Positions 1 to 44,753 of a DNA stretch of 44,753 nucleotides are shown here, piece after piece. The stretch is taken from NCBI GenBank assembly GCA_048885185.1, contig JBHLQC010000001.1, positions 1 through 44,753 on the forward strand. Direction: 5' to 3'. The DNA is from Candidatus Odinarchaeota archaeon. GTDB lineage: Archaea; Asgardarchaeota; Hermodarchaeia; Hermodarchaeales; Hermodarchaeaceae. Within the stretch, counting starts at the first letter, position 1. The number at the start of each line of letters is the position of its first letter. Made by a program: the position numbers and the translations under genes. The notes beneath the pieces were generated by a model. It did not search any database. It had not been told where the DNA came from and saw only the letters and a program-made list of their open reading frames with translations.

Positions 1-2657
1 GCGTGCCAGAAGGGGTGGGCGTAGCAGACGCGAAGGGGGGTGAATCCGATGATTCGTCCGATGATGCCGGCTGATGTGTGGGGGGCGAGTCCGACGGCGA
101 GGTGTCCGACGAGGTCGTTGGGTGATTTGAGGTTGTAGTAGGGTTTGAGGTTGTAAACGTTTACAAGGAGGTCGTCGATGAATTGGGAGATACGGTGGAG
201 GTATTTGGCGCAGTCGAAGGTGATGATGATATCTTGTGTTTTAAGTTCAAGGATTTGGTTCTCCGATGTGAGAGGGGTGCCGTTTTGATCGAAGTGGTAT
301 CCGAGTTCTTGGAGTGTTTCGGGTGAAACACTGATTTCGCAGGGTTTGAAGTGTGTTAGGGGGGCATCAGTCATATCAAATCGGATTGTGCCGTCCTTGT
401 AGACGAAGAGATCGTAACGGGCGCGGAGGATTGCTTTTTCAAGAAGTTCAGGGACTTTGTTTTTACTCATTAACCCCTTTACACCTTTAATTCGCTCTGG
501 GAGTCTTCCACCAAATTTTTTTCGTGCGCGACTTAGTTGTTCTTTTATTGAGAGTTCAATCGGTCCGTATGAATTCGTTACGTTTTGGCACGTTGGACAG
601 GTTTCTGTATTAACCTCCTGTTTACAAGTTGGACACCAATGCATTTGTTCTGTTTCGATTCCGCAGTCCTGACAGATTTGGAGATAGGTCTTATCTCCAC
701 ATCTTGGGCACTGGCGATAATTTACTTCGACTTTTACGAGGTCCTTTTTCTCTGCTTTCCGTAAATCCCTCATAGGGCCACCAGCATCACCTACAGGAAA
801 TATCCCGTTTGGGGGAGGTGACATTTCTCGGCGTTTAGCTTTCTCAGGGCGCCCAATTCGGGCTCCGATGTAGAATGTCCCCTTAGAGTGGAGTGGAATT
901 ACCCAATTGGCTTGAATGTAACTCAATGCATCTGTTGCATTGTTGATTTCAGAGGAAAACTTACATTGGTTTTTGCTCAAAAAAATCTCGTAAAGTATGG
1001 GAGCCGCTTCATCAAATCGCACAGAATTATTTGATATCTGGCAGGGTATACAAAGAGAGTCGAGTATTTCTTCAATTTCTGAATCTAGGGAGCCGTGAAG
1101 GCTAGTAACTCGAGACTTATCATTTTCAAGAGTAAGATGTTGAACCCATTTTTGTAAGACTTGTAATTGTTCGATGGAAAGCTCTTCCCAGAAGTAGACG
1201 TATCTTGGGTGCAAAGGAACGGCGAGATGAGAGGATATTGCTAGAGCTTGCCAAGGATTTGGATAACTCTGTAACGAATCATAGAGTATCCGTGAAAGAC
1301 TGGTTTTATCAATACTTTTCAGAAGTTCTTCTCGTTGGACATTTGAAGCGGCGACAAAACCTCCTAGTACCTCTTGAGCCCACCATTCAGGACAATAGCC
1401 GGCTGGCACTATTAGATGATTATTCTCACGAAATTCTCCAAAGCCGACCAGTAGATCACCTAAGAATAGTATTTTTGCGATGGCATCCTGGATTCGCTTT
1501 GCTTCTTCCACAGTATCAACGCGGACAATGCTTCCATTATACAATTTAACTATTGGTCCGTGGATGGTGTCGACAGGCATCGCCACGCAGCCCTTTCCTG
1601 GGCGTTCAATAATGAGTTGGGTTCCGCAGGCAATGAAGTTATCAAGTATTACCATTGTTGCAGGATGAACACCGAGTGCTGATAGACCAGTATTTCGCGA
1701 CCTTCCATATCTAACACGGAATCCTCCCTTTCTTGACGGATATGCTAACACAGGACGCCCTGCAATAATATCTTCAAGATATTTCTCGTTGGGTTGGATA
1801 CGTTGTTCAATCATGTTTTCATCGGATTCGCTAGGAGCTAAGTTTTCTAACCAGTCCCATCCTGGAAGGGAGAGCGCCGCAACGTGGTTGGCCAATTTAT
1901 GTGCTTTGCCTAAGACACTATCATTAAGGACGAGAATTGCGCCTCCTCGTAACCGATTTGTTTCAACACCAGGTAAATCACGGTATCCAGTTACCTCCGC
2001 TTCAGCCGTAGGTTCGCCTGTGACTTCAACGGGGAGGTTTTTTGCCACAAGCCTTACTTCTTCGGGTTTTGATGGAAATTGCAGGTGAGAAATGCGATTA
2101 TACAAGTCGACTTCTTCAACATATCTTTCAACGTTCTCAGTAGAGGGTTTATAGCGGTCTAAATCTAGTAGTTGTCTCACTGAATCTGCAACGAGAAGTA
2201 TTTGGGCACCTTCTGTGCCCCCAGCCGCCCTGATGGGCCCAGCAAAATAGACAGCTAAGTATCTACTACCATCGATATTTGTTTTAATTTTCACTGAGGC
2301 AATACCTTCAATCGGTCCAGCGGTAATGCCTTCTGTAATAATTGCTAATGCTGTGCGAATTGCTTGCTCAGCTGCGTTTTCAGGATCCCACCCATTGGTT
2401 TGTGCGTCTTGTATGATTTCACGGGCTACAATAAAAGCAATACTATGAGAGGGTTCATTCTCGCTTAAGTGTCGTATCCGGTCAGCTACACCAACAGGTC
2501 CTACTAAGCCTTCCACACGTCCAGCCACGTCATCAGCTGGACGCATTTCTACCTCACTGGTTGGGTCCAAACCTTTACTTCGCGCTTCATTGGCTACTTG
2601 CGCGAGCCGTTGAACTTCTTCTTTGAGGGATGTTTTGTAGGATTCCTGGAATTCCAT
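1..2657 (-). CDS. polC: DNA polymerase II (PolD) large catalytic subunit DP2, N-terminal ~885 codons; the 3' end runs off the left window edge
   Basis: Not in the supplied ORF track because no stop falls inside the window. My translation of the minus strand from ATG 2657-2655 stays open to position 1: [32 protein letters not shown]...[16 protein letters not shown]...[17 protein letters not shown]...KGVKGLMS...[31 protein letters not shown]. These are blocks I recognise as PolD DP2. The + strand ORFs listed at 457-2088 are antisense shadows. Confidence 0.9.
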   Translation of the reverse strand, partial: [885 protein letters not shown]

Positions 2658-3359
2658 TTACCCTACCCCCGTGAAAATGAGGATTACTAATATTATTTCA
2701 AAGAGTGCTAAAGTTATTCCAATTGCTATGGGATTTAGTAAATTGTCATCAATTGGAGAGGAAACAAGATCGACGATTAGTAAAATGGTTGCTGCTATAA
2801 TTCCATAAATCAATGGAACACCAATGAAATACCAAAGGGGGAGAAATGCTAGGAACCCAAAGAAAAAGCCGCCAATCGCACCTTCAAGAGTTCGGTTACC
2901 CTTAATTCGACGACGCCCGAACCTCATTCCGATAATGGCAGCAGCCCCATCGCCAAGTGCTGCTACCATAACAGCAGTAACGGATAGCCACCCTGAAAGC
3001 ATCCAGATAGCGGTAAATTGAAACCAATTTAGCAGTATGTGACCAAGAAGGTAGAGCGTAATAAAGATTAGCAGAGAACCGACTGCAAAGTAAACACTGG
3101 CACCGAATCTGGTTCGTTCTCTTGGTCGCATCACACGGTCAGTAATGCGTCTGAAAGGAAAATATCCATACACTCGGACTCGTGTAAAATCAAAGCCTAT
3201 GAAAAAGACTAGTGAAATTCCAGTAAACCCGATGGATAAAAGCGAACCATACAAAGGTCCAAAAAATTGTATTCCAATCCAATTTACTAAAGCAACTAAA
3301 ATCATTAGTGAATGGAAAATTTTACGCTGAACTTCGGTGGTAACAATAGGAGTTGCCAT
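2658..3359 (-). CDS. Polytopic membrane protein, CTP-dependent polyprenol/dolichol kinase or CdsA-like (CTP_transf_1) superfamily
   Basis: 233 aa with multiple hydrophobic spans. The C-terminal block GDGAAAIIGMRFGRRRIKGNRTLEGAIGGFFFGF resembles the GD..A..G..G....KT.EG signature of the dolichol kinase/phytol kinase/CdsA families. Its TAA stop (2660-2658) directly abuts the polC ATG. Confidence 0.6.
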   Translation of the reverse strand: MATPIVTTEVQRKIFHSLMILVALVNWIGIQFFGPLYGSLLSIGFTGISLVFFIGFDFTRVRVYGYFPFRRITDRVMRPRERTRFGASVYFAVGSLLIFITLYLLGHILLNWFQFTAIWMLSGWLSVTAVMVAALGDGAAAIIGMRFGRRRIKGNRTLEGAIGGFFFGFLAFLPLWYFIGVPLIYGIIAATILLIVDLVSSPIDDNLLNPIAIGITLALFEIILVILIFTGVG

Positions 3360-3528
3360 TATCTTATTCGGATATGACGGTGACTCTTATGCGTTTGGGC
3401 ATAACCAGCTACATCTCACTATTTAGACTCACTAAAAATGAGAACAAGTGAACTTCCTCCGATTGGGAAAAGGCTTTAAAGTTTAATACTTGTCAAATCA
3501 GCCTATCACATGCAGGTGAATCCGTTAG

Positions 3529-4506
3529 ATGGTTCTCACATCTCGCCAAAAAATCATTGTCGGACTAATGATTTTCCTTTTGGTTCTCGTTTTCCCAAAG
3601 AGAAGTGTAGCCTCGCAAAGTGAAGAAGGGCAAATTACAATTGTTTTTGATTTTAGTCATGATCAACTATTCAGCCCAGCGAATCAGAATTTCACAGAAG
3701 CCGTTGATGTTCTTAGTAATCGGCCTGAATATTTCGTACGGATTCTAACTCAGGGTGAATTATCTGCAGAGAATCTAACTCGTTCACATATTTTGGTTAT
3801 TTCAAATCCAGGAAAAGAGTACAATACTGCAGAACTAGAGGTCATTAGTAATTTTGTGAACAGAGGAGGTTCTTTATTCCTATTATGCGATTTTCAGATT
3901 GCGGATAGGCGTATTGGAAATCCTGTGGTACTAAATGAAATTCTTCAAGGAATTTCTGAACCACGGATTCAATTTTCTACAGTTACTGAAGGCGAAGAGA
4001 TACAAGGCGATGCAATATACGATCTAAACAATTCATTACTCCTACCATACAATATTCAAGTTAATCAGTCACTCATTACTTTAGACCCGCTTCGTGCAAC
4101 CATCGGTGCAAATATCAATTCGGTGATGGTTGCAGGCGGTTCACTAACGGAACAGACCTCAGGTTTAATCATTTCAACAGGTGCAGAAACCTCACAAGCC
4201 GTTAATATAAATGAAGAACCCATTCACAGTCAACCTGGTTGGTTAGCTGCTTTTTGGGTTAACAGTTCGCGAGTAGTCTTGTGTACTTCAAATACAATGT
4301 TTTCTGATACGTCTTGTGTCGGCACTAACCAGAGTTGGTTCGAGTCTATGGATAATTCCATGTTGTGGCTGAATATATTTAGCTGGTTATCTGCGTCATT
4401 TGTCCAAGACCCCACACCTTTCTTGATTTTCATTGTTTCTTTGGTGTTCATTGTTGGGATGGCGTTGTTCATCTACTCGTTTTGGCTCAAGAAACGAGGG
4501 CGATAA
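3529..4506 (+). CDS. Membrane-anchored extracytoplasmic protein, possibly DUF4350/GldG-like alpha/beta domain
   Basis: 325 aa with an N-terminal signal/TM (IIVGLMIFLLVLVF...SVAS) and a C-terminal TM followed by KKRGR. It has many N-x-S/T sequons. The blocks ITIVFDFSHDQ and HILVISNPGKEYNTAELEVISNFVNRGGSLFLLCD resemble GldG/DUF4350-type domains, judged from memory only. Confidence 0.5.
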   Translation: MVLTSRQKIIVGLMIFLLVLVFPKRSVASQSEEGQITIVFDFSHDQLFSPANQNFTEAVDVLSNRPEYFVRILTQGELSAENLTRSHILVISNPGKEYNTAELEVISNFVNRGGSLFLLCDFQIADRRIGNPVVLNEILQGISEPRIQFSTVTEGEEIQGDAIYDLNNSLLLPYNIQVNQSLITLDPLRATIGANINSVMVAGGSLTEQTSGLIISTGAETSQAVNINEEPIHSQPGWLAAFWVNSSRVVLCTSNTMFSDTSCVGTNQSWFESMDNSMLWLNIFSWLSASFVQDPTPFLIFIVSLVFIVGMALFIYSFWLKKRGR

Positions 4507-5168
4507 AAGAGATATTGACCTAGTGTTGCTAGCCACCGACTAATGTCACGACCAGCACGAATTTTTGATTCTTCATCTCCGTAACTGGTGGCGATAGGAA
4601 CTTCAGAAATCAGAAATCCTGCTCGTTGCGCATCGATGAGAATTTCAGTCTCGGCAGCGAACCCATTATTACGAACAGGGATTGTTTCTAAAACCCTCCT
4701 TTTGAAGGCGCGATACCCAGATTGTGAATCTGTAACGGGAACTTTGAAAATCACTCTGAGAACGGTGGTTGTGATAAGATTACTTAACTTTCGAGCGAAG
4801 GGCATATCTTCTGATTGCGTTTGGTAACGTGATCCAACAATGATGTCGTAACCTTGTTTGATTTTATCAAGGAACCGTGGGATAGAATGGGGGTTATGTT
4901 GTAGATCGCCATCAAGTGTGATTGTGACATCATATTGCTTTTTTATGGTATAATTAAAACCGGTCCGTAATGCTGCTCCTTTTCCAAGATTCGTTGGATG
5001 CCTAAGCACTGTTGCACCGTTAGCTTCAGCTATCTTTCCAGTGTTATCAGTACTACCATCATCTACTACAACAACATGTGTACAATACTTCTGCGCAATT
5101 GTTATCACTTGATCAATGGCACGGGATTCTTGATAGGCGGGAATAACACAACAGACCTTCATATACAC
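4473..5168 (-). CDS. Family 2 glycosyltransferase, dolichyl-phosphate hexose synthase-like (DPM1/AglD-type)
   Basis: 231 aa with CVIPAYQES...VVVVDDGSTDNTG...LRHPTNLGKGAALRTGF...TLDGDLQH, a classic GT2 DxD fold. Its 3' end overlaps the convergent gene by 34 nt. Confidence 0.85.
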   Translation of the reverse strand: MYMKVCCVIPAYQESRAIDQVITIAQKYCTHVVVVDDGSTDNTGKIAEANGATVLRHPTNLGKGAALRTGFNYTIKKQYDVTITLDGDLQHNPHSIPRFLDKIKQGYDIIVGSRYQTQSEDMPFARKLSNLITTTVLRVIFKVPVTDSQSGYRAFKRRVLETIPVRNNGFAAETEILIDAQRAGFLISEVPIATSYGDEESKIRAGRDISRWLATLGQYLFYRPRFLSQNE

Positions 5169-5228
5169 CAGCGTTTTCTAATGATGTGTAGAGAGTGGAG
5201 TAAGTAATCCTGAAAATGAAAAAGCTTA

Positions 5229-5507
5229 CTATTCGGATGAAAGTTGAGTATCTGTTGCTTTTGTGACTGTGGTTGGTTGGTTCGCACAAATATCTACAAA
5301 TTCACCATAAACATCGACTGGTTCTGTTAAAGAGGTAATGGCTATTGTGGCTTGAACATCACAGTTTCCACAATGAATTGTCGCTTGACCAATATTTCGG
5401 TTCATCTCAACACGGACAGCATTACGTCCACATTTAGGACAATTGAAAATTGAAGGAATTGTTCGGATAGGACGTCGGGGAGTGGTTTTTCTTCGTCGTC
5501 GACCCAT
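5229..5507 (-). CDS. elf1: Transcription elongation factor 1 (Elf1) homologue, zinc ribbon
   Basis: 92 aa with a basic N-terminus (MGRRRRKTTPRRP), a CPKCG...CGNCD zinc ribbon, and SLTEPVDVYGEFVD matching the eukaryotic Elf1 block LTEPIDVYSEWID. Confidence 0.85.
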   Translation of the reverse strand: MGRRRRKTTPRRPIRTIPSIFNCPKCGRNAVRVEMNRNIGQATIHCGNCDVQATIAITSLTEPVDVYGEFVDICANQPTTVTKATDTQLSSE

Positions 5508-5570
5508 TTGATTAACCTCATTAGTTGTAATACAGCACGCTATATAATTCTCGGGATTATTAGTACGACT

Positions 5571-7310
5571 TCACCTTTGGACTTTTCGTTTGAGATCACT
5601 CAGTAATTGGTTAGCTGTCTCAATTGGATCGGCATCAGAAACGTCATTAACTGATAGTTCTAGCTGGTTAGAGAAGTTATTCAAGTTAATTCGCCCAGAT
5701 AAATTGAGTTCCTTCCCAAGTAGAGTGTCTTCTACGCGTCGAACGGGTTCATCTTCGTTACCAGATTCTTCAATGATTGATTTAGCATCCTCTCCACTCA
5801 TTCCAAAGAGTTTCTCTGCAGAGTTCCCAATAAAACTAGCACGAATGTTTTCTGTTCCATCGTCTATGACGAGTTTTGCGATTAGTCGTGGTTCGGATTT
5901 TAGGATTTTACCACATTTGGGGCACGTAATTGATGAATTACTGATTGTAACTTTTTTGAAACACTTGGGACATGAATCATATACCGATTTTTGATGAATC
6001 ACTTGGACAACGGTTCCACGCACAGTCACAAAATTTCCTTCCGTCACATTTGCTAAAATTTGGTCAGGTGCTTCAGGCTTTCCAGAACTGATAAAATCAT
6101 TTGAAGGGCGTTTTATCTCGAGATTAGATGGATTGCGTGTAACTCGTGAAGATTCGTTAATGTGGATTTCAAGTTCTTGGCGAAGTCCAGCACGACAATT
6201 AATTCCTTCCAAAAGAAGGTGGGTTCCTACTTCGACATCAGCAAGGTTTTCAGCTGCTTGACCCCAAGCAACTGCACGAACTTTGGCTGTTTCATCAGCT
6301 AAAATGAATACAAGGCGTTTACCTTCTTGCCCATCACGTCGTGTGAATGTGCGTACACCTTGGTTTTCTAGGACTTTAACACCGATTGCACTTGAAAAAT
6401 CGCCAGCTGTTAGTTCTTTTAGAGCTTGTGGCTCTGAAGGTTGATCTTCAGGAGGTTGGTCTGTAGCACTTAGTTGGCGTAGTTGTCCACGACGACCTAA
6501 ATGTAATTCAGGTTCGTTATTCCGGTCCATTCGTACATATCCGCTTTCTATTCGAATTTTATCGTTTACTGATAATTTCTTAAACCATTCACTTTGTTCG
6601 TCCCATAATACTAGTCTGGTACGACCTGTCTCATCACGAATGGCCAAGCTTGCTACGCTTCCCTCAGAATCTCCTCGACTAAATGTGGAAACCCGATATT
6701 TGGCAATAATTATGCCTTCGACATGAACATCGCTCATTCCGGCTTCAAGTGACTTTAGTGGAGTTAGAGTAACTGCCACTTCGGGAAAGTCCTTTACGTC
6801 AACATCAGGTGGATTGATCATTATCCGACTTCCACTACCCAGATGGATTTCCAGTTGATCGCGAAGCCCAGTTCTTACTCTGCCATTTATTATTCGTAGG
6901 ATATCACCTTCATCGAATTCTTGATCTTCTATTGGTTTAGTATGATCATTCCAGAAAGTTACACGAATAGAACCGGTCGAATCGCTTCCCATGATATTGG
7001 CAACTTTCCCTTCTCCCCCTTGTTTTCGTTGAAATGTCCTAACTGGGAATATTCGAACAACTTTCAGATTCAGTGAAACTCCCGTCATTCCTGCAACTAA
7101 GTCACGAATAGACAGTTTTAGTTCAGGTGTAGGCTGCCTCTCAAAGAGATCAAGATCTAACTCCCGTGCTACAAGTGATGCAGCACCTTCGTCTGTCACA
7201 TAACCATCGAGTTCCTTCTTTTTTTCTTCAATCATTTGAAGGATTTCATCTTTGGATTTACCTGATTTATCGACTATTAGATCCACAATTTCAGCAAGTT
7301 TAAGTGGCAC
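5571..7310 (-). CDS. Replication protein A (RPA/RFA) with multiple OB folds and a C-terminal zinc finger
   Basis: 579 aa. Repeated OB-fold units are visible (VRIFPVRTFQRKQGGEGKVANI..., VSTFSRGDSEGSVASL..., VRTFTRRDGQEGKRLVF...), followed by CPKCFKK...CPKCGK. The N-terminus MPLKLAEIVD...DEGAASLVAREL is typical of archaeal RFA. Confidence 0.85.
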   Translation of the reverse strand: MPLKLAEIVDLIVDKSGKSKDEILQMIEEKKKELDGYVTDEGAASLVARELDLDLFERQPTPELKLSIRDLVAGMTGVSLNLKVVRIFPVRTFQRKQGGEGKVANIMGSDSTGSIRVTFWNDHTKPIEDQEFDEGDILRIINGRVRTGLRDQLEIHLGSGSRIMINPPDVDVKDFPEVAVTLTPLKSLEAGMSDVHVEGIIIAKYRVSTFSRGDSEGSVASLAIRDETGRTRLVLWDEQSEWFKKLSVNDKIRIESGYVRMDRNNEPELHLGRRGQLRQLSATDQPPEDQPSEPQALKELTAGDFSSAIGVKVLENQGVRTFTRRDGQEGKRLVFILADETAKVRAVAWGQAAENLADVEVGTHLLLEGINCRAGLRQELEIHINESSRVTRNPSNLEIKRPSNDFISSGKPEAPDQILANVTEGNFVTVRGTVVQVIHQKSVYDSCPKCFKKVTISNSSITCPKCGKILKSEPRLIAKLVIDDGTENIRASFIGNSAEKLFGMSGEDAKSIIEESGNEDEPVRRVEDTLLGKELNLSGRINLNNFSNQLELSVNDVSDADPIETANQLLSDLKRKVQR

Positions 7311-7412
7311 GCTTGAAAGCAGCCTCCCTGGTTAGATAAGATAATACCACAGGTTTCTACAAACAATGTTTTAAAAACATCCCTTCGTTACTCGAATAAG
7401 AGGCGCCTTAGT

Positions 7413-10226
7413 GTGGTTGAAGATATATTTAGTTTGCTGGATTCCCGGCTTTATGAGGAGCTTGTAAAGCAGGGATTTCAGACTCCAACACCAATACAAG
7501 TCCGTAGTATTCCACGGATACTTAGTGGTGAGTCCGTCTTACTGATTGCACCAACAGGGCATGGGAAAACAGAAGCGGCTTTTTTTCCCCTGATTCACCG
7601 CTTACTTGCATCTTCAAACCCCGTTGAAGGCGTTCAGATCTTGTGGATTACACCGCTTCGTGCCCTAAATAGAGATATTCTGAGACGATTGGTTCTCATC
7701 GCTCAACAACTTCAAATCAGTGTGGAAGTTCGTCATGGTGACACCCCATCCTCAACACGACGAAAACAGACTTTGAAACCACCTCAACTTTTCATTATCA
7801 CACCAGAAACCCTTCAGGCACTCTTAGCAGGGAAACGAATTCGAGAACACTTGCGAAATGTTCAGGGTGTGGTGATTGACGAAATTCATGAACTCGCGGC
7901 GAGTAAACGCGGAGTTCAATTAATGGTAGCCTTAGAAAGATTACGTGAGTTAACTGGATTATCCTTTCAACGAATTGGATTATCTGCCACAGTTGGCAAT
8001 CCAGAAGAAATCGGAGCATTCATGAGTGGTGGAGAAAATGTCGTAATTATTGAATCGCCTGCAAGAAAGGATTTTCATTTTTCCATTGAATATTGTCCAT
8101 TTTCTTACAAGGAATCTGATGAATCTCCTCTTGATGGTCCTGTTCGTAGGATATGGGAATTGGTTAGTCAACATACCTCAACTCTGATTTTTAGTAATGA
8201 ACGCCAGACAGCAGAAGCACTTGCCTTAAGATTAGCGAAACTTCATGGAGGAGATTCCGGAGTCCACCATGGATCACTCTCGCGCGAAGCCCGAGTTGAA
8301 GCTGAAAGGAAATTCAAAATGGGGACTGTACCCTATCTAGTTTGTACCTCATCTTTGGAACTAGGATTAGATATTGGTTCTGTGGATTTAGTAATTCAAT
8401 TCGGCTCGCCACGTCAGGTAGTTCGGCTATTGCAACGTGTCGGGCGATCAGGACACCGTTTAGACCGACGGTCTAAAGGCGTAATGATAACTACACGGTT
8501 TGATGATATCTGTGAAAGTTTAGTAGTAGCTCATCAATCTCTTAAGGGCCAGTTAGAAGTCCCGCCCATTCATAATAACGCGCTTGATATTGTTGCTCAT
8601 CAACTGGTTGGTCTGGCAATCGAATACAAAACCTTGTCATTTCCACAGGCATTTGATATAATAAAGCGGTCAACACCATATCAAGGACTTGAGCAGGATA
8701 CTTTCAATCAAATAGTGGGTTTTCTTCAGAAGGAGGGACTGCTAGCCCGTGATGATGTCATTTTAAGACCTCGACGAAAATCTTATGCCTATTACTTTGA
8801 AAATCTCTCAGTAATTCCTGACACACCTCATCACCGTGTTGTCAATGTTGCCACAAGCAGGCCTGTCGGTCGTTTGGATACTGGATTTGCAGAGGAATTT
8901 GGCCACACCGGTAATATTCTAGTTTTGCGTGGTCGACCATGGGAAGTTGTTAAGCAAGATGAAGAAAACGTATTCGTGACGCCTATTAACCAAACAAAGG
9001 GACGTATTCCTCGTTGGAGTGGAGAGCTAATACCGGTCTCGGAAAATGTTGTTAAAGCAGTTGCTGATCTTTGGATGTATATTGCAGAAAACGTCACTCA
9101 ACCCACCAATCTTGAGTTTGAAATTGCTGTTGATGAGCAAGCTAAAGAAGTAATGCTGAAAACCATCTCAAAACAGCAACAAGAAGAATTCATACCAGAT
9201 AAATCTACGATATTTATTGAAATAGGTCACGAGTTGGTGGTCATTCATTCATGTTACGGAACTCGAGTCAACGAGACGTTAGGCAGAATTCTGGCGGCTC
9301 TATTGACTTCTCAGCTAGGAATGGAAATCGCCTTTCATGCAGATCAATTTCGGATTCTGTTCCGATTTGAGCGAGGAGGTGGTCATCCAATTGGTGAGGC
9401 GATTTATGAAGGTTTACAATCACTTGACCCCGAGCATATCGTTGACCTATTGGAAATGATTTTGTTACGATCACCCTATTTTGCACGACGCTTTCTGCAT
9501 ATCGCTAGAAGATTTGGAGTCATTTCTCATGAAGCAAAACTTCGGAGCACTCAACTTCTTCGAATGATGCAATATTTTACGGAAACGCCCTTAATTGATG
9601 AGGCACTCCACGAATTTTACACTGACAAGCTAGATATTGAAAACACCCAAAGAATCGTAAATGCAATCCAAACAGGTGAAATCATCGTAAAGCGACTCTA
9701 CCAGAAACGACCGTCACCTTTTGCCCGTCAAATTCTAGCGCGATTTGGTGAATTTCTCGAACCTGAAATCCCTGAATCCTACATTCTTGAACAAACCAAA
9801 AATCGACTGTTGAACCGAAAAGTCCGATTAGTTTGTCTCCACTGTGGACAATGGGCAAGTGTCCGGACAATTAAACATTTGAAAGAGCACCCACAGTGCA
9901 AAAAATGTAAATCACGATTGATTGCAGGTGTTTTTCCCACCGATGAGCTTTTAGAGCAAGCTATTCGTCGCCACCGCGCTGGTATGAAACTCACTCCTGA
10001 AGAACAAAAGGCGTTACGGAAAGGACGAGAAAACGCTAATGTGGTTTTAAATTACGGAAAGCCAGCGCTGATTGCGATGGCGGGTCGTGGAATAGGACCG
10101 ACTGTCGTTAAACGAATTATGGCAGGAAGTCATGACCGACCTGAAAAAGAATTTTATCTTCTCATTTTAGAGAACGAAAAGCAGTTTATCAGAACACGGG
10201 AGTGGTGGACCGAACCTAAAATATAA
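7413..10226 (+). CDS. lhr: Lhr-type ATP-dependent DEAD/DEAH-box helicase
   Basis: 937 aa with motif I APTGHGKTEAA, motif II VVIDEIHEL, SAT, and motif VI QRVGRSGHR. The long C-terminal extension carries a CLHCG...CKKCKSR zinc ribbon, as in large archaeal Lhr helicases. Confidence 0.85.
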   Translation: MVEDIFSLLDSRLYEELVKQGFQTPTPIQVRSIPRILSGESVLLIAPTGHGKTEAAFFPLIHRLLASSNPVEGVQILWITPLRALNRDILRRLVLIAQQLQISVEVRHGDTPSSTRRKQTLKPPQLFIITPETLQALLAGKRIREHLRNVQGVVIDEIHELAASKRGVQLMVALERLRELTGLSFQRIGLSATVGNPEEIGAFMSGGENVVIIESPARKDFHFSIEYCPFSYKESDESPLDGPVRRIWELVSQHTSTLIFSNERQTAEALALRLAKLHGGDSGVHHGSLSREARVEAERKFKMGTVPYLVCTSSLELGLDIGSVDLVIQFGSPRQVVRLLQRVGRSGHRLDRRSKGVMITTRFDDICESLVVAHQSLKGQLEVPPIHNNALDIVAHQLVGLAIEYKTLSFPQAFDIIKRSTPYQGLEQDTFNQIVGFLQKEGLLARDDVILRPRRKSYAYYFENLSVIPDTPHHRVVNVATSRPVGRLDTGFAEEFGHTGNILVLRGRPWEVVKQDEENVFVTPINQTKGRIPRWSGELIPVSENVVKAVADLWMYIAENVTQPTNLEFEIAVDEQAKEVMLKTISKQQQEEFIPDKSTIFIEIGHELVVIHSCYGTRVNETLGRILAALLTSQLGMEIAFHADQFRILFRFERGGGHPIGEAIYEGLQSLDPEHIVDLLEMILLRSPYFARRFLHIARRFGVISHEAKLRSTQLLRMMQYFTETPLIDEALHEFYTDKLDIENTQRIVNAIQTGEIIVKRLYQKRPSPFARQILARFGEFLEPEIPESYILEQTKNRLLNRKVRLVCLHCGQWASVRTIKHLKEHPQCKKCKSRLIAGVFPTDELLEQAIRRHRAGMKLTPEEQKALRKGRENANVVLNYGKPALIAMAGRGIGPTVVKRIMAGSHDRPEKEFYLLILENEKQFIRTREWWTEPKI

Positions 10227-10393
10227 GATAGGAAAAATCTTGGCTAATCCTCTTCACGCCCACCAAGAATATGGAAGGCCATAATGAGAAACGCAGCTAG
10301 GATTGCAAGTCCGAGTGTTGCCATTTGATAAACCTGATAAAATACATCCATGAAGAGAACCGTTCTGCAACATGCTTAGCTTGTTTTTAACTT

Positions 10394-10828
10394 TTACTCA
10401 ATACTCCCCTTTCTTGATTTACGGGTAGACTGTGTTTCAGGCAACGTTTCCCATTCAACTCGTAGAGTATCATACATCATATCATCCACACGAATTTCCG
10501 AAAAAACTCCAAGAGCTCCTGCTAGTATTTTCGATAAAATATGATAGCAAAGATCAGTCGAGCGTTTTACGATGACGTTAATATAGAAGTCTTCACAATC
10601 GCAATAAATCTCAGACAACACCCGGTAATCTCGAGATTTTCCGACTACAATCCAAGCCTCTCTCCCACTTGGTTCAAAAATATATTTTTTCACAAGATCA
10701 TTCGTTACCGCTTTGAGTGCTTTCCAAAATCGGTCTCCACAGTATCGAGCCAAGGCTGACAGTTCCGAGCCAGAAATACATTGATTTTCACGAATAGTGT
10801 TAATCGTGGTGGCAAGTTCCTTCTTCAT
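10394..10828 (-). CDS. SWIM zinc-finger protein
   Basis: 144 aa with a canonical SWIM signature, CDCEDFYINVIVKRSTDLCYHI (CxCxnCxH). Confidence 0.65.
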   Translation of the reverse strand: MKKELATTINTIRENQCISGSELSALARYCGDRFWKALKAVTNDLVKKYIFEPSGREAWIVVGKSRDYRVLSEIYCDCEDFYINVIVKRSTDLCYHILSKILAGALGVFSEIRVDDMMYDTLRVEWETLPETQSTRKSRKGSIE

Positions 10829-10891
10829 CGTTACAATCGTTTCTTATCACAAAGAAAAAAATACCTATCGGATTAGTAAATATGAGAAAGA

Positions 10892-11716
10892 ATGCATTTG
10901 AAATTAATAAAAAACGAACCGGCTCTACTTCTTCAGGAAGGTTCACGCCGTATTTTAGTTGTGGCAGATTTGCACATCGGATACGAACGCACACTCTTCA
11001 AACAGAATCAGTACTCATCCAATCTAACTAGCAGGATTATTCAGCACTTCGATAACTTGGTTTCGACAACCAAACCAAGTGAAGTTATAATCTTGGGTGA
11101 TCTCAAGCATTCTATCAGAGAATTTTCTAGACAAGAGTTTCATGAAGTTGCGCAACTATTACACCGGATTCAACAAAAAGTGTCAATAACCATAATCCGT
11201 GGTAACCATGATGCAGACCTGGAGTTAGTCGTTCCTGACAACACAGCTATTATCCCGTCTTCGGGTCTAAGAATTAAGTTTCGTTCCCAACATGTCTATC
11301 TTCTCCACGGTCATGCTCAACCCACTGCAGAAATTTTGACTTGTGATAGTCTTCTTATGGGTCACATTCACCCAACTTTGGCACGTCCTACACTTCAAGG
11401 ACCAATGCGCACTCATCGAGTTTGGGTTAGGACCAAATGGCAACCAACGATTCTAGATGCAATTGAATCATGGATAGGAAAAGAGGCGGTCACCAATGAG
11501 CAAGAACGGATTCAACAACTTCTCCAAATGAAAATCTTAATTTTACCAGCCTTTCTTGACCTGCTTCAAGGTCATATCTTAAACCGCACTAAACCCAAGG
11601 AACCAGCCGGTACACCGATATTTCGATATCTCTCAATGGGAGAGGCAGAACTTTTCATGCTCGATCAAACTCCGCTTGGGAAACTCAGCCAACTACGCCA
11701 ACAAAACTCGTGCTGA
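10892..11716 (+). CDS. Calcineurin-like metallophosphoesterase (SbcD/Mre11-related archaeal family)
   Basis: 274 aa carrying the full metallophosphoesterase motif set: VVADLHIG, GDLKH, RGNHD, LLHGH, GHIHP. Confidence 0.8.
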   Translation: MHLKLIKNEPALLLQEGSRRILVVADLHIGYERTLFKQNQYSSNLTSRIIQHFDNLVSTTKPSEVIILGDLKHSIREFSRQEFHEVAQLLHRIQQKVSITIIRGNHDADLELVVPDNTAIIPSSGLRIKFRSQHVYLLHGHAQPTAEILTCDSLLMGHIHPTLARPTLQGPMRTHRVWVRTKWQPTILDAIESWIGKEAVTNEQERIQQLLQMKILILPAFLDLLQGHILNRTKPKEPAGTPIFRYLSMGEAELFMLDQTPLGKLSQLRQQNSC

Positions 11717-11759
11717 AAAGAAACATTTTAAGCTGAAATTCCCTGTATCCTGCCACGCT

Positions 11760-11958
11760 GGGTCGATGGTCTAGATTCCCGGGGAACTCGATTTCCCGGA
11801 CTAGTTTGGTATAGAAAAAGGAACTAGTTCCTTTTATCGCCAAAGATTCGCGGTTCGGGACCAGGAGTTTTACACAAACTCCCGGCGGGAATCCGTGAGA
11901 TCCGGGGTTCAAAACCAGGAAGTATTTCTAACTGGGGAAAATCCCCGTCGGCCCACCA
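11760..11958 (+). tRNA. tRNA-Pro(CGG) interrupted by four introns, CCA encoded
   Basis: Acceptor stem is GGGTCGA/TCGGCCC, followed by A73 and CCA. Introns lie at 11777-11806, 11813-11844, 11860-11891 (canonical 37/38) and 11914-11941 (59/60). Each is bounded by a 4-bp helix flanked by two 3-nt bulges. The spliced product is GGGTCGA TG GTCT AGATTGGTA TGAT T CGCGG TTCGGGT CCGTG AGATC CGGGG TTCAAAT CCCCG TCGGCCC A CCA. The anticodon CGG sits at 11856-11858, with G37. ORF 11685-11912 (-) is spurious. Confidence 0.8.
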
Positions 11959-12040
11959 CTAACCTTTTTGAACGTTGATTTTTTTGGAGAAAGTTCGTCA
12001 ATTAACGTAAATTTGCGTAAAGCACTTAAACTATGATACG

Positions 12041-12790
12041 ATGCGTGTAGCTATGCCCGTGGCGGCACAGATTAGACAACGACTTGCTCGACGTATAGCT
12101 GGGGAAATATCCTTATCCGATCAACCAGGTCGTGTAATGAGACAATGGAGAGAAATGTTCCATATCCCCCAAATTCAATTAGCCGAATCTTTGGGGGTTT
12201 CTCCTTCAGTTATCAGCGATTATGAGAGTGGTCGCCGCCAGTCACCAGGCACTAAAACCATAAAGCGTTTTGTTGAGACCATCATTACTTTGGATGAGCA
12301 CAACGGTGGACAGGTAGTCAATGCTTTTCAACGCTTGATGGGTGTGGAGATTCCAACCAGTATAATATTGGACATTCGTGAGTTTAGCAAAGGTGTTACC
12401 GCAATAGATCTGCTTGAAAGTATCCGCGCGCAGGTTGTTGCAGGTGAAGAGGCGTTAGAACGAGAGGTGCTGGGCTATGTGGTCGTTGATACCACAAAGG
12501 CGCTAGACGTTTTATCAAGCAACGGTTTTCGAAAACTCTTTGAATCAACAGGAGAACGGGCATTAATACTCGTAAATGCCTCAACAGGACGCTCCCCATT
12601 AATTACGGTCAAAGACAATTTTAAACCAAGTCTTTTTGTATTACATGGTGTAGAACAACTGGATTATCTCGCTATTGAACTCGCTAATAGAGAAAGAGTT
12701 CCTTTAGCAGTGTCGCGTATGGAATCAATTGAAGGTATGTTACGAAAGTTACAAATCCTTGGGAAATATTCCCTTAACGAAAAAACATGA
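12041..12790 (+). CDS. XRE-type HTH transcription regulator with an archaeal C-terminal domain
   Basis: 249 aa. The HTH is IPQIQLAESLGVSPSVISDYESGRRQSPG. It resembles the conserved archaeal family of putative HTH-type regulators. Its TGA overlaps the atpF ATG (ATGA at 12787-12790). Confidence 0.7.
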   Translation: MRVAMPVAAQIRQRLARRIAGEISLSDQPGRVMRQWREMFHIPQIQLAESLGVSPSVISDYESGRRQSPGTKTIKRFVETIITLDEHNGGQVVNAFQRLMGVEIPTSIILDIREFSKGVTAIDLLESIRAQVVAGEEALEREVLGYVVVDTTKALDVLSSNGFRKLFESTGERALILVNASTGRSPLITVKDNFKPSLFVLHGVEQLDYLAIELANRERVPLAVSRMESIEGMLRKLQILGKYSLNEKT

Positions 12791-13125
12791 GACGAACGAA
12801 CATGACTGATAAGATTGCGATCATTGGTGATGTCGATACAGTTGTGGGCTTTAGATTAGCAGGAATTCTGAAGTCGAGCACACCCTCAGATGCGGCTTCA
12901 ACTAGAAGGGCTTTGTTAGATTTTTCAGGAGATTCAAATGTCTCCATTATAATTATCACTGAACGTTATGCAGAAGATATACGCGAGAATATTGAAGAAT
13001 TATCTCAGCGCCCTTATCCGGTTATAGTCGAGATTCCTGACAAAAGTGGTCATCTCGCGGAAAAAGAAAGTCCATTACGAAGATTAGTCAAACGAGCAAT
13101 TGGAGTTGAACTAGAAGGATTCTGA
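12787..13125 (+). CDS. atpF: A-type ATP synthase subunit F
   Basis: 112 aa with KIAIIGDVDTVVGFRLAGI...IIIITERYAEDIRENI...PVIVEIPDK, the typical V/A-ATPase F subunit pattern, located directly upstream of atpA. Confidence 0.85.
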   Translation: MRRTNMTDKIAIIGDVDTVVGFRLAGILKSSTPSDAASTRRALLDFSGDSNVSIIIITERYAEDIRENIEELSQRPYPVIVEIPDKSGHLAEKESPLRRLVKRAIGVELEGF

Positions 13126-13206
13126 AACTGTCTAGCCACCATAAGATTTTTGACAACATAATATAGCTGATAGTGAAACGAGATAGCGGTTTACCAACAA
13201 GGACGG

Positions 13207-14988
13207 TTGAGAATGACAACGCGAATTGGAAATATTCAACGAATTGCAGGACCTCTAATTGAGGCTGATGGTCTCCTTGGAGTGACCATGTTTGAAGTCT
13301 GTAGAGTAGGTTCAGAGGAATTAATTGGCGAAGTTAATCGTGTCGTCGGTGATCGAGCTTTTATCCAAGTTTATGAAGAAACCTCTGGTCTGAAACCTGG
13401 TGAAAAAGTAGTTGCCACAGGGACTTCTCTTGATGTTGAACTTGGCCCGGGTCTAGTCGGTTCCATTTTTGATGGTATCCAACGACCACTGCCTAGCATT
13501 AAGGACCAAGTGGGTGATTTCATTACCCGAGGTGTAACAGCACCTCCACTGCCCGTTGACAAGCAATGGTCGTTTAAACCCTTAATAGAAAAAGGCGCTT
13601 CTGTGATAGGAGGAGATGTGTTAGGTACTGTCCAAGAGACGAGTGTATTTCTACACAAGATTTTGGTCCCACCAAGAATTCAAGGGAAAGTAACACACAT
13701 TGTCAATGCAGGAGACTACACTATCAAAGATGTCATCGCACAAGTGCAGACACCTTCTGGTAAGCGAGATCTTACTCTAACTCAAAGATGGCCAGTTCGT
13801 ATAGGACGCCCTTATGCCAGCAAAATTGGCACCGAGGTTCCTCTTTTCACTGGTCAAAGAGTGATTGATTCATTCTTCCCAGTCGCCAAAGGCGGAACAG
13901 GGGCCATCCCCGGAGGATTCGGAACTGGTAAAACCGTAACCCTTCATCAGCTCGCAAAATGGGCAGATGCAGAAATTATTGTTTATGTTGGCTGTGGTGA
14001 ACGCGGAAACGAAATGACGGAAGTCTTAGAAGACTTTCCTAAGTTGAAAGACCCTAAAAGTGGAAAATCGCTTATGGAAAGAACGCTTCTTGTAGCCAAT
14101 ACGAGTAACATGCCTGTCGCGGCCCGTGAAGCATCAATTTATACTGGAATTACACTTGCAGAATATTTTAGAGATCAAGGTTATGATGTTGCTCTAATGG
14201 CGGATAGTACTTCACGGTGGGCAGAAGCCTTACGTGAAATTTCAGGACGATTAGAAGAAATGCCAGGAGAAGAAGGTTATCCTGCGTATCTTGGTAGTCG
14301 ATTGGCAGAATTCTACGAAAGAGCGGGACGTGTTGAAACACTAGGCAACGAACCTCGTGTTGGAAGTGTTACAGTTACTGGAGCTGTTTCACCGGCAGGA
14401 GGAGACTTCTCTGAACCCGTTACTCAATCAACCCTACGAATTACAAAGGTTTTCTGGGCATTGGATAAGGATATGGCCTCAAGGCGATTCTTCCCCGCAA
14501 TTAATTACTTGCAGAGCTATTCATTGTATAAAGATGAGTTAGCATCCTGGTATCAAGGAAAGATGGGTGATGATTGGCCTGAGCTGACTGAGGAAGCCCT
14601 ATCAATCCTTCAGCGTGATAAGGAACTTCGTGAAATTGTACAACTCGTAGGTCCTGATGCTTTACCAGAACGTGAACGCGCAATTCTGGAAGCAGCTCGT
14701 ATGGTGAAGGAAGATTACCTCATGCAATCAGCACTTCACCCAGTGGACACATATTGCCCTGAATCGAAAAGCTACTGGATGCTAAAGATTATCATGGAAT
14801 TCTGGCAACAGATGCAGAAATCTATTGATGAAGGCGTCCCACTACGACGGATAATCGCTCTTCCTGTCGTAGGGAAAATTGCACGAATGAAAGTCCAACC
14901 GCACGATCAACCTGATTCAATGGCACAATACTTCCAAAATCTGCAAACAGAAATTACTAAGGGATTTGCATCGATAGAAGCGAGTTAG
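13207..14988 (+). CDS. atpA: A-type ATP synthase catalytic subunit A
   Basis: 593 aa with P-loop GGFGTGKTV, plus CGERGNEMTEVL, ADSTSRWAEALREISGRLEEMPGEEGYPAYL. The likely real start is ATG 13213. Length is normal, so no intein. Confidence 0.95.
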   Translation: MRMTTRIGNIQRIAGPLIEADGLLGVTMFEVCRVGSEELIGEVNRVVGDRAFIQVYEETSGLKPGEKVVATGTSLDVELGPGLVGSIFDGIQRPLPSIKDQVGDFITRGVTAPPLPVDKQWSFKPLIEKGASVIGGDVLGTVQETSVFLHKILVPPRIQGKVTHIVNAGDYTIKDVIAQVQTPSGKRDLTLTQRWPVRIGRPYASKIGTEVPLFTGQRVIDSFFPVAKGGTGAIPGGFGTGKTVTLHQLAKWADAEIIVYVGCGERGNEMTEVLEDFPKLKDPKSGKSLMERTLLVANTSNMPVAAREASIYTGITLAEYFRDQGYDVALMADSTSRWAEALREISGRLEEMPGEEGYPAYLGSRLAEFYERAGRVETLGNEPRVGSVTVTGAVSPAGGDFSEPVTQSTLRITKVFWALDKDMASRRFFPAINYLQSYSLYKDELASWYQGKMGDDWPELTEEALSILQRDKELREIVQLVGPDALPERERAILEAARMVKEDYLMQSALHPVDTYCPESKSYWMLKIIMEFWQQMQKSIDEGVPLRRIIALPVVGKIARMKVQPHDQPDSMAQYFQNLQTEITKGFASIEAS

Positions 14989-15057
14989 GTAAAAAATCAC
15001 TACCCAAATAATGGCACTGGATTAAAGTCCTCCCCACCCGGGGAGAGGCGTATTCCA

Positions 15058-16050
15058 ATGATAGATGAAACCCGAAAAGCAATCAAATGGGGGAGAAGTA
15101 AGACCCTGGTAGTGAGTTTGCCACGTCGCTGGATTAAGAAGTATGGTATTGAACCTGATTCGCAACTCCATATCCAAGAGGGCCCTGAGGGTCATTTGAA
15201 AATAATGCCACTTCAGATTACAGGAACCCCCTCAGAAAAGACTGCTACAATCCGACTGCTCGAACAAGATGAACTAACACTTTCAACAATTCTCGAAACG
15301 TACTATGTAGTTGGCTACGATCAACTAACGATTGAGAGCAGCCGTCGTTTGAATGAGCCAGTTCGGAAAATTTTGAACAAAATTGTAAACCAGCTCCCTG
15401 GATATGAAATTTTGGAGAGCACAGACCGCAGAGTTACGATAAAAGGTGTAAGTGTTATCCGTGGTCAAGATATCATGGAATTCGTAAAAATGAGCAGCCG
15501 AACGACGATTGAAATGATTGAGAAACTCATTATCGGACTTAGATCAGGTCCAGATGAAACCGAACGCGTTGCAAACGAATTAATCGATGATAGTTGGCGC
15601 CAACGAGGAAATTACTTACGAGCTCAACGAGAACTTAGGAAAGCCATGACGGTTCGACCTTCTGGGTTAAAGCTAGAAACCGCCTACATTTTTGATACGG
15701 CCTATTATGTACTCCAACTACACAATATTCATGAAAACATCCAATACATCGCAGAAGCCTTAACACGCCGTCAACCCCCTGATGAACAGAATAAGCTGGC
15801 TGTGGCCGCTTTGAACAAGGTGTGTGAAAATCTCAAAAAAGCCATTTCTGCGTTCTTACAAAGAAACCAAGAGATGGTTCGCCAAGTGCTAGGAGAAATA
15901 CCTCTTTTGCGGCAATGGAAGCGTCAGACTGAAACCATTGTCGATGTGATGAAAGATTCCGTAATCACACAAATCATCCTGGATCGTATGGAAGAAATGT
16001 TGGCCTATAACAGTGGAATAGCGAAAACGGCTTTGTTATTAAAGGCATAA
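15058..16050 (+). CDS. AbrB/SpoVT-domain plus PhoU-domain regulator (phosphate-uptake-regulator-like)
   Basis: 330 aa. The N-terminus KTLVVSLPRRWIKKYGIEPDSQLHIQEG is a looped-hinge AbrB-type domain. The helical C-terminal two thirds are PhoU-like. It is a paralogue of 26123-27088. Confidence 0.7.
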   Translation: MIDETRKAIKWGRSKTLVVSLPRRWIKKYGIEPDSQLHIQEGPEGHLKIMPLQITGTPSEKTATIRLLEQDELTLSTILETYYVVGYDQLTIESSRRLNEPVRKILNKIVNQLPGYEILESTDRRVTIKGVSVIRGQDIMEFVKMSSRTTIEMIEKLIIGLRSGPDETERVANELIDDSWRQRGNYLRAQRELRKAMTVRPSGLKLETAYIFDTAYYVLQLHNIHENIQYIAEALTRRQPPDEQNKLAVAALNKVCENLKKAISAFLQRNQEMVRQVLGEIPLLRQWKRQTETIVDVMKDSVITQIILDRMEEMLAYNSGIAKTALLLKA

Positions 16051-16192
16051 TTTGTAACGTGAACTTTGCTCTAAGAAAAAAGTGTCAAATTAATTTCTCG
16101 TCTCAAGGTAAGGCTTAAAAGTTGCACAAGCCTAGTGACCGAAGCCAGCCATCTTTCATTAGAAGGATATTTGGAACTGTGAGGCTGCAAAA

Positions 16193-17626
16193 ATGACTGA
16201 TAGACATAGTGCTGTTCTAAAGCCCACCTATCAAACAGTGACAACCGTCTCAGGACCTCTTTTAATTCTAGATAAGGTCACAGACGTTGCTTATAACGAG
16301 CTTGTTGAAGTTACTGCGCCAGATGGTACTCTACGCCGTGGAACTGTATTAGAAGCTATGAGTGGACGTGCGATTGTACAAGTATTTGAAGGGACCCGAG
16401 GACTTGATACGAAAGCTACTCGAGTTCGTCTTACTGGAGAAACAATGCGAACTCCCGTCACCGTCGATTTACTAGGAAGAGCTCTCAATGGATCAGGTAT
16501 TCCTATCGATAAAGGACCGCCAATTGTCCCTGAAGATGAATTAGATTTGAACGGAGCTCCTATGAACCCTGATGCGCGACAGTATCCACGTGAGTTTATT
16601 CAAACAGGGCTAAGTGTAATTGATGGTCTCAATACACTTGTCCGGGGACAAAAGCTTCCAATTTTCAGTGGATCAGGCTTACCCCATGATCGTGTTGCAG
16701 CCCAAATCACCCGTCAAGCAAAAATCCCTGGAAAGAAAGAACAATTTGCAGTTATTCTCTGTGCCATTGGAATTACAGCTGAAACTGCACAATTCTACAT
16801 GAAAACATTGGAAGAAACAGGAGCTTTAGCCACCAGTGTCCTTGTTCTCAACCTTGCTGATGACCCACCCATTGAGCGCATCATTACTCCCCGAACCGCA
16901 CTAACCATTGCTGAATACCTGGCCTTTGAGCAAGACATGCACGTTCTGGTTATTCTCACAGACATGCTCAACTACTCCAACGCCCTGCGTGAAATCTCAG
17001 CAGCCAGAGAAGAGGTACCTGGACGCCGAGGGTATCCTGGTTACTTGTACACAGACCTAGCTTCAATATATGAACGCGCAGGTCGTATAATTGGTCGTAA
17101 AGGCACAATTACACAGATGCCCATCCTCACCATGCCTGGAGATGACATTACTCACCCTGTCGCTGACCTCACTGGATATATCACCGAGGGGCAACTCATT
17201 ACAAGCCGAGCCCTTCACAACAAAGGACTTTATCCTCCCATTGACCCTGCACCTAGTCTAAGTCGGCTAATGAAAGAAGGAATTGGCGAAGGTCACACAC
17301 GAGCAGACCACAATGAGGTTCAAGCCCAATTATATTATGCTGCCAGTGAAGGGTCAGATCTCCGAGATCTCGTTGCGGTAGTAGGTGAAGGCGCCCTCTC
17401 CGATCGAGACCGGGTTTATTTGAATTTCATCGAAAGGTTTGAGGCAGGATTTCTCAACCAAGGTGAATTTGAAGAAAGAACCATTGAACAAACGTTAGAT
17501 TTGGGTTGGGAAATGCTCTCAACATTCCCTGAACGCGAGCTCAAGCGAATAGACCCTGAAACCATTGAGAAGGCAAAAACTCAGCAACTGTATCGATTTT
17601 CACCACCTACGAGTGAAGACAATTAA
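16193..17626 (+). CDS. atpB: A-type ATP synthase subunit B
   Basis: 477 aa with [11 protein letters not shown]...[11 protein letters not shown]...[37 protein letters not shown], all conserved B-subunit blocks. Confidence 0.95.
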
Positions 17627-17693
17627 CCGCTTAGCATTGCGAGTTTTTAGAAACCATTATAGGTAATTTCTTCTACTCTTGAAAATATCTTAT

Positions 17694-17829
17694 GCGGCCG
17701 TGGTCTAGTGGTTAGGATTTAGGCCTCCCATAGACCGAATGCAAAACCGATCTGGAGATCGCCTATAGCCCGGGTTCAAAAAATCAACTTGCTTGACGAG
17801 TTGGCTGGAAAATCCCGGCGGCCGCACCA
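17694..17829 (+). tRNA. tRNA-Gly(CCC) with two introns, CCA encoded
   Basis: The structure reads GCGGCCG TG GTCT AGTGGTTA GGAT T TAGGC CTCCCA|intron 17731-17759|C GCCTA TAGC CCGGG TTCAAA|intron 17781-17812|T CCCGG CGGCCGC A CCA. The 37/38 intron has a textbook BHB, with CTCC/GGAG helix and bulges CAT and ATC. An oligo-T tract follows. Confidence 0.85.
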
Positions 17830-17978
17830 CTCTTTTTTTATGCCCAAGGCATAAAAGGCAAGAAAACCTGATTTTAGCTGGAGAATGGCTGTGAAGACCT
17901 GACCCTTACGACCTATAGAGCCCTATAGGAATGACAGGGATCTTGAGTGCTGAGCCGCTCTCCGCCTTTTTGCAGACA

Positions 17979-18758
17979 TTATATTGTGGCTGAATTTCTG
18001 TATTGTTCAAAAATTGCCATGTACAGACATTCTTGCCGGGAGATTGTCAGCTCGTTGGGTGAAACTCGTCTTTTCGTGAAGGTAACAGGTGCTCCCCGAA
18101 TTATGACGGCTGGAATTTGTTCATCAGCTTCTCCCATGATGAGTTGTGCTGCGGAAGCGAGATTGTCTGCGATGGCAGAACGGGTGATACGAAGAGTATA
18201 TGAAAAGAGGTCTGGTTGTCCACGATAGTCTTTGATTGGTTCAATTCCGGCAATGGCTACTGCGAGCCCGACGGTACCGAGTCGTAAGGGCTGTGTCCGA
18301 CTGTCTGCAATAACAATACCCAGCTCATGACCAGTTTTCTTTTCCAACGCGTTTTTAATTTGCCAAGCAGTCTCTGTGGTTTTGGATGGGAGAAGAACCA
18401 CATGACCTGATGGGGCATTCGACCGGTCTATTCCAGCATTAGCCATCAAGGTGTTATCCTTAATGGTCAGGAGTACATGCGGTACACCCCCGAGTATTTC
18501 ATCCGCCTCTTCCAAGATGATTTGAACCAAATGGGCATCCACTTCATAACGCTCAGCTAATTCTTGAGCTTGAGGGGAAACCGAAACCGTCGATAATTTA
18601 CGAATCCGGTTTTGCGCTGTTGCAACAACTGTTTCAGCCACAACGATGATGTCTTGAGATTCTAATGTTAGCCCTTGTTCTGCAATGGATGAAACCAGAT
18701 GTCCAATTAAATCATCTCCAGGCTGGATAATTGGAGTCCTAATGCCTATTAGCTCCAT
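17979..18758 (-). CDS. cofE: CofE-like gamma-glutamyl ligase (F420-0:L-glutamate ligase family)
   Basis: 259 aa with IVVVAETVVATAQNR...ANAGIDRSNAP...VIADSRTQPLRLGTVGLAIA...DYRGQPD...LASAAQLIMGEADEQIPAVIIRG, which are CofE family blocks. It lies 6 nt downstream of folP. Confidence 0.7.
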   Translation of the reverse strand: MELIGIRTPIIQPGDDLIGHLVSSIAEQGLTLESQDIIVVAETVVATAQNRIRKLSTVSVSPQAQELAERYEVDAHLVQIILEEADEILGGVPHVLLTIKDNTLMANAGIDRSNAPSGHVVLLPSKTTETAWQIKNALEKKTGHELGIVIADSRTQPLRLGTVGLAVAIAGIEPIKDYRGQPDLFSYTLRITRSAIADNLASAAQLIMGEADEQIPAVIIRGAPVTFTKRRVSPNELTISRQECLYMAIFEQYRNSATI

Positions 18759-18764
18759 TTTTCT

Positions 18765-19598
18765 TCACATTCTTGAGTTGCTTGAAAAAGCGGTGACCAT
18801 TTTTGCGCAGTCACGCGTTGCGCGAACATCATGAGCTCGAATAACATGAGCACCTTCCAATATGGCTATTGTCACAGCAGCAAGTGTCCCAAATAGACGA
18901 TCTTGGGGAGAAGGATAGCCCAAAACCCTGCCGATGAAACTTTTTCTAGACACACCCAGTAAAATAGGTCTTTTCAGAATCCGAATTTTCCTTAAGTCCC
19001 GAATGAGTTCAAAGTCATTTTGAAACGGTTTGCCAAATCCAATACCTGGATCTACAACTATACGGTTTGAGGGAATTTCGGCAGTATGAGCAATATGGAG
19101 ACTCCTTCTCAATGCCGATATTACCTGAGTACTAGTAGTCCGATCACCTGGTCGGTTCTTTGTAGCCATTAACACGCAACTTGCGCCAGCATCTTGGATG
19201 ATTTTAGCCATATTGGGATCAAATTTCAACCCTGATACATCATTGATAATAGTTGCACCTTTTTCTAAGGCAACTTGTGCAACTGATGCACGGTATGTAT
19301 CGATTGATACTGGTACGTCCCAGTTTTTTACAATTGATTGAATAATCCTGACTACGCGCTTTTTTTCTATCTCAACTGGTGGTATTGGAGAACCAGGTGC
19401 TGTTGATACACCGCCAATGTCAAGCATATCAACATTCTCATCTACCATTCTCTCAACGGCTGATAGAGCTTCCTTGGAAGAGGCATAGTATGAGTTCTGG
19501 TAGAAAGAGTGAGGATCCAGATTGATGATTCCCATAATGGCTACAGGTTGATTGTCGCCTACACTTACTGAACCAAGTCGTGCTTGAGTAGAACTCAT
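18765..19598 (-). CDS. folP: Dihydropteroate synthase (pterin-binding domain)
   Basis: 277 aa with IMGIINLDPHSFY...DIGGVSTAPG...SIDTYRA...INDVSG...DPGIGFGK, the canonical DHPS motifs. Confidence 0.85.
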   Translation of the reverse strand: MSSTQARLGSVSVGDNQPVAIMGIINLDPHSFYQNSYYASSKEALSAVERMVDENVDMLDIGGVSTAPGSPIPPVEIEKKRVVRIIQSIVKNWDVPVSIDTYRASVAQVALEKGATIINDVSGLKFDPNMAKIIQDAGASCVLMATKNRPGDRTTSTQVISALRRSLHIAHTAEIPSNRIVVDPGIGFGKPFQNDFELIRDLRKIRILKRPILLGVSRKSFIGRVLGYPSPQDRLFGTLAAVTIAILEGAHVIRAHDVRATRDCAKMVTAFSSNSRM

Positions 19599-19667
19599 TA
19601 GTGGTCACCGAAAACTTAATGCCACTTGCCCAAATAAGAAATCGACCGTTCCACAGAGGTTACTGCC

Positions 19668-20807
19668 TTGACTGAATCAAAATTACTTACAACGCATTTA
19701 CACGATTGGCATGAGGCTTATGGAGCTAAAATGGTGTCATTCGCAGGGTTTCATATGCCCTTAAGGTACCAAGCCATCACTACAGAGCATATTACAACCC
19801 GGAAAGCTGCTGGAATTTTTGATGTAACCCACATGGGTCGAGCCATGATTACCGGTTCAGAAGCCACTCAATACCTTGACAACCTCTTACCTACGCGGAT
19901 TCACCGATTGGAAAACGGTGCTGGAACATACAGTGCCTTCTGCACCAAAAATGGCGGTATCGTTGATGATCTCTTCCTGTTCCGTTTGGACGATAATGAG
20001 TATTATATGGTAGTCAACGGAGCGAACAGAAAGAAAGACTTTGGTTGGATGAAAAAACACGCTAAGGAATTTAATGTCAAGGTTTCGAACATTTCTGATA
20101 GCACTCCAATGTTTGCTCTTCAAGGACCTGCAGCGGTAAAGATCTTACAGAAACTCACATCAATGGATTTAGACTCAGTTCCCCGCTTTCACTCGGTGAA
20201 AACTAAGTTAAACGGATTTGATGTTATCGCCACGCGTAGTGGGTATACAGGAGAGGATGGATTTGAGATTGCTCAACTCAATGTTACTCCTGACAAAAAA
20301 GAATTGGCAGTTCAATTGTGGGAAGATCTTCTTGAGCACGGAAAGGAAGAAGGACTCGTACCAGTCGGTTTAGCCGCACGGGATACTCTTCGTCTTGAGG
20401 CCGGAATGGTTCTTTATGGAAACGATATCAACGAGGATACCAGTCCATATCAAGCACGGATCGGATTTATTGTCCATTTGAAAAAAGAGAAATTCTTAGG
20501 AAAAGAGGCGCTGGTTGCTGAGAAGGCTGAAAAACCCCAACGACTTCGGGTTGGACTCATTATGTTGGGGAAAGGAATACCAAGAACGGGTAACCAAATT
20601 TTTGCAAAAGGTGAAGTGATTGGAGAAGTAACAAGTGGATCCATTTCTCCACTTCTCCGAAAAGGCGTAGCTTTAGGGTATGTGAACCGGGCCTTCCGGG
20701 TATCAGAAACTCTTGTGCATATTGAGATAGGAAAGAAGAAACGGTGGGCTGAAATCTATCACCCGAAAAAACTGCTCGCTCAAATCAAGAAACAGGCAAA
20801 AATGTAG
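19668..20807 (+). CDS. gcvT: Glycine cleavage system T protein (aminomethyltransferase)
   Basis: 379 aa with GAKMVSFAGFHMPLRY...GIFDVTHMG...SGYTGEDGFEI...ARDTLRLEAGMVLYGND. The start codon is TTG. Confidence 0.9.
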   Translation: MTESKLLTTHLHDWHEAYGAKMVSFAGFHMPLRYQAITTEHITTRKAAGIFDVTHMGRAMITGSEATQYLDNLLPTRIHRLENGAGTYSAFCTKNGGIVDDLFLFRLDDNEYYMVVNGANRKKDFGWMKKHAKEFNVKVSNISDSTPMFALQGPAAVKILQKLTSMDLDSVPRFHSVKTKLNGFDVIATRSGYTGEDGFEIAQLNVTPDKKELAVQLWEDLLEHGKEEGLVPVGLAARDTLRLEAGMVLYGNDINEDTSPYQARIGFIVHLKKEKFLGKEALVAEKAEKPQRLRVGLIMLGKGIPRTGNQIFAKGEVIGEVTSGSISPLLRKGVALGYVNRAFRVSETLVHIEIGKKKRWAEIYHPKKLLAQIKKQAKM

Positions 20808-20822
20808 ACAGAGAAAATTCGT

Positions 20823-21128
20823 TTACTTTGAATCCCAGTCATTATCAATTTCTTGAGCAAAGCTGACAAGTAATTGTGCAACAGGATGTTTCGGGTTTAA
20901 ATGGAGAATTCGTCTACGTCGAAAGAACCGAATATCCGAAACAATTCCCGCCTTTATCAGAGGAAGAAGACAACGTTCAACTGACGATACTGAAACTTTC
21001 GCGCGCCGGGCAAGCATAGAAAGATGCATTGTCGTATCCTTTTGTTGAATAAGTACTTCGAGAAGCCGAACCTGTGGAGTGTCACCAAACAACTCTTTTA
21101 ATCGACCCATTGGATGTAGCCAACTCAC
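20823..21128 (-). CDS. Small winged-helix DNA-binding protein
   Basis: 101 aa. The segment LLEVLIQQKDTTMHLSMLARRAKVSVSSVERCLLPLIKAGIV looks like an ArsR/MarR-type wHTH. No more specific family recognised. Confidence 0.5.
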   Translation of the reverse strand: MSWLHPMGRLKELFGDTPQVRLLEVLIQQKDTTMHLSMLARRAKVSVSSVERCLLPLIKAGIVSDIRFFRRRRILHLNPKHPVAQLLVSFAQEIDNDWDSK

Positions 21129-21204
21129 CGCTCTGGAAATGAACCTGATGTCAATAAAGGGAAGCTCTTACAAAAAAGTTTGCTGCGAAAGCCATCAACA
21201 TGGT

Positions 21205-21900
21205 CTAAATCGAGGATGACACGACTCTAGTACCAATTTTTCTCTTTTCTATGGCTTGGACAATGTTTTCGGGGGTTGTTCCATTGACAAACCAGACTTC
21301 GATTTGGGCCCGTTGGATTATATCTAGGGCTGGTTTATCAAAGAGAGGATACGTTCCAGGTTGGCTTTCAAGGGGTGTGATAATTTTTCGTAATTGATCG
21401 ATGGTAATTTCTGACAGGAGTTTTGCTTGACTGAATCTTTTAGGATCACTGTCATAGACGCCGTCAACGTCAGTGACGTTGAGTAGAATTTTCGAATTCG
21501 AAAATTCAGCAACCTGGGCAGCGACAGCATTGGTAGATTGACCAGGACGAAGGCCACCAAGAATAAGAAGGCGTTCATCATTTTGAAGACTTGCTAGTTG
21601 CTCTTCACTCATTATTGGAAGTGGATATGCGACATCTTGTAATGCTGTGATCATCAATTGGGCACAAACCCAAGTTGCCGCAATACCCAACTGGTCCAAG
21701 GTTTCACGGTTGGCACCGAGTAGTTTTCCCTTTTTCACCAATGATTTTGCAAGAAAGCCTCCACCGATTACCAATACGATGTCATGTCCGAGTTCCTTAA
21801 TTTGCCGAATTGCATTAGCAAATTCCTGATATCGAGCAATATCAAACTGTTCATCCTCGTCAAAAAGAAGAGAACCACCAATTTTTATTACGAGTTTCAT
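21205..21900 (-). CDS. pyrH: Uridylate kinase, archaeal type
   Basis: 231 aa with MKLVIKIGGSLL...VLVIGGG...LILGGLRPGQSTNAVAA...VTDVDGVYDSDP, the amino-acid-kinase fold at archaeal PyrH length. Confidence 0.85.
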   Translation of the reverse strand: MKLVIKIGGSLLFDEDEQFDIARYQEFANAIRQIKELGHDIVLVIGGGFLAKSLVKKGKLLGANRETLDQLGIAATWVCAQLMITALQDVAYPLPIMSEEQLASLQNDERLLILGGLRPGQSTNAVAAQVAEFSNSKILLNVTDVDGVYDSDPKRFSQAKLLSEITIDQLRKIITPLESQPGTYPLFDKPALDIIQRAQIEVWFVNGTTPENIVQAIEKRKIGTRVVSSSI

Positions 21901-22010
21901 CAGAACGCCTCTGTAGTTCGAAAAGTTTTTGGATACCTTTAACGGTTGCTGCTCGCACCTAATATCGCATACATGCCTTTTTGCTTTATGCGAATAAGGG
22001 GCAATTATCC

Positions 22011-23270
22011 ATGTCTACTACTAGCGAATCGTATCAGCGGTTCAGACTCAAGAAGGTAGTGGACACTCTATCAGAAAAAAAGGGACTTCACACGGAACTG
22101 ATAACCCTTTACATTCCACCTGATCGTCAGATGAGTGATGTACTCTCAACCCTCCGAACAGAATATGGTACTGCAACCAACATCAAATCCAAATCTACAC
22201 GAAAAAATGTGATGGACGCCATCCAGACAGTAATCCAACGTTTGAAAATCATACCAAAACCGCCTCCGAATGGATTAGCGGTATTTGCCGGTGCGATTTC
22301 GAAAGGAGCCCCTGGCAGCGAGAAAATGGAATTGTATTTGATTGAACCCCCGGAGTCAGTAAATGTATACATCTATCGGTGTGCTGCTGAATTTTGGCTT
22401 GATCCTCTTCGTGAAATGCTAAGACCAAAGAATAGCTATGGTTTAATCTCAATTGACCGAAGTGCAGCAGCTTGGGCTCTATTACGGGGGACTAGCTTAC
22501 AGGTTATTAAAACGGTGAAATCTGGTATTATGGGTAAACACCGAGCAGGTGGGCAAAGCCAACGACGATTTGAACGCCTTATTGAACAGGCGGCTCATGA
22601 ATTTTTAACTCGATCCAGTGAATTAACCCGAGAATTATTCGAGGAGATTCCAGATTTAAGAGGAATAATCATTGGAGGTCCTGGTTTCACAAAAGAAGTC
22701 TTTTCAGAGAAAGGTTATCTAACTTCTCCTTTGAAGGAGAAAGTGTTAGCTGTACTTGATACTGCTTATTCAGGGGAGGAAGGTATCCGAGCCTTAGTTG
22801 AAAAATCAGGTGAAATTCTAAGAGACCAACGGCTAATGGAAGAAAAGCGTCTAGTCCAACGCTTCTTAAGCGAACTCGCTCGTGATACTGGTCGAGCTAC
22901 GTATGGAGAGAAGCAGGTCCGGGCTGCACTTGATCGAGGGGCAGTCGAAATCATCATAGTCTCCGAAGGTATCGAATATTCACGAGTTACAATAACCTGC
23001 ACCTCCTGTGGTCATGAAACAGAAAGCACACTAACACCCGACGCATTACCACGATTTGTGAATGAGCTAGCGGACCAACAATGTCCCAAGTGCAAAAACC
23101 AAACACTTCAAATTTCAGAAGCGCAAGACATCATCGAAGAGTTGGGAGAACTAGCAAATGAAACTGGAGCTAAAATCGAAATAATTTCACCTGAAACTGA
23201 AGAGGGAAAACAACTTCTTATCGCATTTCGTGGAATTGGCGCCATTCTTCGTTGGGCTGAACAAGCTTAG
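22011..23270 (+). CDS. prf1: Peptide chain release factor aRF1
   Basis: It carries the NIKS motif (TATNIKSKST), YxCxxxF (YRCAAEF) and GGQ (HRAGGQSQRRF). The track ORF starts at TTG 21981. ATG 22011 (MSTTSESYQRF) is the more likely start. Confidence 0.9.
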   Translation: MSTTSESYQRFRLKKVVDTLSEKKGLHTELITLYIPPDRQMSDVLSTLRTEYGTATNIKSKSTRKNVMDAIQTVIQRLKIIPKPPPNGLAVFAGAISKGAPGSEKMELYLIEPPESVNVYIYRCAAEFWLDPLREMLRPKNSYGLISIDRSAAAWALLRGTSLQVIKTVKSGIMGKHRAGGQSQRRFERLIEQAAHEFLTRSSELTRELFEEIPDLRGIIIGGPGFTKEVFSEKGYLTSPLKEKVLAVLDTAYSGEEGIRALVEKSGEILRDQRLMEEKRLVQRFLSELARDTGRATYGEKQVRAALDRGAVEIIIVSEGIEYSRVTITCTSCGHETESTLTPDALPRFVNELADQQCPKCKNQTLQISEAQDIIEELGELANETGAKIEIISPETEEGKQLLIAFRGIGAILRWAEQA

Positions 23271-23406
23271 GTCAAAAAATATTGGAGAAAGCCTTTTTAA
23301 CATGGGCAAGAATGCCGTTCCCTAGTCAAATAACAATAAAAACAAGTCAAAATTTCGACTCTTTTATCATCACCTTACCTGAAGGGTGAATTAGAGGTAT
23401 CAAACG

Positions 23407-25800
23407 ATGGGGCAAACTACACAACTAAAAGAAAAACGTTGGCAACCAAAAATCGAGGAAGAAATCCTTGGGATGTGGGCCAAAGAACAACTTTACGCCT
23501 TTCAACGAGACACTAAACGTCCTATCTATTCAATCGACATTCCTCCTCCATACCTAAGTGGACCTTGGCATATTGGTGGTGCTATTCACTACGCTCAAAT
23601 TGATATGATTGCCAGAACGAAACGCATGGAAGGATTTGAGGTTATATTCCCTATGGGATTAGACCGAAACGGACTACCTATTGAGGTTCAGGTGGAAAGA
23701 GCATACAACATCAGTATGCATGATATTCCTCGTCAGGAATTTCTGGATAAATGTGCTGAATTTCTGGACCGTAATGAGAAACTCATTGTTACAATGGCCC
23801 AACGTTTAGGTTTGAGTTGTAACTCATTCAAACACGACGAGATGTATCGTACTGATCATCCAGATTATCGTGCAATTACACAACGCACGTTCATTGAACT
23901 ATACAATCAAGGACTCGTCTATATCGATGATCGCCCCAATAACTGGTGTTCCGAATGCGGAACTACCATCGCAGATGCTGAAGTTGAATACAAAGACATT
24001 CAAACCACCCTTTCAACCCTGAAATTCACTATTGAGGATTCAGGTGAGGAATTACCCATAGCAACTACACGACCTGAACTCCTCTCAGCATGCGCAGCTG
24101 TCCTCGTTAACCCCGATGATGAACGATATCAACATCTTCAAAATAAAACAGCGCTTACACCGTTATACAATAAACCAGTTCCTATCATTCTGCACCACGA
24201 AGCTCGAATTGAATTTGGCACCGGCGTCGTTATGGTTTGTAGTTATGGCGATTATACAGATGTTAGACTATTTCGAGAACTACAGCTCCAACCAATCAAT
24301 GCCCTAGATGCCGATGGGAAAATGACAGAAGCTGCAGGCCCTTACAAATTCATGACTATAAAGGACGCACGAAAAGCAATCCTCGATGACCTCCACAAGA
24401 AAGAACTAGTTCTCAAACAAGAGACAATTTCTCATCGAACTCCCACCTGTTGGCGTAGTCGCAACCCCATTGAATTCATTGCCATGCCCGAATACTATCT
24501 GAAACAAACACCATACCTTGAGGAACTCCGCAATGTCATCGATGAAATGACTTTCTTTCCCACCGAAAACAAGCAGATTCTCATCGATTGGATAAACAGC
24601 GTTAACCGAGACTGGCCTATTAGCCGTCGCCGATTTTATGGCACTGAAATCCCCCTTTGGTATTGTACAAAATGTGACGAGACCATTGTTCCTCCAGTTG
24701 GTCCATATTATCAACCGTGGAAGACTCCCCCACCAGTTAAGAAGTGCCCGAAATGCAGCGCTTCAGATAGTTTCGAAGGTGAAACTCGGACTATGGACAC
24801 CTGGATGGACTCATCCATCAGTTCTCTTATTGTCGCTTTCTACACTAAAGACAATGAACTCTTTCAGCGTCTCTTTCCAGCTAGCATTCGTCCACAGGGT
24901 AAGGATATAGTTCGCACTTGGCTCTTCTATTCAATTTTACGAGTTTACCAGCTTTTCCAGGCTCCCGCCTTCAAATACGTCTGGATCAGCGGGATGGGTC
25001 TTGATGAACATGGAGAACGAATGAGTAAATCCCGGGGAAATATTATTGACCCTAACCCAATGTTCGACCAATATGGCACAGACGCATTACGTCTTTGGGG
25101 TGCTCTTGAAGCCTCTTTGGGTTCTGATTTCCGATTCAGCGAAGGTCGCCTTGCAGGAGCCCATCGATTTCTTACTAAACTCTGGAATATTTCCCGTTTC
25201 ATCTCTGGATTCCCACAAATCAAAGACGAAGACATTGAACTCCAACCAGCTGATCACTGGATTCTCTCCGAACTAAACGACTTAATCAATCGCGCCAGAA
25301 CCGGTTATAGCAAACTCGATTTCATCGTTCCTGCCCGAGAACTACGCACCTTCACTTGGGACCTCTTTGCGAGTCATTACCTTGAACTCGTCAAAGGACG
25401 CGCTTACTCCAAAGAGGATGAACCAGGACGTAACGCCGCATGGTTCACTCTTCATACGATCCTGCATTCCATCCTCAAACTCTTGGCACCGATTTGCCCT
25501 TTCATCACCGAGAAAATTCACCGGACCCTCTATGACACGAACACATCTATCCATAAATTACGATTCCCTGAACCCATTGATGGGATTGAAAAAGACCATC
25601 CCACTGACACCTTAATCCAATTCAACGCTGACCTCTGGAAACACAAAAAAGATCACAAAATGAGCCTCCGTGCGCCTCTCTCAACAGTTTCAGCAACAAA
25701 GACTCTCAAACCCTACGCCGAAGACCTTAAACTCATGCATAACATTGAAACTATCAAATTCACCACAAAGGGCAACACAAAAATACTTCCACAAAAATAA
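23407..25800 (+). CDS. valS: Valyl-tRNA synthetase (class Ia)
   Basis: 797 aa. The HIGH-region reads PPPYLSGPWHIGGAIHY. The editing-domain block is TTRPELLSACAAVLVNPDDERY...GTGVVMVCSYGDYTDV. It also has WPISRRRFYGTEIPLWYC and KMSKSRGN. The Val versus Ile/Leu assignment rests on CP1 block resemblance. Confidence 0.8.
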   Translation: MGQTTQLKEKRWQPKIEEEILGMWAKEQLYAFQRDTKRPIYSIDIPPPYLSGPWHIGGAIHYAQIDMIARTKRMEGFEVIFPMGLDRNGLPIEVQVERAYNISMHDIPRQEFLDKCAEFLDRNEKLIVTMAQRLGLSCNSFKHDEMYRTDHPDYRAITQRTFIELYNQGLVYIDDRPNNWCSECGTTIADAEVEYKDIQTTLSTLKFTIEDSGEELPIATTRPELLSACAAVLVNPDDERYQHLQNKTALTPLYNKPVPIILHHEARIEFGTGVVMVCSYGDYTDVRLFRELQLQPINALDADGKMTEAAGPYKFMTIKDARKAILDDLHKKELVLKQETISHRTPTCWRSRNPIEFIAMPEYYLKQTPYLEELRNVIDEMTFFPTENKQILIDWINSVNRDWPISRRRFYGTEIPLWYCTKCDETIVPPVGPYYQPWKTPPPVKKCPKCSASDSFEGETRTMDTWMDSSISSLIVAFYTKDNELFQRLFPASIRPQGKDIVRTWLFYSILRVYQLFQAPAFKYVWISGMGLDEHGERMSKSRGNIIDPNPMFDQYGTDALRLWGALEASLGSDFRFSEGRLAGAHRFLTKLWNISRFISGFPQIKDEDIELQPADHWILSELNDLINRARTGYSKLDFIVPARELRTFTWDLFASHYLELVKGRAYSKEDEPGRNAAWFTLHTILHSILKLLAPICPFITEKIHRTLYDTNTSIHKLRFPEPIDGIEKDHPTDTLIQFNADLWKHKKDHKMSLRAPLSTVSATKTLKPYAEDLKLMHNIETIKFTTKGNTKILPQK

Positions 25801-25813
25801 CCCCGAAGCCGAT

Positions 25814-25888
25814 GGGGTGGTAGATCAGCGGTAGATCGCGTGTCTCGCACACACGAGGCCCCGGGTTCAAATCCCGGCCACTCCACCA
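25814..25888 (+). tRNA. tRNA-Ala(CGC), no intron, CCA encoded
   Basis: The structure reads GGGGTGG TA GATC AGCGGTA GATC G CGTGT CTCGCAC ACACG AGGCC CCGGG TTCAAAT CCCGG CCACTCC A CCA. A G3.U70 alanine identity pair is present. It begins 14 nt after the valS stop. Confidence 0.9.
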
Positions 25889-25956
25889 ATACAAAATCAG
25901 CTTTGGCAAAATCCATATAAACGAAAAAAGTCTACGCGCATCCACGCACATCATGT

Positions 25957-26033
25957 GGGCCGGTGGCCTAGCTTGGTAGGGCACTCGGCTGATAACCGAG
26001 AGGTCGCGGGTTCGAAGCCCGTCCGGCCCACCA
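25957..26033 (+). tRNA. tRNA-Ile(GAU), no intron, CCA encoded
   Basis: The structure reads GGGCCGG TG GCCT AGCTTGGTA GGGC A CTCGG CTGATAA CCGAG AGGTC GCGGG TTCGAAG CCCGT CCGGCCC A CCA. An oligo-T tract follows. Confidence 0.9.
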
Positions 26034-26122
26034 TTTTCCATTTTTCGAGATTAATTAATAACACACCTTCATCGAACACATGATAAGCTATTATGGTGAA
26101 GAGAAAATAGAATTCATGTGCG

Positions 26123-27088
26123 GTGAAAAATATGGAAGCCCGAAAACTACAACGTGTAGGAGCGTCATTTCTACTTTCAGTTCCAAAACAATGGGTGGAG
26201 GAACAAGGACTAAAGAAAGGTTCAATGATTTTGGTACATGAACGGGCAGATGGAATGCTTATCATCAATCCTAGACTTGAAGAGGAACCACTTCGACTCC
26301 GTAGTGTTATCTCTGATCCATCCAATGTTTCTCGAAACATACTTGCTTGTTATTTGGCTGGCAACGATGTGATTGAAGTTAATCTCGGAGAAGCGATGAC
26401 GCCCACCTTGAAGCGTGAAGTGAAAGGAATGGCTGAGTTCCTTGTCGGAGTTGAAATTATGGAAGAAGAAGCCTCCGGCATGACATTACAGTGTATGATT
26501 CCCAGGAGCATCGATTTACGGACCTACTTACGGAGAACCTATGGGATTGCAGCAAAGATGCATGAAGATGCGATTCATGCGTTTATCCGCAATGACCAAG
26601 AGCTGGCACAAGATGTTATTGACCGGGATCGAGAAGTAGATCGGTTGTATTTCTTGGTCGTCCGACAACTTCGGAAAGCAATAGCCTCACCAAGCGGTGA
26701 TTTACTGCTTTCTCCACTCAACCTCTTAGATTATCGACTGGTCGCAAAGGAAGTAGAAGCAATTGCTGATGGGTGTGCAAGCATAGCAGAACAAGTAGTC
26801 ACAGAAGGGTATATTTTCCCTCCACGACCGTTTTCACAAGTATTAACAAAACTCAGTGATCAAGTCTTACGCGCGCATCGAGAAGCAATTACAGCTGTCC
26901 TCCAACAGAATAGTACTCGAGCACGAAAGGTAATTGCACAGAAACAATCGATTTCTAAACTGGTTTTCGAACTTACTGAAGTGCTAGCGAGACAGGATTT
27001 GTCTGTTTTACCAGTGTTCGATCGGGTAATCCATAACGTGGAACGAATTTTTGAATCGAGTATTGACATAGCTGACCTTGTAATATAG
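26123..27088 (+). CDS. AbrB/SpoVT-domain plus PhoU-domain regulator, second paralogue
   Basis: 321 aa. The AbrB-type N-terminus is MEARKLQRVGASFLLSVPKQWVEEQGLKKGSMILV. A PhoU-like block follows (DVIDRDREVDRLYFLVVRQLRKA). The likely start is ATG 26132. Confidence 0.7.
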   Translation: MKNMEARKLQRVGASFLLSVPKQWVEEQGLKKGSMILVHERADGMLIINPRLEEEPLRLRSVISDPSNVSRNILACYLAGNDVIEVNLGEAMTPTLKREVKGMAEFLVGVEIMEEEASGMTLQCMIPRSIDLRTYLRRTYGIAAKMHEDAIHAFIRNDQELAQDVIDRDREVDRLYFLVVRQLRKAIASPSGDLLLSPLNLLDYRLVAKEVEAIADGCASIAEQVVTEGYIFPPRPFSQVLTKLSDQVLRAHREAITAVLQQNSTRARKVIAQKQSISKLVFELTEVLARQDLSVLPVFDRVIHNVERIFESSIDIADLVI

Positions 27089-27100
27089 CAGGAAAGGAAG

Positions 27101-27197
27101 TGGCGCGGAGTAAGGGATTTGAACCCTTGCGACCACGAAGGTCACTGGATGACTCGTTCATCTCGAGTCCAGCGCGTTACCGCTCCGCCAACTCCGC
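27101..27197 (-). tRNA. tRNA-Ser(CGA), class II, with an 11-nt canonical intron, CCA encoded
   Basis: The minus strand reads GCGGAGT TG GCGG AGCGGTAA CGC G CTGGA CTCGAG|ATGAACGAGTC|A TCCAG TGACCTTCGTGGTCGC AAGGG TTCAAAT CCCTT ACTCCGC G CCA. The intron lies at 27151-27161. It has a long variable arm and discriminator G73. Confidence 0.85.
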
Positions 27198-27317
27198 TAG
27201 CCTTTAATTATGATTTTCATTGCCCATAAACATTTTTTTCTCTTCTATTCGATTGCTGTTGTACCCAAACACTTTACTTAGAGGGAAGGCTCCCAAAACG
27301 CATTAGGGTGAACTCTA

Positions 27318-28166
27318 TTGGTCCTCTCCAAAGATGTCAAGACAATTCAACGTGAATATAAAATCATTGGTCGCCAAGACCTTATTACGCAATGTCTAGC
27401 ATCCGATAAGGCAGATAAACACATGCTCATCGAAGGCCCAGTCGGTGTAGGGAAAACCACAATCGCCTCTGCCATTACTAATTTCTTGGGACGTTCATTT
27501 TTCCGTGTTGATGGAGATGAACGCTATACCTCAGCAAAGCTAGTGGGATGGTTCGATCCACCTGTTGTACTCAAAAACGGATATACTCGTGACACCTTCG
27601 TTCCAGGTCCTCTTGTAGAAACAATGGAAACAGGTGGAGTACTTTTCATTAATGAAATTAATCGTATGCCAGAAGCAACACAGAATACACTTCTTCCTGT
27701 CATGGACGAGGGAACGTTACACGTTCCAAAGCTAGGCACTATAAAAGCAAAAAATGGATTCCGAATAATTGCTACCCAAAATCCTGAGGCCAGCGTAGGT
27801 GTGACACCACTAGGAGAAGCTCTACGAGATCGATACATCTGGCTCTATCTTGACTATCATACTGAAAGCGAAGAAAAAGAAATCGTTCACATTAATACTG
27901 GAGTTGAAGATAAGGAAATCGTAGAATTGGCTGTGGCTATCACCCGGGCAACACGTGATTACACAGATATTCGTCGCGGGGCTAGTGTCCGGGGTGCCAT
28001 CGATATTACAAGCCTATACACACAACTCCCTGGTGAAGGTTACGATGTGTGGGAGCAAGCAGCCATCATGTCACTTGTCCCGAAAATTGAACTACACGAT
28101 GACGCGCAGAAATCTGCAATCGAGGTTATCAAAACACTAGTTAAAGCAGTGTTAGCAAATTTTTAA
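27318..28166 (+). CDS. MoxR/CbbQ-like AAA+ ATPase (AAA_5)
   Basis: 282 aa with Walker A LIEGPVGVGKTT and Walker B VLFINEINR, plus FRIIATQNP and LRDRY, all typical of the MoxR/NorQ/CbbQ clade. Confidence 0.85.
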   Translation: MVLSKDVKTIQREYKIIGRQDLITQCLASDKADKHMLIEGPVGVGKTTIASAITNFLGRSFFRVDGDERYTSAKLVGWFDPPVVLKNGYTRDTFVPGPLVETMETGGVLFINEINRMPEATQNTLLPVMDEGTLHVPKLGTIKAKNGFRIIATQNPEASVGVTPLGEALRDRYIWLYLDYHTESEEKEIVHINTGVEDKEIVELAVAITRATRDYTDIRRGASVRGAIDITSLYTQLPGEGYDVWEQAAIMSLVPKIELHDDAQKSAIEVIKTLVKAVLANF

Positions 28167-28195
28167 TCGCCGAGGAGGCCCCAGCCTCCGATGAC

Positions 28196-29236
28196 GTGCC
28201 CATCGTTCTCTCTGGAACCATCTCAGATGAGAAACTATTCGAATCTGAAATCAGAGCCAATGGACGTGATTTCCAATACTACCTCCGTTTAGGTCGAACA
28301 TTCGATTATCCCACTGCAAAAGAAATGGCAGAACTTGCCATTGAACAAAGAAATGTTACTGCTTTACAAGCACTCGCTCAACTCCAACCTATTGCCACAA
28401 GCGAAGCTATTTCAAGCCAAGACGGTGTTCATCTGATTGCAAAGTCTGCTTATGAAGGGAATGTTGCTGCACCACTCCTCTACTTTCAACTCCGACACCA
28501 AATTCGTGGACAATACCGCCAGAAATTTCGTGAGCTGGCCCGTGCTACCATAATTCATTCAGCTCTAAGAATCAGTGGTCGTGGATTGCGTCCTGAAACT
28601 ATCAAAACGGTCCCTTTTTACCCAGGACTTGACGAATTTGACCTTGATGCAACTTTGGAAGAAACACTCCTAGAACCTGACTATGTGAATTATAATGAAA
28701 TCGTCGGTGTCGAACGAGTAGCACGGAAAAAAATTGGCACAATCATTTTAGATACCTCCGGATCCATGGCCGGTACAAAACTCCTTACAGCTGCTACAGC
28801 AGCTGCTGTTGCTGCATATCACTTACGTCATGACAAGTATGCCTTTATTGCCTTCAACACCGTTGCTAGCACTATCAAAACCATCGATCAATCCAGTACA
28901 ATAGATTCTATCGTTGATACCATCCTTGACACTGAACCTGCTGGCTACACCAACATTGCCGATGCTCTAAAAACTGCATATACTCAATACCAACGTGCTC
29001 ACCGGCAAGAATCTTGGGCTATCCTCATCACTGATGGCATCGCCAACCGAGGTGGACCACCAGAGCCCCACGCACGGAAATATCATAATCTCCATGTATT
29101 ACAAACACCAGGTACACATCCGCAAGGTGAAGAAACCTGTCAGCAGATTGCCCAGCTTGGTAAGGGACGCTATATCAAAGTCAACTCATACACAGAGGTA
29201 CCTCGTGCCCTTATGCGGCTCTTACGCCAAACGTGA
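28196..29236 (+). CDS. von Willebrand factor A (VWA) domain protein, MoxR partner
   Basis: 346 aa with the MIDAS motif ILDTSGSMAG...T...ILITDG in the C-terminal half. It lies immediately downstream of the MoxR ATPase. Confidence 0.8.
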   Translation: MPIVLSGTISDEKLFESEIRANGRDFQYYLRLGRTFDYPTAKEMAELAIEQRNVTALQALAQLQPIATSEAISSQDGVHLIAKSAYEGNVAAPLLYFQLRHQIRGQYRQKFRELARATIIHSALRISGRGLRPETIKTVPFYPGLDEFDLDATLEETLLEPDYVNYNEIVGVERVARKKIGTIILDTSGSMAGTKLLTAATAAAVAAYHLRHDKYAFIAFNTVASTIKTIDQSSTIDSIVDTILDTEPAGYTNIADALKTAYTQYQRAHRQESWAILITDGIANRGGPPEPHARKYHNLHVLQTPGTHPQGEETCQQIAQLGKGRYIKVNSYTEVPRALMRLLRQT

Positions 29237-29476
29237 CAGGACGTAGAACAGTACCGTTAAGAACACCCAAAATATTGCCATCAATGGACCGATTTCAGTT
29301 CCTGGGATTGGATACATAATTTTCACTAACAATGAATCCAGATTTGGTTACTTAAACACCACAAGAGTTTCGCACTATAGTAACGAAACAAAACTAAAGG
29401 GAGCGCTGCTCACACTAAGGCACAAAGCTTTTATCGACCACCACAGCTCTTCTCTACCGTTCTCATCCAAGTCCGC

Positions 29477-29554
29477 AGCGGGGTGGGGTAGCCAGGATAT
29501 CCCGCGGGGCTCATAACCCCGAGATCGGTTGTTCAAATCAGCCCCCCGCTACCA
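29477..29554 (+). tRNA. Initiator tRNA-Met(CAU), CCA encoded
   Basis: The structure reads AGCGGGG TG GGGT AGCCAGGATA TCCC G CGGGG CTCATAA CCCCG AGATC GGTTG TTCAAAT CAGCC CCCCGCT A CCA. The A1:U72 pair and three consecutive G:C pairs closing the anticodon stem are archaeal initiator hallmarks. Confidence 0.9.
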
Positions 29555-29731
29555 TTCTTTTTTCTATTAGAAGATTAAAATTATGAAGTGCAAAAAGTGC
29601 TGTTTAGATTTTCCAAATTTCAAAGAGTAGAAAAACTACCATTCCATCAAAATTAGAGTCCGAATACTCTTAAGACGTCTTGTCCTACTTTAACACGATC
29701 CTAGAGCTATACAACAGCAGGAACACCCCAA

Positions 29732-31474
29732 ATGATGTCAAAAAAGTCTAATCCCCAAGATAACAAATCTGATCATCAAAAGGATGAGATCTCTAAACGA
29801 TTTTCTCATATAGTCCAGACAATTAGAAATCGTTTAGCAGCAGAGCCGTTGGAAAACCACATTGCTATCCATTGGGAACCCTCACCAATTGTACTTGAAG
29901 GACCTCGATTTGGAGCCAGTTCTTATATTACTACAAATAATCGATCAATACTAGAACTCTCTGAAGAACTTCTTACAAATCGGATTGAATTTTTAGAACC
30001 AGTCCTTTGGCGTGAGGCATTCCTCATTCATTTACCCCGTATTATACGAGAAGTTCCTGAATCATCAGATCTGGGACTCTACTGTTACTATCGATACGGT
30101 TTAAGGACTTCAAAACAACGCCAAAAATTTCAACAATTATGGGAGAGTGTGTCCCCTCCACAAGGATACGAGTCCTATTATTATTACCCAGCTGCAGGGT
30201 TTTCCATTTTTGATAGAAGCGTTAATGGCACATTCCTTCAAATGGTCTTGGAATGGTTTGAACCATTCAAAGAATCATCCATCCAGATATCCTCTCAGAT
30301 GTTCACAGCCAATCTTGAAAGATGGATTTTCAACCACCATATCATCCTTCAACCCATTGAGTTGAAAATTCTTAGAGGGTTGAACGATTGTCTAAGTTGT
30401 ACACAAAAACAACTTGCTAAAATCTTAGATCTTCGCCAACCCACAGTAAGTCGCGTTATTAAATCACTTGCAAAGAAGCACCTTCTTCGATTTTTGGTGT
30501 ATGAAAACTATCCGGTATTAGGACTCTTACCCATAACAGTTCAATTCTCTTCTAACAATCTTGGAGTTATCAATTCAATCAAAAAAATTGCCAGAAAAAT
30601 TAGGTATACACTCATCATCCAAGAATTTGCTGACAGTATTTTCATCTCATTCGCTATCCCGAAGGAAAGAATCACACGGTTACGACAGTGGATAAAACAA
30701 GTATCCGCCAAGTATGATCTCCCTCCTCCAAAAATTTATTCTACAATAGAACGGGTAAATTCGAAGAACTTTGAAATTTATAATCAAGATGAAGGTGGTT
30801 GGCCCAACGATTATGAAACAATCCTTGAAAATATCTTCAGAATAATAAAGGAAGAATGGGCCCTCCACATCCCTCCTCTTAACGTCTTTAAGTATTCACT
30901 TTCACGTGCTACGAAATCTATAACACTTCAACCACAAGATTTCGTTTATATGCAGAGGGCAACAGAGGCATTTTTGGTAACAAGTCAAGCACGTTTTTAT
31001 GAATCACAAGAAGCACGAAAAGCAGGTTATCGAGAATCAGAACACATGACCTATAGACGCCGTGTAGAATTTCTAAACCAACACAACATAATGAGTCAAC
31101 CAATGGGAATAGCAATAATGCATATCGGATTAAATGATGCCGTGAATGTTTTTCTTGAAACACCCTATGATGAAACAAAAGCAATTATTTCAGCCTTTCA
31201 ATTGTTTCCATCTGTTGGTGCAAGGATTTATGACAACGGATCAGGAAGCATTATGATTCTTCTACCTAGTGGAACAGCAGTTTCAACCCAAACATCTTTA
31301 CGTGAATTTTTTGGAGAGCTGGGTTATCCTATTAAGATAGCTATCAGACCAGCATGGAAATCATTTGGTTGGGTAACTGGTAATCCTATTATTCCAAATA
31401 ACTATGATTTTGATAGGGAAAAATGGATTTGGACTAAAGACACTTTACCAACGCTATCATCTGATAATTGGTAA
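29732..31474 (+). CDS. Uncharacterised 580-aa protein: novel N-domain plus two Lrp/AsnC-like (HTH + RAM-like) modules
   Basis: It is a paralogue of 31899-33632. The HTH is ELKILRGLNDCLSCTQKQLAKILDLRQPTVSRVIKSLAKKHLLRF, followed by a beta-alpha-beta-like segment. A second, degenerate module lies at about aa 400-567. I could not match the N-terminal ~205 aa to any family. Confidence 0.6.
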   Translation: MMSKKSNPQDNKSDHQKDEISKRFSHIVQTIRNRLAAEPLENHIAIHWEPSPIVLEGPRFGASSYITTNNRSILELSEELLTNRIEFLEPVLWREAFLIHLPRIIREVPESSDLGLYCYYRYGLRTSKQRQKFQQLWESVSPPQGYESYYYYPAAGFSIFDRSVNGTFLQMVLEWFEPFKESSIQISSQMFTANLERWIFNHHIILQPIELKILRGLNDCLSCTQKQLAKILDLRQPTVSRVIKSLAKKHLLRFLVYENYPVLGLLPITVQFSSNNLGVINSIKKIARKIRYTLIIQEFADSIFISFAIPKERITRLRQWIKQVSAKYDLPPPKIYSTIERVNSKNFEIYNQDEGGWPNDYETILENIFRIIKEEWALHIPPLNVFKYSLSRATKSITLQPQDFVYMQRATEAFLVTSQARFYESQEARKAGYRESEHMTYRRRVEFLNQHNIMSQPMGIAIMHIGLNDAVNVFLETPYDETKAIISAFQLFPSVGARIYDNGSGSIMILLPSGTAVSTQTSLREFFGELGYPIKIAIRPAWKSFGWVTGNPIIPNNYDFDREKWIWTKDTLPTLSSDNW

Positions 31475-31602
31475 TATATAATCACCAAAAGTGACAAATC
31501 AGAATGTAAAAAAATGCCAATTTTGGTCTCTTTTTCATTCAAGTTTTTGTATTTTGGTTTAGGGCTTTTTATGGAATATCTCAACGATTAACTTAGCGAT
31601 TA

Positions 31603-31739
31603 ATGGAGGTAAATCCACCATGCAATGGCCCCCTGTTCGACCTGAACCAACCCCTTAGGTTATTAATTAGCCCCATTATGGAGTTAAATCCATAATACAA
31701 TGGCCCCCTATTCGACCTTATCCGGATCCTTAGATTCTA
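31603..31739 (+). repeat. Two-copy direct tandem repeat, 75-nt period
   Basis: Copy 1 starts at 31603: atggaggtaaatccaccatgcaatggccccctgttcgacct. Copy 2 starts at 31678: atggagttaaatccataatacaatggccccctattcgacct. My hand alignment gives 36/41 identical in the core and 48/62 over the extended alignment. Confidence 0.8.
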
Positions 31740-31796
31740 TAATTGTCAAATGAACTAATTGACACAATTTTTCTTGTTCCCGAAGTTAGATAATCT

Positions 31797-31834
31797 GGAA
31801 CCCGGGTTTTGGGTTCCTTCCTTTTTTCTTTTTC
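31797..31834 (+). terminator. Hairpin plus oligo-T tract (terminator-like)
   Basis: GGAACCC (31797-31803) pairs perfectly with GGGTTCC (31811-31817). The T-rich run ttccttttttctttttc follows. It sits about 325 nt after the upstream stop codon and 65 nt before the next start. Confidence 0.45.
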
Positions 31835-31898
31835 ATTGTAGTTGAATGGTTATCGGAAGGTAGAATTAGGTGATATCCTAAGATATTCAAAATAATCT

Positions 31899-33632
31899 GT
31901 GGATGAGTTGACCATTTCTCAGGTTAATTCCAATTCAATTTGGTCCCAGTTTCGGGTGTTACAGGAACGAATTGCAGCTTTAGTTAATGTAAAACCTTTA
32001 CCTCGAGTTCGTGATCGAATTACTCAATTACAATTTGCCCCAAAACGGTTGAAATTTGTAGAACCTCGATTTGGTACCACTGAAATACCCTCCGAGAAAG
32101 GATCTCGAAGTGGATGGACGGTTACTCTTTCAGAAGACCTCAAAATAGATTCTCCTCATATTTTATCATGGGTTTTGTGGCGAGAAGCATTTCTCAGCTA
32201 TCTTGTGCCTAATATACGTCAAATTCCGGAAACCGCGGACTTGGGCCTTTATGCAGGTTTAAAATTCGGTGAATATAGCATAGAAGAAAAGAAACTTCTT
32301 TCAGAATTGTGGAGTCGTGTGTCCCCAACACAATACTATTTGTATTACAACTATGATGCGCCTTTCGGGTTTCCCATATTCGACCAAGTGGTTAGCGACT
32401 CCTTCCTTCATCGCGTCCTACTCTGGCTGAACTCTATGCGCCTAAGCAGCTTCCAACCGATCTCTTCCTCCACCTATACCGAGGCCTTAGAGAGATGGAT
32501 GCAGGAAACCCATAACCCCTTAACAAAAACCGAAGTACGAATTCTCAACGCACTTTGTACAATTGAACAGTTCTCTCAGAGCCAATTAGCCAAGAAATTA
32601 AATCTTAGCGATTCCGCAATCAGCCAAGCTCTCAACAGATTATCTCGAAGACACCTGCTCAGGATTTTTTCATTCATCAATCTTCCTTTAATGGGACTAA
32701 TTCCTTTAGAAGTTAAACTTCAAGTTATAGATAGGATACAAAAAAGACGAATTACCACATTACTATCAAAAATCCAATATATTGACTTCATCATCGATAC
32801 CAACCAATTCTTGATATCTAGATTCGTAATACCTCACAATCGTGTAGACGAATTTAAGAACTGGATTTTCAAATTTGCATCTAAAGAAAATCTACCTACA
32901 ATCGATGTGTACCAGGATATGTGTCAACTTTTCCATTGGAATTTTAATACGTATATTCCAGAAAAGGGGTGGCCCACCGATTTTACAGTTCAACTAAATC
33001 ATTTTCAATCATCAATACTTGGAAATCAAGATTCCAGTGAACCACCACTGAAAAGCCACAGCTACTCCTATGATCTCCTCCTTAATGACCAACAAACCTT
33101 CCCAATTAAGCTACGTCAAGAAGATTTTACTTACTTCAGACGCTCATCAGAAATCTTTCGAACAACAGAACGTGTAACACCAAGGCCATCACAAGAGGTT
33201 CGCAAAGCTGGTCTCTTAGAAACAACTCACATGAGCTATCGAAGACGTGTACAAAAACTCGAAAATCAACAAATCAGCATCATGGGAGGATTTTGGTTAC
33301 AGCACATTAATCTCGATACAATGGTTCATCTCCTTATCTTTGAACCTTGGGAGACATCCGAGCAAATAATGAGAGCATTGCAATTATTCCCATTTATTAA
33401 TGGAAGAATCTTAGAAAACGGAAATGGATATGTCCTCATCCAGATACCAAATCAAAATGCTGTTGATACACTTTCTACACTGAGAGAAACCATCGTTGGA
33501 ATGGGGATAGACGTACACATCAGTATTAATCCTGCATGGCAGACCTTAACGGACTTTGAACCACCCTTAAGGTCTTCGAATTATGATTTTAAAAACAGCG
33601 AATGGAAATGGGATGCTCACACTTTACCATAA
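31899..33632 (+). CDS. Uncharacterised 577-aa protein, tandem paralogue of 29732-31474
   Basis: Blocks shared with the paralogue: EPRFG, VLWREAFL, PE..DLGLY, LW..VSP.Q, F.IFD, ALERW. The HTH is EVRILNALCTIEQFSQSQLAKKLNLSDSAISQALNRLSRRHLLRI. It also shares MSYRRRVQKLE and the C-terminal NYDFKNSEWKW. The start codon is GTG. Confidence 0.6.
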   Translation: MDELTISQVNSNSIWSQFRVLQERIAALVNVKPLPRVRDRITQLQFAPKRLKFVEPRFGTTEIPSEKGSRSGWTVTLSEDLKIDSPHILSWVLWREAFLSYLVPNIRQIPETADLGLYAGLKFGEYSIEEKKLLSELWSRVSPTQYYLYYNYDAPFGFPIFDQVVSDSFLHRVLLWLNSMRLSSFQPISSSTYTEALERWMQETHNPLTKTEVRILNALCTIEQFSQSQLAKKLNLSDSAISQALNRLSRRHLLRIFSFINLPLMGLIPLEVKLQVIDRIQKRRITTLLSKIQYIDFIIDTNQFLISRFVIPHNRVDEFKNWIFKFASKENLPTIDVYQDMCQLFHWNFNTYIPEKGWPTDFTVQLNHFQSSILGNQDSSEPPLKSHSYSYDLLLNDQQTFPIKLRQEDFTYFRRSSEIFRTTERVTPRPSQEVRKAGLLETTHMSYRRRVQKLENQQISIMGGFWLQHINLDTMVHLLIFEPWETSEQIMRALQLFPFINGRILENGNGYVLIQIPNQNAVDTLSTLRETIVGMGIDVHISINPAWQTLTDFEPPLRSSNYDFKNSEWKWDAHTLP

Positions 33633-33653
33633 TTTCCCCATTAAAAAAAGGGT

Positions 33654-33671
33654 GAAGGCAATAATGCCTTC
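33654..33671 (+). terminator. Perfect 7-bp hairpin just downstream of the 577-aa gene
   Basis: GAAGGCA ataa TGCCTTC lies 22 nt after the stop and is preceded by an A-run. No strong T-tract follows, so a terminator role is uncertain. Confidence 0.35.
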
Positions 33672-33933
33672 AAATTACAAGCCTGGAGTGGGACGAATTC
33701 GTGGATAACTCATTTATTGGATACCTCCAACAATTTTGATGTTTAATGAATAAGTTTTGGAATCCTCTTTAAACCAAAAAAACCACATGCAAAAAATGGT
33801 TCAATTTTTGTCAATCTTTGTGAATTTTTTCTAGAGGCTAGAACTGAAATGAGCGTTGATTTTCAATGATAGTCATATTTACAACCGAATTTTAGAAAAG
33901 CAATAATGACATAGGCTTGTTTGGCGAACGAGT

Positions 33934-35478
33934 TTGTCTGTAGAAGACTCTGATGTTCAATCTGCTATTACGAAACTGCTGAGAGCGGGATTTCAAATCA
34001 GCCCAGCAACATTGCAAATGCTTCAAAAAGTGTCTAACCCCCACCAAATTGTTGAGAAATTTCTCACCTCTGACGTTGTACACCCAACTGACACACCCGT
34101 TCTCGAACCAAGCCATTTTGACATCCCTCAGGAGAAACCATCAGATTCAATCCAAGAAGACCTGCCACAAGAACCCCAAATCCCTCAACTTACTCATCCT
34201 AGATTCCAAGCAGAGGGTGTAAAAGCGAGAATAAAAATCCGTAAGGATCCAACACCTCAATTACAGAGCAAAGGAACTGTAGAAGATTTCGTGTCAAATT
34301 TTCAGGATCGCTATTACCGTTTACGAGATATCATCTCACAACGGGTGGACGGAAAGGGAGTTATTGACATAAATGAGGTGGCAGAGGGAAATAACACTCA
34401 AGAAAAGGGAAAGACTCCCACTGTAAAAATTGTAGGATTAGTCACCAATAAAACTCCAACAAAAAGTGGAAATATTGCGCTCGAATTGGAAGATCCATCT
34501 GGAAGTATCTCTGTAATTGTTCAGCAACGTGATCCAAGCTTGTTTTCAAAGGCGCGTCTTGTGTTACTCGACCAAGCCTTATGCGTTGAGGGAGCTTTGG
34601 TTAGTTCAGAAATGATGATTGCTAATGATCTATTCTTACCAGATATTCCATCAAACAGAAGAAATAATCGAGCGACAGAACCGGTCAGTGCCCTCCTGCT
34701 ATCAGATATTCATTTTGGAAGCCGGAATTTTCTTGAAAAAATATTTCAACGAGTACTTGATTGGCTTCAAGGGAAAGAAGGTGATGAGGAACACGTTGAA
34801 CTGGCTAGCACTGTAAAATATATCGTCATTAATGGTGATCTTGTCGACGGTATAGGAGTCTACCCAAATCAAATTGCAGAAATTACACTCTTTGATCTTG
34901 ATAGTCAATTTGTCGGGCTAACCAAACTTCTTCAACAAATCCCCTCTCACATACATCTCTTAATTGCTCCAGGAAATCATGATGGAGTTCGATTGGCGAT
35001 TCCCCGACCTGCAATCGAAGACCGCTTTTTAGCTCCGTTAAAAGATTCGGGATTACAAGTAGCGTCTCTCGGGTGTCCTTCACACGTGAGCTTGCATGAT
35101 GTGAACTTGTTGATCTACCATGGTGATAGCCTCGTCGATATAATGGCTGCACTTTCAAAACCGGAGTTGGAAGCAAGTTTTGCAGCAATGAGAGAGATGC
35201 TCCGAGGACGCCATCTTGCTCCCATATATGGGAAGAGTACAACAATCGTTGCTGAACCACGAGATTGGCTCGTCATTGATGAGGTACCAGATATTCTTCA
35301 TTGTGGTCATGTCCATGTAACTAGCGTTGGCAGTTACCGAAAAACCCTGATTCTGAATTCAGGAACGTTTCAAAGCCAAACGGATTATCAACGATTGATA
35401 GGTATAGAACCTACACCCGGAATTGTTCCTCTTGTTAATTTGCAAACCCTCAATGTGAAAACATTGAATTTTACTTAG
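33934..35478 (+). CDS. polB: DNA polymerase II (PolD) small subunit DP1
   Basis: 514 aa with an OB-fold segment (VKIVGLVTNKTPTKSGNIALELEDPSG) and calcineurin-like phosphoesterase motifs (LSDIHFGS, NGDLVDG, PGNHD, YHGD, CGHVH). The start codon is TTG. Confidence 0.9.
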   Translation: MSVEDSDVQSAITKLLRAGFQISPATLQMLQKVSNPHQIVEKFLTSDVVHPTDTPVLEPSHFDIPQEKPSDSIQEDLPQEPQIPQLTHPRFQAEGVKARIKIRKDPTPQLQSKGTVEDFVSNFQDRYYRLRDIISQRVDGKGVIDINEVAEGNNTQEKGKTPTVKIVGLVTNKTPTKSGNIALELEDPSGSISVIVQQRDPSLFSKARLVLLDQALCVEGALVSSEMMIANDLFLPDIPSNRRNNRATEPVSALLLSDIHFGSRNFLEKIFQRVLDWLQGKEGDEEHVELASTVKYIVINGDLVDGIGVYPNQIAEITLFDLDSQFVGLTKLLQQIPSHIHLLIAPGNHDGVRLAIPRPAIEDRFLAPLKDSGLQVASLGCPSHVSLHDVNLLIYHGDSLVDIMAALSKPELEASFAAMREMLRGRHLAPIYGKSTTIVAEPRDWLVIDEVPDILHCGHVHVTSVGSYRKTLILNSGTFQSQTDYQRLIGIEPTPGIVPLVNLQTLNVKTLNFT

Positions 35479-36053
35479 AGTTGTTCGAATTCCCAAGATT
35501 CTAGCTGCAACGACTGGAGAACTCGAATAGCTTCATCCTTTTCTAAAATCAAGAATAGTTTCGCCACGTGTTTGCAGAATCGATGAAGTAAACTAACTTT
35601 TCGCCAGTCAGGGCAATTATGAGCAATCCGTCGGCTAGCTTCATCAAGGATGAGAACATAATCTTGAGATCCATGAACCGTAGCCTCCACTTTCAACGGA
35701 TTTTGAGAAACACGGATGAATTCAATAGCCTGATCGTTCATTCCCACTGCACGAGATAAACGGGATGAGCTAACAAATAATCGAAGATAATCACCCAAAT
35801 TTGTCACTGCTGTCTGAGTGGGGATTTCGGTATCAACCACCATTTTTTGAGACAACTTAACAAAACCATTTTCAATACTTATCTGCCCTTCAGATTGAAG
35901 GCGTTCAATGAGTTTAAGTGCCTCCGAAGGAGCCATTTTCCGTATATCAAAAGAAAGAAAAAATACTAACTGCTGAATTGGTACTTGATCTTTACCGAGT
36001 GCACGAAATGCATAATCCACAAGGCGAACTGGATTACGTGGTACACTAAACAT
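35475..36053 (-). CDS. Conserved-looking hypothetical protein with a C-terminal SWIM-like (HxC...CxH) zinc-finger motif
   Basis: 192 aa. The C-terminal HNCPDWRKVSLLHRFCKHV resembles SWIM CSCPDF...CKH with the first Cys replaced by His. It is positioned between DP1 and orc1/cdc6. Confidence 0.5.
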   Translation of the reverse strand: MFSVPRNPVRLVDYAFRALGKDQVPIQQLVFFLSFDIRKMAPSEALKLIERLQSEGQISIENGFVKLSQKMVVDTEIPTQTAVTNLGDYLRLFVSSSRLSRAVGMNDQAIEFIRVSQNPLKVEATVHGSQDYVLILDEASRRIAHNCPDWRKVSLLHRFCKHVAKLFLILEKDEAIRVLQSLQLESWEFEQL

Positions 36054-36075
36054 ACTGACAACCTTTTACGCGGTT

Positions 36076-37374
36076 CTATTTATCCGGGGTTGCTGGAACA
36101 TAACTTGAGAGAGCCTTAATACGACTATCTCGTTCTAATACATCTGCAATCATTGTTTTCGGGACACTTAACCGGATAATTTTGGTTCGTCCATATCGTC
36201 CTTTACTTACAACTTTAGCATTAACTACTCCAATAGCATCCAAATCATTGATGAGATCACTAACCCGACGCTGGGTTAAAGGATCCATACCTAACTGTGA
36301 GCAAAAGTCTCCGTACACATCTTGTACCTCTCCTGTAACTGGATGTGGATGTTTGTGACGTTCTAATACATACACAGCATAAAGGACAAGTTTCTGTTGG
36401 ACAGGTAATGTCCGTAGTACTTCAAGAACAGTATCACGTTCAATGCTTAAACGTGCCTTTTCAACATGATCAACTTTTACCTCTTTACTTCCCTCACGTT
36501 CAGCAATTTCTACTGCTACACGAAATAGATCAAGAGCCCGTCGTGCGTCACCTTCTTCACGTGCAGCCAAGGCAGCACATAGGTTGATTACTCCTGGTTC
36601 TTCTAAGATACCATTTTTCAGTCCATGAGAACTTCGACGCCGAAGAATATCTTGTAGTTGTAATGCAGTGTAAGGATGAAAAATGACCTTCTCCTCACTT
36701 AAGCTACTCAACACCCGAGGATCAAGATACTCAGGGAAGCGAAGATCATTGGAGATTCCGATTAAACTGACACGAGCACTCGTAAGATCATAATTAATTC
36801 GAGTCAACTTATAGAGCGTGTCATCACCGCTCTTCAAAACTAAACGGTCGATTTCGTCGAGTACAATAATGGTTAAGAGATCTTGGCTTTCTAGCAACTC
36901 GATCAGGCGTGAATGAACTTCATCAGTTGGCAGCCCTGTAAACGGAACTTTTTGACCCAACTCCGCACAGATGCGCGCCAATACACGATAATCTGTATCC
37001 ACATTCCGGCAATTCAAATATACAGCTTTGAAGGGTAACTGGAGTTCACCAAACTTAGTAGTTAATTCCCGGAGAACATACCGAGTCACTGCTGTTTTTC
37101 CAGTTCCTGGTTTACCATAGACAAAAACATTCGATGGGCGACTCCCCTTCAAGCCCGTCGCTAATATACCTCCGATTTGCGTAATCTGTTCTTCACGATG
37201 GGGAAGGTCATCTGGAACATAAGAATGCCAAAGAACTTTACGATCACGAATAAGAGTTGGACCAGTACTAAAACGTTCGAAAATCCTGTCCAAAGGCCGT
37301 GGGTCATCCATGTGATAGCTGTCCTCCAGGAGGCTCCCATAGGAAATACTAGCGTTTCTTTTGGAAGTGCACAC
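36076..37374 (-). CDS. cdc6: Orc1/Cdc6 replication initiator
   Basis: It has Walker A VYGKPGTGKTA, Walker B IIVLDEIDRL, the sensor block GDARRALDLFRVA, and a C-terminal winged helix. The track start is GTG 37374. ATG 37311 (MDDPRPLDRIF), with GGAGG 12 nt upstream, is more plausible. Confidence 0.95.
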   Translation of the reverse strand: MCTSKRNASISYGSLLEDSYHMDDPRPLDRIFERFSTGPTLIRDRKVLWHSYVPDDLPHREEQITQIGGILATGLKGSRPSNVFVYGKPGTGKTAVTRYVLRELTTKFGELQLPFKAVYLNCRNVDTDYRVLARICAELGQKVPFTGLPTDEVHSRLIELLESQDLLTIIVLDEIDRLVLKSGDDTLYKLTRINYDLTSARVSLIGISNDLRFPEYLDPRVLSSLSEEKVIFHPYTALQLQDILRRRSSHGLKNGILEEPGVINLCAALAAREEGDARRALDLFRVAVEIAEREGSKEVKVDHVEKARLSIERDTVLEVLRTLPVQQKLVLYAVYVLERHKHPHPVTGEVQDVYGDFCSQLGMDPLTQRRVSDLINDLDAIGVVNAKVVSKGRYGRTKIIRLSVPKTMIADVLERDSRIKALSSYVPATPDK

Positions 37375-37556
37375 ACCTCCAATATTAGGGTTTCGCAGAA
37401 ATAGTTCTTATCAACTATTCCTTTCAATAAACAAAGTTTAATTTGTTCACAATTGGCGCGTTACTTGTGAACTTCTATTATCATAAATTGATTTAGAGCT
37501 CGTTTTTCTCGTAAAAACAGCCAAATTTAGTATATTTTCTAATCAACAAACACTCA

Positions 37557-37577
37557 CCCCTTTATTTCCACTGGAAC
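37557..37577 (-). promoter_or_regulatory. Origin recognition box ORB1
   Basis: The plus strand reads cccctttatttccactggaac, which is GTTCCAGTGGAAATAAAGGGG on the minus strand. This matches my memory of the archaeal ORB (TTCCAGTGGAAA dyad plus G-string). Confidence 0.8.
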
Positions 37578-37882
37578 TATCCAATTAAGGCTTAAATTCT
37601 TAGAAATTGTAATGAACCCGTGAAGAAACTGTGAACACCTTCTAACTATGGAGAAATTCCTTGAAATAGAAAAAGAAAACCGGAGATAACGTATTTTACA
37701 TAACTAACCAAAACAATCAGAAGAACGCTTTAAATGATAATAGAACTGAAGCAAGTAGAACCAAATAATTAATCAGTGATGCAACACACTCTCTCTTCAC
37801 ACCGTCACACTTTTATTACTGTGAACACGCCTCTCTAGTGGGGACATGGAGAGCCAGCTAGTCACCAGTGGGTGACCCTCCC

Positions 37883-38338
37883 ATGAAAAAACGGAAACAA
37901 AAGATCACCATCGAAGGACTTACCATCGAAGGAAAAACTTGTGACGTAACTATAACTTTTACAGATGGATTACCCTCTTCCATCACCGAATCTTTGGTCA
38001 CAGCTCTCAGTCAATCCGGCACAGAGGTTCCGGCTCACGAGCCCACAACTGAGATACAATCCCTTGATGATGTGGATTCCTGGACTGTGTTTCAAAAAGT
38101 CCGATATATTACTCTTCGTCACTGTCGTCACGGCTGGTTCACTTCTAAAGATATCCAAGAACTCTATGAAAGATCCTTCCACCCACCTCTACGACTAGCC
38201 ACGGCCTCACAATACCTCAAAAGAATGCATGACAATGGTACTCTTACACGTCGTGGATCAGCTGCCCAACGCGAGTATAGAGTTAACATCGAAGACTTAA
38301 CAGAAGAAATTGCTGCTATCCTGGCTACAAAAGTCTAA
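37883..38338 (+). CDS. Small winged-helix protein encoded inside the origin
   Basis: 151 aa counted from ATG 37883; the track ORF starts at GTG 37868. The C-terminal WFTSKDIQELYE...LATASQYLKRMHDNGTLTRRGSAAQREYRV is wHTH-like. A GGTGA Shine-Dalgarno-like sequence lies 7 nt upstream of the ATG. Confidence 0.6.
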   Translation: MKKRKQKITIEGLTIEGKTCDVTITFTDGLPSSITESLVTALSQSGTEVPAHEPTTEIQSLDDVDSWTVFQKVRYITLRHCRHGWFTSKDIQELYERSFHPPLRLATASQYLKRMHDNGTLTRRGSAAQREYRVNIEDLTEEIAAILATKV

Positions 38339-38470
38339 AACAGATTTTTCAATTCCTTTGTCATATGAATAAAATTATGTACTATAGTTATAAACTTTTT
38401 AAGATTGATCAATTGTAGGTAAATTAACAGGGCCTCAGAGATCATTAGAAAACGGAAAATAAATGTCACT

Positions 38471-38490
38471 CCCCTTTATTTCCACTGGAA
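38471..38490 (-). promoter_or_regulatory. Origin recognition box ORB2
   Basis: The sequence cccctttatttccactggaa is identical over 20 nt to ORB1 and has the same orientation. Confidence 0.8.
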
Positions 38491-38674
38491 GTCGAAGGAC
38501 AAAAAAAGTTTGGTCTTGTTTATATATAATTCGAAGAATCTTCCCCAGTTGTTTTCTATTATTGTTATATTAATACTTTACCTTCTCTAACACGTTTTCT
38601 TTAATAGTATAGAAGCTGTTTTTGCGCATTTTCCACTTATTTGAAAGGGTAACAAAAAATCCGACTAAAAAGAA
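38491..38674. other. Putative duplex unwinding element between inverted ORB2 and ORB3
   Basis: This is a 184-nt non-coding stretch with about 29% G+C by my hand count (54/184). It contains tatatata and A/T runs and is bracketed by inverted ORBs. Confidence 0.6.
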
Positions 38675-38695
38675 GTTCCAGTGGAAATTAAGGGG
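38675..38695 (+). promoter_or_regulatory. Origin recognition box ORB3 (inverted relative to ORB1/2)
   Basis: The plus strand reads gttccagtggaaattaagggg. Confidence 0.8.
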
Positions 38696-38708
38696 TATAC
38701 CTAGTCTC

Positions 38709-39002
38709 CTAAGCTACCAGTTGATAGTATACAGAAGGCCTACCACGTTTACCGTTTCGTTCAACATACTTCTCAACAGTTCCGGAGATCAGTAAATTCA
38801 TTAAAGTATCATAGACAGTTGTTCTTGGAATCCCTGTCCTGACGGTAATTTCTCCACGTGTTAATGCACCTTGGTCTCGTAGTAGGCTAGTAATATGATT
38901 TTTGACATCGCCTACCTCAGGTGGACGAGTAGTTGTTCGGGTACGTTGTTTCGTTTTTTGGGTACTGTGGGATGTTCGTTGGGTGGTTCGGGTAGCAGCC
39001 AT
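38709..39002 (-). CDS. Small TrmB/MarR-like winged-helix protein with a basic T/R/Q-rich N-terminal tail, encoded inside the origin
   Basis: 97 aa. The tail is MAATRTTQRTSHSTQKTKQRTRTTTRPPE. The wHTH follows: LTRGEITVRTGIPRTTVYDTLMNLLISGTVEKYVERNGKRGRPSVYYQL. Confidence 0.65.
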   Translation of the reverse strand: MAATRTTQRTSHSTQKTKQRTRTTTRPPEVGDVKNHITSLLRDQGALTRGEITVRTGIPRTTVYDTLMNLLISGTVEKYVERNGKRGRPSVYYQLVA

Positions 39003-39057
39003 AATACCACAACTCTACGTCTAGATAATTTACGGTTATTTATATTAGTTGTGGATA

Positions 39058-39071
39058 ATTTCCACTGGAAC
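39058..39071 (-). promoter_or_regulatory. Mini-ORB4 (dyad core only, no G-string)
   Basis: The plus strand reads atttccactggaac, which is GTTCCAGTGGAAAT on the minus strand. TATCCAC follows in place of a G-run. Confidence 0.6.
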
Positions 39072-39139
39072 TTAATAAATTCAATGAAATAAATGAGTTT
39101 CAGAAAGTAGAAAAAAAGCGAACAACTAATGAAAAATGC

Positions 39140-41464
39140 TTATTGTATCCTGGATCGAGCGACAAGGGCCTGACCCACTGATGTTCCTGCGTCACCGGGT
39201 GGAACTTTGTTATGAACTAGAAACGTAAGACCTTGGTCTTCAATAGTTGTTCGTATAGTTCTTGTAAGAATCTTATTATCTGCAACTCCTCCGGAAAACC
39301 CAATTTTCGATATTCCTTGTTTTTGAGCTGCTTGAGTAGCAATTTCAGCCAGTGCATATCCAAGTACGCGATGTGCAGCATATGCCAGATCGGGAGCATT
39401 GAAGTCGTATTGAAGGTCCATAATTTGCTTAATGAAATTGCTAGTGTCTAAGATTGTTAAGTTACCTTGTTTTTTCTTGGGAATCTGTAGTTTTATTTTG
39501 GAGTTGGCTGAGCCCGTATTTGCAAAAGATTCGAATCGGATGGCAGGCTCACCTTCGTATGTGCGTGTATGACATACTTGGAAGAGTGCAGAAAGTGAAT
39601 CTAGTACTCTTCCTGTACTTGATGTCAGCGGAGTATTGATTTTCTGGTATGCTTGTTTGAGTGCTATTCTCAGCTCTGATGTACCCTGTGGTAAGGCGTT
39701 TTTTGCAATTCCTTTGAAATGATCATATAATTGGTCCTGTGAATAATGCCTTGACAGAATACCGATTAGCATACGGAGTGGGTAATGAGCAGCAAGATCT
39801 CCACCGGGCATGAGCTGTTGTTCCAGATGACCTACACGCTGGTACTTCTGTGCGTTACCTACAAGGATTTCGCCCCCCCAAATTGTATCATCAGGACCAT
39901 ACCCTGCACCATCGCAACAAATAGCGACGATTTCTTCATCCGCTTTGAGTTGGTGATCAGCTAATAGTGCCGCAAGGTGTGCATGGTGGTGTTGTACCCG
40001 GAAAAGTGGTATTTGGTGTTCATCAGATATTTTTTCGCCATATTGAGTTGTGAGAAAATCAGGATGTAAATCGCAGGCAATAGCATCAAAGGTATTTACT
40101 CGAAGAAGTTGTTGGAGATGTGTGAGGCTTTCTTGTAGAAACTGCATTGTCTCTACTGTATCAATATCACCAATGTGCTGTGTTAGATAGATTCGTTTAT
40201 TGTGATAGATTGCTCCAGTGTTTTTTTCCAACGCTCCAAGAGCGAGAATAGGAGGACCAATATTGGCGGTATCAATAGGTTCAGGAGTATAGCCTCTTGA
40301 ACGACGGACAATAAGTGCTTGGTCATAAATTGGAATGATAACCGAGTCATCACATCGTTGGTATATTGTACGGTCATGTGTGAGGAAGTAGTCAGCCATT
40401 TTCATGAATTGTTCTTGGAAGGTTGTAGCGTGGATGAGGGTCGGTAATCCCGCAGGATTTGCGCTAGTCATCACTAATGCAAGATCATCAAGACCTTCAA
40501 ATAATCGTAAATAGATTCCTGAATATGGAAGCATTACGCCAATTGTATTCAATCCAGGTGCTAGTGCTGTGGATAGTGGGAAAGGAGATTTTTGATCCAA
40601 GACTACTATCGGTCGGCGCCAAGAGATCAAGAGCTTTTCTTCATTCTGATTTACTTTTGCATACTGTCTGGTAGCTTGGAGATCTTTTGACATTATGGCC
40701 AAGGGTTTATTGGGTTTTTTCCGTAATTGGCGAAGTCGTTGAGTTGGTTCTTCAAGACTAGCTCTAACTGCAAGATGTATACCTCCTAAGCCCTTTACGG
40801 CAATAATAGCTCCTTCATTCAGAAGCTTCACTGTTTCTTTGAAAACGTCATCGACAATAACGGGTTCTCCACCAGATCCTAACAGTGAAAATTTGGGGCC
40901 ACAGATGGGGCAACAAATGGTTTGGGCGTTATATCTGCGGTCTAATGGATTATCGAACTCTTTTGTGCAATCTTTGCAGAGGGGAAACTCATTCATGGTT
41001 GTGCGTTCTCGGTCATAGGGTGTGTTAGTGATTGTTGTATAGCGTGGACCACAAATAGCACAACAGGTCATTGGATATTGATAATGTCTCGATTTCGGAC
41101 TAGCCATGTCTTTGATACAATCTTCGCACACAGCGATATCAGCTGGAATTACTGAACCACCTGCCTTCTGTTCGTCTTTAGAAATTCGAATCTGAAAGTT
41201 TGTATATTTCCCGGTTGGGGTTCCCCATATTGTGCGGATGCTGTCAATGACGGCAAGATATGGTTTATCTTTTTCAATGGATTCAATGAATTCAATAATT
41301 CTCTTCTTAGCGCCTTCTACAACTATCAAAACAGCAGAATTTCCAGTATTCAAAACGTATCCTAACAAACTACGCTGTGTGGCTTGAGCATAGATAAATG
41401 GACGGAAGCCTATTCCCTGTACAACGCCGACGACACGAATTTCTGCTTGTTGAATGTTAGTCAT
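39140..41464 (-). CDS. hypF: [NiFe]-hydrogenase maturation carbamoyltransferase HypF
   Basis: It has an acylphosphatase domain (IRVVGVVQGIGFRPFIY), two CxxC zinc-finger pairs (CEDCIKD...CAICGPRYT; CKDCTKE...CPICGPKFS), a YrdC-like domain and a Kae1-like domain. The track ORF extends to 41584, but that extension overlaps the divergent gene. ATG 41464 (MTNIQQAEIRV) fits HypF N-termini. Confidence 0.9.
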   Translation of the reverse strand: MTNIQQAEIRVVGVVQGIGFRPFIYAQATQRSLLGYVLNTGNSAVLIVVEGAKKRIIEFIESIEKDKPYLAVIDSIRTIWGTPTGKYTNFQIRISKDEQKAGGSVIPADIAVCEDCIKDMASPKSRHYQYPMTCCAICGPRYTTITNTPYDRERTTMNEFPLCKDCTKEFDNPLDRRYNAQTICCPICGPKFSLLGSGGEPVIVDDVFKETVKLLNEGAIIAVKGLGGIHLAVRASLEEPTQRLRQLRKKPNKPLAIMSKDLQATRQYAKVNQNEEKLLISWRRPIVVLDQKSPFPLSTALAPGLNTIGVMLPYSGIYLRLFEGLDDLALVMTSANPAGLPTLIHATTFQEQFMKMADYFLTHDRTIYQRCDDSVIIPIYDQALIVRRSRGYTPEPIDTANIGPPILALGALEKNTGAIYHNKRIYLTQHIGDIDTVETMQFLQESLTHLQQLLRVNTFDAIACDLHPDFLTTQYGEKISDEHQIPLFRVQHHHAHLAALLADHQLKADEEIVAICCDGAGYGPDDTIWGGEILVGNAQKYQRVGHLEQQLMPGGDLAAHYPLRMLIGILSRHYSQDQLYDHFKGIAKNALPQGTSELRIALKQAYQKINTPLTSSTGRVLDSLSALFQVCHTRTYEGEPAIRFESFANTGSANSKIKLQIPKKKQGNLTILDTSNFIKQIMDLQYDFNAPDLAYAAHRVLGYALAEIATQAAQKQGISKIGFSGGVADNKILTRTIRTTIEDQGLTFLVHNKVPPGDAGTSVGQALVARSRIQ

Positions 41465-41550
41465 CGGCGTCAACTCCCTTTGAATCGACAGAAGCGAAGT
41501 ATTAATTCTTTTGGAGTTATCATCAAGTAGTATATGCTTTTGGTTAGTGT

Positions 41551-42150
41551 TTGATGATGAGTGAATTTCGTGTCCCAACGCCAAAGGAACTACAAGAACT
41601 CCGAAAGAAAGTTGGTCTCACGCAAGAGGAACTTGCTGCACGTGTTGGGATTAGTCAGTCTTTAGTTGCACGAATTGAAAAGGGCCAGGTGAATCCAAGC
41701 ATTGTAACACTGAAACGAATTCTTAGTGCAATCGAAGATCAAGAGCAGGTTTCTCCAAGTTTACGCAAGCTGTTGCAGTGGAAAGGTCAAACTACAAAGA
41801 TGCAACAATTAATCGGGGTCAGCCCCGATGACAAAGTACGACGTGCAGTATTACTGATGAGGCGTCATGGAATATCACAACTTCCTGTCATTAAAAAGAA
41901 CAAATCTATTGGGTGTATTAGTGAAGGTACTATAATTCGAAAATTAATGGCCATGGATTCACAGAAAGTCTTCTCATTATCAGTAAATGAAATAATGGAA
42001 GAACCTTGTCCATCAATTGATATTAACGAGAGTGTTGAACTTGCGTTCTCTAAAATCGCTTCCGGCAGTGAGGCATTATTGATTGAGGATCAAGGACGTC
42101 CTGTGGGAATCGTCACTAAGATTGATATAATTGCATTTACACGGATATAG
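41551..42150 (+). CDS. XRE-type HTH plus CBS-pair domain regulator
   Basis: 199 aa with the HTH LTQEELAARVGISQSLVARIEKGQVNPS, followed by two CBS motifs (HGISQLPVIK..., ALLIEDQGRPVGIVTKIDI). Confidence 0.8.
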   Translation: MMMSEFRVPTPKELQELRKKVGLTQEELAARVGISQSLVARIEKGQVNPSIVTLKRILSAIEDQEQVSPSLRKLLQWKGQTTKMQQLIGVSPDDKVRRAVLLMRRHGISQLPVIKKNKSIGCISEGTIIRKLMAMDSQKVFSLSVNEIMEEPCPSIDINESVELAFSKIASGSEALLIEDQGRPVGIVTKIDIIAFTRI

Positions 42151-42265
42151 CACTTGACAACATAATAATTTCAATGAATTCAATAAATTTATCTAGTTTT
42201 ATGGTTTTAATACTATCAATAATCCTTATAATGCAGAACCTACATTTCTCCAAAATAACTGAGGC

Positions 42266-43579
42266 GTGATGAAACTGAGTGAGCTGGATCGATTAGTCGA
42301 ACGAACACAAAAATTCGATCAACAAATGCTTTCAAAATGGGGATTCAAAACAGAGAGAATTGAGCTATTTGGTATTGATTCTGATGAGCTATATGTAGTT
42401 CCAGAGCACGAAGCCCTAGCAATAAAGAGAGCCGTTAACTATCTGCGTAATCAAACAGCTAGTGTGGTCGTATCTGGTCCTTTGGGCGCGGGAAAAACCA
42501 CATTTTTAGAAATGATCCAGCAATCATTGAATCGTCTACCAAATATTCGGGCCATAAGACTTGAAGGTGTTAGTTCGGCTGATGCTCTAATTGATGACCT
42601 GGTTCATGCAAACATTGGAGAACAAACCGTTCGTGATTTTTTAATTGACAGAGTTGGTGTTCGTGTCGTTCGCAGTGGTTCAGTTGCTAAACGGCTTTCC
42701 CGTTTACTATTGGCATTAAGAACCGATGCAGAAGAAAATGGAACCTCATATGTTTTCTTAATCGATGAATTTCGACAACTAGAACGCCAAAGACCTGATA
42801 ATCGTGTACGGATTGTAGATACGCTATTACGAATGGTAAACGATAAAACAAGAGATGGACGTCGATACGTTGTACTAGCCCTAGCAGTAATTACTCGTGT
42901 TGGCGAGAGTGCTATTAAGACTCTTGAAATTCTATCATCAGTTGGAGAAACCTTAGGGCATGGAACCAAGTCTGCTATTCGAAGACGGTTCGTTGAAATC
43001 TATGATATGCGTCGAATGAATAAATCAAGTGCAATGAAAGTCATGCTCTGGAGAATAGCCTACCTCAAAGGTGCAATGGATAAACTGCAATCGAATTCAG
43101 AGGATAGTTTAGATTTTGAATCAGATACAGTGAAAGAGTTACTGTATCCCTTTACGGTTGAAGCACTAGAGGGTATTTTCAGTTATTCTGGTGGGAATCC
43201 CGGGATTATGCTTGAGCTATTATTACGCTGTCTTCAGGATGCAGTTCGTGGTGCTGAAGTTCTTGTAAACGATGGTTACACGCTAGATAATGTTCTATCA
43301 GCATATCAAATAGACTTCAACTATGTTCAACGGTTTGTACAAAAAGAGGTAAAACGGGCAAGAGCAGAATTTTCCTCATTTCAAACTGAGCTTCTGAGTT
43401 TCCTTTCTATTGCACGATCACTTGATGAAATTGAAGACTGGCTACAAATTCATGATAGCTCTTGGGAAAACGTATTGGAGGATTTCGATCTATTTGAAAA
43501 ACAAGGTCTTATCTACAGTCCTGAAGCAGGACGCATTCAGGCCACTGAACTATGGACTAAGGGTTCCACATTTGTGTGA
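42266..43579 (+). CDS. Divergent AAA+ P-loop ATPase (Orc1/Cdc6- or ExeA/TniB-like) with a putative C-terminal winged helix
   Basis: 437 aa with Walker A VVSGPLGAGKTT, Walker B YVFLIDEF, and a sensor-2-like SGGNPGIMLELL. The C-terminus reads LEDFDLFEKQGLIYSPEAGRIQ. The likely start is ATG 42269. Confidence 0.6.
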   Translation: MMKLSELDRLVERTQKFDQQMLSKWGFKTERIELFGIDSDELYVVPEHEALAIKRAVNYLRNQTASVVVSGPLGAGKTTFLEMIQQSLNRLPNIRAIRLEGVSSADALIDDLVHANIGEQTVRDFLIDRVGVRVVRSGSVAKRLSRLLLALRTDAEENGTSYVFLIDEFRQLERQRPDNRVRIVDTLLRMVNDKTRDGRRYVVLALAVITRVGESAIKTLEILSSVGETLGHGTKSAIRRRFVEIYDMRRMNKSSAMKVMLWRIAYLKGAMDKLQSNSEDSLDFESDTVKELLYPFTVEALEGIFSYSGGNPGIMLELLLRCLQDAVRGAEVLVNDGYTLDNVLSAYQIDFNYVQRFVQKEVKRARAEFSSFQTELLSFLSIARSLDEIEDWLQIHDSSWENVLEDFDLFEKQGLIYSPEAGRIQATELWTKGSTFV

Positions 43580-43591
43580 GGTGAATAAAAC

Positions 43592-43960
43592 ATGTCGGCT
43601 ACGGATCTGATAAGAGAACGAATGAAGAAGGAAAAAGAAACTAAACCCAAAAAAGAATCAAAAAAACAAGCACAAGAAACAACTGACATCGAGTTAGACG
43701 AATTATCTTCAAGAGTCGGTGATTCAAGTCTTAAGCGCTTACGCATTGAAAGTGAATACGAAGGACGCAGAACTATAAGTGCAAGCATTCCAGCGTGGAT
43801 CAAAGCCGCCTTAGATTATGTGGCAATTGCTGCAACAAAATCCGGAGAAGGCAAGTATGGTGGGTTTGGTGGTAAATCGCGGTTTATCGCAGAGGCACTC
43901 GAAGAGAAAATAAAATCAGATTTTCCTGAGGTCTTCGAAAAGCTTCAACGCAAATCGTAA
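43592..43960 (+). CDS. Ribbon-helix-helix (CopG/MetJ-like) DNA-binding protein with a lysine-rich N-terminal tail
   Basis: 122 aa. The segment RTISASIPAWIKAALDYVA...SRFIAEALEEKI fits a beta-strand/helix/helix RHH pattern. A GAGGTGA Shine-Dalgarno-like sequence lies 8 nt upstream. The gene starts 12 nt after the ATPase stop. Confidence 0.55.
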   Translation: MSATDLIRERMKKEKETKPKKESKKQAQETTDIELDELSSRVGDSSLKRLRIESEYEGRRTISASIPAWIKAALDYVAIAATKSGEGKYGGFGGKSRFIAEALEEKIKSDFPEVFEKLQRKS

Positions 43961-44097
43961 AGAGTATAAACATAAATATTTTCAATAAAATTAATGAAAT
44001 TATTGAATTCATTCCCTTCAGTTATTTTTCTTTAGTTTCACTTTTAGGGAATCTGCTGCTTATGTTTAATTAGTGGGTGAGTTCCGGAGGCAGCAAA

Positions 44098-44697
44098 ATG
44101 CAAGTAAGCGGCACGAAAAGATTATCGATCGTCTCATTTGATTTCAAGCAGCCTAAAGGATCTAACCAGGCTAGAAAAACACGTTTTTTTCGAGAATTAT
44201 ATGGATACACCCAACAGGTTAAACGACTGTTAAAAAGTGGCAAAGAAATTACTCGCACTTATCATTATTCAGGAATAATGGATCAATTACCGTTTGTTAA
44301 ACTTGGAAAAAGTGTGTTAGGAGTTCAACCTGGTTCAGAAGGTCCTATACTTGAACTGCTTCACAAATTCGATGAAGTCGATTATTACAACTTCATTGGT
44401 TGGGTACCATCAGCGATTTGGACGGTCGTTGAGGATGACAACGTTTTGATGGCTAGTAAACTCATTGCTAGATTGGGTTATCTTTCAGTCCTATTTACGT
44501 TGAATAAGTTTGGAGGAGTTATTCAAGTCGAGGAACTTCTTAACTTCGGTTTCGATGCTGACTATATCAATCAAGCCGTAATTAATTTAGAAAAAAGTGG
44601 CCTTGTGCTTCTGAATCAAGATGTCATTCAGTGTACTGATACTGGAGAAACAGTAGGAACAATCTTGGCTGAGAAAATGAAAGTTTCAGAAATCTAA
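44098..44697 (+). CDS. Hypothetical protein: unknown N-domain (possibly Cas2/VapD-like ferredoxin fold) plus C-terminal wHTH
   Basis: 199 aa counted from ATG 44098, which has GGAGG 7 nt upstream; the track ORF starts at GTG 44077. The N-terminus RLSIVSFDFKQPKGSNQARKTRFFRELYGY weakly recalls the beta1-alpha1 of Cas2/VapD. The C-terminus VEELLNFGFDADYINQAVINLEKSGLVLL is wHTH-like. Confidence 0.45.
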   Translation: MQVSGTKRLSIVSFDFKQPKGSNQARKTRFFRELYGYTQQVKRLLKSGKEITRTYHYSGIMDQLPFVKLGKSVLGVQPGSEGPILELLHKFDEVDYYNFIGWVPSAIWTVVEDDNVLMASKLIARLGYLSVLFTLNKFGGVIQVEELLNFGFDADYINQAVINLEKSGLVLLNQDVIQCTDTGETVGTILAEKMKVSEI

Positions 44698-44753
44698 CGA
44701 TTTTTTGGCTTTCAATAAAGATCCTTATTCGGGTTTTAGGGCAAGTGGTTTGG

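Follow-up and report, generated by a model that had tools for sequence, protein, structure and literature searches.

A predicted tRNA-Pro(CGG) gene with four bulge-helix-bulge introns, conserved among Hermodarchaeota (Asgard archaea)

The window, i.e. the whole 44,753-nt stretch of DNA analysed here, has a GC content of approximately 42% and carries at 11760-11958 of the forward strand a 199-nt gene for tRNA-Pro(CGG) that is interrupted by four bulge-helix-bulge (BHB) introns. This locus is situated in a gap of 324 nt that separates an ORF of a metallophosphoesterase-like protein (10892-11716) from a gene of an HTH regulator (12041-12790), after which come the genes of the F and A subunits of a V/A-type ATPase. 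This synteny is common to Hermodarchaeota, Thorarchaeota and Odinarchaeota MAGs. The identical 199-nt locus and an identical adjacent HTH protein occur in both GCA_976602415.1 and GCA_016550385.1 (same or near-identical strain). The HTH protein is 94% identical to its counterpart in Candidatus Hermodarchaeum yapensis, and its more distant relatives are found in MAGs of other Hermodarchaeota, Thorarchaeota, Odinarchaeota and Atabeyarchaeia.

A promoter-like box, AGAAACATTTTAAG (11719..11732, forward strand), precedes tRNA position 1 by 41 to 28 nt. Four orthologs (L005, L006, L007 and L008) have exactly the box of the window, slightly different versions occur in L009 and L010, and the metagenome contigs L085-L088 contain the box as well; its position and composition suggest an archaeal BRE/TATA-like promoter. 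Between this box and the tRNA there is a leader block, TGTATCCTGC (11744..11753, forward strand), which precedes the mature 5' end by 16 to 7 nt. The block is shared by the window with L005, L006 and L008, and L007, L009 and L010 have variants of it. It could be an initiator region or a leader element. Downstream of the gene, T-runs at 11965-11969 and 11979-11985 of the same strand likely serve as archaeal transcription termination signals, and the orthologs are likewise trailed by T-rich tracts.

The gene consists of five exons of 17, 6, 15, 22 and 17 nt, all on the forward strand. Exon 1 (11760..11776) encodes the 5' strand of the acceptor stem (GGGTCGA), U8 and G9, the 5' strand of the D-stem and the D-loop up to position 17; it is identical to the corresponding part of L011, an ortholog in which the D-loop site is intron-free. 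Exon 2 (11807..11812) is a 6-nt micro-exon, TGGTAT, which corresponds to positions 17a, G18, G19, 20, A21 and U22 and is unchanged in every ortholog. Exon 3 (11845..11859) comprises the 3' strand of the D-stem, position 26, the 5' strand of the anticodon stem, U32 and U33, the anticodon CGG (11856-11858) and G37. Exon 4 (11892..11913) contains position 38, the 3' strand of the anticodon stem, the variable loop, the 5' strand of the T-stem and T-loop positions 54-59, and exon 5 (11942..11958) supplies U60, the 3' strands of the T-stem and of the acceptor stem (TCGGCCC), A73 and an encoded CCA (11956-11958).

Removal of the introns in silico gives a 77-nt sequence, GGGTCGATGGTCTAGATTGGTATGATTCGCGGTTCGGGTCCGTGAGATCCGGGGTTCAAATCCCCGTCGGCCCACCA, which was called tRNA-Pro(cgg) by ARAGORN. 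Its acceptor stem has 7 bp (one G.U) with G1-C72, followed by A73 and CCA, and the other landmarks are U8, G18, G19, A21, U33, the anticodon CGG (C34 G35 G36), G37, a T-stem of 5 bp and the T-loop UUCAAAU. The sole irregularity is a mismatch of U13 and U22 (U13.U22) within the D-stem; the D-arm that carries it (GTCTAGATTGGTATGAT) has the same sequence in the tRNA-Pro(CGG) genes of Atabeyarchaeia and Odinarchaeota. An earlier, sequence-only reading of this DNA had proposed a tRNA-Pro(CGG) with G37, an intronic share of 61% and a 74-nt body plus CCA after splicing. The ARAGORN call bears out the identity, the introns occupy 122 of the 199 nt (61%), and the 77-mer obtained is identical to the exons of L011.

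Intron 1 (11777-11806, 30 nt) is inserted into the D-loop between positions 17 and 17a. Its helix H, CTAG/CTAG, stands between the bulges ATT and TTT (in these and all other bulges given here the predicted cut falls after the second nucleotide), and a 1x1 position that is never paired separates this bulge and H from an inner hairpin of 8 bp. Intron 2 (11813-11844, 32 nt) is located at site 22/23, with H formed by TGGT/GCCA, the bulges ATA and AAG and an inner helix of 2+8 bp with one bulged A. Intron 1 has no outer helix and intron 2 has no stable one in the primary transcript, and both are assigned to the relaxed HBh' type. Intron 3 (11860-11891, 32 nt) occupies the canonical site 37/38 and is framed by H TTCG/CGGG and the bulges GGA and AAT; it has an inner helix of 9 bp with one A.C mismatch, and its outer helix h is the anticodon stem, which makes it a strict hBHBh' motif. 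Intron 4 (11914-11941, 28 nt), in the T-loop at 59/60, has the bulges AAA and AAT, an inner helix of 4+2 bp and the T-stem as the outer helix h, and is near-strict hBHBh'. The inner helix h' is present in all four introns and h only in introns 3 and 4. All four introns are on the forward strand.

The sequence-only reading had framed each interruption by a 4-bp helix flanked by two 3-nt bulges. This description holds for introns 1, 2 and 3 and fails for the helix of intron 4, where H (TTCA/GGAA) consists of 3 bp, UUC/GAA, and an A57.G mismatch. A mismatch at this place (A.G or A.A) is kept in 7/7 of the intron-4-bearing sequences examined. The BHB frame, i.e. H and the bulges, is conserved among all orthologs. 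Motifs 1 and 2 abut and overlap by a single nucleotide, T11807, which is both the third nucleotide of the 3' bulge of motif 1 and a member of the first H pair of motif 2. The two motifs enclose the 6-nt exon.

The unspliced locus received no call from ARAGORN, with or without the intron mode, and had no match in an Rfam cmscan search, either at the gathering threshold or at E<=10. Such silence is expected given four insertions and is not evidence against the gene. The ARAGORN test that had been suggested for this locus thus came out in line with the prediction for the spliced 77-mer, which was called tRNA-Pro(cgg), while the raw locus gave no call. The Rfam scan at the gathering threshold missed all Hermodarchaeota orthologs. 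The gene of L011, with its 37/38 intron retained, reached 42.3 bits with the Rfam tRNA model (RF00005), whose gathering score is 29; this match came only from a permissive scan of a small region, and the score is that of L011, whose exons are identical to those of the window.

The tRNA-Pro gene is syntenic across the GTDB species representatives of Hermodarchaeota, upstream of the HTH gene. In five GTDB species (L005-L009) it contains four introns at the same sites as in the window and is 199-201 nt long. The ortholog in L010 has three introns, with the D-loop intron alone absent, and the ortholog in L011 has only the 37/38 intron, while its exons are 100% identical to the spliced 77-mer of the window. 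Hence, intron 1 is absent from both L010 and L011, introns 2 and 4 are absent from L011, and intron 3 is missing from none of the Hermodarchaeota orthologs examined. Four further four-intron copies (L085-L088), one of them with new intron sequences, were found when metagenome contigs were scanned with a gapped pattern. The four-intron state occurs in at least six species-level lineages.

These relatives allow the exon-intron boundaries to be placed. The three non-canonical junctions are confirmed by L011, whose exons equal the spliced 77-mer base for base, and cutting after the second nucleotide of each bulge reproduces exactly the exon sequence of this intron-lacking ortholog. Some junctions in the window are ambiguous by one base owing to repeated nucleotides. 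The junction of intron 1 is fixed by the bulges ATA and CAT of L009, that of intron 2 by the 3' bulge ACG of L010, and that of intron 4 by the 3' bulge ACT shared by L008 and L010; with these bulge variants the junctions become unambiguous, both cuts falling after the second bulge nucleotide. The earlier proposal had given exactly these coordinates and this cutting rule, and had placed the introns in the D-loop and at 22/23, 37/38 and 59/60. The coordinates are upheld by the comparison with L011 and L010 together with covariation, the positions by the dissection of the motifs and the orthologs, and the cutting rule by the exons of the intron-lacking ortholog and the bulge variants.

Exons and introns evolve in markedly different ways. 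Over the exons, five orthologs are 100% identical to the window, L006 is 98.7% and L010 93.5% identical; the changes in L010 include a compensated T-stem pair (C-G to U-A). Intron identity is 56-79%, apart from the near-identical L005, and the neighbouring protein is only 61-78% identical across species with near-invariant exons. The motifs were aligned one by one because a whole-gene MAFFT alignment (A2) misplaced gaps. A pair was counted as compensatory when it was changed on both sides, and the 3' partner slid by 1-3 columns was used as a control. In intron 1, 97% of cells were paired with 4 compensatory pairs (6 orthologs; slid controls 21-58%). The corresponding values were 92% and 3 pairs for intron 2, where the percentage is lowered by a 5' arm that is one column off in the rows of the window and L005 (A4), 90.5% and 5 pairs for intron 3 (8 orthologs), and 89% and 5 pairs for intron 4; over the four motifs the slid controls had 20-60% of cells paired. 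The H helices of introns 1 and 2 were paired in 100% of cells, and the bulges measured 3 nt in all orthologs. As read from these alignments, the pattern marks introns of which nothing but the splicing structure is maintained, within a tRNA body under strong purifying selection. By the same comparative evidence, the gene structure is far beyond chance, given the identical exons of L011 and the four structures kept by compensatory changes.

The order of genes for tRNA-Pro, the HTH regulator and the ATPase is conserved across Asgard classes, and intron content varies freely within it. The Odinarchaeota tRNA-Pro(CGG) gene (L012, 3085-3193) has one D-loop intron. In Thorarchaeota (among L014-L034) the corresponding gene is tRNA-Pro(TGG); its intron number is 0, 1 or 2, and one of the introns found lies in the D-arm near 21/22-22/23. 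The tRNA-Pro(CGG) gene of Atabeyarchaeia-1 (L013, 2432-2528) has one intron near 28/29.

Outside the tRNA-Pro locus, which they miss, ARAGORN and Rfam detect three to four ordinary tRNA genes in the window. Genes for tRNA-Ala(CGC) and tRNA-Ile(GAT) are located 68 nt apart at 25814-26033 of the forward strand and are intron-free. A gene at 27101-27197 of the reverse strand (53.1 bits in Rfam) was labelled 'tRNA-His (atg)' by ARAGORN; after removal of an 11-nt canonical intron (ATGAACGAGTC) the same program reports tRNA-Ser(cga), which is the better reading, and the gene was assigned to tRNA-Ser(CGA) with a long variable arm and G73. ARAGORN also called a tRNA-Met(cat) at 29477-29554 of the forward strand, which was not reported by Rfam at the gathering threshold. 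It has an A1:U72 acceptor end, as is typical of archaeal initiator tRNA.

A tRNA-Gly(CCC) gene (17694-17829, forward strand, 136 nt) contains two BHB introns. The one at 37/38 (17731-17759) has H CTCC/GGAG, and the one at 59/60 (17781-17812) has H TTCA/GGAA and the bulges AAA and AAT, the same frame as that of intron 4 of the tRNA-Pro gene. The spliced 75-mer was called tRNA-Gly(ccc) by ARAGORN; the unspliced gene is absent from the whole-window scans with ARAGORN and with Rfam at the gathering threshold. Thus, the six tRNA genes of the window have 0, 0, 0, 1, 2 and 4 introns, which shows that the intron load is very uneven between genes of this genome. A custom scan for acceptor and T-arm sequences found no second copy of tRNA-Pro(CGG) in the 44.7-kb window.

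In the proposed processing scheme, a single precursor of approximately 200 nt would be transcribed from the BRE/TATA-like promoter some 30-40 nt upstream and would end at the T-runs. Each intron with its flanking exon sequence may fold into a bulge-helix-bulge motif, whose 3-nt bulges, by analogy with archaeal tRNA splicing, would each be cleaved by EndA after the second nucleotide, and the same analogy suggests an RtcB-type ligase for joining the exons. The product would be a 77-nt tRNA with the anticodon CGG, G37, A73 and the encoded CCA. Introns 1 and 2 would require an enzyme of broad specificity, since they lack a stable outer helix (relaxed HBh'), and cleavage would rely on a tolerant enzyme also because of the mismatch in H of intron 4 and the extra unpaired position in intron 1. 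The 10 ORFs of the window that were checked with Pfam gave no match to any EndA family. The four Asgard MAGs surveyed by Kaneta et al. (2018) encode an (alpha-beta)2 EndA with an L1 loop, which is associated with the cleavage of relaxed motifs (PMC5829648).

The four motifs and the acceptor, anticodon and T stems can be accommodated in a single structure free of pseudoknots (-67.4 kcal/mol). Folded without constraints, the 199-nt precursor has its energy minimum at -78.9 kcal/mol in a different fold, which does not contain H of intron 1; the four-motif structure is approximately 11 kcal/mol above this minimum. The thermodynamics of the whole precursor is a poor test here, since the minimum-energy fold departs from a four-motif structure that is itself stable and compatible.

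The arrangement of the first two introns bears on the order of splicing. Between the overlapping motifs 1 and 2 lies a hexamer exon whose main anchorage is its pairing with intron 2; cutting both motifs simultaneously would release this hexamer. Thus, one of the two introns must probably be cut and its exons ligated before the other is cut. Ordered intron removal was demonstrated by RT-PCR of intermediates for a three-intron tRNA of C. merolae (PMC3728597), and the tRNAscan-SE 2.0 paper anticipates order dependence for closely spaced introns (PMC8450103).

The gene structure, the junctions, conservation and structural covariation are documented directly by the analysis, and they suggest, with a probability of about 90%, that the locus serves a Hermodarchaeota (Asgard) archaeon as a functional gene for tRNA-Pro(CGG), composed of five exons and spliced by the endonuclease. 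That neither ARAGORN nor Rfam (up to E<=10) recognises the raw locus is what one would also expect of a decaying tRNA-Pro pseudogene that has accumulated insertions while a working gene operates elsewhere in the genome. The selection pattern makes this explanation highly improbable and strongly disfavours it: the exons are invariant or, as in the T-stem of L010, changed only in a compensatory manner despite the 61-78% identity of the neighbouring protein; the inserts evolve fast, yet their helices persist through double-sided changes; the upstream promoter box is conserved; and exactly excisable frames are preserved in ten independent sequences, which is not expected of a dead copy. It is also very unlikely, if slightly less so, that only some of the segments are spliced, for example with the D-loop and/or 22/23 inserts retained or removed otherwise, and that the true number of introns is two or three. 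The relaxed HBh' form of introns 1 and 2, their one-nucleotide overlap and the lack of H of intron 1 in the minimum-energy fold would fit such partial splicing, and the counts of R2DT and tRNAscan-SE differ for many Asgard genes in a published table, so such calls can be uncertain. However, the inserts are missing precisely in L010 (D-loop) and L011, at single-nucleotide resolution and with the same mature D-arm, and the complete pairing of H in motifs 1 and 2 and the constant 3-nt bulges argue for their excision. Retention of an insert of 30-32 nt in the D-arm would abolish the tertiary interaction of G18/G19 with the T-loop.

Another explanation accepts the splicing and asks whether the introns are more than tolerated insertions, acting as a modification guide (box C/D-like) or as a shield against integrating elements. 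The four-intron state in at least six species-level lineages is compatible with a benefit while not requiring one. Such a function appears unlikely, because the primary sequence of the introns is poorly conserved outside the motif frame and because the one- and three-intron relatives have the same exons, from which it follows that this tRNA can be made without the introns. As for a box C/D guide RNA, both the C box (TGATGA) and the D box (CTGA) are absent from the locus, and this candidate was rejected. The preferred reading is that of a functional gene, from which four introns would be spliced.

Several genes with a comparable number of introns are known. The tRNAscan-SE 2.0 paper puts the number of introns in a tRNA gene of archaea at 'up to three' (PMC8450103), and the sequence-only reading had tentatively given three as the published maximum; this agrees with the former source and is superseded by four-intron Freyarchaeia genes (PMC11291895). 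In Atabeyarchaeia and Freyarchaeia, introns are present in 92-95% of tRNA genes, with several introns in over half of them and up to four per gene (PMC11291895), and Supplementary Data 4 of Valentin-Alvarado et al. (2024) includes intron-4 columns (PMC11291895). Four introns were assigned by both tRNAscan-SE and R2DT to the Freyarchaeia tRNA-Arg(TCT) and tRNA-Ile2(CAT, 101.7 bits), and by R2DT only to Leu(GAG) and to Trp(CCA) of Atabeyarchaeia-2 (PMC11291895). For tRNA-Pro(CGG), a single intron is given in all three Atabeyarchaeia/Freyarchaeia genomes tabulated (PMC11291895), and that of Atabeyarchaeia-1 was confirmed on L013. Since four-intron tRNA genes are already contained in these supplementary data of 2024, the four introns described here tie the tabulated maximum and do not exceed it. 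The multi-intron genes of Atabeyarchaeia and Freyarchaeia belong to the same superphylum, whereas the gene described here is a different one and comes from another class, Hermodarchaeia. The four-intron genes published earlier are confined to a supplementary table (PMC11291895); the Hermodarchaeota gene is supported in addition by a presence/absence series of its introns and by covariation. In the literature searched, no discussion of Hermodarchaeota tRNA introns was found.

Thermoproteales provide a close parallel with their three-intron tRNA genes, for example tRNA-Pro(UGG) of Pyrobaculum islandicum, which has introns at 25/26, 37/38 and 56/57 (Sugahara et al. 2007/2008, cited in PMC4090602). 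These genes are likewise cis-spliced, combine canonical introns with non-canonical ones in the D- and T-arms, have relaxed BHB motifs and reside in hosts with (alpha-beta)2 endonucleases. Compared with these, the present gene has four introns and uses other sites (17/17a, 22/23 and 59/60), the last two of which have been recorded before as non-canonical (PMC4090602). The hosts also differ, an Asgard archaeon with approximately 42% GC here and a hyperthermophilic crenarchaeon in the case of the Thermoproteales genes. The present DNA comes from an Asgard archaeon (Hermodarchaeota) and not from Thermoproteales. The nuclear tRNA genes of Cyanidioschyzon merolae likewise have multiple BHB introns in the D-arm, at 37/38 and in the T-loop (PMC3728597). 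This organism is a eukaryote, has a maximum of three introns, and its order of removal comes from RT-PCR, whereas the Hermodarchaeota gene is known from its sequence.

The finding overturns no concept. It extends the extreme tRNA intron load from Atabeyarchaeia and Freyarchaeia to another Asgard class. If annotation uses detectors such as those applied here, the tRNA complements of Hermodarchaeota MAGs, and the inferences on completeness and decoding drawn from them, may be underestimated, since the tRNA-Pro gene was missed by ARAGORN and Rfam and the tRNA-Gly gene by the whole-window scans. The relatives with one, three and four introns and near-identical exons represent clean material on intron gain or loss, and the abutting motifs around a 6-nt exon pose a concrete question on the ordering of cleavage and ligation. 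A bolder proposal, to which we give somewhat less than even odds, is that, among cis-spliced tRNA genes well supported by comparison, this one may be the most fragmented, combining a stepwise series of one, three and four introns within Hermodarchaeota, on an unchanging tRNA body, with an obligatory splicing order. If true, the gene would provide a natural system for studying endonuclease-ligase coordination on closely packed sites, and would show the accumulation of BHB introns in the archaeal lineage nearest to eukaryotes.

Follow-up and report, generated by a model that had tools for sequence, protein, structure and literature searches.

Two long genes of an apparently unrecognised family lie side by side in the 44,753-nt window analyzed here (Candidatus Odinarchaeota archaeon, an Asgard archaeon of Hermodarchaeota-like type, contig JBHLQC010000001.1), flanked by spacers of 177, 424, and 301 nt whose lengths were found to be as annotated. 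The locus raises the question of what these two proteins are and why such long, seemingly non-coding regions surround them.

Paralogy and conserved gene order of the pair

Both genes are located on the forward strand. Paralogue A (29732..31474) starts with ATG and encodes 580 aa, and paralogue B (31899..33632) starts with GTG and encodes 577 aa; the start of B was backed by its orthologues, in which ATG or GTG followed by GAT GG occurs at the same place. The two proteins exhibited 35% identity and 53% positives over 542 aa (BLASTP, E=4e-99). Because this similarity extends from approximately residue 45 to the C-terminus, A and B are regarded as full-length paralogues, in agreement with the initial annotation, whose coordinates, lengths, and view of a tandem, same-strand homologous pair all held. 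The shared motifs listed there were also present, most of them (near-)invariant in 63 family members, apart from small slips (A carries NLERW and TYRRRV, and B carries ALERW and SYRRRV). The alignment of these 63 sequences contained 31 invariant columns, and the (near-)invariant residues included R59 F60, W93 R94 E95, D113 G115, W137 S141, F157, E196, R442 R443, and W565. Orthologues were mutually closer than A is to B, and the duplication is ancient.

All named relatives of the family were Asgard archaea, with protein lengths of approximately 520-620 aa. The order A then B was found in 17 of the 17 Hermodarchaeota-type loci with room for the pair, and a conserved block Orc1 - DUF2240 - DP1 - PhoU - MoxR - VWA - A - B was identified in approximately 15 distinct genomes of this type. 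The neighbors named previously were confirmed: the downstream gene is DP1, the orthologues of which bear DNA_pol_E_B and Metallophos domains, and a tRNA-Met (CAT; 29477..29554, forward strand) was detected upstream of A by ARAGORN. An A1:U72 pair and three G:C pairs beside the anticodon loop, as read from the sequence, fit an initiator tRNA. Since this tRNA lies between VWA and A only in close relatives, it is context and not part of the A/B module.

The pair had been given the look of an accessory region. On that account it would be a lineage-specific insert of fast-evolving ORFs without a conserved role, which agrees with the slightly lower GC content of the region (0.36-0.40 vs. approximately 0.42-0.45), with the lower third-position identity across A-B-DP1 than in the flanks, and with the faster evolution of A and B (approximately 80% amino-acid identity among close relatives vs. 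96-99% for neighboring genes). However, the pair and the micro-genes described below stay in constant order across genomes in which the A proteins are only 41-52% identical, and the closer kinship of orthologues than of paralogues, the 31 invariant columns, confident structural models, and the conserved block near origin repeats also speak against an insert. Synteny and conservation effectively refute this account, which we regard as hardly credible.

The genomic setting would also suit origin-associated chromatin or replication factors that bind DNA close to oriC or act together with Orc1/Cdc6 and PolD. The pair lies approximately 4 kb from four canonical ORB origin repeats, with DP1 and Orc1 adjacent, a second Orc1 paralogue directly follows B in loci L012, L015, and L016, and a distant Odinarchaeia family member is located 2.2 kb from an Orc1/Cdc6 gene. 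Conservation of the gene order near origins among related genomes can, however, account for such linkage; the distant members L022 and L023 have unrelated neighbors, the spacers flanking A and B contained no ORB-like repeats, and the fold is that of metabolite-sensing regulators. A replication role is considered unlikely.

Domain architecture of A and B

In paralogue A, a first winged helix (wHTH1; aa ~205-258, 30344-30505; Pfam MarR/HTH match at aa 210-253) is followed by RAM1 (aa ~262-346, 30515-30769), a linker or insert (aa 347-395), a second winged helix (wHTH2; aa ~396-455, 30917-31096) with the recognition helix HMTYRRRV, RAM2 (aa ~465-545, 31124-31366), and a conserved C-terminal tail bearing NYDF..W.W, all on the forward strand; the layout of B is the same. 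This architecture is backed by an AlphaFold2 model of full-length A (with secondary structure; pLDDT 90.2, pTM 0.86), which dozens of Lrp/AsnC proteins matched in Foldseek at probability 1.0. The family profile matched PH0061 of the Lrp/AsnC family at positions 199-333 (wHTH + RAM; E=6.7e-7), and an exhaustive profile search retrieved hundreds of two-module Lrp proteins of 310-390 aa that match positions ~204-326 twice. Modules 1 and 2 aligned with each other in register (hhalign, E=5.7e-4). Pfam gave MarR/HTH_24 matches in the pair, whereas its RAM model (PF01037) and NirdL-like_HTH model matched neither A nor B, and many B-type orthologues had no precomputed HTH match. Module 2 has diverged beyond Pfam detection; the recognition helix of the second winged helix is basic and invariant (HMxYRRRV). 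Together, sequence and model assign residues ~205-545 to two Lrp/AsnC-type modules (winged helix + RAM) in a single chain, a layout shared with the fused siroheme decarboxylase NirDL and double-Lrp regulators, and one such chain is the equivalent of an Lrp dimer. The family is therefore unrecognised only as regards its N-terminal domain and not its C-terminal two-thirds, and a DNA-binding role for A and B is plausible.

As in the Lrp/AsnC (feast/famine) family, which includes Pyrococcus PH0061 and FL11/PH1519, Sulfolobus ST1022, and E. coli Lrp, each module consists of a wHTH and a subsequent beta-alpha-beta-beta-alpha-beta RAM domain, module 1 being detectable by both profile and fold, and by analogy effector-modulated DNA binding would be expected. 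Unlike these proteins, A and B fuse both modules in one chain of ~580 aa, add a 204-aa orphan N-domain, an insert of ~50 aa, and a conserved C-terminal tail, escape Pfam in module 2 and, for the RAM model, in both modules, and are restricted to Asgard archaea.

The only solved structure aligning across both modules was that of the NirDL / AhbA-AhbB type (PDB 4ch7, 4czc); NirDL (4ch7) was the best structural match of the full-length protein (Foldseek, E=4.7e-7, 364 columns). AhbA/AhbB and NirD/L/G/H are likewise paralogue pairs built of Lrp-like modules, and A and B might on this ground be enzymes of the siroheme decarboxylase type. We judge this very unlikely: the superposition was poor (TM-score 0.49, rmsd 13 A), the Pfam NirdL-like_HTH model misses both proteins, none of approximately 20 neighborhoods contained heme or d1 biosynthesis genes, the context of these heme/heme d1 biosynthesis enzymes, the 204-aa N-domain and 50-aa insert are foreign to the family, and the recognition helices of A and B are still basic and conserved. 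That the same fold can be an enzyme in NirDL/AhbAB counts against a regulator reading.

The N-terminal domain (aa 1-204 of A, 29732-30343; aa 1-206 of B, 31899-32516; forward strand) had not been assignable to any family in the initial annotation, and this stood: no sequence match was obtained in Pfam, NCBIfam, PHROG, PADLOC, or PDB, even with family profiles. Its model was confident (pLDDT 91) and gave weak zincin-like fold matches, all above E=0.01, to selecase, jannalysin, and anthrax lethal factor in PDB (E 0.18-0.7) and to SprT, IrrE, and lethal factor in BFVD (E 0.02, probability up to 0.96), so that both fold libraries weakly returned the same theme. The order of elements (a long helix, a three-stranded sheet, a helix with invariant W-R-E-A, and a helix with D-L-G-L-Y) weakly resembles a minimal zincin protease scaffold. 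By our own reading of the topology, it follows minigluzincins (selecase, jannalysin) and SprT-like zincins in having a backing helix, three-stranded sheet, "active-site" helix, and following helix; it differs from them in lacking HExxH and the third metal ligand and in ~90 extra helical residues. Among 48 distant relatives, R-E-A and D-L were the most conserved positions and HExxH was absent from all, and neither HExxH nor any conserved His or Cys was found in more than 100 family members.

A role as an active metalloprotease of the IrrE/ImmA type, with a partner repressor or the micropeptides as substrate, would accord with the matches to SprT, IrrE, and minigluzincins, and the order protease, HTH, and sensor recalls IrrE. 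It is nevertheless highly improbable, as the helix equivalent to that of HExxH reads W-R-E-A-x-L. With the metal-binding histidines missing, the N-domain most likely serves in binding or sensing rather than as a protease. MtPrpR is a transcription factor in which an IrrE-like domain without HEXXH uses its cavity for a ligand (PMC6765138). In both IrrE/PprI and MtPrpR (COG2856 zincin-like domain), a zincin-fold module shares the chain with an HTH and a domain that senses small molecules, an arrangement similar to that of A and B, although there is no detectable sequence kinship, similarity in fold is weak (E 0.02-0.7), the HTH here is a winged helix and not XRE, and the sensor is RAM and not GAF.

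Predicted micro-genes and promoter-like elements in the spacers

Candidate promoters were found in front of both paralogues. Alignment of upstream regions from 17 loci revealed CCGAATACTCTTAAGAC (29660..29676, forward strand) approximately 60 nt 5' of A, a candidate BRE/TATA, and a second conserved block, TAGAAAAACT(C/A)C, approximately 95 nt 5' of A on the same strand, which may also be functional. Approximately 30 nt 5' of the B start, ATCGGAAGGTAGAATTA (31852..31868, forward strand) is a candidate BRE/TATA and regulatory site of the B promoter, and it was retained even in loci whose A protein is only ~45-50% identical.

Although the flanking regions had been taken as non-coding, conserved micro-ORFs were identified in two of the three spacers. 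Both the 424-nt and the 301-nt spacer hold conserved, previously unannotated predicted genes for proline-rich peptides of approximately 12 aa, and these micro-genes and promoters explain the length of the spacers. Each is predicted to have a reading frame of 10-13 codons that opens with ATG, with a TATA box and a GGAGG ribosome-binding site in front of it and a hairpin and T-tract behind. Spacer pairwise identity was 86-88%, vs. 69-72% at third codon positions of A and B, and the spacer appears to be under selection.

In the A-B spacer, mu1a (31605..31658, forward strand) comprises a Shine-Dalgarno sequence (SD; GGAGG, 31605-31609), ATG at 31620, and 12 codons plus a stop ending at 31658, with the predicted peptide MQWPPVRPEPTP. 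A TATA-like box, CTTTTTATGG (31565..31574, forward strand), preceded by a T-rich element, GTTTTTGTAT (31543-31552), may serve as its promoter, and distant loci showed the same layout (TTTTTGCA, ~10 nt, TTTAAA/TTTATA, ~45 nt, GGAGG). In all other Hermodarchaeota-type loci, the spacer between A and B contained orthologous micro-ORFs that fit M(x)[WYF]PPxRP[DE]Px; a search for this motif plus GGAGG gave 24 matches vs. 0 in 30 shuffles. All four Pro codons are used for the conserved Pro residues; selection on the predicted peptide is evident from codon usage.

A second copy, mu1b (31695..31733, forward strand), arose by a 75-nt tandem duplication, in which a 59-nt stretch (31603-31661) recurs at 31678-31736. 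L004-L006 have a single micro-ORF copy (MQWPPIRPYPDP), to which mu1b is orthologous; mu1b is probably decaying, since its SD is now GGAGT and its ATG is now ATA. The same duplication was found in L007, where the second copy also lacks SD and ATG and contains a frameshift. Downstream, the hairpin GGAACCC-GGGTTTT-GGGTTCC (31797-31817, forward strand) and a T-rich tract (31818-31838) are likely the terminator of the mu1 transcript (31797..31838). The hairpin was invariant in five close genomes. Distant genomes have an equivalent hairpin and T-tract; 4 of 10 sequences carry a compensatory A:U to C:G change, and the stems of L016 and L017 are entirely different.

The 301-nt spacer contains mu2 (33675..33728, reverse strand), convergent with B, with SD GGAGG at 33728-33724, ATG at 33713-33711, and 12 codons plus a stop ending at 33675; its predicted peptide is MSYPRIRPTPGL. 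A terminator-like element (33640..33671, reverse strand) comprises the hairpin GAAGGCA-TTAT-TGCCTTC (33671-33654), kept in L004-L007, and the subsequent T7 (33649-33643). Its putative promoter region (33767..33795, reverse strand) has the layout of mu1 promoters, with TTTTTGCA at 33795-33788 and GGTTTAAAG at 33775-33767; the window contains 8 copies of the TTTTTGCA word against 4 expected, which for the word alone is no significant enrichment. A minus-strand micro-ORF was present directly 3' of B in 16 of the 16 loci with sequence there, with peptides including MYP[PAQ]R[DP]PFP[SCY], MYPPQHPFPY, and MSYPRIRPxPGL. Micro-genes bracket B in approximately 15 genomes, and in L021, B is inverted relative to A, yet the unit of mu, B, and opposing mu is retained. 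None were found beside the distant Odinarchaeia member L003 or beside L022 and L023.

Proposed regulation and alternative role of the micro-ORFs

With moderate confidence, we propose that A and B are regulators that bind DNA in response to an effector and are coupled to the genes for the proline-rich micropeptides. Their most likely function would be effector-responsive DNA binding of the feast/famine-regulator type, with DNA contacted through both winged helices, and the two paralogues would probably act together, possibly as hetero-oligomers. They belong to a conserved four-gene module of A, mu1, B, and mu2, the last pointing back at B, in which the mu genes are predicted to be independently transcribed units with one common promoter layout and peptides of 10-13 residues. 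A and B may control the mu genes and their own promoters; no operator for A/B was identified. Feedback could come from the peptides themselves, as ligands of the N-domain or RAM domains, or from the ability of the ribosome to translate them.

RRNPP quorum-sensing receptors of Firmicutes have a similar arrangement, in which a DNA-binding receptor gene lies beside one or more tiny peptide genes (Phr, PapR, NprX), sometimes tandem-duplicated; their peptides derive from secreted precursors of ~40 aa and are sensed by TPR domains. The likeness of A and B lies in their adjoining tiny peptide genes, some of them tandem-duplicated, and peptide binding would be an analogy. In contrast to RRNPP systems, the mu ORFs have 10-13 codons and no signal sequence and are archaeal, and the receptor fold is unrelated.

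Alternatively, the micro-ORFs may act in cis as ribosome-arrest or sensor peptides, without a role of the peptide product; we hold this possible but doubtful. Translation of W/Y-P-P-x-R-P-D/E-P would depend on aIF5A and Pro-tRNA supply, and stalling vs. fast passage would decide transcription read-through past the hairpin and T-tract, into B in the sense direction from mu1 and antisense from mu2. B expression would then mirror translational status, with A and B as ordinary regulators acting downstream of the signal. Motifs of the PP, RP, DP, and EP kind, as found in the micro-ORFs, need eIF5A or EF-P for translation, and aIF5A is universal in archaea (PMC6105217). In addition, a micro-ORF lies approximately 170-240 nt 5' of a same-strand paralogue in the window (mu1/B), in L018 and L019 (A), and in L021 (A, B'), a hairpin and T-tract always lie between mu1 and B, and mu2 5' leaders fold with SD or AUG sequestered (z down to -4.8). 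Against a role in cis, a strongly conserved promoter-like element belonging to B itself lies 3' of the terminator, the mu1 stop-to-hairpin stretch is variable in length (20-100 nt) and sequence with no conserved antiterminator seen, RNAalifold found no covariation for long-range structure, no sense gene lies 3' of mu2, and in several lineages micro-ORFs have been duplicated in tandem, a pattern met more typically in peptide genes than in leader peptides.

A eukaryotic precedent for such regulation is AZIN1, with a conserved upstream coding region (uCC) ending in PPW (PMC9788402). Like this region and bacterial polyproline sensors, mu is a short conserved coding region, and its conserved feature is also Pro-Pro beside an aromatic residue. 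Unlike these eIF5A/EF-P-dependent ORFs, the mu genes are predicted to be transcribed independently, each with a TATA box, SD, and terminator to itself, and one of them, mu2, is convergent with the regulated gene.

Architecture of the paralogous pair

Gene A (29732-31474, 580 aa, ATG start) and gene B (31899-33632, 577 aa, GTG start) were found on the plus strand, exactly where the initial annotation had placed two same-strand open reading frames. The homology proposed for them was confirmed by BLASTP (35% identity across 542 aligned residues, E=4e-99). The motif blocks listed as shared were present, and most were invariant or nearly so in a 63-member family alignment; positions with this degree of conservation included R59-F60, W93-R94-E95, D113-G115, W137, S141, F157, E196, R442-R443, and W565. 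Proteins of this type are currently named "hypothetical," "MarR family," or "Lrp family" in databases. Searches for a defence-system or viral origin of A and B gave only generic matches at the level of the helix-turn-helix (HTH), and no description of the family, of Asgard Lrp-like factors, or of archaeal proline-rich micro-ORFs was found in the literature.

The sole domain detected in A and B with Pfam and NCBIfam was a winged HTH (wHTH) at residues ~205-255, of MarR, MarR_2, or HTH_24 type (E ~1e-6; matches at residues ~208-254), and the curated cut-off was reached for MarR in A and for MarR_2 in B. MarR proteins are ~140-150 aa long, and in them dimerisation helices both precede and follow the wHTH. 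Membership of the MarR family was rejected, because the MarR models matched only ~45 HTH residues (profile positions 1-50 of 59) and outside this segment the 580-aa protein is folded differently.

An AlphaFold2 model of A was obtained from the 63-sequence alignment (pLDDT 90.2, pTM 0.86), and Foldseek against the PDB resolved the C-terminal two-thirds into a tandem of two Lrp/AsnC-type modules. Dozens of single Lrp/AsnC regulators matched one module at Foldseek probability 1.0, and the fused siroheme decarboxylase NirDL (4ch7/4czc) was aligned to A over 364 columns (E=4.7e-7). At the sequence level, the family profile matched residues 2-142 of the Pyrococcus Lrp/AsnC-family protein PH0061, covering wHTH and RAM (E=6.7e-7), and modules 1 and 2 of the family were aligned in register by hhalign (E=5.7e-4). 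An exhaustive profile search returned many proteins of 310-390 aa with two matches to the module, and these carry AsnC-type HTH and RAM Pfam domains. In the model, the first RAM domain comprised a strand (265-273), a helix (277-288), two strands (293-299 and 302-310), a helix (311-327), and a strand (334-345), and the same beta-alpha-beta-beta-alpha-beta pattern recurred at 469-540. RAM stands directly after the HTH in A, as the Lrp/AsnC (FFRP) superfamily requires. Conservation along the protein peaks at ES.HM.YRRRV, in the recognition-helix position of module 2. With both wHTH and RAM present, A and B belong to the FFRP superfamily, but at the superfamily level only, since a search of both proteins with the Pfam RAM model (PF01037) gave no match. 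Members of this superfamily bind DNA as dimers or octamers in an effector-modulated manner.

The layout of tandem or paired Lrp-like modules is shared with NirDL/AhbAB, and a NirDL-like enzymatic role was therefore weighed. However, the signature Pfam domain NirdL-like_HTH (PF22451) was not matched in A or B, and no ahb or nir genes, which link NirDL/AhbAB to the alternative heme/d1 pathway, were found in any neighbourhood examined; this role is given a small probability. A and B are read instead as regulators of the Lrp type in which two modules share one chain and a new domain has been fused on, a reading that corrects the database names "MarR family regulator" and "hypothetical protein."

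The orphan N-terminal domain

The N-terminal domain (N-domain, residues 1-204), which the initial annotation could not assign, lies outside known families: no match was obtained against Pfam, NCBIfam, PHROGs, PADLOC, or PDB sequences with a single sequence, a close-family profile (A2), or a 33-member broad-family profile (A8) as query, and no Pfam model covers it. A word-indexed search with the N-domain profile returned only five proteins, all short and explicable as fragments or split genes from this family, so that the domain was found there in no other architecture.

When modelled alone, the N-domain reached a pLDDT of 91.3, and none of its structural matches in PDB or BFVD reached E=0.001. 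At or near the top were selecase, jannalysin, and anthrax lethal factor in the PDB library (E 0.18-0.7), and SprT-like, IrrE-like, and lethal factor proteins in BFVD (E ~0.02, probability up to 0.96). These matches to the zincin fold were weak (E 0.02-0.7, TM-scores 0.3-0.4) and had no sequence-profile support. The predicted order of elements, namely a long helix, a three-stranded sheet, a W-R-E-A helix, and a D-L-G-L-Y helix, fits a minimal zincin scaffold by our own comparison. SprT, IrrE-ImmA, and minigluzincin zincins are defined by HExxH and a third metal ligand, whereas neither HExxH nor a conserved His was present in 63 close or 48 distant members, and the helix equivalent to the zincin active-site helix reads W-R-E-A-x-L. 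Near-invariant positions across the broadest alignment were E95, D113, W137, and Y151. The N-domain belongs to no protease family, and an active protease, although it would agree with the fold matches, is given a small probability. Given the weak fold matches and the missing HExxH and His, we treated the N-domain as an orphan that is possibly a degenerate zincin-like binding module. A comparable case is the transcription factor MtPrpR, in which an IrrE-like domain without HEXXH uses its cavity for a ligand (PMC6765138).

Distribution and genomic neighbourhood

Full-length relatives of A or B formed ~100 clusters at 90% identity, and 48 further distant representatives with the same architecture (480-600 aa) were recovered by exhaustive search. 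All name-bearing members were from Asgard archaea (Hermodarchaeota, Thorarchaeota, Hodarchaeota, Odinarchaeia, Lokiarchaeota, Asgardarchaeia, or "Promethearchaeota"). The closest matches in genome collections (80% identity for A) were from Candidatus Hermodarchaeum yapensis and a Promethearchaeota-labelled MAG. If the reading of the proteins is correct, they represent an Asgard-wide, uncharacterised transcription-factor family in which an orphan N-domain, perhaps a dead protease, is joined to a double Lrp body.

Gene A was followed by gene B on the same strand in 17 of the 17 fetched loci with room for both (about 15 distinct genomes). Orthologues were 41-85% identical and paralogues 30-35%, indicating that the duplication predates these lineages. 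The pair forms part of a conserved block, Orc1/Cdc6 - DUF2240 - DP1 - PhoU - MoxR - VWA - A - B, whose order is rearranged between genomes, while A and B were never separated in the loci compared. Both neighbours named in the initial annotation were recovered: a tRNA-Met(CAT) that shows features of an initiator, and DP1 (DNA_pol_E_B and Metallophos domains in its orthologues). The spacer lengths of 177, 424, and 301 nt were likewise confirmed.

Four near-identical canonical ORB repeats, TTCCAGTGGAAAT(T/A)AAGGGG, were located at 37556-37578 (-), 38471-38490 (-), 38674-38696 (+), and 39056-39073 (-). They flank a small ORF (37868-38338) and adjoin the Orc1/Cdc6 gene (36076-37374, minus strand), and this region is very probably the chromosomal replication origin, which places the A-B pair ~4 kb from it. 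The accessory-region look attributed to the pair on the basis of its long spacers was therefore not upheld: with a conserved block and this position, it lies in the core chromosome rather than in an accessory island, and non-functional accessory ORFs are given a small probability. An origin-associated role would suit the proximity to the ORB repeats and, beside the regulator-type architecture of A and B, is likewise given a small probability.

Among close relatives, amino-acid identity was ~80% for A and B versus 96-99% for their neighbours, showing that A and B evolve faster. Third-codon-position identity to four close relatives was 64-73% for A, B, and DP1, and 80-88% for IleRS, PhoU, MoxR, VWA, DUF2240, and Orc1; GC content was lower (0.36-0.40) in the A-B-DP1 segment (29732-35478). 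The lower third-position identity indicates that this segment has a deeper or different history, such as recombination or faster local evolution.

Several further features were observed in the neighbourhood. Genes for a MoxR-type AAA+ ATPase and a VWA-domain protein (27318-29236 in the window) adjoin the pair in all related loci, including those in which block and pair differ in orientation (L002, L013, and L014), and no functional link to the pair was found. A second, divergent Orc1/Cdc6 paralogue, ~30% identical to that of the window, directly follows B in three Hermodarchaeota-type loci (L012, 4532-5632; L015, 14373-15473; L016, 14335-15474), and the family member of the distant Odinarchaeia locus L003 lies 2.2 kb from an Orc1/Cdc6 gene. 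The close relative L007 carries, between tRNA-iMet and A, a ~2-kb insertion (5800-7830) with two genes whose ~275-aa products are paralogous to each other; both proteins begin with a signal-like segment and end in a transmembrane anchor. ARAGORN, but not the Rfam gathering scan, detected the tRNA-Met (29477-29554). At 27101-27197 (-) ARAGORN called a 97-nt "tRNA-His" (anticodon ATG), in a region that scored 53 bits with the Rfam tRNA model; this is probably an intron-containing tRNA with a mis-called anticodon.

Micro-genes bracketing B and their possible role

The spacers had been described as non-coding, but conserved micro-ORFs were found both between A and B and downstream of B. Among close relatives, the A-B spacer showed 86-88% pairwise identity versus 69-72% at third codon positions of A and B, indicating that the spacer is under selection. 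In distant loci, the spacer unit consists of TTTTTGCA, a canonical archaeal TATA box (TTTAAA or TTTATA), a perfect GGAGG Shine-Dalgarno sequence (SD) ~45 nt after it, an ATG (rarely TTG) 8-11 nt further, an ORF of 10-13 codons, and a G+C-rich hairpin with a T-tract; in every copy the GGAGG starts 13-16 nt before the ATG or TTG. Peptides of the A-B spacer fit M(x)[WYF]-P-P-x-R-P-[DE]-P-x. In the window, mu1 (31620-31658, +) encodes MQWPPVRPEPTP, and mu2 (33713-33675, -), which immediately follows B but on the other strand, encodes MSYPRIRPTPGL. Such an opposite-strand micro-gene was present in every locus with sequence directly downstream of B, with peptides of the type MYP[PAQ]R[DP]PFP[SCY] or MYPPQHPFPY.

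At conserved positions synonymous codons varied (all four for Pro; CGA/CGT/AGG for Arg; GAT/GAC for Asp; TAT/TAC for Tyr), which argues that selection acts on the peptide. The motif combined with GGAGG occurred 24 times in 349 kb, versus 0 in each of 30 shuffles, and a looser motif scan without the SD filter gave a single match away from an A/B gene. Few other genes of the window have a full GGAGG upstream. A degenerate SD+ATG+Pro pattern run against metagenomes gave one true micro-ORF among the 120 matches listed, located between A and B genes, the pattern being too loose to bear on occurrence elsewhere. A 59-nt direct repeat in the window spacer corresponds to a tandem duplication of the mu1 unit, and the older duplicate lacks SD and ATG in the window and likewise in L007, as would be expected if a coding gene had become redundant. 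Judged by ribosome-binding site, reading frame, and substitution pattern, mu1 and mu2 have the features of translated small-protein genes, and A, mu1, B, and the opposing mu2 form a conserved module. In the divergent locus L021, B is inverted relative to A and is still bracketed by a sense upstream and a convergent downstream micro-ORF; a micro-ORF upstream of A was also found in L021, L018, and L019. None was found beside the distant family members L003 (Odinarchaeia), L022, and L023.

These micro-genes are the more surprising and the most directly testable element of the locus. To our knowledge, conserved 10-13-codon peptide genes with canonical TATA box, SD, and terminator signals are rare, and very little is known of Asgard gene regulation, into which they would offer testable entry points. 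If the reading holds, Hermodarchaeota possess a four-gene module with two micro-genes called by no annotation pipeline, and long "non-coding" spacers of compact archaeal genomes can conceal coding genes.

That the regulators and micro-genes work as one module is the favoured reading, at about even odds in our estimate. A and B would be effector-responsive DNA-binding regulators, each chain equivalent to one Lrp dimer, and probably act together. The mu promoters, with their common layout, and the promoters of A and B themselves may be under A/B control, with feedback either through the peptides as ligands or through the capacity of the ribosome to translate them. PP, RP, and D/E-P belong to the class of motifs whose translation depends on eIF5A/aIF5A (PMC6105217), and a conserved upstream ORF ending in PPW serves this translation-dependent regulation in eukaryotes (PMC9788402). 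A more specific and rather improbable version is an intracellular peptide-signalling circuit. Peptide output would be set by aIF5A/hypusine, polyamine, and Pro-tRNA status, reporting polyproline-translation capacity; the 10-13-residue peptides would be cognate ligands, one type per paralogue, held in a groove of the degenerate zincin-like N-domain, and once bound would act as the switch for DNA binding through the double-Lrp body. Such a circuit would represent a new kind of peptide-sensing transcription factor and an archaeal counterpart of the eukaryotic eIF5A/polyamine-sensing ORFs, in the closest relatives of eukaryotes.

Candidate promoters were recognised from conserved sequence upstream of both regulators: ATCGGAAGGTAGAATTA, strongly conserved ~30 nt upstream of the B start, and GAATACT(C/A)TTAAGA ~60 nt upstream of A. 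In mu2 leaders, pairing of the SD with a GCCUCC-like stretch upstream of it was predicted for most of the distant loci analysed (z -1.7 to -4.8), and in the window group the AUG, not the SD, was predicted to be paired. This predicted folding hints at translational control and would suit micro-ORFs acting purely in cis; we consider a purely cis role unlikely, though clearly conceivable. The hairpin after mu1 showed one compensatory change (A:U to C:G in 4 of 10 sequences), and its stems were entirely different in two lineages.

Three other interpretations of spacer elements were set aside. The 59-nt repeat is not an ORB-like origin element or operator pair, as distant loci show the SD and micro-ORF unit; the real ORB repeats lie apart from it, at 37.5-39.1 kb. 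As a specific operator word, TTTTTGCA was not significant (8 in the window versus 4 expected). For a riboswitch or attenuator, long-range pairing was predicted by RNAalifold with no compensatory changes, the spacer sequences being too similar to contain them. Rfam searches of the whole window and, at permissive thresholds, of the A-B spacer returned tRNAs and chance-level matches only.

L018 is the most divergent of the loci that bear the pair, and its micro-ORF downstream of B (8020-7946, -) was internally duplicated in frame, MYPPSRPDGGPN-NYPPSRPDGGPN. A further micro-ORF subtype, MNYLTSHPVPDVSL and MEFPPSCPVPDVNL, was read by eye in the A-B spacers of L017 and L020, respectively. In addition, a block (A)TAGAAAAACTCCAC was found ~95-100 nt upstream of A in the window (29630-29645) and at the equivalent place in 14 loci, preceded in many by GC(A/C)G(T/C)CGCGTCA; it may represent an operator or mark where an upstream transcript ends.

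Follow-up and report, generated by a model that had tools for sequence, protein, structure and literature searches.

A probable Orc1-1-dependent replication origin enclosing two small winged-helix genes in a Hermodarchaeota-type Asgard archaeon

Sulfolobus/Saccharolobus oriC1, reportedly described by Robinson in 2004, is said to combine the initiator Orc1-1 with ORB1-3, a functional core in the order ORB3-DUE-ORB2 and the ucm/UBP elements. In the Orc1-DNA structures 2qby and 2v1u, the winged helix sits on the dyad and the AAA+ domain on the G-string side. DP1 is a conserved neighbor of orc1 at oriC1-type origins, and capture from extrachromosomal replicons has been proposed for oriC2 and oriC3 of Sulfolobus. 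The AT-rich DUE of Sulfolobus oriC1 lies between the inverted ORB2 and ORB3, both of which are essential (PMC12141716), and the polarity rule for origins holds that winged-helix domains face the DUE (PMC6742236). The archaeal ORB consensus was given as CTTCCAGTGGAAACGAAAGGGGT (PMC4153887 Table 2, Pelve et al. 2013). In Thermococcales, oriC has the order cdc6-oriC-dp1 with 34-bp ORBs and 13-bp mini-ORBs, and the Pyrococcus ORBs bound by Cdc6 have a ATTTCCACTGGAA core (PMC1904270). Asgard origins were placed by cumulative GC skew alone, without ORBs, in Atabeyarchaeia and Freyarchaeia (PMC11291895) and in Odinarchaeum LCB_4 (PMC9246712), and the phrase "origin recognition box" was not found in the Asgard literature that was searched.

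We analyzed a stretch of 44,753 nucleotides (the window) from a 1.70-Mb, 197-contig MAG. Judged by its sequence, the region at 37.4-39.1 kb is likely to be an Orc1-1-dependent chromosomal replication origin, homologous to oriC1, of a Hermodarchaeota-type Asgard archaeon. All four boxes that a sequence-only reading had proposed were located at the positions it gave, including the inverted ORB3 and an ORB4 reduced to its dyad, and the boxes and the spacer that they enclose are as follows:

37556..37578, minus strand: ORB1, a full ORB with the 20-mer CCCCTTTATTTCCACTGGAA at 37557-37576 (G-strand AGTTCCAGTGGAAATAAAGGGGT)
38470..38492, minus strand: ORB2, a full ORB with its 20-mer at 38471-38490 (G-strand CTTCCAGTGGAAATAAAGGGGAG), left arm of the inverted pair
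38493..38673, no strand: AT-rich spacer, candidate duplex-unwinding element, G+C 29.7%
38674..38696, plus strand: ORB3, a full ORB, AGTTCCAGTGGAAATTAAGGGGT, with gttccagtggaaattaagggg at 38675-38695, right arm of the inverted pair
39056..39073, minus strand: ORB4, a mini-ORB, ATTTCCACTGGAACT at 39058-39072, dyad alone without a G-string

The 20-mer of ORB2 is identical to that of ORB1, while in the inverted ORB3 a single base differs, located between dyad and G-string. Three of the four boxes have a GGGG at 3 nt from the dyad. Both shuffles and a whole-genome count agreed with the earlier claim that the exact repeat is beyond chance. The exact 13-mer TTCCAGTGGAAAT occurred four times in the MAG, always within 37564-39070; since MAG completeness is 84%, this uniqueness holds for the assembled part, and further origins may exist. 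With up to two mismatches, 13 matches to TTCCAGTGGAAAT were found in the window, compared with 2.3 +/- 1.5 in shuffles, and 0 of 100 shuffles reached 13. This was the single cluster with exact 13-mers genome-wide; the other close pairs consisted of sites with one or two mismatches each, at chance level. We also considered that the repeats might be bound not by Orc1 but by another protein, such as an embedded winged-helix one, or have arisen by chance. Two DNA-binding proteins are indeed encoded inside the cluster, and Orc1 binding is predicted only. However, the boxes agree at every base with the consensus to which Orc1/Cdc6 binds in Sulfolobus, Aeropyrum, and Pyrococcus, the DNA-reading elements of Orc1 are conserved, ORB clusters occur without the homologue of the smaller embedded protein, and chance is excluded by the shuffles and the genome count. 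Such an explanation is therefore very improbable. The boxes fit the ORB rule of a dyad TCCAGTGGAAA plus G-string in at least two elements, and the earlier assignment of dyad and G-string to an Orc1/Cdc6-type ORB architecture agreed with the published consensus and the Pyrococcus ORBs.

The dyads of ORB2 and ORB3 both point at the spacer. The ORB2-ORB3 interval (38491-38674/5, which overlaps the given box edges) was 184-185 nt long in all 11 genomes compared, and its G+C content was 29.7%, against 42.3% for the contig and 44.5% for the genome; the 184 AT-rich nucleotides at about 29% G+C read by eye between the facing boxes were thus reproduced by measurement. The AT-richest DNA nearby sits outside the inverted pair, left of ORB2, at 38326-38425 (21% G+C). 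Within the spacer, conserved blocks were TCGAAGAA (two copies), TAT.AATA.TTTAC, and TGCGCATTT; the motifs TCGAAGAA and TGCGCATTT were not seen in the spacers examined in Asgard families outside the Hermodarchaeota group. A search of the origin region for noncoding RNAs in Rfam matched no family, and the single-strand fold of the region reflects the ORB2/ORB3 inverted repeat alone.

The comparison with ORB sets of related genomes, which the sequence-only reading had suggested as a check, showed that the arrangement is kept. The four-box layout was found in about 10 Hermodarchaeota MAGs, the starts of successive boxes being about 914, 198, and 382 nt apart. The boxes had substitution rates of 0.07-0.12 compared with 0.44-0.63 in their flanks, that is, they evolved four to seven times more slowly (ORB1, 0.117 against 0.44-0.50 in its flanks; ORB2, 0.087 against 0.63 in its left flank; ORB3, 0.087; ORB4, 0.067). 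The best-conserved noncoding DNA of the region was the block at 39000-39099, around ORB4. The 12-mer was nearly confined to this locus in the genomes of ten relatives (2.1-2.7 Mb), and no second ORB cluster was found in this genome or in the ten relatives. In five other Asgard families, whose Orc1 is 56-60% identical, three or four ORBs lie beside the orthologous orc1, and four of the five have an AT-rich gap between an ORB pair with the dyads inward.

To the left of the boxes, the neighboring genes are as follows:

33934..35478, plus strand: gene for the PolD small subunit DP1 (Pfam DNA_pol_E_B, 4e-15, and Metallophos)
35475..36053, minus strand: gene for a 192-aa DUF2240 protein (24.8 bits, cut-off 22.3), downstream of orc1 on the same strand
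36076..37374, minus strand: orc1/cdc6 initiator gene, Orc1-1 orthologue (PDB, NCBIfam, and Pfam matches)

The initiator matched Orc1-1 of S. solfataricus (2qby_A, E 1.6e-111) and ORC1 of A. pernix (2v1u_A, E 1.2e-102) in the PDB, and the NCBIfam equivalog NF001625 with 527 bits (cut-off 501). It carries the Pfam domains Cdc6_C, Cdc6_lid, and AAA, and it hardly differs from the protein crystallized on ORB DNA in the recognition helix (TQRRVSD) and the wing (GRYG.TK). Its real start is probably Met22, at 37311, because substitutions were spread evenly across codon positions in 37300-37374, which thus appears to be noncoding. The neighbors named by the sequence-only reading held for orc1/cdc6 and DP1; its third, a "SWIM-like" gene, is the DUF2240 gene, and that label is unsupported, since the SWIM match (E 0.24, 11.4 bits) fell below its cut-off of 19.6 while DUF2240 exceeded its own. 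Of five loci fetched from other Asgard families, four (L054, L055, L057, and L058) have DP1 beside the orthologous orc1.

The contig also carries PolD DP2, RPA, Lhr, the A-ATPase, aRF1, a tRNA synthetase, and tRNAs, and it is core chromosome. These genes bear on another possible history, in which the origin and its initiator came as a cassette from an integrated plasmid or virus and do not represent the ancestral chromosomal origin. It is common for an archaeal Orc1 gene and its cognate ORBs to reside on a mobile element, and this genome has three Orc1 paralogues, the other two being on contigs C63 (32% identity) and C4 (25% identity). Against this, the Orc1 studied here is the Orc1-1 equivalog, its gene neighbors that for PolD DP1, and the contig is full of housekeeping and replisome genes. 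No integrase or viral family was matched by any of the contig ORFs scanned, and the G+C content fits that of the genome. Synteny of the locus extends through the Hermodarchaeota relatives, and the ORB-orc1 cluster recurs in the five other Asgard families. A mobile-element origin was rejected on gene content, and we give this history very little credence.

The 1.5-kb box region holds two real protein-coding genes, and a second class of boxes, in two conserved inverted pairs, lies in its part nearest to orc1:

37444..37473, no strand: inverted TGTGAAC box pair GTTCACAATTGGCGCGTTACTTGTGAAC, upstream of orc1, conservation 0.93 within a diverged spacer
37794..37828, no strand: second inverted TGTGAAC-type pair, conservation 0.90 across relatives
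37883..38338, plus strand: gene for a 151-aa orphan protein, between ORB1 and ORB2, transcribed toward the spacer
38709..39002, minus strand: gene for a 97-aa winged-helix protein, between ORB3 and ORB4, transcribed toward the spacer

Substitution rates at codon positions 1, 2, and 3 were 0.22, 0.13, and 0.51 for the 151-aa gene and 0.21, 0.13, and 0.50 for the 97-aa gene. The 97-aa protein has a basic, Thr-rich N-terminal tail and matched Pfam TrmB (8e-7) and NCBIfam Lrs14 (1.4e-5, below the Lrs14 cut-off), and its homologues were found at the origin in two of the other Asgard families (L056 and L058), while some ORB clusters of other families were without it. Sequence searches of Pfam, NCBIfam, and the PDB gave no match for the 151-aa protein, and all of its 59 homologue clusters are named hypothetical. 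Its AF2 model consists of an N-terminal beta-hairpin and a C-terminal winged helix, the latter with pLDDT above 90, and Foldseek returned generic ArsR/MarR/PadR winged-helix folds alone (best E 7e-3). Identification as a Cdt1/WhiP-like or other known initiator was rejected, there being no family or PDB match and only generic folds. No paralogy was detectable between the 151-aa and 97-aa proteins. Of 29 Asgard loci sampled, 23 had a member of the 151-aa family next to an ORB cluster, and the same association was seen in MAGs of Nitrososphaerota and Bathyarchaeota.

Between the boxes of the second TGTGAAC-type pair is a TATA-like CTTTTATTA, which precedes the start codon of the 151-aa gene by about 55-65 nt, and the first pair is a candidate operator for a further factor. 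Across the window TGTGAACA was not enriched, and only the local conserved cluster at 37444-37828 stood out. We predict that the inverted pairs probably bind a factor other than Orc1, for which the 151-aa winged-helix protein is the best candidate. We tentatively suggest, as a still doubtful proposal, that an undescribed accessory module, made up of a protein of about 150 aa and TGTGAAC-type boxes, may belong to the ORB origins of Asgard archaea and some Thermoproteota (Nitrososphaerota and Bathyarchaeota). The protein part would be a single-copy orphan whose gene remains with the ORBs even at loci that orc1 has left, the DNA part would be inverted boxes that presumably bind it, and in Hermodarchaeota the 151-aa and 97-aa genes would be transcribed convergently into the unwinding element.

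The GC skew of the region was also investigated. Cumulative skew, computed for the window and in 10-kb bins for contigs of two relatives, showed a local V or minimum only, extending about +/-15-30 kb, both in the window and in a 270-kb contig of one relative (G002:C22), and the V was weak in the second (G005:C1, 251 kb). When GC3 was regressed on gene strand and side of the origin, the coefficient for side was approximately zero on both long contigs, and 20 samples of 20 kb from the 2.81-Mb single-contig relative G022 gave noise. Genes left of the origin are, if anything, head-on to the outgoing fork. The lack of a skew inflection had been named beforehand as a refuting outcome, and the 250-270 kb contigs of the two relatives were without a replichore-scale signal. 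Because several Asgard lineages have been reported to be without such GC skew (PMC11291895), this result is neutral for the origin reading.

The lack of any replichore-scale skew or gene-orientation signal centered here is nevertheless in keeping with another possibility, that the boxes are Orc1 operators only, serving orc1 autoregulation and the control of the small genes, while the origin is dormant or vestigial and chromosome replication begins elsewhere or through recombination-dependent initiation. ORB1 lies in the divergent promoter region of orc1 and the 151-aa gene, and ORB4, on the strand of the 97-aa gene, is directly followed by CCACAAC and TAATATAAATA, the TATA-like box of that gene. 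Replication that needs no origin has been documented in Thermococcales and haloarchaea (PMC5663688, PMC11005403), reportedly also by Hawkins in 2013, and certain archaea, Thermococcus among them, retain conserved ORB origins that they can dispense with (PMC5663688, PMC11005403). However, ORB2 and ORB3 are outside promoters, downstream of two convergent genes, with ORB3 directly past the stop codon of the 97-aa gene. The exact 184-185-nt spacer length, the AT-richness, and the dyads-inward polarity are kept across families and thus argue for a helicase-loading site rather than an operator. Besides the uniqueness of the cluster in this genome and the ten relatives, no ORB-like repeat clusters were found beside the Orc1 paralogues on C63 and C4. 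Considering both sides, we regard a purely regulatory role as unlikely.

We therefore return to the origin reading. The consensus boxes, the inverted pair, the adjacent Orc1-1, the near-unique cluster, and its conservation were all found, and together they support an oriC1-type assignment at the level of sequence. By homology with Sulfolobus oriC1, every ORB would be occupied by Orc1-1 monomers in one set orientation, in which the winged-helix domain contacts the TTCCAGTGGAAAT dyad while the AAA+ ISM lies toward the G-string. Since ORB2 and ORB3 are inverted, their dyad (winged-helix) ends would face the 184-185-bp AT-rich spacer. ATP-bound Orc1 would recruit MCM hexamers onto the spacer, the DNA of which would then melt, and replication would run bidirectionally. 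Being in or next to promoters, ORB1 and ORB4 most likely would tie initiator occupancy to transcription of the initiator gene and of the two embedded small winged-helix genes. By analogy with the described systems, we infer Orc1 binding, MCM loading, and firing at this locus; likewise, we infer the roles of ORB1, ORB4, the TGTGAAC boxes, and the 151-aa and 97-aa proteins. To our knowledge, no Asgard replication origin has been mapped experimentally, and the locus provides a base-pair-resolved candidate origin for the whole lineage, with defined initiator sites and an unwinding spacer of fixed length. In practice the gain is a modest one, since a design of this kind is what would be expected of an archaeon. 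If the 151-aa protein acts at the origin, it would be a new player in archaeal, possibly pre-eukaryotic, initiation control.

Among the described systems, the predicted origins of Methanomassiliicoccales share the 22-nt ORB form GTTCCAGTGGAAATAAAGGGGT and inverted pairs beside orc1/cdc6.1, and ORB2 of Methanomassiliicoccus luminyensis, the 22-mer GTTCCAGTGGAAATAA-AGGGGT, is identical to ORB1 here; in contrast, their pairs are 39-256 nt apart and downstream of orc1, in another phylum, and those origins are likewise bioinformatic predictions (PMC4153887). The Pyrococcus/Thermococcales oriC has the same 13-bp core ATTTCCACTGGAA, full ORBs with a mini-ORB, and the orc1-DP1 neighborhood, and in Pyrococcus, as here, the ORB cluster is practically the sole one in the genome (PMC1904270). 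However, the G-string is 8 nt from the core in Pyrococcus and 3 nt here, Pyrococcus has numerous mini-ORBs and a further cluster within dp1, a gene that yielded no ORB-like site at the present locus, and the Pyrococcus origin as described is without embedded genes, of which this locus has two (PMC1904270).

The likeness to Sulfolobus oriC1 includes the orthologous initiator with its gene adjacent, ORBs with a dyad and G-rich stretch, two direct and one inverted ORB, and an AT-rich DUE inside the inverted pair. The short conserved motifs of the spacer, TCGAAGAA and TGCGCATTT, are reminiscent of ucm. Compared with Sulfolobus, the inverted-pair core is longer (225 bp against 130 bp), the dyad-to-G-string spacing is shorter, the fourth box is without a G-string, and two protein-coding genes separate the outer boxes from the core. 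Activity of the present locus is predicted from sequence. The sequence-only reading had called the locus a canonical oriC next to orc1/cdc6; apart from the skew, every sequence-level ORB/Orc1-1 hallmark tested was present, but the layout is more unusual than that word suggests, as the four boxes are spread over 1.5 kb with two conserved protein-coding genes between them, and the 225-bp ORB2-spacer-ORB3 unit alone is Sulfolobus-like. The design is of the known oriC1 type, and the more notable feature is the conserved orphan 151-aa winged-helix gene, found with ORB clusters in two phyla.

All four origin recognition boxes (ORBs) that the sequence-only reading had placed to the right of orc1/cdc6 were found at exactly the positions it claimed.

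37557-37576, ORB1: CCCCTTTATTTCCACTGGAA, G-strand reading GTTCCAGTGGAAATAAAGGGGT
38471-38490, ORB2: CCCCTTTATTTCCACTGGAA, the same as ORB1, G-strand reading CTTCCAGTGGAAATAAAGGGGA
38675-38695, ORB3: inverted copy gttccagtggaaattaagggg, its short linker differing at one position, G-strand reading GTTCCAGTGGAAATTAAGGGGT
39058-39072, ORB4: ATTTCCACTGGAACT, a dyad without G-string, G-strand reading GTTCCAGTGGAAATTATCCACA

The exact repeat proposed for ORB1 and ORB2, the inverted copy at ORB3, and the reduction of ORB4 to its dyad were thus confirmed. The repeats also exceeded chance, as had been claimed: the 13-mer TTCCAGTGGAAAT with at most two mismatches had 13 matches in the window vs. 2.3 ± 1.5 in dinucleotide-preserving shuffles (n = 100), none of which reached 13. 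Exact copies of this 13-mer numbered four in the host MAG (1.70 Mb, 197 contigs, 84% complete, the window being its entire contig C1), all at the ORB region, and no second standout cluster of near-matches was seen in the whole MAG. The 12-mer TTCCAGTGGAAA occurred three to four times at the origin locus and 0–1 times elsewhere in the genomes of ten relatives (2.1–2.7 Mb). A palindromic ORB-like site, TTCCATTGGAA (32929-32943), differs from the 13-mer at two positions on either strand; it sits within the gene of a 577-aa regulator, 5 kb to the left of the origin, and may be an isolated mini-ORB or a chance occurrence.

The Orc1 of the window matched Sulfolobus solfataricus Orc1-1 (2qby_A, E = 1.6e-111) and Aeropyrum pernix ORC1 (2v1u_A, E = 1.2e-102), both crystallised on ORB DNA, and scored 527 bits against the NCBIfam equivalog NF001625 (cut-off 501). 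The recognition helix and wing of its winged helix were nearly unchanged (TQRRVSDLINDLD...GRYGRTK vs. TQRRVSDIINELD...GRYGKTK in Sulfolobus). By homology, it is an Orc1-1 orthologue. Two more Cdc6_C-bearing paralogues are encoded in the genome, on contigs C63 (32% identical) and C4 (25% identical), and ORB-like repeats were found near neither. In relatives, no codon-position pattern was seen over the initial 21 codons of the orc1 ORF as listed (GTG at 37374; 37300-37374), and several tblastn matches began at residues 15–22. The true start is probably the ATG at 37311, in which case 37340-37399 would be a conserved 5' leader or promoter block.

The same four boxes were present in ten to eleven related MAGs (Orc1 80–98% identical), at start-to-start spacings of about 914, 198, and 382 nt. 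With the window sequence as reference, 7–12% of positions differed in the boxes vs. 44–63% in adjoining DNA. In five other Asgard families (Orc1 56–60% identical; two single-contig assemblies of 2.8 Mb included), three to four ORBs lay beside the orthologous orc1; DP1 adjoined orc1 in four of the five, and an AT-rich gap separated a dyads-inward ORB pair, 170–200 nt apart, also in four. Family f12, whose genomes include two single-contig 2.8-Mb assemblies, had a compact ORB triplet of alternating orientation, about 170 nt apart (loci L054 7552-7905, L055 7525-7886, and L057 8037-8395), with AT-richness only in the dyads-inward gap (38–42% G+C vs. 44–56% in the other gap).

Considering that the closest relatives of the initiator belong to MAGs labelled Hermodarchaeota, Promethearchaeota, or Thorarchaeota (a mislabel), the host is an Asgard archaeon. 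The following genes were located on the contig.

3-2657, PolD DP2
5571-7310, RPA
33934-35478, PolD DP1
35475-36053, DUF2240 protein, 192 aa
36076-37374, Orc1/Cdc6
39140-41584, HypF

Lhr helicase, A-type ATPase subunits A and B, GcvT, aRF1, one class-I tRNA synthetase, and three tRNAs are also encoded. Contig C1 is ordinary chromosomal DNA rich in replisome genes, and a derivation of the origin block from a mobile element is unlikely. As for the neighbours named earlier, orc1/cdc6 and DP1 stood; the label SWIM-like for the 192-aa protein was not supported, its SWIM score (E = 0.24) falling under the cut-off. Replication genes (PolD DP2, RPA, Lhr helicase, PolD DP1, and Orc1) were concentrated at 3-10226 and 33934-37374, and an orphan Orc-like AAA+ gene lay at 42266-43579. 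A unit of the AATGAA / ATTCAATGAA type, repeated about every 9 nt, forms AT-rich arrays at 39075-39100, 42162-42190, and 43954-44013, next to the origin on its right and next to promoters in the region of the Orc-like AAA+ gene; the unit was modestly enriched in the window (17 vs. 9.4 expected; 3 of 100 shuffles reached 17).

The AT-rich stretch of 184 nt proposed between ORB2 and ORB3 was borne out: the interval measured 184–185 nt with 29.7% G+C, vs. 42.3% for the contig and 44.5% for the genome. This length held across the eleven genomes compared (184 or 185 nt; 29–33% G+C). The nearby 100 nt richest in AT (38326-38425, 21% G+C) lie left of ORB2, outside the spacer. Both boxes have their dyads toward the spacer and their G-strings outward, which is the canonical polarity given that the dyad is contacted by the winged helix and the G-string side by the AAA+ ISM (structures 2qby and 2v1u). 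Three kinds of conserved block were found within the spacer.

38492 (abutting ORB2) and 38530 (38 nt further in), two copies of TCGAAGAA
about 38566-38580, TAT.AATA.TTTAC, TATA-box-like
38623, TGCGCATTT

An accessory factor might bind at these blocks, much as UBP binds the Sulfolobus ucm; the spacers of other Asgard families did not share them. Oligo-T runs on the strand of the 97-aa gene lie just within the spacer.

The origin region was not purely non-coding, since two ORFs within it, convergent on the spacer, evolve like real genes.

37883-38338, plus strand, 151-aa gene between ORB1 and ORB2; codon-position 1/2/3 rates 0.22/0.13/0.51
38709-39002, minus strand, 97-aa gene between ORB3 and ORB4; codon-position 1/2/3 rates 0.21/0.13/0.50

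The stop codon of the 97-aa gene is 13 nt right of ORB3 (plus strand), which puts ORB3 immediately downstream of this gene, and ORB4 abuts the gene's conserved TATA-like box; the best-conserved non-coding block of the region is 39000-39099. The 97-aa gene product is a winged helix resembling TrmB/Lrs14, and its tail is basic and rich in Thr. The 151-aa protein had no sequence match in Pfam, NCBIfam, or PDB; its AF2 model has a beta-hairpin followed by a C-terminal winged helix predicted with confidence (pLDDT above 90), and Foldseek gave generic winged-helix matches only, such as ArsR, MarR, and PadR. Conserved TGTGAAC/GTTCACA boxes flank ORB1 between orc1 and the 151-aa gene.

37444-37473, inverted pair upstream of orc1
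37630-37637, further conserved box
37794-37828, inverted pair bracketing the TATA-like CTTTTATTA, upstream of the 151-aa gene

TGTGAA pairs were also seen upstream of distant members of the 151-aa family (L079, L080, L081, and L120).

A profile search of this family gave 275 cluster representatives, mostly of 135–165 aa. Of 101 Asgard genomes sampled, 78 gave a match to the gene (E ≤ 1e-5), and 74 of these had just one copy; the poorest-scoring hits (E about 1e-6 to 1e-7, for the most part from family f9) are embedded in longer open frames and may be non-orthologous. Of 29 family loci, drawn from about a dozen Asgard families, 23 had at least one ORB (at most one mismatch to the 12-mer) within ±1.5 kb (chance expectation about 0.015 per locus), and most of these had two to four boxes with G-strings. 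Distant members on metagenome contigs without a nearby orc1 (L084 and L086) had ORB clusters in a long upstream gap, and such clusters also accompanied homologues in three MAGs, two of Nitrososphaerota and one of Bathyarchaeota. This conserved orphan family tracks ORB clusters across two phyla. Three homologues had one or two in-frame stops (G039:C6:60305-60712, G058:C286:16669-17079, and G017:C51:7235-7606; L105, L106, and L111), TAA in family f14 and TGA in f8; they could be pseudogenes, assembly errors, or cases of stop-codon recoding, which is reported for some Asgard lineages (PMC9723677).

The cumulative GC skew had a local minimum at 38–39 kb of the window, and a 270-kb contig of a relative had one at the homologous point. 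The minimum spans only about ±15–30 kb and was weak on a second relative contig (251 kb). With the gene-strand effect removed, GC3 regression gave a side-of-origin coefficient of about zero on both contigs, and samples taken along a relative's 2.8-Mb chromosome yielded only noise. Skew has been reported for Atabeyarchaeia and Freyarchaeia, not for Heimdall-, Loki-, or Odinarchaeia (PMC11291895), and its absence is therefore uninformative. The main rival, that the site is an Orc1 operator only or a dormant origin, is rather improbable, and sites for a protein other than Orc1 are unlikely. Apart from the skew, every sequence and comparative line of evidence agreed with the proposed ORB-type replication origin beside orc1, which we consider very likely and at which Orc1 would bind and initiate replication.

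The boxes also match known archaeal ORB architecture, as had been proposed. The pan-archaeal consensus is CTTCCAGTGGAAACGAAAGGGGT, and the reported ORB2 of M. luminyensis is identical to ORB1 of the window (PMC4153887 Table 2). The Cdc6-bound ORBs of Pyrococcus share the ATTTCCACTGGAA core, whereas their C-string lies 8 nt from it vs. 3 nt in the window; the Pyrococcus 13-bp mini-ORB is the counterpart of ORB4 (PMC1904270). Of the three ORBs of Sulfolobus oriC1, ORB2 and ORB3 stand in inverted orientation on either side of an AT-rich duplex-unwinding element (DUE), and both are essential in vivo (PMC12141716); for boxes of opposite polarity flanking a DUE, winged-helix and lid domains are predicted to face each other across it (PMC6742236). 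The present locus is a probable oriC1-family origin, in a lineage for which the searchable literature gave no description at the level of ORBs. Its layout is split over 1.5 kb and encloses two convergent winged-helix genes; its spacer keeps an unvarying 184–185 nt and has conserved motifs inside it; TGTGAAC boxes make up a second class of box; and a conserved orphan protein family accompanies ORB clusters in two phyla. These features set the locus apart.

Follow-up and report, generated by a model that had tools for sequence, protein, structure and literature searches.

Archaeal replication initiation is usually described as the action of Orc1 alone on ORBs. In the stretch of DNA analysed here (44,753 nt, hereafter the window), two small winged-helix genes, geneA and geneB, are interspersed with ORBs beside an orc1/cdc6 gene, which raises the question of whether the region is a chromosomal replication origin and whether the two genes contribute to its control or are merely located there. 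No description of Asgard replication origins was found in the literature that was searched.

Organisation of the region adjacent to orc1

The orc1/cdc6 gene (NCBIfam NF001625, 527 bits; Pfam Cdc6_C and Cdc6_lid) adjoins the gene for PolD-DP1. Alignment of the orc1–geneA spacer (IG1) places the orc1 start at the ATG at 37311; an upstream GTG at 37374 was rejected as the start, the sequence there being unconserved and indel-rich. A sequence scan for the 12-mer TTTCCACTGGAA detected four perfect copies in the window, at 37565, 38479, 38676 (minus strand), and 39059, all inside 37565–39070, while about 0.005 perfect matches were calculated to be expected by chance in 2 x 44.7 kb. The main elements are as follows.

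36076–37311, minus strand: orc1/cdc6 initiator gene
37355–37366, plus strand: "ORB0", degenerate mini-ORB TTTCTTTTGGAA with 3 mismatches, lying over the predicted start of orc1 transcription
37556–37578, plus strand: ORB1, full ORB with G-string, same orientation as ORB2
37883–38338, plus strand: geneA, encoding a protein with a C-terminal wHTH, no Pfam or NCBIfam family matched
38471–38490, plus strand: ORB2, full ORB, G-string distal to the core
38491–38673: AT-rich core, candidate duplex-unwinding element, with conserved blocks TCGAAGAA (twice), TATTAATA, TTGCGCATT, and GGTAACA
38674–38696, minus strand: ORB3, inverted relative to ORB2, ending 12 nt from the geneB stop codon
38709–39002, minus strand: geneB, 97 aa, disordered T/R/Q/K-rich tail followed by a TrmB/Lrs14-like wHTH
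39056–39073, plus strand: ORB4, mini-ORB without G-string, directly upstream of the predicted geneB BRE/TATA

The extended form CCCCTT..TTTCCACTGGAA with a G-string is present in ORB1, ORB2, and ORB3. An identical 20-mer is common to ORB1 and ORB2, and ORB4 pairs with ORB3 as a perfect inverted repeat of 18 nt. ORB2 and ORB3 themselves make up an inverted pair (20 nt, 95% complementary) around a core of 185 nt with about 30% GC, toward which both genes point. The nearest-neighbour stability minimum has z = 3.6, and in the enclosed segment the 60-mer at 38552–38611 is the fourth least stable of the window; two of the four least stable 60-mers lie in the geneA–geneB spacer. An adjacent orc1/cdc6 gene, repeated ORBs with the TTCCAGTGGAAA consensus and G-string, and an inverted pair around an AT-rich segment are features expected of an ORB-type origin, and their presence supports the sequence-only reading of this locus as one. 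The order proposed there (ORB1, geneA, ORB2, core, ORB3, geneB, ORB4) was likewise confirmed, with four perfect ORBs bracketing two conserved genes.

The GC skew switches sign at approximately 38–40 kb, in a short window where skew is confounded with gene strand, and the composition of the region equals that of its flanks. Two near-ORBs with one mismatch each, at 32930 and 41773, lie inside coding regions and were treated as chance occurrences. A mechanical ORF at 38622–38795 (plus strand) running across ORB3 is not conserved as a coding sequence and was disregarded. An Rfam scan of the spacers returned nothing meaningful, the best match being a miRNA-precursor model on the inverted ORB pair (E 0.15), and a hidden RNA gene in the spacers was rejected.

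Conservation of the layout in relatives

ORB1, geneA, ORB2, the core, geneB, and ORB4 are in place in every related locus covering the region, as is ORB3 in all of them except L013; this locus has no recognisable ORB3 and ends too near geneB for ORB4 to be assessed. Loss of the two ORFs in relatives that keep the ORBs, which would have spoken against a meaningful arrangement, was looked for and not seen in any covering locus. Spacer lengths are near-constant among related loci, the start-to-start distance between ORB2 and ORB3 being 196–197 nt in 16 of 17, and the layout is retained even where geneA identity is just 48–57%. Synteny with PolD-DP1, orc1, and HypF is stable across the deep clade. 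Long contigs bearing the locus include JBHLMG010000001.1 (333 kb), JAEOTO010000032.1 (271 kb), and CAYFXC010000001.1 (251 kb). Every clade member other than L013 has its predicted geneB promoter joined directly to ORB4, with the 3' end of the gene joined to ORB3. ORB0 is also kept within the clade, with two mismatches in L022–L024, and a full ORB occupies the same place in the Ranarchaeia locus L025.

The two embedded genes and their products

Judged from their alignments, geneA (59 homologues) and geneB (68 homologues) are real genes: both display invariant blocks, an absence of frame disruptions, and a conserved start codon.

The AlphaFold2 model of GeneA bears out the C-terminal wHTH noticed earlier in the sequence (residues 66–135, pLDDT >90) and adds a small N-terminal beta-hairpin/helix module. 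GeneA matched no family in Pfam or NCBIfam; this and the beta-hairpin plus helix of its N-terminal module led us to reject it as a MarR/ArsR/PadR regulator. Its best Foldseek E-values were 1.5e-3 or weaker, with TM scores of about 0.35–0.4 to generic winged-helix proteins. HMM searches of both proteins against PDB, and Foldseek searches against PDB and BFVD, yielded only generic winged-helix matches.

For GeneB, the previously noted basic tail and TrmB-like wHTH are corroborated by a score of 29.2 bits against Pfam TrmB (PF01978), above the cut-off of 25.6, and by an AlphaFold2 model with a disordered tail (residues 1–29) and a wHTH (residues 30–97, pLDDT >90). Its size resembles that of Lrs14 and Sta1, but it falls far below the NCBIfam cut-offs for these families (25.1 bits versus 90 for Lrs14; 21.8 versus 80 for Sta1) and was rejected as a member of either. 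An assignment to AspA was also discarded, since the Foldseek matches to it were no better than those to many other winged-helix proteins. GeneB differs from TrmB, Lrs14, and Sta1 proteins in lacking the TrmB sugar-binding domain, in its conserved T/R/Q/K-rich N-terminal tail, and in a genomic position fixed between ORB3 and ORB4. The gene is restricted to this clade and an Odin relative.

Predicted promoters, terminators, and other conserved blocks

The following elements were recognised around the three genes; the orc1 promoter was assigned from the archaeal BRE–TATA consensus.

37382–37395, minus strand: predicted orc1 BRE/TATA, CGAAAccCTAATAT on that strand, conserved block
37796–37828: predicted geneA promoter, inverted TTCACAC / TGTGAACAC arms around the TATA box TTTTATTA (37811–37818)
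38380–38400, plus strand: conserved block resembling a palindrome, (T)ACTATAGTTATAAAC, with a T5 run after it
39007–39054, minus strand: predicted geneB promoter, inverted repeat CCACAACT / AGTTGTGG around the TATA-like TAATATAAATAA (39036–47, minus strand)
39075–39085: AATGAATTCAAT-like palindrome adjoining ORB4, exact in most relatives
Within 38339–38708 and 39003–39140: sequence blocks ACTATAGT, TCGAAGAA, TGCGCA, and CCACAACT/AGTTGTGG

The promoter blocks of both geneA and geneB are near-invariant in the clade. The (T)ACTATAGTTATAAAC block, which occurs as 3–4 repeats in L022, may act with its T5 run as the geneA terminator and/or as a protein-binding site. T5 runs 3' of geneA are located at 38345–38349 and 38396–38400, 70–125 nt before ORB2. 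The geneB stop codon is 12 nt from ORB3, and the first T-runs downstream (38668–38672 and 38655–38660, minus strand) lie just inside the AT-rich core. The suggestion that both genes are transcribed convergently into the unwinding element is thus plausible for geneB, whose transcript probably crosses ORB3, but not for geneA, given the T5 runs ahead of ORB2. Since the geneB promoter abuts ORB4, Orc1 probably controls geneB. Several conserved palindromes were observed in IG2, the spacer containing ORB2 and ORB3, and in IG3; the AATGAATTCAAT-like palindrome is also found upstream of other genes in the window.

The GeneA family and its association with orc1

GeneA can be placed in a hitherto undescribed family of archaeal two-module winged-helix proteins, about 150 aa in length. 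In the alignments, family members are about 135–165 aa long and combine an N-terminal KIxI..G.K.TLT.EG module with a C-terminal winged helix carrying GWFTS...ST.STYL.R...RRGS....EY motifs, all of which GeneA has. A profile search identified 272 representatives. The family adjoins orc1 in five Asgard lineages, the loci outside this clade being those of Ranarchaeia, Odinarchaeia, Lokiarchaeota, and Helarchaeota. Among metagenome loci with enough upstream sequence, geneA is divergent from orc1 in 41 of 43, with spacers of 547–923 nt, a figure that refers to the LSTVSTYL subfamily (alignment A5) only, the full-diversity alignments A3 and A4 being too divergent for a locus scan. Family members in Methanocellales and on another methanogen-type contig are not linked to orc1.

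In the Ranarchaeia locus L025 and many metagenome loci, an inverted ORB pair is present inside the orc1–geneA spacer. In the Odin locus L028, the geneA-like gene is followed after 66 nt, on the same strand, by a geneB-like gene. Between its ORBs the Odin locus holds a different gene, unrelated and of 99 aa, and the embedding of genes between ORBs may therefore not be specific.

A TTCACA/TGTGAA motif in the orc1–geneA spacers

The motif TTCACA/TGTGAA occurs at 5.57 per kb in 46 orc1–geneA spacers and at 0.73 per kb elsewhere in the same loci, a 7.6-fold enrichment, and TTCACAA was the most widely shared 7-mer found de novo, being present in all 46 spacers. IG1 of the window contains five copies against 0.36 expected; GTKAACA is depleted window-wide, yet three of its seven copies are located in IG1. 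Besides the arms of the geneA promoter, the sites are as follows.

37444–37473: upstream of the predicted orc1 promoter, two TTCACA/GTGAAC sites (37444–37450 and 37467–37473) accompanied by a conserved GGCGCG block
37630–37637, plus strand: TGTGAACA site, 65 nt after ORB1

An ORB-to-site spacing of about 65–68 nt recurs in distant lineages, and the inverted motif copies around a TATA box in the geneA promoter recur in L026. Upstream of family members that are not linked to orc1, the motif is also clustered (8 copies versus 0.2 expected in L018 and 3 versus 0.55 in L016), which indicates that it tracks the protein family rather than orc1. TTCACA is absent upstream of the family gene in the Loki and Hel loci. 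No TTCACA sites were found between ORB2 and ORB3, and GeneA is thus unlikely to act in the presumed unwinding core.

Proposed model and alternative explanations

On balance, we lean towards the view that the 37.3–39.1 kb segment is an Orc1-dependent chromosomal origin of a Hermod/Thor-type Asgard archaeon, with ORBs distributed over three consecutive intergenic spacers, GeneA as a predicted origin/orc1 control factor, and geneB controlled by Orc1. Orc1-directed loading of MCM and unwinding would most likely take place at the ORB2/ORB3 pair with its 185-nt core. GeneA, whose family is usually encoded divergently from orc1 across the proposed origin, most likely binds the TTCACA/TGTGAA(C) sites, which flank ORB1, surround the predicted geneA TATA box, and also lie upstream of the predicted orc1 promoter; from these positions it would act as a repressor of its own gene and adjust the expression of orc1 and/or the occupancy of ORB1 by Orc1. 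Orc1, in turn, would probably control geneB through ORB4 beside the geneB promoter.

Part of the evidence could also be read as two adjacent origin modules, as the sequence-only reading had allowed. IG1 (ORB0–ORB1) would then be ancestral and shared with other lineages, and IG2 (ORB2–ORB3) a clade-specific second or relocated module, with geneA merely lying between them. This idea has gained support from the inverted ORB pairs in the orc1–geneA spacers of L025 and many metagenome loci, and it is consistent with the 20-mer common to ORB1 and ORB2 and with the conservation of the degenerate ORB0, 210 nt from ORB1 with 22–34% GC between. However, ORB0 has three mismatches and no G-string, while ORB2 and ORB3 are perfect, inverted, and fixed in their spacing. 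Two modules would be compatible with the origin proposed above rather than exclusive of it, and we regard them as possible, if on the unlikely side. It is also conceivable, at a rather low probability, that geneA and geneB encode ordinary small transcription factors and have kept their position for reasons other than initiation, for instance early-replication gene dosage or co-regulation, ORB1 and ORB4 being only autoregulatory or titration sites for Orc1. The haloarchaeal oapABC cluster offers a direct precedent for such bystanders (PMC7002104, PMC10927574), and outlying ORBs titrate the initiator in H. hispanica oriC2D (PMC3936714); moreover, both proteins resemble winged-helix proteins only generically, and some geneA family members lack orc1 linkage. 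Such a passive role is harder to reconcile with putative GeneA sites interleaved with ORB1 and the orc1 promoter at spacings kept across distant lineages, with orc1 linkage in 41 of 43 loci, or with a geneB joined to ORB4 by its promoter and to ORB3 by its 3' end in all clade members but L013. By analogy with oapABC, which is equally conserved opposite orc1, even strong synteny with an origin would not be proof of function.

A specific role of GeneB as an origin-proximal centromere-binding or chromatin protein of the AspA or Lrs14 kind, organising or segregating the origin region and not regulating initiation, appears improbable. Foldseek matched GeneB to AspA (30% identity over 63 residues) and AbfR2/Lrs14, its basic disordered tail would suit non-specific DNA binding, and the conserved palindromes of IG2 and IG3 could provide sites. 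Nevertheless, these matches score no better than many winged-helix proteins, GeneB scores 25 bits with the NCBIfam Lrs14 model (cut-off 90), and no ParA or ParB partner gene is located nearby. Capture of a replication module from a plasmid or virus, together with winged-helix accessory genes belonging to it, was also raised earlier and is very improbable. Sulfolobus oriC3-whiP has been proposed to be a captured element (PMC4010727), and the small winged-helix proteins Stf76, F93, and AspA, common on archaeal mobile elements, are among the structural matches. Against this, IMG/VR holds no relatives of the geneA orthologue group or the wider subfamily, geneA has no match in PLSDB plasmids, and PHROGs returned nothing for geneA and only weak matches for geneB (E 3.6e-4 or weaker); there is no integrase, the composition equals that of the flanks, and the DP1–orc1–HypF synteny is stable in the deep clade.

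Comparison with known archaeal origins

The origin proposed here shares with oriC1 of the Sulfolobus/Aeropyrum/Pyrococcus type an adjacent orc1, the TTCCAGTGGAAA ORB consensus with G-string, an inverted ORB pair around an AT-rich unwinding element, and extra outer ORBs (PMC12141716). It differs in that its ORBs extend over three spacers parted by two protein-coding genes, its outer ORBs coincide with predicted promoters, and its core has conserved non-ORB blocks of its own. The statement that known origins lack internal genes does not hold for haloarchaea, where ORBs are found in both intergenic regions flanking orc genes and where the H. hispanica oriC2D region gives a precedent for a gene between ORB sets (PMC3528665, PMC3936714). 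In Haloarcula hispanica, oriC2-cdc6E and the ORB-rich oriC2D likewise place a gene between ORB clusters, and the outlying ORBs serve in regulation by titration (PMC3936714, PMC3528665); the embedded gene there is, however, the initiator itself, whereas here two small winged-helix genes are embedded and the outer spacers contain one ORB each.

Haloarchaeal oapABC is also conserved and divergent from orc1 across a canonical origin (PMC7002104). OapA/ArvA is a small GTPase involved in vesiculation, OapB is DUF2073, and OapC is DUF2072 (PMC10927574), and the mutants have no assigned replication role (PMC7002104, PMC10927574). None of these is a DNA-binding winged-helix protein or is known to have a cognate origin motif, and geneA and geneB are not homologous to them: Pfam scans of both detected no OapA GTPase, DUF2073, or DUF2072, leaving only the position opposite orc1 as analogous. 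Sulfolobus UBP and its ucm motif provide a functional parallel if GeneA binds as predicted, UBP being a sequence-specific accessory DNA-binding protein with a short motif within origins beside ORBs (PMC12141716). UBP, however, folds as a beta-rich saddle, its gene lies elsewhere, and its binding sites number in the hundreds, whereas GeneA has a winged helix and a gene situated at the proposed origin, with candidate sites beside ORB1 and promoters and not in the ORB2–ORB3 core. A winged-helix gene adjoining the origin is likewise found with WhiP/Cdt1 (PMC4010727). The likeness to WhiP/Cdt1 suggested earlier has not withstood comparison: there is no sequence similarity, including in searches against PDB, the Cdt1 C-terminal domain ranks only 38th (E 0.014) among generic winged-helix structural matches, and GeneA and GeneB each contain a single winged-helix domain instead of a tandem. 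Membership of either protein in WhiP/Cdt1 was rejected.

Implications

For one Asgard clade, the locus supplies a concrete and conserved picture of how a probable origin is built. It also draws attention to an uncharacterised protein family with genes next to orc1 in several Asgard classes and many metagenomic lineages, and with a predicted recognition motif among ORBs. Small proteins and short, defined DNA sites make the hypothesis open to direct test in vitro, and in vivo in cultured Lokiarchaeia. One could speculate, as a doubtful extension, that the GeneA family is a widespread but hitherto unrecognised archaeal origin-binding accessory factor acting at TGTGAA sites beside ORBs and, together with Orc1, licensing, timing, or limiting initiation, with GeneB as its partner on the unwinding core in Thor, Hermod, and Odin lineages. 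If so, its function would be comparable to that of bacterial origin modulators of the SeqA/IHF/DiaA type or of a co-factor resembling Cdt1. Should the linkage prove purely positional, this would still make a second clear case, after oapABC, of genes kept at archaeal origins.

Organisation of the origin region

The genes from DP1 to hypF in the window, the spacers between them (IG1–IG3) and the conserved elements of these spacers are listed below; promoter and terminator positions were inferred from archaeal BRE–TATA and oligo-T rules.

Features of the origin region (window positions)
33934–35478, + strand: PolD small subunit DP1
35475–36053, − strand: DUF2240-like gene (192 aa; weak DUF2240 N-terminal match, 24.8 bits)
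36076–37311, − strand: orc1/cdc6 (NF001625, 527 bits)
IG1: 571-nt spacer between orc1 and geneA
37355–37366: 'ORB0', conserved degenerate mini-ORB over the predicted orc1 transcription start (IG1)
37382–37395: predicted orc1 BRE/TATA-like block (IG1)
37444, 37467, 37543, 37630, 37796, 37820: conserved GT(G/T)AACA / TTCACA elements (IG1)
37883–38338, + strand: geneA
IG2: 370-nt spacer between geneA and geneB
38380–38400: palindrome-like ACTATAGTTATAAAC followed by a T5 run (IG2)
38709–39002, − strand: geneB
IG3: 137-nt spacer between geneB and hypF
39140–41584, − strand: hypF
39075–39085, 41285–41296, 42173–42184, 44002–44013, 24469–24480, 35716–35726: copies of palindrome AATGAATTCAAT

The 12-mer TTTCCACTGGAA occurs in four perfect copies, the origin recognition boxes ORB1–ORB4, at 37565, 38479, 38676 (− strand) and 39059; the rest of the 44.7 kb has none. 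ORB1, ORB2 and ORB3 share the extended form CCCCTT(T/A)ATTTCCACTGGAA, corresponding to the canonical archaeal ORB core with its G-string, while ORB4 is a mini-ORB without the G-string. ORB2 and ORB3 are inverted, with the G-strings distal, and enclose a core of 185 nt with about 30% GC; in a nearest-neighbour stability scan, two of the window's four least stable 60-mers were 38367–38426 (z = 3.9) and 38552–38611 (z = 3.6). The sign of the GC skew switches at about 38–40 kb, which fits an origin but is weak evidence on a window so short. The four perfect 12-mers, the inverted pair and the AT-rich segment of low stability show that the layout of ORBs and genes proposed in the sequence-only reading is real and far beyond chance. 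The region is very probably an origin region, and the origin itself is of a known kind, an ORB/Orc1 origin.

Two near-ORB 12-mers with one mismatch each, at 32930–32941 and 41773–41784 (the latter also found in the related locus L002), lie within coding regions and were attributed to chance or coding conservation. The DUF2240-like protein has a faint C-terminal SWIM-like match; its gene is placed between orc1 and PolD-DP1 in Thor/Hermod-type loci, and it is possibly a further member of a replication gene island.

The two small genes had also been read as transcribed convergently into the unwinding element. T5 runs follow geneA at 38345–38349 and 38396–38400, of which only the second, 70 nt before ORB2, is conserved, and by these predicted terminators geneA transcription need not enter the core. 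Only 12 nt separate the geneB stop codon from ORB3, and the first oligo-T runs on the geneB strand lie directly past ORB3 (38668–38672 and 38655–38660, the latter conserved), so that the geneB transcript probably crosses ORB3 and stops at the core edge. Convergent transcription into the core is therefore half plausible.

Conservation of the locus in related genomes

Fifteen genome loci, and four more reached via divergent homologues, were compared. Wherever the contig covers it, the order is DP1, DUF2240-like gene, orc1, ORB1, geneA, ORB2, core, ORB3, geneB, ORB4, hypF, HTH/CBS gene and ATPase, even in loci where geneA is only 48–57% and DP1 only 55–58% identical; relatives that keep the ORBs thus also retain both small genes. 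ORB2 and ORB3 are spaced by 196–197 nt, start to start, in 16 of 17 loci and by 332 nt in the remaining one (L022); a recognisable ORB3 was not found in locus L013. Spacer lengths are almost constant (IG1 564–601 nt, IG2 mostly 360–407 nt, IG3 135–145 nt). In L022, IG2 spans 688 nt and contains the palindrome TTTATTACTATAGTAATAAA in three to four copies, compared with a single copy in the window (38380–38395).

Within the AT-rich core of IG2, between ORB2 and ORB3, the conserved elements are TCGAAGAA (twice), TATTAATA, TTGCGCATT and GGTAACA. IG3 is almost invariant across about 95 nt: ORB4 lies 4 nt from a AGTTGTGG box which, together with CCACAACT (39007–39014), flanks a predicted geneB TATA-like element. 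The palindrome AATGAATTCAAT gave 15 matches at no more than one mismatch against 5.2 expected, a number reached in none of 100 shuffles. Copies are found, among other places, beside ORB4 and in front of both the ATPase gene and the gene at 44077; the palindrome may act as a shared operator, and candidates for its regulator are the adjacent HTH_3–CBS protein and GeneB.

If the ORF of the HTH_3 and CBS-domain regulator (41551–42150, + strand) is counted from its first start codon (TTG), it shares 34 nt with the 5′ part of the divergent hypF ORF, with start codons of both ORFs taken as listed; both genes belong to the conserved origin-flanking block. The 437-aa AAA+ ATPase (42266–43579, + strand; Pfam ATPase_2, 35 bits) stays in synteny with the origin throughout the related loci. 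Among PDB sequences it matches human ORC4 best (E 0.0075), and there is a weak match to Orc1/Cdc6 TIGR02928 (E 0.025). The gene, 3 kb from the origin, may encode a divergent paralogue of the Orc/Cdc6 type.

Fold and family of GeneA and GeneB

Searches yielded 59 homologues of geneA (48–97% identity) and 68 of geneB (58–97%). Wherever a name is given it is an Asgard one (Hermod-, Thor-, Hod-, Odin-, 'Promethearchaeota'), with a single exception, a geneB homologue labelled Bathyarchaeota. In both families long stretches are invariant and the start codon is conserved, which indicates real, conserved genes.

AlphaFold2 models bore out the winged-helix fold of both proteins, with pLDDT > 90 over the winged helix in each. 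GeneA is modelled as an N-terminal beta-hairpin and helix (residues 6–43), a disordered linker and a winged helix (66–135), and GeneB as a disordered T/R/Q/K-rich tail (1–29) followed by a winged helix-turn-helix (30–97). GeneB exceeds the Pfam TrmB cut-off (29.2 vs 25.6 bits) and falls far under the NCBIfam Lrs14 and Sta1 cut-offs; GeneA has no family match in Pfam, NCBIfam or PHROGs. Searching PDB and BFVD by structure and by sequence returned generic winged-helix proteins only. Cdc6, ORC1 and the Cdt1 C-terminal winged-helix domains were among the matches, but dozens of MarR, ArsR and PadR regulators ranked at least as high, and we therefore do not class either protein with the WhiP/Cdt1-like initiators, to which the sequence-only reading had loosely compared them. 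In the GeneB tail (MAATRTTQRTSHSTQKTKQRTRTT...), positions M1, A2, R5, Q8, K16 and R20 are conserved; its composition loosely recalls histone tails, a likeness with no evidence of homology.

Linkage of the geneA family to orc1 and to a DNA motif

An exhaustive profile search resolved the geneA orthologue group as one 50%-identity cluster and revealed a further 272 representatives, more distant but built of the same two modules, with named members from Ranarchaeia, Lokiarchaeota, Odinarchaeia, Helarchaeota, Nezhaarchaeales, Syntropharchaeia, Methanocellales and 'Halobacteriota'. A Ranarchaeia locus (L025) has the homologue diverging from an orc1 with 44% identity to that of the window, and the spacer contains an inverted ORB pair and GTGAACAC sites. 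In an Odinarchaeia locus (L028), orc1 is followed by a divergent geneA-like gene and then, after 66 nt, by a gene resembling geneB (51% identity over 70 residues); 1.2 kb further lies an inverted ORB pair with G-strings and a spacing of 198 nt. Next to this pair (L028 3448–4094) come a gene of 99 aa (MKKIIYVYDV..., no Pfam match) and a third ORB, so that here too a gene sits between ORBs, one with no relation to geneA or geneB. In the Lokiarchaeota and Helarchaeota loci (L027, L029) the homologue and orc1 are convergent, with 1–8 nt between them, and the ORBs are upstream of orc1. A metagenome scan with the LSTVSTYL subfamily as query returned 80 loci; a divergent orc1 was present at 547–923 nt in 41 of the 43 having at least 1.3 kb upstream, and DP1 lay beyond orc1 in 27 of the 80. 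Three loci of methanogen-type lineages have a family member without orc1 linkage.

The hexamer TTCACA/TGTGAA occurs at 5.57 per kb in 46 orc1–geneA spacers versus 0.73 per kb in the rest of the same loci, and in an unbiased k-mer count TTCACAA/TTGTGAA was the most widely shared 7-mer (46/46 spacers); ORB variants (TTCCAGTAGAA) and G-strings were shared as well. One arrangement recurs: an ORB is followed after about 68 nt by a site, after about 97 nt more by a second site, and about 40 nt later by the gene. In the window, TGTGAA follows ORB1 after 65 nt. Hexamer clusters also precede family members not located beside orc1 (8 vs 0.2 expected in L018; 3 vs 0.55 in L016), while the motif was not found upstream of the geneA homologue in the Loki and Hel loci. 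Copies are inverted around a TATA box in locus L026, and in the window elements 37796 and 37820 likewise flank the predicted geneA TATA box in inverted orientation (TTCACAC-cGTCACAC-TTTTATTA-c-TGTGAACAC).

In these comparisons it is the protein family, rather than orc1, that the motif accompanies. On such comparative genomic grounds we assign it to GeneA-type proteins and read the TATA-flanking copies as their putative autoregulatory operator; it is reasonably likely that GeneA binds the TGTGAA sites. That geneA belongs to an orc1-linked family with its own DNA motif is the main new result.

Proposed mechanism and alternatives

Orc1 would bind ORB2 and ORB3 and load MCM onto the AT-rich core, as at Sulfolobus oriC1 (PMC12141716). 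ORB0, ORB1 and ORB4 coincide with the predicted regulatory regions of orc1, geneA and geneB; their probable role is to tie the expression of these three genes to Orc1 occupancy, or else to titrate Orc1, as outlying ORBs do at H. hispanica oriC2D (PMC3936714). GeneA would occupy the array of TGTGAA sites that surrounds ORB1 and the pair of divergent promoters, repressing its own gene and modulating orc1 and/or Orc1 binding at ORB1. GeneB, whose gene is operon-linked to geneA in Odin and fixed between ORB3 and ORB4 in the window clade, would be the best candidate binder for the further palindromes of IG2 and IG3. An effect of either protein on initiation itself is possible, though we hold it to be somewhat less likely than not.

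Both could instead be bystander regulators at the origin. The main reason for caution is the haloarchaeal oapABC cluster: it keeps its place opposite orc1 just as faithfully (PMC7002104), yet OapA turned out to be a GTPase of vesiculation, and no role in replication has been assigned to it (PMC10927574). A precedent for a sequence-specific accessory protein at an archaeal origin is UBP with its ucm motif, which differs from GeneA in fold, site location and gene position (PMC12141716). Haloarchaeal origins offer a precedent for a gene lying between ORB clusters, although in them it is the initiator gene that is embedded (PMC3528665, PMC3936714). GeneB could alternatively be a centromere or chromatin protein, to which generic fold similarity only would point.

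Since other lineages have an inverted ORB pair within the orc1–geneA spacer, the locus looks like two origin modules, an ancestral one in IG1 with the decayed ORB0 and a clade-specific second or relocated one in IG2; this is compatible with the mechanism proposed here. Capture of a mobile, extrachromosomal origin, raised in the sequence-only reading, is unlikely given the stable core synteny and the outcome of searches in viral and plasmid collections: neither the geneA orthologues nor the wider subfamily had relatives in IMG/VR, geneA had no match in PLSDB or PHROGs, and geneB gave only weak PHROGs matches (E 3.6e-4 or weaker).

Our literature search found no account of Asgard origin architecture or of the geneA protein family, and the locus supplies a testable candidate for a new origin-associated factor.

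Follow-up and report, generated by a model that had tools for sequence, protein, structure and literature searches.

The locus and its chromosomal neighbourhood

The analyzed window of 44,753 nucleotides represents a Hermodarchaeia-type Asgard contig and contains three adjacent genes close to its right end. As described in a first-pass annotation of this DNA, the three open reading frames are located on the same strand, have Shine-Dalgarno-like sites and show a distance of 12 nt between the first two. The trio and its upstream neighbour comprise the following features:

41551..42150, + strand: gene of an HTH_3 plus CBS-domain protein (HTH-CBS; Pfam and synteny), conserved in several lineages as the gene that precedes ATPase-RHH (or RHH)
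42269..43579, + strand: gene of an orphan AAA+ ATPase, 436 aa (ORF opens at 42266, 437 aa; ORF, Pfam, homologue alignment, AF2, Foldseek)
43580..43591, + strand: 12-nt spacer ggtgaataaaac with a Shine-Dalgarno-like GGTGA, conserved in all lineages
43592..43960, + strand: gene 2, small tailed protein, 122 aa (alignment), with a ribbon-helix-helix (RHH) fold predicted from its sequence pattern
44098..44697, + strand: gene 3, 199 aa (ORF opens at 44077, 206 aa; ORF, relatives, AF2)

The ATG at 42269 was assigned as the start of the ATPase gene because the database copy of the protein comprises 436 aa. Gene 3 most likely starts with the ATG at 44098, since its relatives are 189-199 aa in length and a GGAGG sequence is present 8 nt before this codon.

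The gene order PolD-small / Orc1 / oriC / p151 / TrmB / HypF / HTH-CBS / ATPase / RHH / gene 3 / p170 / XPD / RadB is identical in every Hermodarchaeial species locus examined, up to the contig ends, with the exception of two loci that are devoid of XPD and otherwise show unchanged synteny. Synteny with PolD, Orc1, HypF, XPD, RadB and RFC is kept across 14 species-level genomes within the same limits. With an identity of 82-86% between species, the ATPase approximately reaches the conservation of the two bona fide Orc1/Cdc6 proteins (81-92%; Orc1a 87-92%, Orc1b 81-88%), while the respective values are 54-75% for PolD-small, HypF, XPD and RadB and 48-55% for gene 3, the fastest-evolving gene in the neighbourhood. 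Given this uniform gene order and an ATPase identity near the Orc1 level, we regard the trio as core chromosome that was inherited vertically and adjoins the replication origin of this Asgard archaeon.

The ATPase-RHH pair has so far been found only in a few Asgard lineages, namely Hermodarchaeia, Ranarchaeia, a Thorarchaeota-labelled MAG and one unassigned lineage. Co-occurrence in other genomes, by which the first-pass annotation had proposed to judge the trio, was thus observed for the pair outside Hermodarchaeia, the whole trio being restricted to Hermodarchaeia. The position of gene 3 is occupied by unrelated genes in Ranarchaeia, and the gene is absent in the loci L024 and L025. The conserved unit is the ATPase-RHH pair, and gene 3 is a fast-evolving, Hermodarchaeia-specific addition with its own promoter.

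Archaeal plasmids, for example those of the pRN type, combine an initiator-like ATPase with RHH and winged helix-turn-helix (wHTH) proteins. The first-pass annotation had accordingly regarded the trio, which resembles such kits, as part of a plasmid, an integrated element or a defence/addiction (toxin-antitoxin-like) module, and the AT-rich flanking spacers that it had pointed out (26% and 29% GC versus 42% in the window) fit a mobile element. This proposal is not supported, and two findings that the annotation itself had named as speaking against it were made: in relatives, the neighbourhood clearly belongs to the core chromosome, with synteny extending up to the contig ends in the 14 species genomes, and the trio does not co-occur outside Hermodarchaeia. 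Moreover, neither an integrase nor att-type repeats were detected in relatives within 10 kb to the right of the module, the ATPase evolves as slowly as Orc1, and the genes of the trio, whose GC content the annotation had proposed to compare with that of core genes, have an ordinary value of 0.375-0.41. PADLOC matched the ATPase at the P-loop level only (34 residues, best E 1.3e-4), which amounts to noise, and yielded nothing for genes 2 and 3; PHROGs provided no significant match for any of the three proteins, and plasmid, phage and IMG/VR searches with the ATPase revealed no relative. An ancient capture of the trio may have occurred, but a mobile or defence module is hardly credible and has largely been refuted by these data.

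The ATPase and the two smaller proteins

The Walker A and Walker B motifs recognized in the first-pass annotation (GPLGAGKTT, residues 71-79, and IDEF, residues 165-168) are invariant in 17 ATPase homologues, as are RRRF at 238-241, a candidate arginine finger, and SGGNPG at 307-312, which is devoid of a sensor-2 arginine. The GDAR sensor-2 arginine is invariant in the neighbouring Orc1 proteins; in the ATPase family this position is presumably taken by the sole glycine-rich lid motif, SGGNPG, and a divergent family member carries SGRNPG instead. Searches of 1.84 billion (1.84e9) representatives yielded just three relatives below 1e-10, and the weak non-family matches of the exhaustive search likewise belong to ATPase_2/AAA_22. 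The ATPase exceeds the cut-off of Pfam ATPase_2 (PF01637, 'ATPase domain predominantly from Archaea') only just, with 35.3 versus 33.2 bits at profile positions 7-155 of 225, but this generic match covers only part of the profile (155 of 225 positions). The Pfam AAA profile (E 1.6e-7) scores almost equally, and precomputed ATPase_2 matches in the homologues are flagged as weak. Membership in ATPase_2 is marginal and uninformative; as this is a broad family of unknown function, the label explains nothing.

The AF2 model of the ATPase (pLDDT 75.7) contains an AAA+ base, a lid and a C-terminal winged helix (wH topology at residues 370-425). Over the full length, Foldseek matched this model best to A. 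pernix ORC2 (1w5t), 1w5s and S. solfataricus Orc1-1/Orc1-3 (2qby), followed by yeast Orc1 and Cdc6 complexes, and archaeal Orc1/Cdc6 chains make up the top five matches (E 1e-9 to 3e-8, TM 0.42-0.50). The helices 104-112, 121-128 and 139-157 between the strands 93-101 and 160-168 are compatible with an initiator-specific helical insertion between beta2 and beta3. On the basis of this medium-confidence model (pLDDT 75.7, TM 0.46-0.50), the ATPase is predicted to adopt a three-domain fold similar to that of Orc1/Cdc6, in agreement with the layout proposed in the first-pass annotation, and it shares with these proteins intact Walker motifs and basic residues at the arginine-finger position. In contrast, its profile-level similarity to Orc1/Cdc6 is confined to the region from the P-loop to Walker B. 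The NCBIfam family TIGR02928 was not reached (13.4 bits, cut-off 181.3), the Pfam profiles Cdc6_lid (PF22703) and WHD_Cdc6 (PF09079) matched both neighbouring Orc1 genes but not the ATPase, and hhalign against the alignment of the neighbouring Orc1 proteins gave a probability of 15.6%. The protein is thus indeed too diverged to be an ordinary orc1/cdc6 paralogue. Unlike Orc1/Cdc6, it presumably has SGGNPG in place of the GDAR arginine, is always paired with the small tailed protein and is confined to a few Asgard lineages.

In all five lineage types the ATPase gene is directly followed by a small gene. The spacer comprises 10-13 nt and begins with GGTGA (GGTAA in one species) in ten species, and small genes at this distance with GGTGA or GGTAA are present in Hermodarchaeia, the two Ranarchaeia loci, L024 and L025. 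The latter encodes an ATPase with only 27% identity and still has an 11-nt spacer that includes GGTGA. This spacing indicates that the ATPase and RHH genes are likely to be co-transcribed and translationally coupled.

Gene 2 encodes a protein with an N-terminal peptide (MSATDLIRE), a variable Lys/Glu-rich tail and a conserved C-terminal core. The core pattern TISASIP / WIKAALD / GFGGKS / RFIAEALE is conserved in the alignment and resembles a ribbon-helix-helix, and the predicted beta-strand TISASIP is invariant across Hermodarchaeia and the ATPase-less lineages that contain repeat arrays. None of the 17 gene 2 members matched Pfam RHH families, no PDB match was obtained, and hhalign comparisons with sequences of CopG, Arc, omega, ParG and Mnt were no better than shuffled controls. 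Judged from its sequence pattern, the core would be an RHH-type DNA-binding domain. The first-pass annotation was correct in noting an RHH-like pattern and the lysine-rich stretch KKEKETKPKKESKK, but this stretch forms an N-terminal tail. The peptide MS-x-x-D-[LM]-[IV]-[RK]-[EK] is present in all seven ATPase-linked copies and in none of the three ATPase-less copies; as the ATPase-less loci probably represent one clade, one or two events in evolution may account for this correlation.

The AF2 model of the gene 3 protein (pLDDT 90.2) consists of an N-terminal alpha/beta domain with the topology beta-alpha-beta-beta-(hairpin)-alpha-beta and a C-terminal winged HTH (H-H-H-hairpin, residues 114-179). 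The C-terminal wHTH was already recognized in the first-pass annotation; the last ~90 residues alone match MarR/OhrR in Foldseek, with local matches to OhrR, MarR and NadR at a probability of 0.99-1.0, and Pfam HTH_45 was detected in eight of the 22 gene 3 members (best E 1e-4). Foldseek searches of PDB and BFVD provided nothing below 1e-3, and the N-terminal domain is without a detectable structural relative in them. A resemblance of the N-terminus to Cas2/VapD, as suggested previously, was not recovered, since no Cas2, VapD or PaaX family matched any of the 22 members at E <= 10 and no Cas2 or VapD chain appeared among the top PDB or BFVD matches. It may nevertheless be distantly related to these proteins.

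The replication origin and 9-bp repeat arrays

The operon is located beside a replication origin, and copies of a 9-bp unit, TTCAWTRAA, occur in both orientations and form arrays ahead of the operon, behind the RHH gene, next to an oriC ORB element and in the majority of the surrounding spacers. The respective features of the window are:

37556..39073, no strand: oriC region (ORB matches, repeat families I3-I5, D4 and D8, and GC skew)
37556-37578 (-), 38471-38492 (-), 38674-38696 (+), 39056-39073 (-): canonical ORB elements
39071..39101, no strand: array at an ORB with the three units CTTAATAAA TTCAATGAA ATAAATGAG (reference copy of families D1/D2), promoter side of the TrmB-like gene
42161..42200, no strand: array upstream of the ATPase gene with strong units TTCAATGAA at 42170 and TTCAATAAA at 42179 and 9-nt spacing (families D1/D2)
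42215..42232, + strand: promoter-proximal block, a degenerate single unit ATCAATAAT and then a TATA-like CCTTATAAT, ~40 nt before the ATPase ATG
43975..44011, no strand: array in the RHH/gene 3 spacer, three to four contiguous units of mixed orientation, TTCAATAAA ATTAATGAA ATTATTGAA TTCATT
44711..44719, + strand: single exact unit TTCAATAAA after gene 3, with a T6 tract (44701-44706) before it

The ORB scan yielded seven matches, three of them exact, versus 1.55 expected, and the cumulative GC skew has its minimum at 38-39 kb. The inverted ORBs at 38471 and 38674 enclose an AT-rich stretch (38493-38673), and the distance of this origin structure from the ATPase operon on its right is about 3.6 kb. 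The ORBs are located 3.2-4.7 kb from the operon in the window and less than 0.4 kb from it in Ranarchaeia, where both loci show an ORB / AT-rich / inverted-ORB structure within ~100 nt after the array that follows the RHH gene.

The array scan, which covered ~20 kb per genome around the locus, detected 5-7 arrays of at least three in-phase units per 20-kb Hermodarchaeial locus, at syntenic positions, whereas null simulations resulted in 0.0 arrays, even with a spacer-like composition of 27% GC. The ~38 kb of the window to the left of oriC contain no arrays. Compared with its relatives, the window has weaker arrays, and one intergenic array alone passes the three-unit test. Another array is located inside HypF codons (IIEFIESIE, 41273-41299), so that coding sequence can give rise to such arrays or be mistaken for them. 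The array about 100 nt before the ATPase start represents a conserved block in a 10-species alignment and occurs at the same position in Ranarchaeia and L024; the columns of the block at 42215..42232 are nearly invariant in ten species, and this block may represent a BRE/TATA promoter. The array in the RHH/gene 3 spacer occupies the same position in the Hermodarchaeial species compared and, in the two Ranarchaeia loci, comes just behind the stop codon of the RHH gene, and the convergent gene 3/p170 spacer contains a full array in several other species. The array at 39071..39101 abuts and slightly overlaps the ORB at 39056-39073, a juxtaposition that is also present in L017 and in the Asgardarchaeia locus L007. 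Most arrays are located at promoter-like distances from start codons, including those of XPD, RadB and other genes of the island, and at a distance from the AT-rich stretch that the inverted ORBs enclose.

Two co-occurrence patterns became apparent, as the arrays track the RHH protein and the N-terminal peptide of the RHH protein tracks the ATPase. All lineages with a TISASIP-type core have arrays ahead of the ATPase gene and behind the RHH gene, and the 9-bp unit is located directly upstream of the RHH gene in the three ATPase-less loci. In L025, the RHH strand differs (KRISLWL) and so do the local repeats (TAATACATTAT), which are two-copy families. The arrays are probably the binding sites of the gene 2 protein, although p170, p151, the TrmB-like protein and HTH-CBS, which are conserved in the same neighbourhoods, could be alternative binders. 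Taken further, gene 2 might encode an ordinary autoregulated small repressor, the arrays might belong to HTH-CBS, p170 or the TrmB-like protein, and the ATPase might have an unrelated role. Such a coincidence of neighbours would account for the occurrence of RHH protein and arrays without the ATPase, and several uncharacterized DNA-binding proteins conserved in the region compete with gene 2 as putative binder; nonetheless it is very unlikely, since the coupled spacer of 10-13 nt is kept at 27% ATPase identity, the small gene directly follows the ATPase gene in five of five lineage types and the tail peptide is found only where the ATPase is present.

The adjacency to oriC and the slow evolution, both shared with the Orc1 genes, along with the predicted fold, also raise the question whether the ATPase, as a third and strongly diverged protein of the Orc/Cdc6 type, acts at oriC itself in licensing, MCM loading or inhibition of re-initiation and is positioned beside the ORBs by the RHH protein. 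The operon adjoins Orc1 and ORBs in four different neighbourhoods, with arrays that abut ORBs in Hermodarchaeia and Asgardarchaeia and precede the ORB/AT-rich/ORB unit in Ranarchaeia. However, Orc1/Cdc6 membership is missing at the sequence level (TIGR02928, lid and winged-helix profiles, hhalign), the sensor-2 arginine is missing, some related lineages share the origin layout but lack the ATPase, and most arrays belong to gene promoters rather than to the AT-rich stretch, which makes such an origin factor quite improbable.

Possible functions of the ATPase-RHH pair

We consider the chances about even that the pair represents an origin-proximal two-gene operon in which the RHH protein acts as an adaptor that tethers the Orc-like ATPase to origin-flanking repeats. 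Dimers of the RHH protein would bind the contiguous 9-bp arrays before their own operon, after their own gene, at the ORBs of oriC and in most spacers of a replication/repair island of ~8 kb, in which arrays accompany the TrmB-like gene, gene 3, p170, XPD and RadB. The N-terminal peptide and tail would recruit or stimulate the ATPase, which, by means of its Walker motifs and candidate arginine finger, might assemble on the array sites in an ATP-dependent manner, with its winged helix contacting neighbouring DNA. Autoregulation, co-regulation of the island and an organized nucleoprotein domain on one flank of the origin would result, and gene 3 would be a later, Hermodarchaeia-specific and separately transcribed wHTH protein behind one of the arrays. 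Gene order, conservation, the isolation of the ATPase family, the origin, the arrays and both co-occurrence patterns are observations, whereas protein-array binding, the contact between tail and ATPase and the biological output, be it regulation, origin control or segregation, are what we infer.

A precedent for the proposed tail function is provided by SegAB from Sulfolobales and by ParF-ParG and delta-omega, type Ib pairs of plasmid partition, in which an RHH protein with a tail is encoded next to an NTPase, binds repeats upstream of its own operon and activates the NTPase by means of the tail; in the case of SegB, which binds palindromes immediately before segA, it is the unstructured N-terminus that stimulates SegA (PMC8682754). 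The pair described here has the same layout, if the predicted RHH fold is correct, with putative binding sites that are repeated and adjoin the operon and a tail peptide that co-occurs with the ATPase. In contrast to SegAB and type Ib systems, the NTPase is an AAA+ protein with a predicted Orc-like fold and a classical GPLGAGKT P-loop instead of a ParA-type protein with the deviant Walker A motif KGGxxK[ST], and no ParA, CbiA or SegA profile matched it. The gene 2 protein shows no sequence similarity to SegB, ParG or omega, and the putative sites are 9-bp arrays over ~8 kb of promoters.

The likeness could thus extend to function, the RHH protein being a centromere-binding protein of the SegB/ParG/omega type, the origin-proximal arrays a centromere and the AAA+ ATPase a substitute for the ParA-type motor. 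Such a segregation machine would be in accordance with the operon of NTPase and tailed partner, the joint occurrence of tail peptide and ATPase, the SegB precedent (PMC8682754) and the clustering of repeats upstream of the operon and over ~8 kb beside oriC, including a convergent spacer without promoters. It is unlikely in view of the AAA+ fold with its classical GxxGxGKT motif and the promoter-like distances of most arrays from start codons. Moreover, the RHH protein and the arrays persist in ATPase-less lineages, which suits a regulator better than one half of a motor system. We know of no partition system with an AAA+ ATPase as its motor.

A more far-reaching and rather doubtful view is that the ATPase is an Asgard-specific Orc/Cdc6-class protein orphaned in sequence, a second kind of origin-associated AAA+ subunit that is brought by the RHH protein to arrays beside the ORBs and either cooperates with Orc1 or drives the first AAA+-type machine for chromosome partition or origin organization. 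If this were true, cooperation between the ATPase and Orc1 would represent a step, made in prokaryotes, towards an ORC-like assembly that is heteromeric and in part degenerate.

Precedents for a regulatory role of an Orc1/Cdc6-family protein and of small RHH proteins are found among archaeal regulators. Orc1-2 of Sulfolobales is a member of the Orc1/Cdc6 family that regulates the transcription of repair genes upon DNA damage (PMC12490963), and aCcr1-3 are small RHH cell-cycle regulators that bind short palindromes in the promoters of genes for replication, segregation and division (bioRxiv 10.1101/2025.10.16.681758). Lineage and motifs differ, and Orc1-2 and aCcr1-3 act genome-wide and singly whereas the ATPase and the RHH protein form an operon; similar to the targets of these regulators, the genes preceded by arrays include XPD and RadB.

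Gene organization and chromosomal setting of the locus

The ORF scan yielded three genes on the forward strand at the right end of the window, specifying an ATPase, a small protein (gene 2) and a third protein (gene 3):

42266-43579, +, ORF 1, ATPase
43592-43960, +, ORF 2, small protein
44077-44697, +, ORF 3, gene 3

Since the database copy of the ATPase comprises 436 aa, the ATG at position 42269 is taken as its start codon, and the ATG at 44098 is the likely start of gene 3, because the relatives of this protein have 189-199 aa and a GGAGG sequence lies 8 nt 5' of this codon. The ATPase gene and the small gene are separated by 12 nt in the window (ggtgaataaaac). Spacers of 10-13 nt starting with GGTGA (GGTAA in one species) occur in ten species compared, and an 11-nt spacer with GGTGA is also present in the Thorarchaeota-labelled locus L025, the ATPase of which is just 27-28% identical; this recurrence across ten species and a divergent lineage indicates that genes 1 and 2 form an operon. 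Gene 3 is located 137 nt downstream of gene 2 and represents a transcription unit of its own, preceded by a T5 tract (44025-44029) and a conserved TTTTAG box (44043-44048) that may serve as terminator and promoter, respectively. The flanking spacers, described as AT-rich in the first-pass annotation, indeed have a GC content of 26% and 29% compared with 42% for the window, and the GC content of the three genes themselves is unremarkable.

In every Hermodarchaeial locus with enough sequence, the gene order is PolD small subunit, DUF2240, Orc1-Cdc6, p151, TrmB-like, HypF, HTH_3-CBS, ATPase, small protein and gene 3, followed by p170 on the opposite strand, XPD, RadB, CarS, OST3, a second Orc1-Cdc6 and RFC. 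The exceptions are the absence of XPD in two species and the second Orc1-Cdc6, which was not seen at this place in at least one species (L004/L014). In most Hermodarchaeial species, the second Orc1/Cdc6 gene, a short HTH gene and genes for RFC subunits, one of which contains an intein, follow at a distance of 6-10 kb on the right side of the module (positions 17626-21311 in the homologous locus L001). The sequence conservation of the encoded proteins is listed below, with Orc1a and Orc1b denoting the two genuine Orc1/Cdc6 proteins of the neighbourhood.

Identity of the window proteins to those of other species
Orc1a, 87-92%
ATPase, 82-86%
Orc1b, 81-88%
Small protein (RHH), 64-86%
PolD-small, 68-75% (one 86% match spans only 46% of the protein)
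HypF, 69-74%
p170, 69-75%
XPD, 62-67%
RadB, 54-65%
Gene 3, 48-55%

The initiator-like slow evolution of the ATPase, along with the fixed core synteny, argues that it is not a mobile or defence gene. The three genes had been regarded at first as a kit typical of plasmids, integrated elements or defence modules, a reading that was abandoned in view of the core synteny in the relatives, where no integrase, att-type repeat or defence gene was detected in the 10 kb to the right of the window's end. PADLOC and PHROGs returned P-loop noise alone for the ATPase and no match at all for genes 2 and 3, and searches of plasmid, phage and IMG/VR sequences with the ATPase as query revealed no relative. A mobile element, a defence system and a toxin-antitoxin module are thus rejected in view of synteny, slow evolution and these blank results.

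An Asgard MAG labelled Odinarchaeota encodes a protein 100% identical to the ATPase, and Hermodarchaeota proteins, including that of the species representative Ca. Hermodarchaeum yapensis, share 98% identity with it. Since the window locus shares 90-98% protein identity with Ca. Hermodarchaeum yapensis and other Hermodarchaeota MAGs, the NCBI label 'Candidatus Odinarchaeota archaeon' looks wrong. One relative carries a Thorarchaeota label despite identical synteny.

The ATPase, its small partner and their distribution

The ATPase gave a marginal Pfam match to ATPase_2 (35.3 bits at a cut-off of 33.2 bits) along with generic AAA matches, and scored 13 bits against the NCBIfam Orc1/Cdc6 model, the cut-off of which is 181 bits. 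An exhaustive HMMER search of 1.84 billion representatives yielded just three proteins below 1e-10, one for the family itself, one fragment and one of the divergent L025 type, with no further match until about 1e-5. In the hhalign comparison with the neighbouring Orc1 proteins, the region from the P-loop to Walker B alone was aligned, with a probability of 16%. These values exclude an ordinary Orc1/Cdc6 paralogue at the sequence level, and the initial view that the protein is too diverged for such a paralogue therefore holds. In the AlphaFold model (pLDDT 75.7), the AAA+ base is joined by a helical lid and, at the C-terminus, by a canonical winged helix. The nearest PDB structures over the full length are A. 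pernix ORC2 and S. solfataricus Orc1, followed by yeast Orc1 and Cdc6 complexes; these matches (E 1e-9 to 2e-6) are better than those to STAND, Clp, RuvB and TnsC proteins. The model and the full-length matches agree with the Orc1/Cdc6-like layout proposed at the outset. The ATPase looks, and presumably works, like an Orc/Cdc6-type AAA+ protein; the resemblance is confined to the predicted fold, and by sequence criteria the protein is not a family member. Invariant motifs are Walker A, Walker B, T209, RRRF (238-241) just ahead of strand 5 and SGGNPG (307-312), of which T209 is a candidate sensor 1 and RRRF a candidate arginine finger. The neighbouring Orc1 proteins contain GDAR, whereas the comparable glycine-rich lid motif SGGNPG of the ATPase lacks an arginine.

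A profile search of contigs identified the ATPase in 14 of 185,579 species-representative genomes, all of them Hermodarchaeia-type MAGs. This search used a sub-alignment of the ATPase without the P-loop, as the generic P-loop pattern of the full alignment swamped the candidates. Among the Asgard loci compared, two Ranarchaeia loci encode an ATPase with 53-56% identity, directly followed by the small protein and with Orc1/Cdc6 adjoining; unrelated genes replace gene 3 (14% identity at that position). The locus L024 of an unassigned lineage shows the order HTH-CBS, 53-aa ORF, ATPase, small protein and POR. In L025, 11 nt separate the divergent ATPase (27-28% identity) from a downstream gene for a 104-aa protein, with p151-family and p170-family genes on the flanks of the pair and the PolD large subunit nearby. 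Three Asgardarchaeia-type loci (L007, L026 and L027) contain the small protein, p151, p170, TrmB-like and HTH-CBS genes beside Orc1, and neither the ATPase nor a remnant of it at the locus. This comparison beyond Hermodarchaeia identifies the pair of ATPase and small protein as the conserved unit, embedded in an older origin-linked cluster. Accordingly, the expected co-occurrence of the trio was confirmed in other lineages for this pair and not for gene 3, which is an add-on confined to Hermodarchaeia: its Ranarchaeia counterpart is unrelated, and it is absent from L023, L024 and L025.

At its N-terminus the small protein carries the conserved peptide MSATDLIRE, followed by a variable tail rich in Lys and Glu and by a core that is strongly conserved in the alignment (Y..R.TISASIP.W.KAALD...GFGGKS.F..EA...K). 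The succession of strand, helix, G-x-S turn and helix points to a core of the ribbon-helix-helix (RHH) type, a pattern that fits the earlier assignment; a family-wide Pfam scan, a PDB profile search and hhalign against classic RHH proteins gave no RHH signal either way. Among ten loci with known presence or absence of the ATPase, the N-terminal peptide is found in 7/7 ATPase-linked copies, including the L025 copy with its altered DNA-binding core, and is missing in 3/3 copies from ATPase-less loci, the cores of which are nearly identical to the others. This co-occurrence suggests that peptide and tail may form an ATPase-contact element, a role known for the tails of SegB, ParG and omega (PMC8682754). 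The ATPase-less loci probably belong to one clade, and the correlation therefore reflects few independent events.

The confident model of gene 3 (pLDDT 90.2) combines a winged HTH at the C-terminus with an N-terminal domain of beta-alpha-beta-beta-hairpin-alpha-beta topology. Only the winged HTH finds relatives, namely MarR/OhrR-type chains (local matches) and Pfam HTH_45 in 8/22 members. Hence, of the first-pass description the C-terminal wHTH was retained and the Cas2/VapD-like start received no support, since profile and structure searches with the N-terminus gave no Cas2, VapD or PaaX signal.

Replication origin and repeat arrays

The motif scan for origin recognition (ORB) elements resulted in 7 matches, compared with 1.55 expected, and 3 of them are exact. 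The canonical elements (GTTCCAGTGGAAAT.AAGGGGT) and the arrays and single copies of a 9-bp unit are:

37423, single unit
37556-37578, ORB
38471-38492, ORB
38674-38696, ORB
39056-39073, ORB
39071-39101, array abutting the ORB at 39056-39073
42161-42200, array about 100 nt ahead of the ATPase
43975-44011, array between the small gene and gene 3
44711, single unit

The inverted ORB pair 38471/38674 encloses an AT-rich stretch (38493-38673), and the cumulative GC skew reaches its lowest value at 38-39 kb; together these features place oriC on the left side of the ATPase gene, at a distance of about 3.6 kb. The region 37556-39073 is a textbook archaeal replication origin, with p151 and a TrmB-like 97-aa gene (about 38710-39003, minus strand) located between the ORBs.

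Contiguous copies of a 9-bp unit, TTCAWTRAA, occur in both orientations in the spacers surrounding the module, and independent repeat detection recovered them with 9-nt spacing (families D1/D2). For the counts per locus, arrays were defined by three in-phase units with at most three mismatches and assessed against Markov nulls; this phase-aware count replaced a position-weight matrix built from regex matches, which was circular. Each 20-kb Hermodarchaeial locus contains 5-7 arrays compared with 0.0 in simulations, even at the 27% GC composition of the spacers. Other Hermodarchaeial species have arrays at the same places and additionally in the convergent gene 3/p170, the p170/XPD and the XPD-RadB spacers. 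No array was detected in the approximately 38 kb of the window to the left of oriC, nor beyond RadB in the 20-kb loci. Three in-phase units (41273-41299) also lie within the minus-strand HypF gene at codons for IIEFIESIE, which explain them at least in part, and this array was therefore not counted as a site. All Hermodarchaeial species share it at this position, which is about 250 nt away from the start of HTH-CBS, and it may be a coding coincidence or a gene-embedded binding site.

In Ranarchaeia, TTCAWTRAA arrays precede the ATPase and also immediately follow the small gene, where an ORB, an AT-rich stretch and an inverted ORB come after the array within about 100 nt. The spacer after the RHH gene (L006 11279-11617; L023 11685-11990) comprises an array, an ORB-like element, about 150-170 nt of AT-rich sequence and an inverted ORB-like element, and is an origin-like unit touching the operon, in addition to the ORBs adjoining Orc1. 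In the ATPase-less loci, arrays lie directly upstream of the small gene, and one array of L007 is 6 nt from an ORB. A strict regex had found none in L007, which had suggested that the arrays require the ATPase; the phase-aware scan, together with L026 and L027, disproved this dependence. In L025, the presumed DNA-reading strand is KRISLWL instead of RTISASI, and local TAATACATTAT repeats (weak evidence, as these are two-copy families) replace the arrays. The presence of arrays in ATPase-less loci and the different repeats of L025 indicate that the arrays track the small protein, and neither the ATPase nor gene 3. Topologically, the L025 repeats (1358-1427, 2954-2984 and 3472-3507; palindrome GGAATACAATATTGTATCC) take up three positions of the arrays: ahead of the ATPase, behind the RHH gene and at the p170-family gene promoter.

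Possible roles of the system and accompanying families

In the most economical reading, to which we assign an even chance, the small protein would bind the arrays via its RHH-type core, its tail would recruit or stimulate the Orc-like ATPase, and the complex would act on the origin flank. It might thereby exert autoregulation and co-regulate the TrmB-like, gene 3, p170, XPD and RadB genes, and possibly also organize origin-proximal DNA. Local transcription control as the output is compatible with the data, is favoured by the arrays at promoter-like distances and by the persistence of RHH protein and arrays without the ATPase, and has precedents in Orc1-2 and aCcr1-3. Direct action at oriC and a SegAB-like segregation are likewise compatible with the data; the array in the promoter-less convergent spacer, the arrays touching ORBs and the logic of a tail contacting an NTPase speak for such a structural or origin role.

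The individual components (an AAA+ ATPase, an RHH-like adaptor and iterated sites) belong to known classes. Literature searches revealed no description of the ATPase family and no system in which an Orc-fold ATPase is coupled to a tailed RHH protein and associated with repeat arrays next to ORBs within a core origin region, and to our knowledge no described system joins these three elements. A 2025 survey of Asgard replication proteins, which counts ORC2-5 among the gains of the last eukaryotic common ancestor, does not mention the family (PMC12680538). The ATPase is a previously undescribed protein with an Orc-like predicted fold that evolves as slowly as genuine initiators; in the loci seen, it is always encoded beside the origin and coupled to a tailed putative DNA-binding partner, and the system includes a conserved DNA repeat of defined sequence in contact with ORB elements. 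With two small recombinant proteins and a 27-bp DNA site it is tractable for biochemistry and could reveal a new mode of archaeal origin control or organization. Moreover, the analysis maps the Hermodarchaeia replication origin and brings out four uncharacterized origin-linked families: the ATPase, the RHH protein, p151 and p170.

Additional features of the neighbourhood are:

27101-27197, -, tRNA-His, anticodon 'atg', 97 nt (ARAGORN; confirmed as tRNA by Rfam)
29477-29554, +, tRNA-Met (ARAGORN; unreported by Rfam at the gathering threshold)
37868-38338, +, p151, Pfam-less family with a winged-helix-like C-terminus
41551-42150, +, HTH_3 and CBS-domain protein
L001 12459-12971, -, p170, uncharacterized Pfam-less family (just past the window's right end)

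The p151 gene always adjoins the Orc1/ORB spacer in Hermodarchaeia, Ranarchaeia, Asgardarchaeia and the Thorarchaeota-labelled locus, with 33-47% identity between lineages. The p170 gene is conserved beside ATPase-RHH or RHH genes in 6/6 lineage types seen (34-47% identity) and is a candidate for a further component or the true array binder. The HTH-CBS gene is a conserved upstream neighbour of ATPase-RHH or RHH genes in several Asgard lineages and possibly encodes a ligand sensor that regulates this locus. The HTH-CBS ORF overlaps with the longest HypF ORF, and the HypF proteins of relatives are called about 40 aa shorter. The 97-nt tRNA-His gene probably contains an intron.
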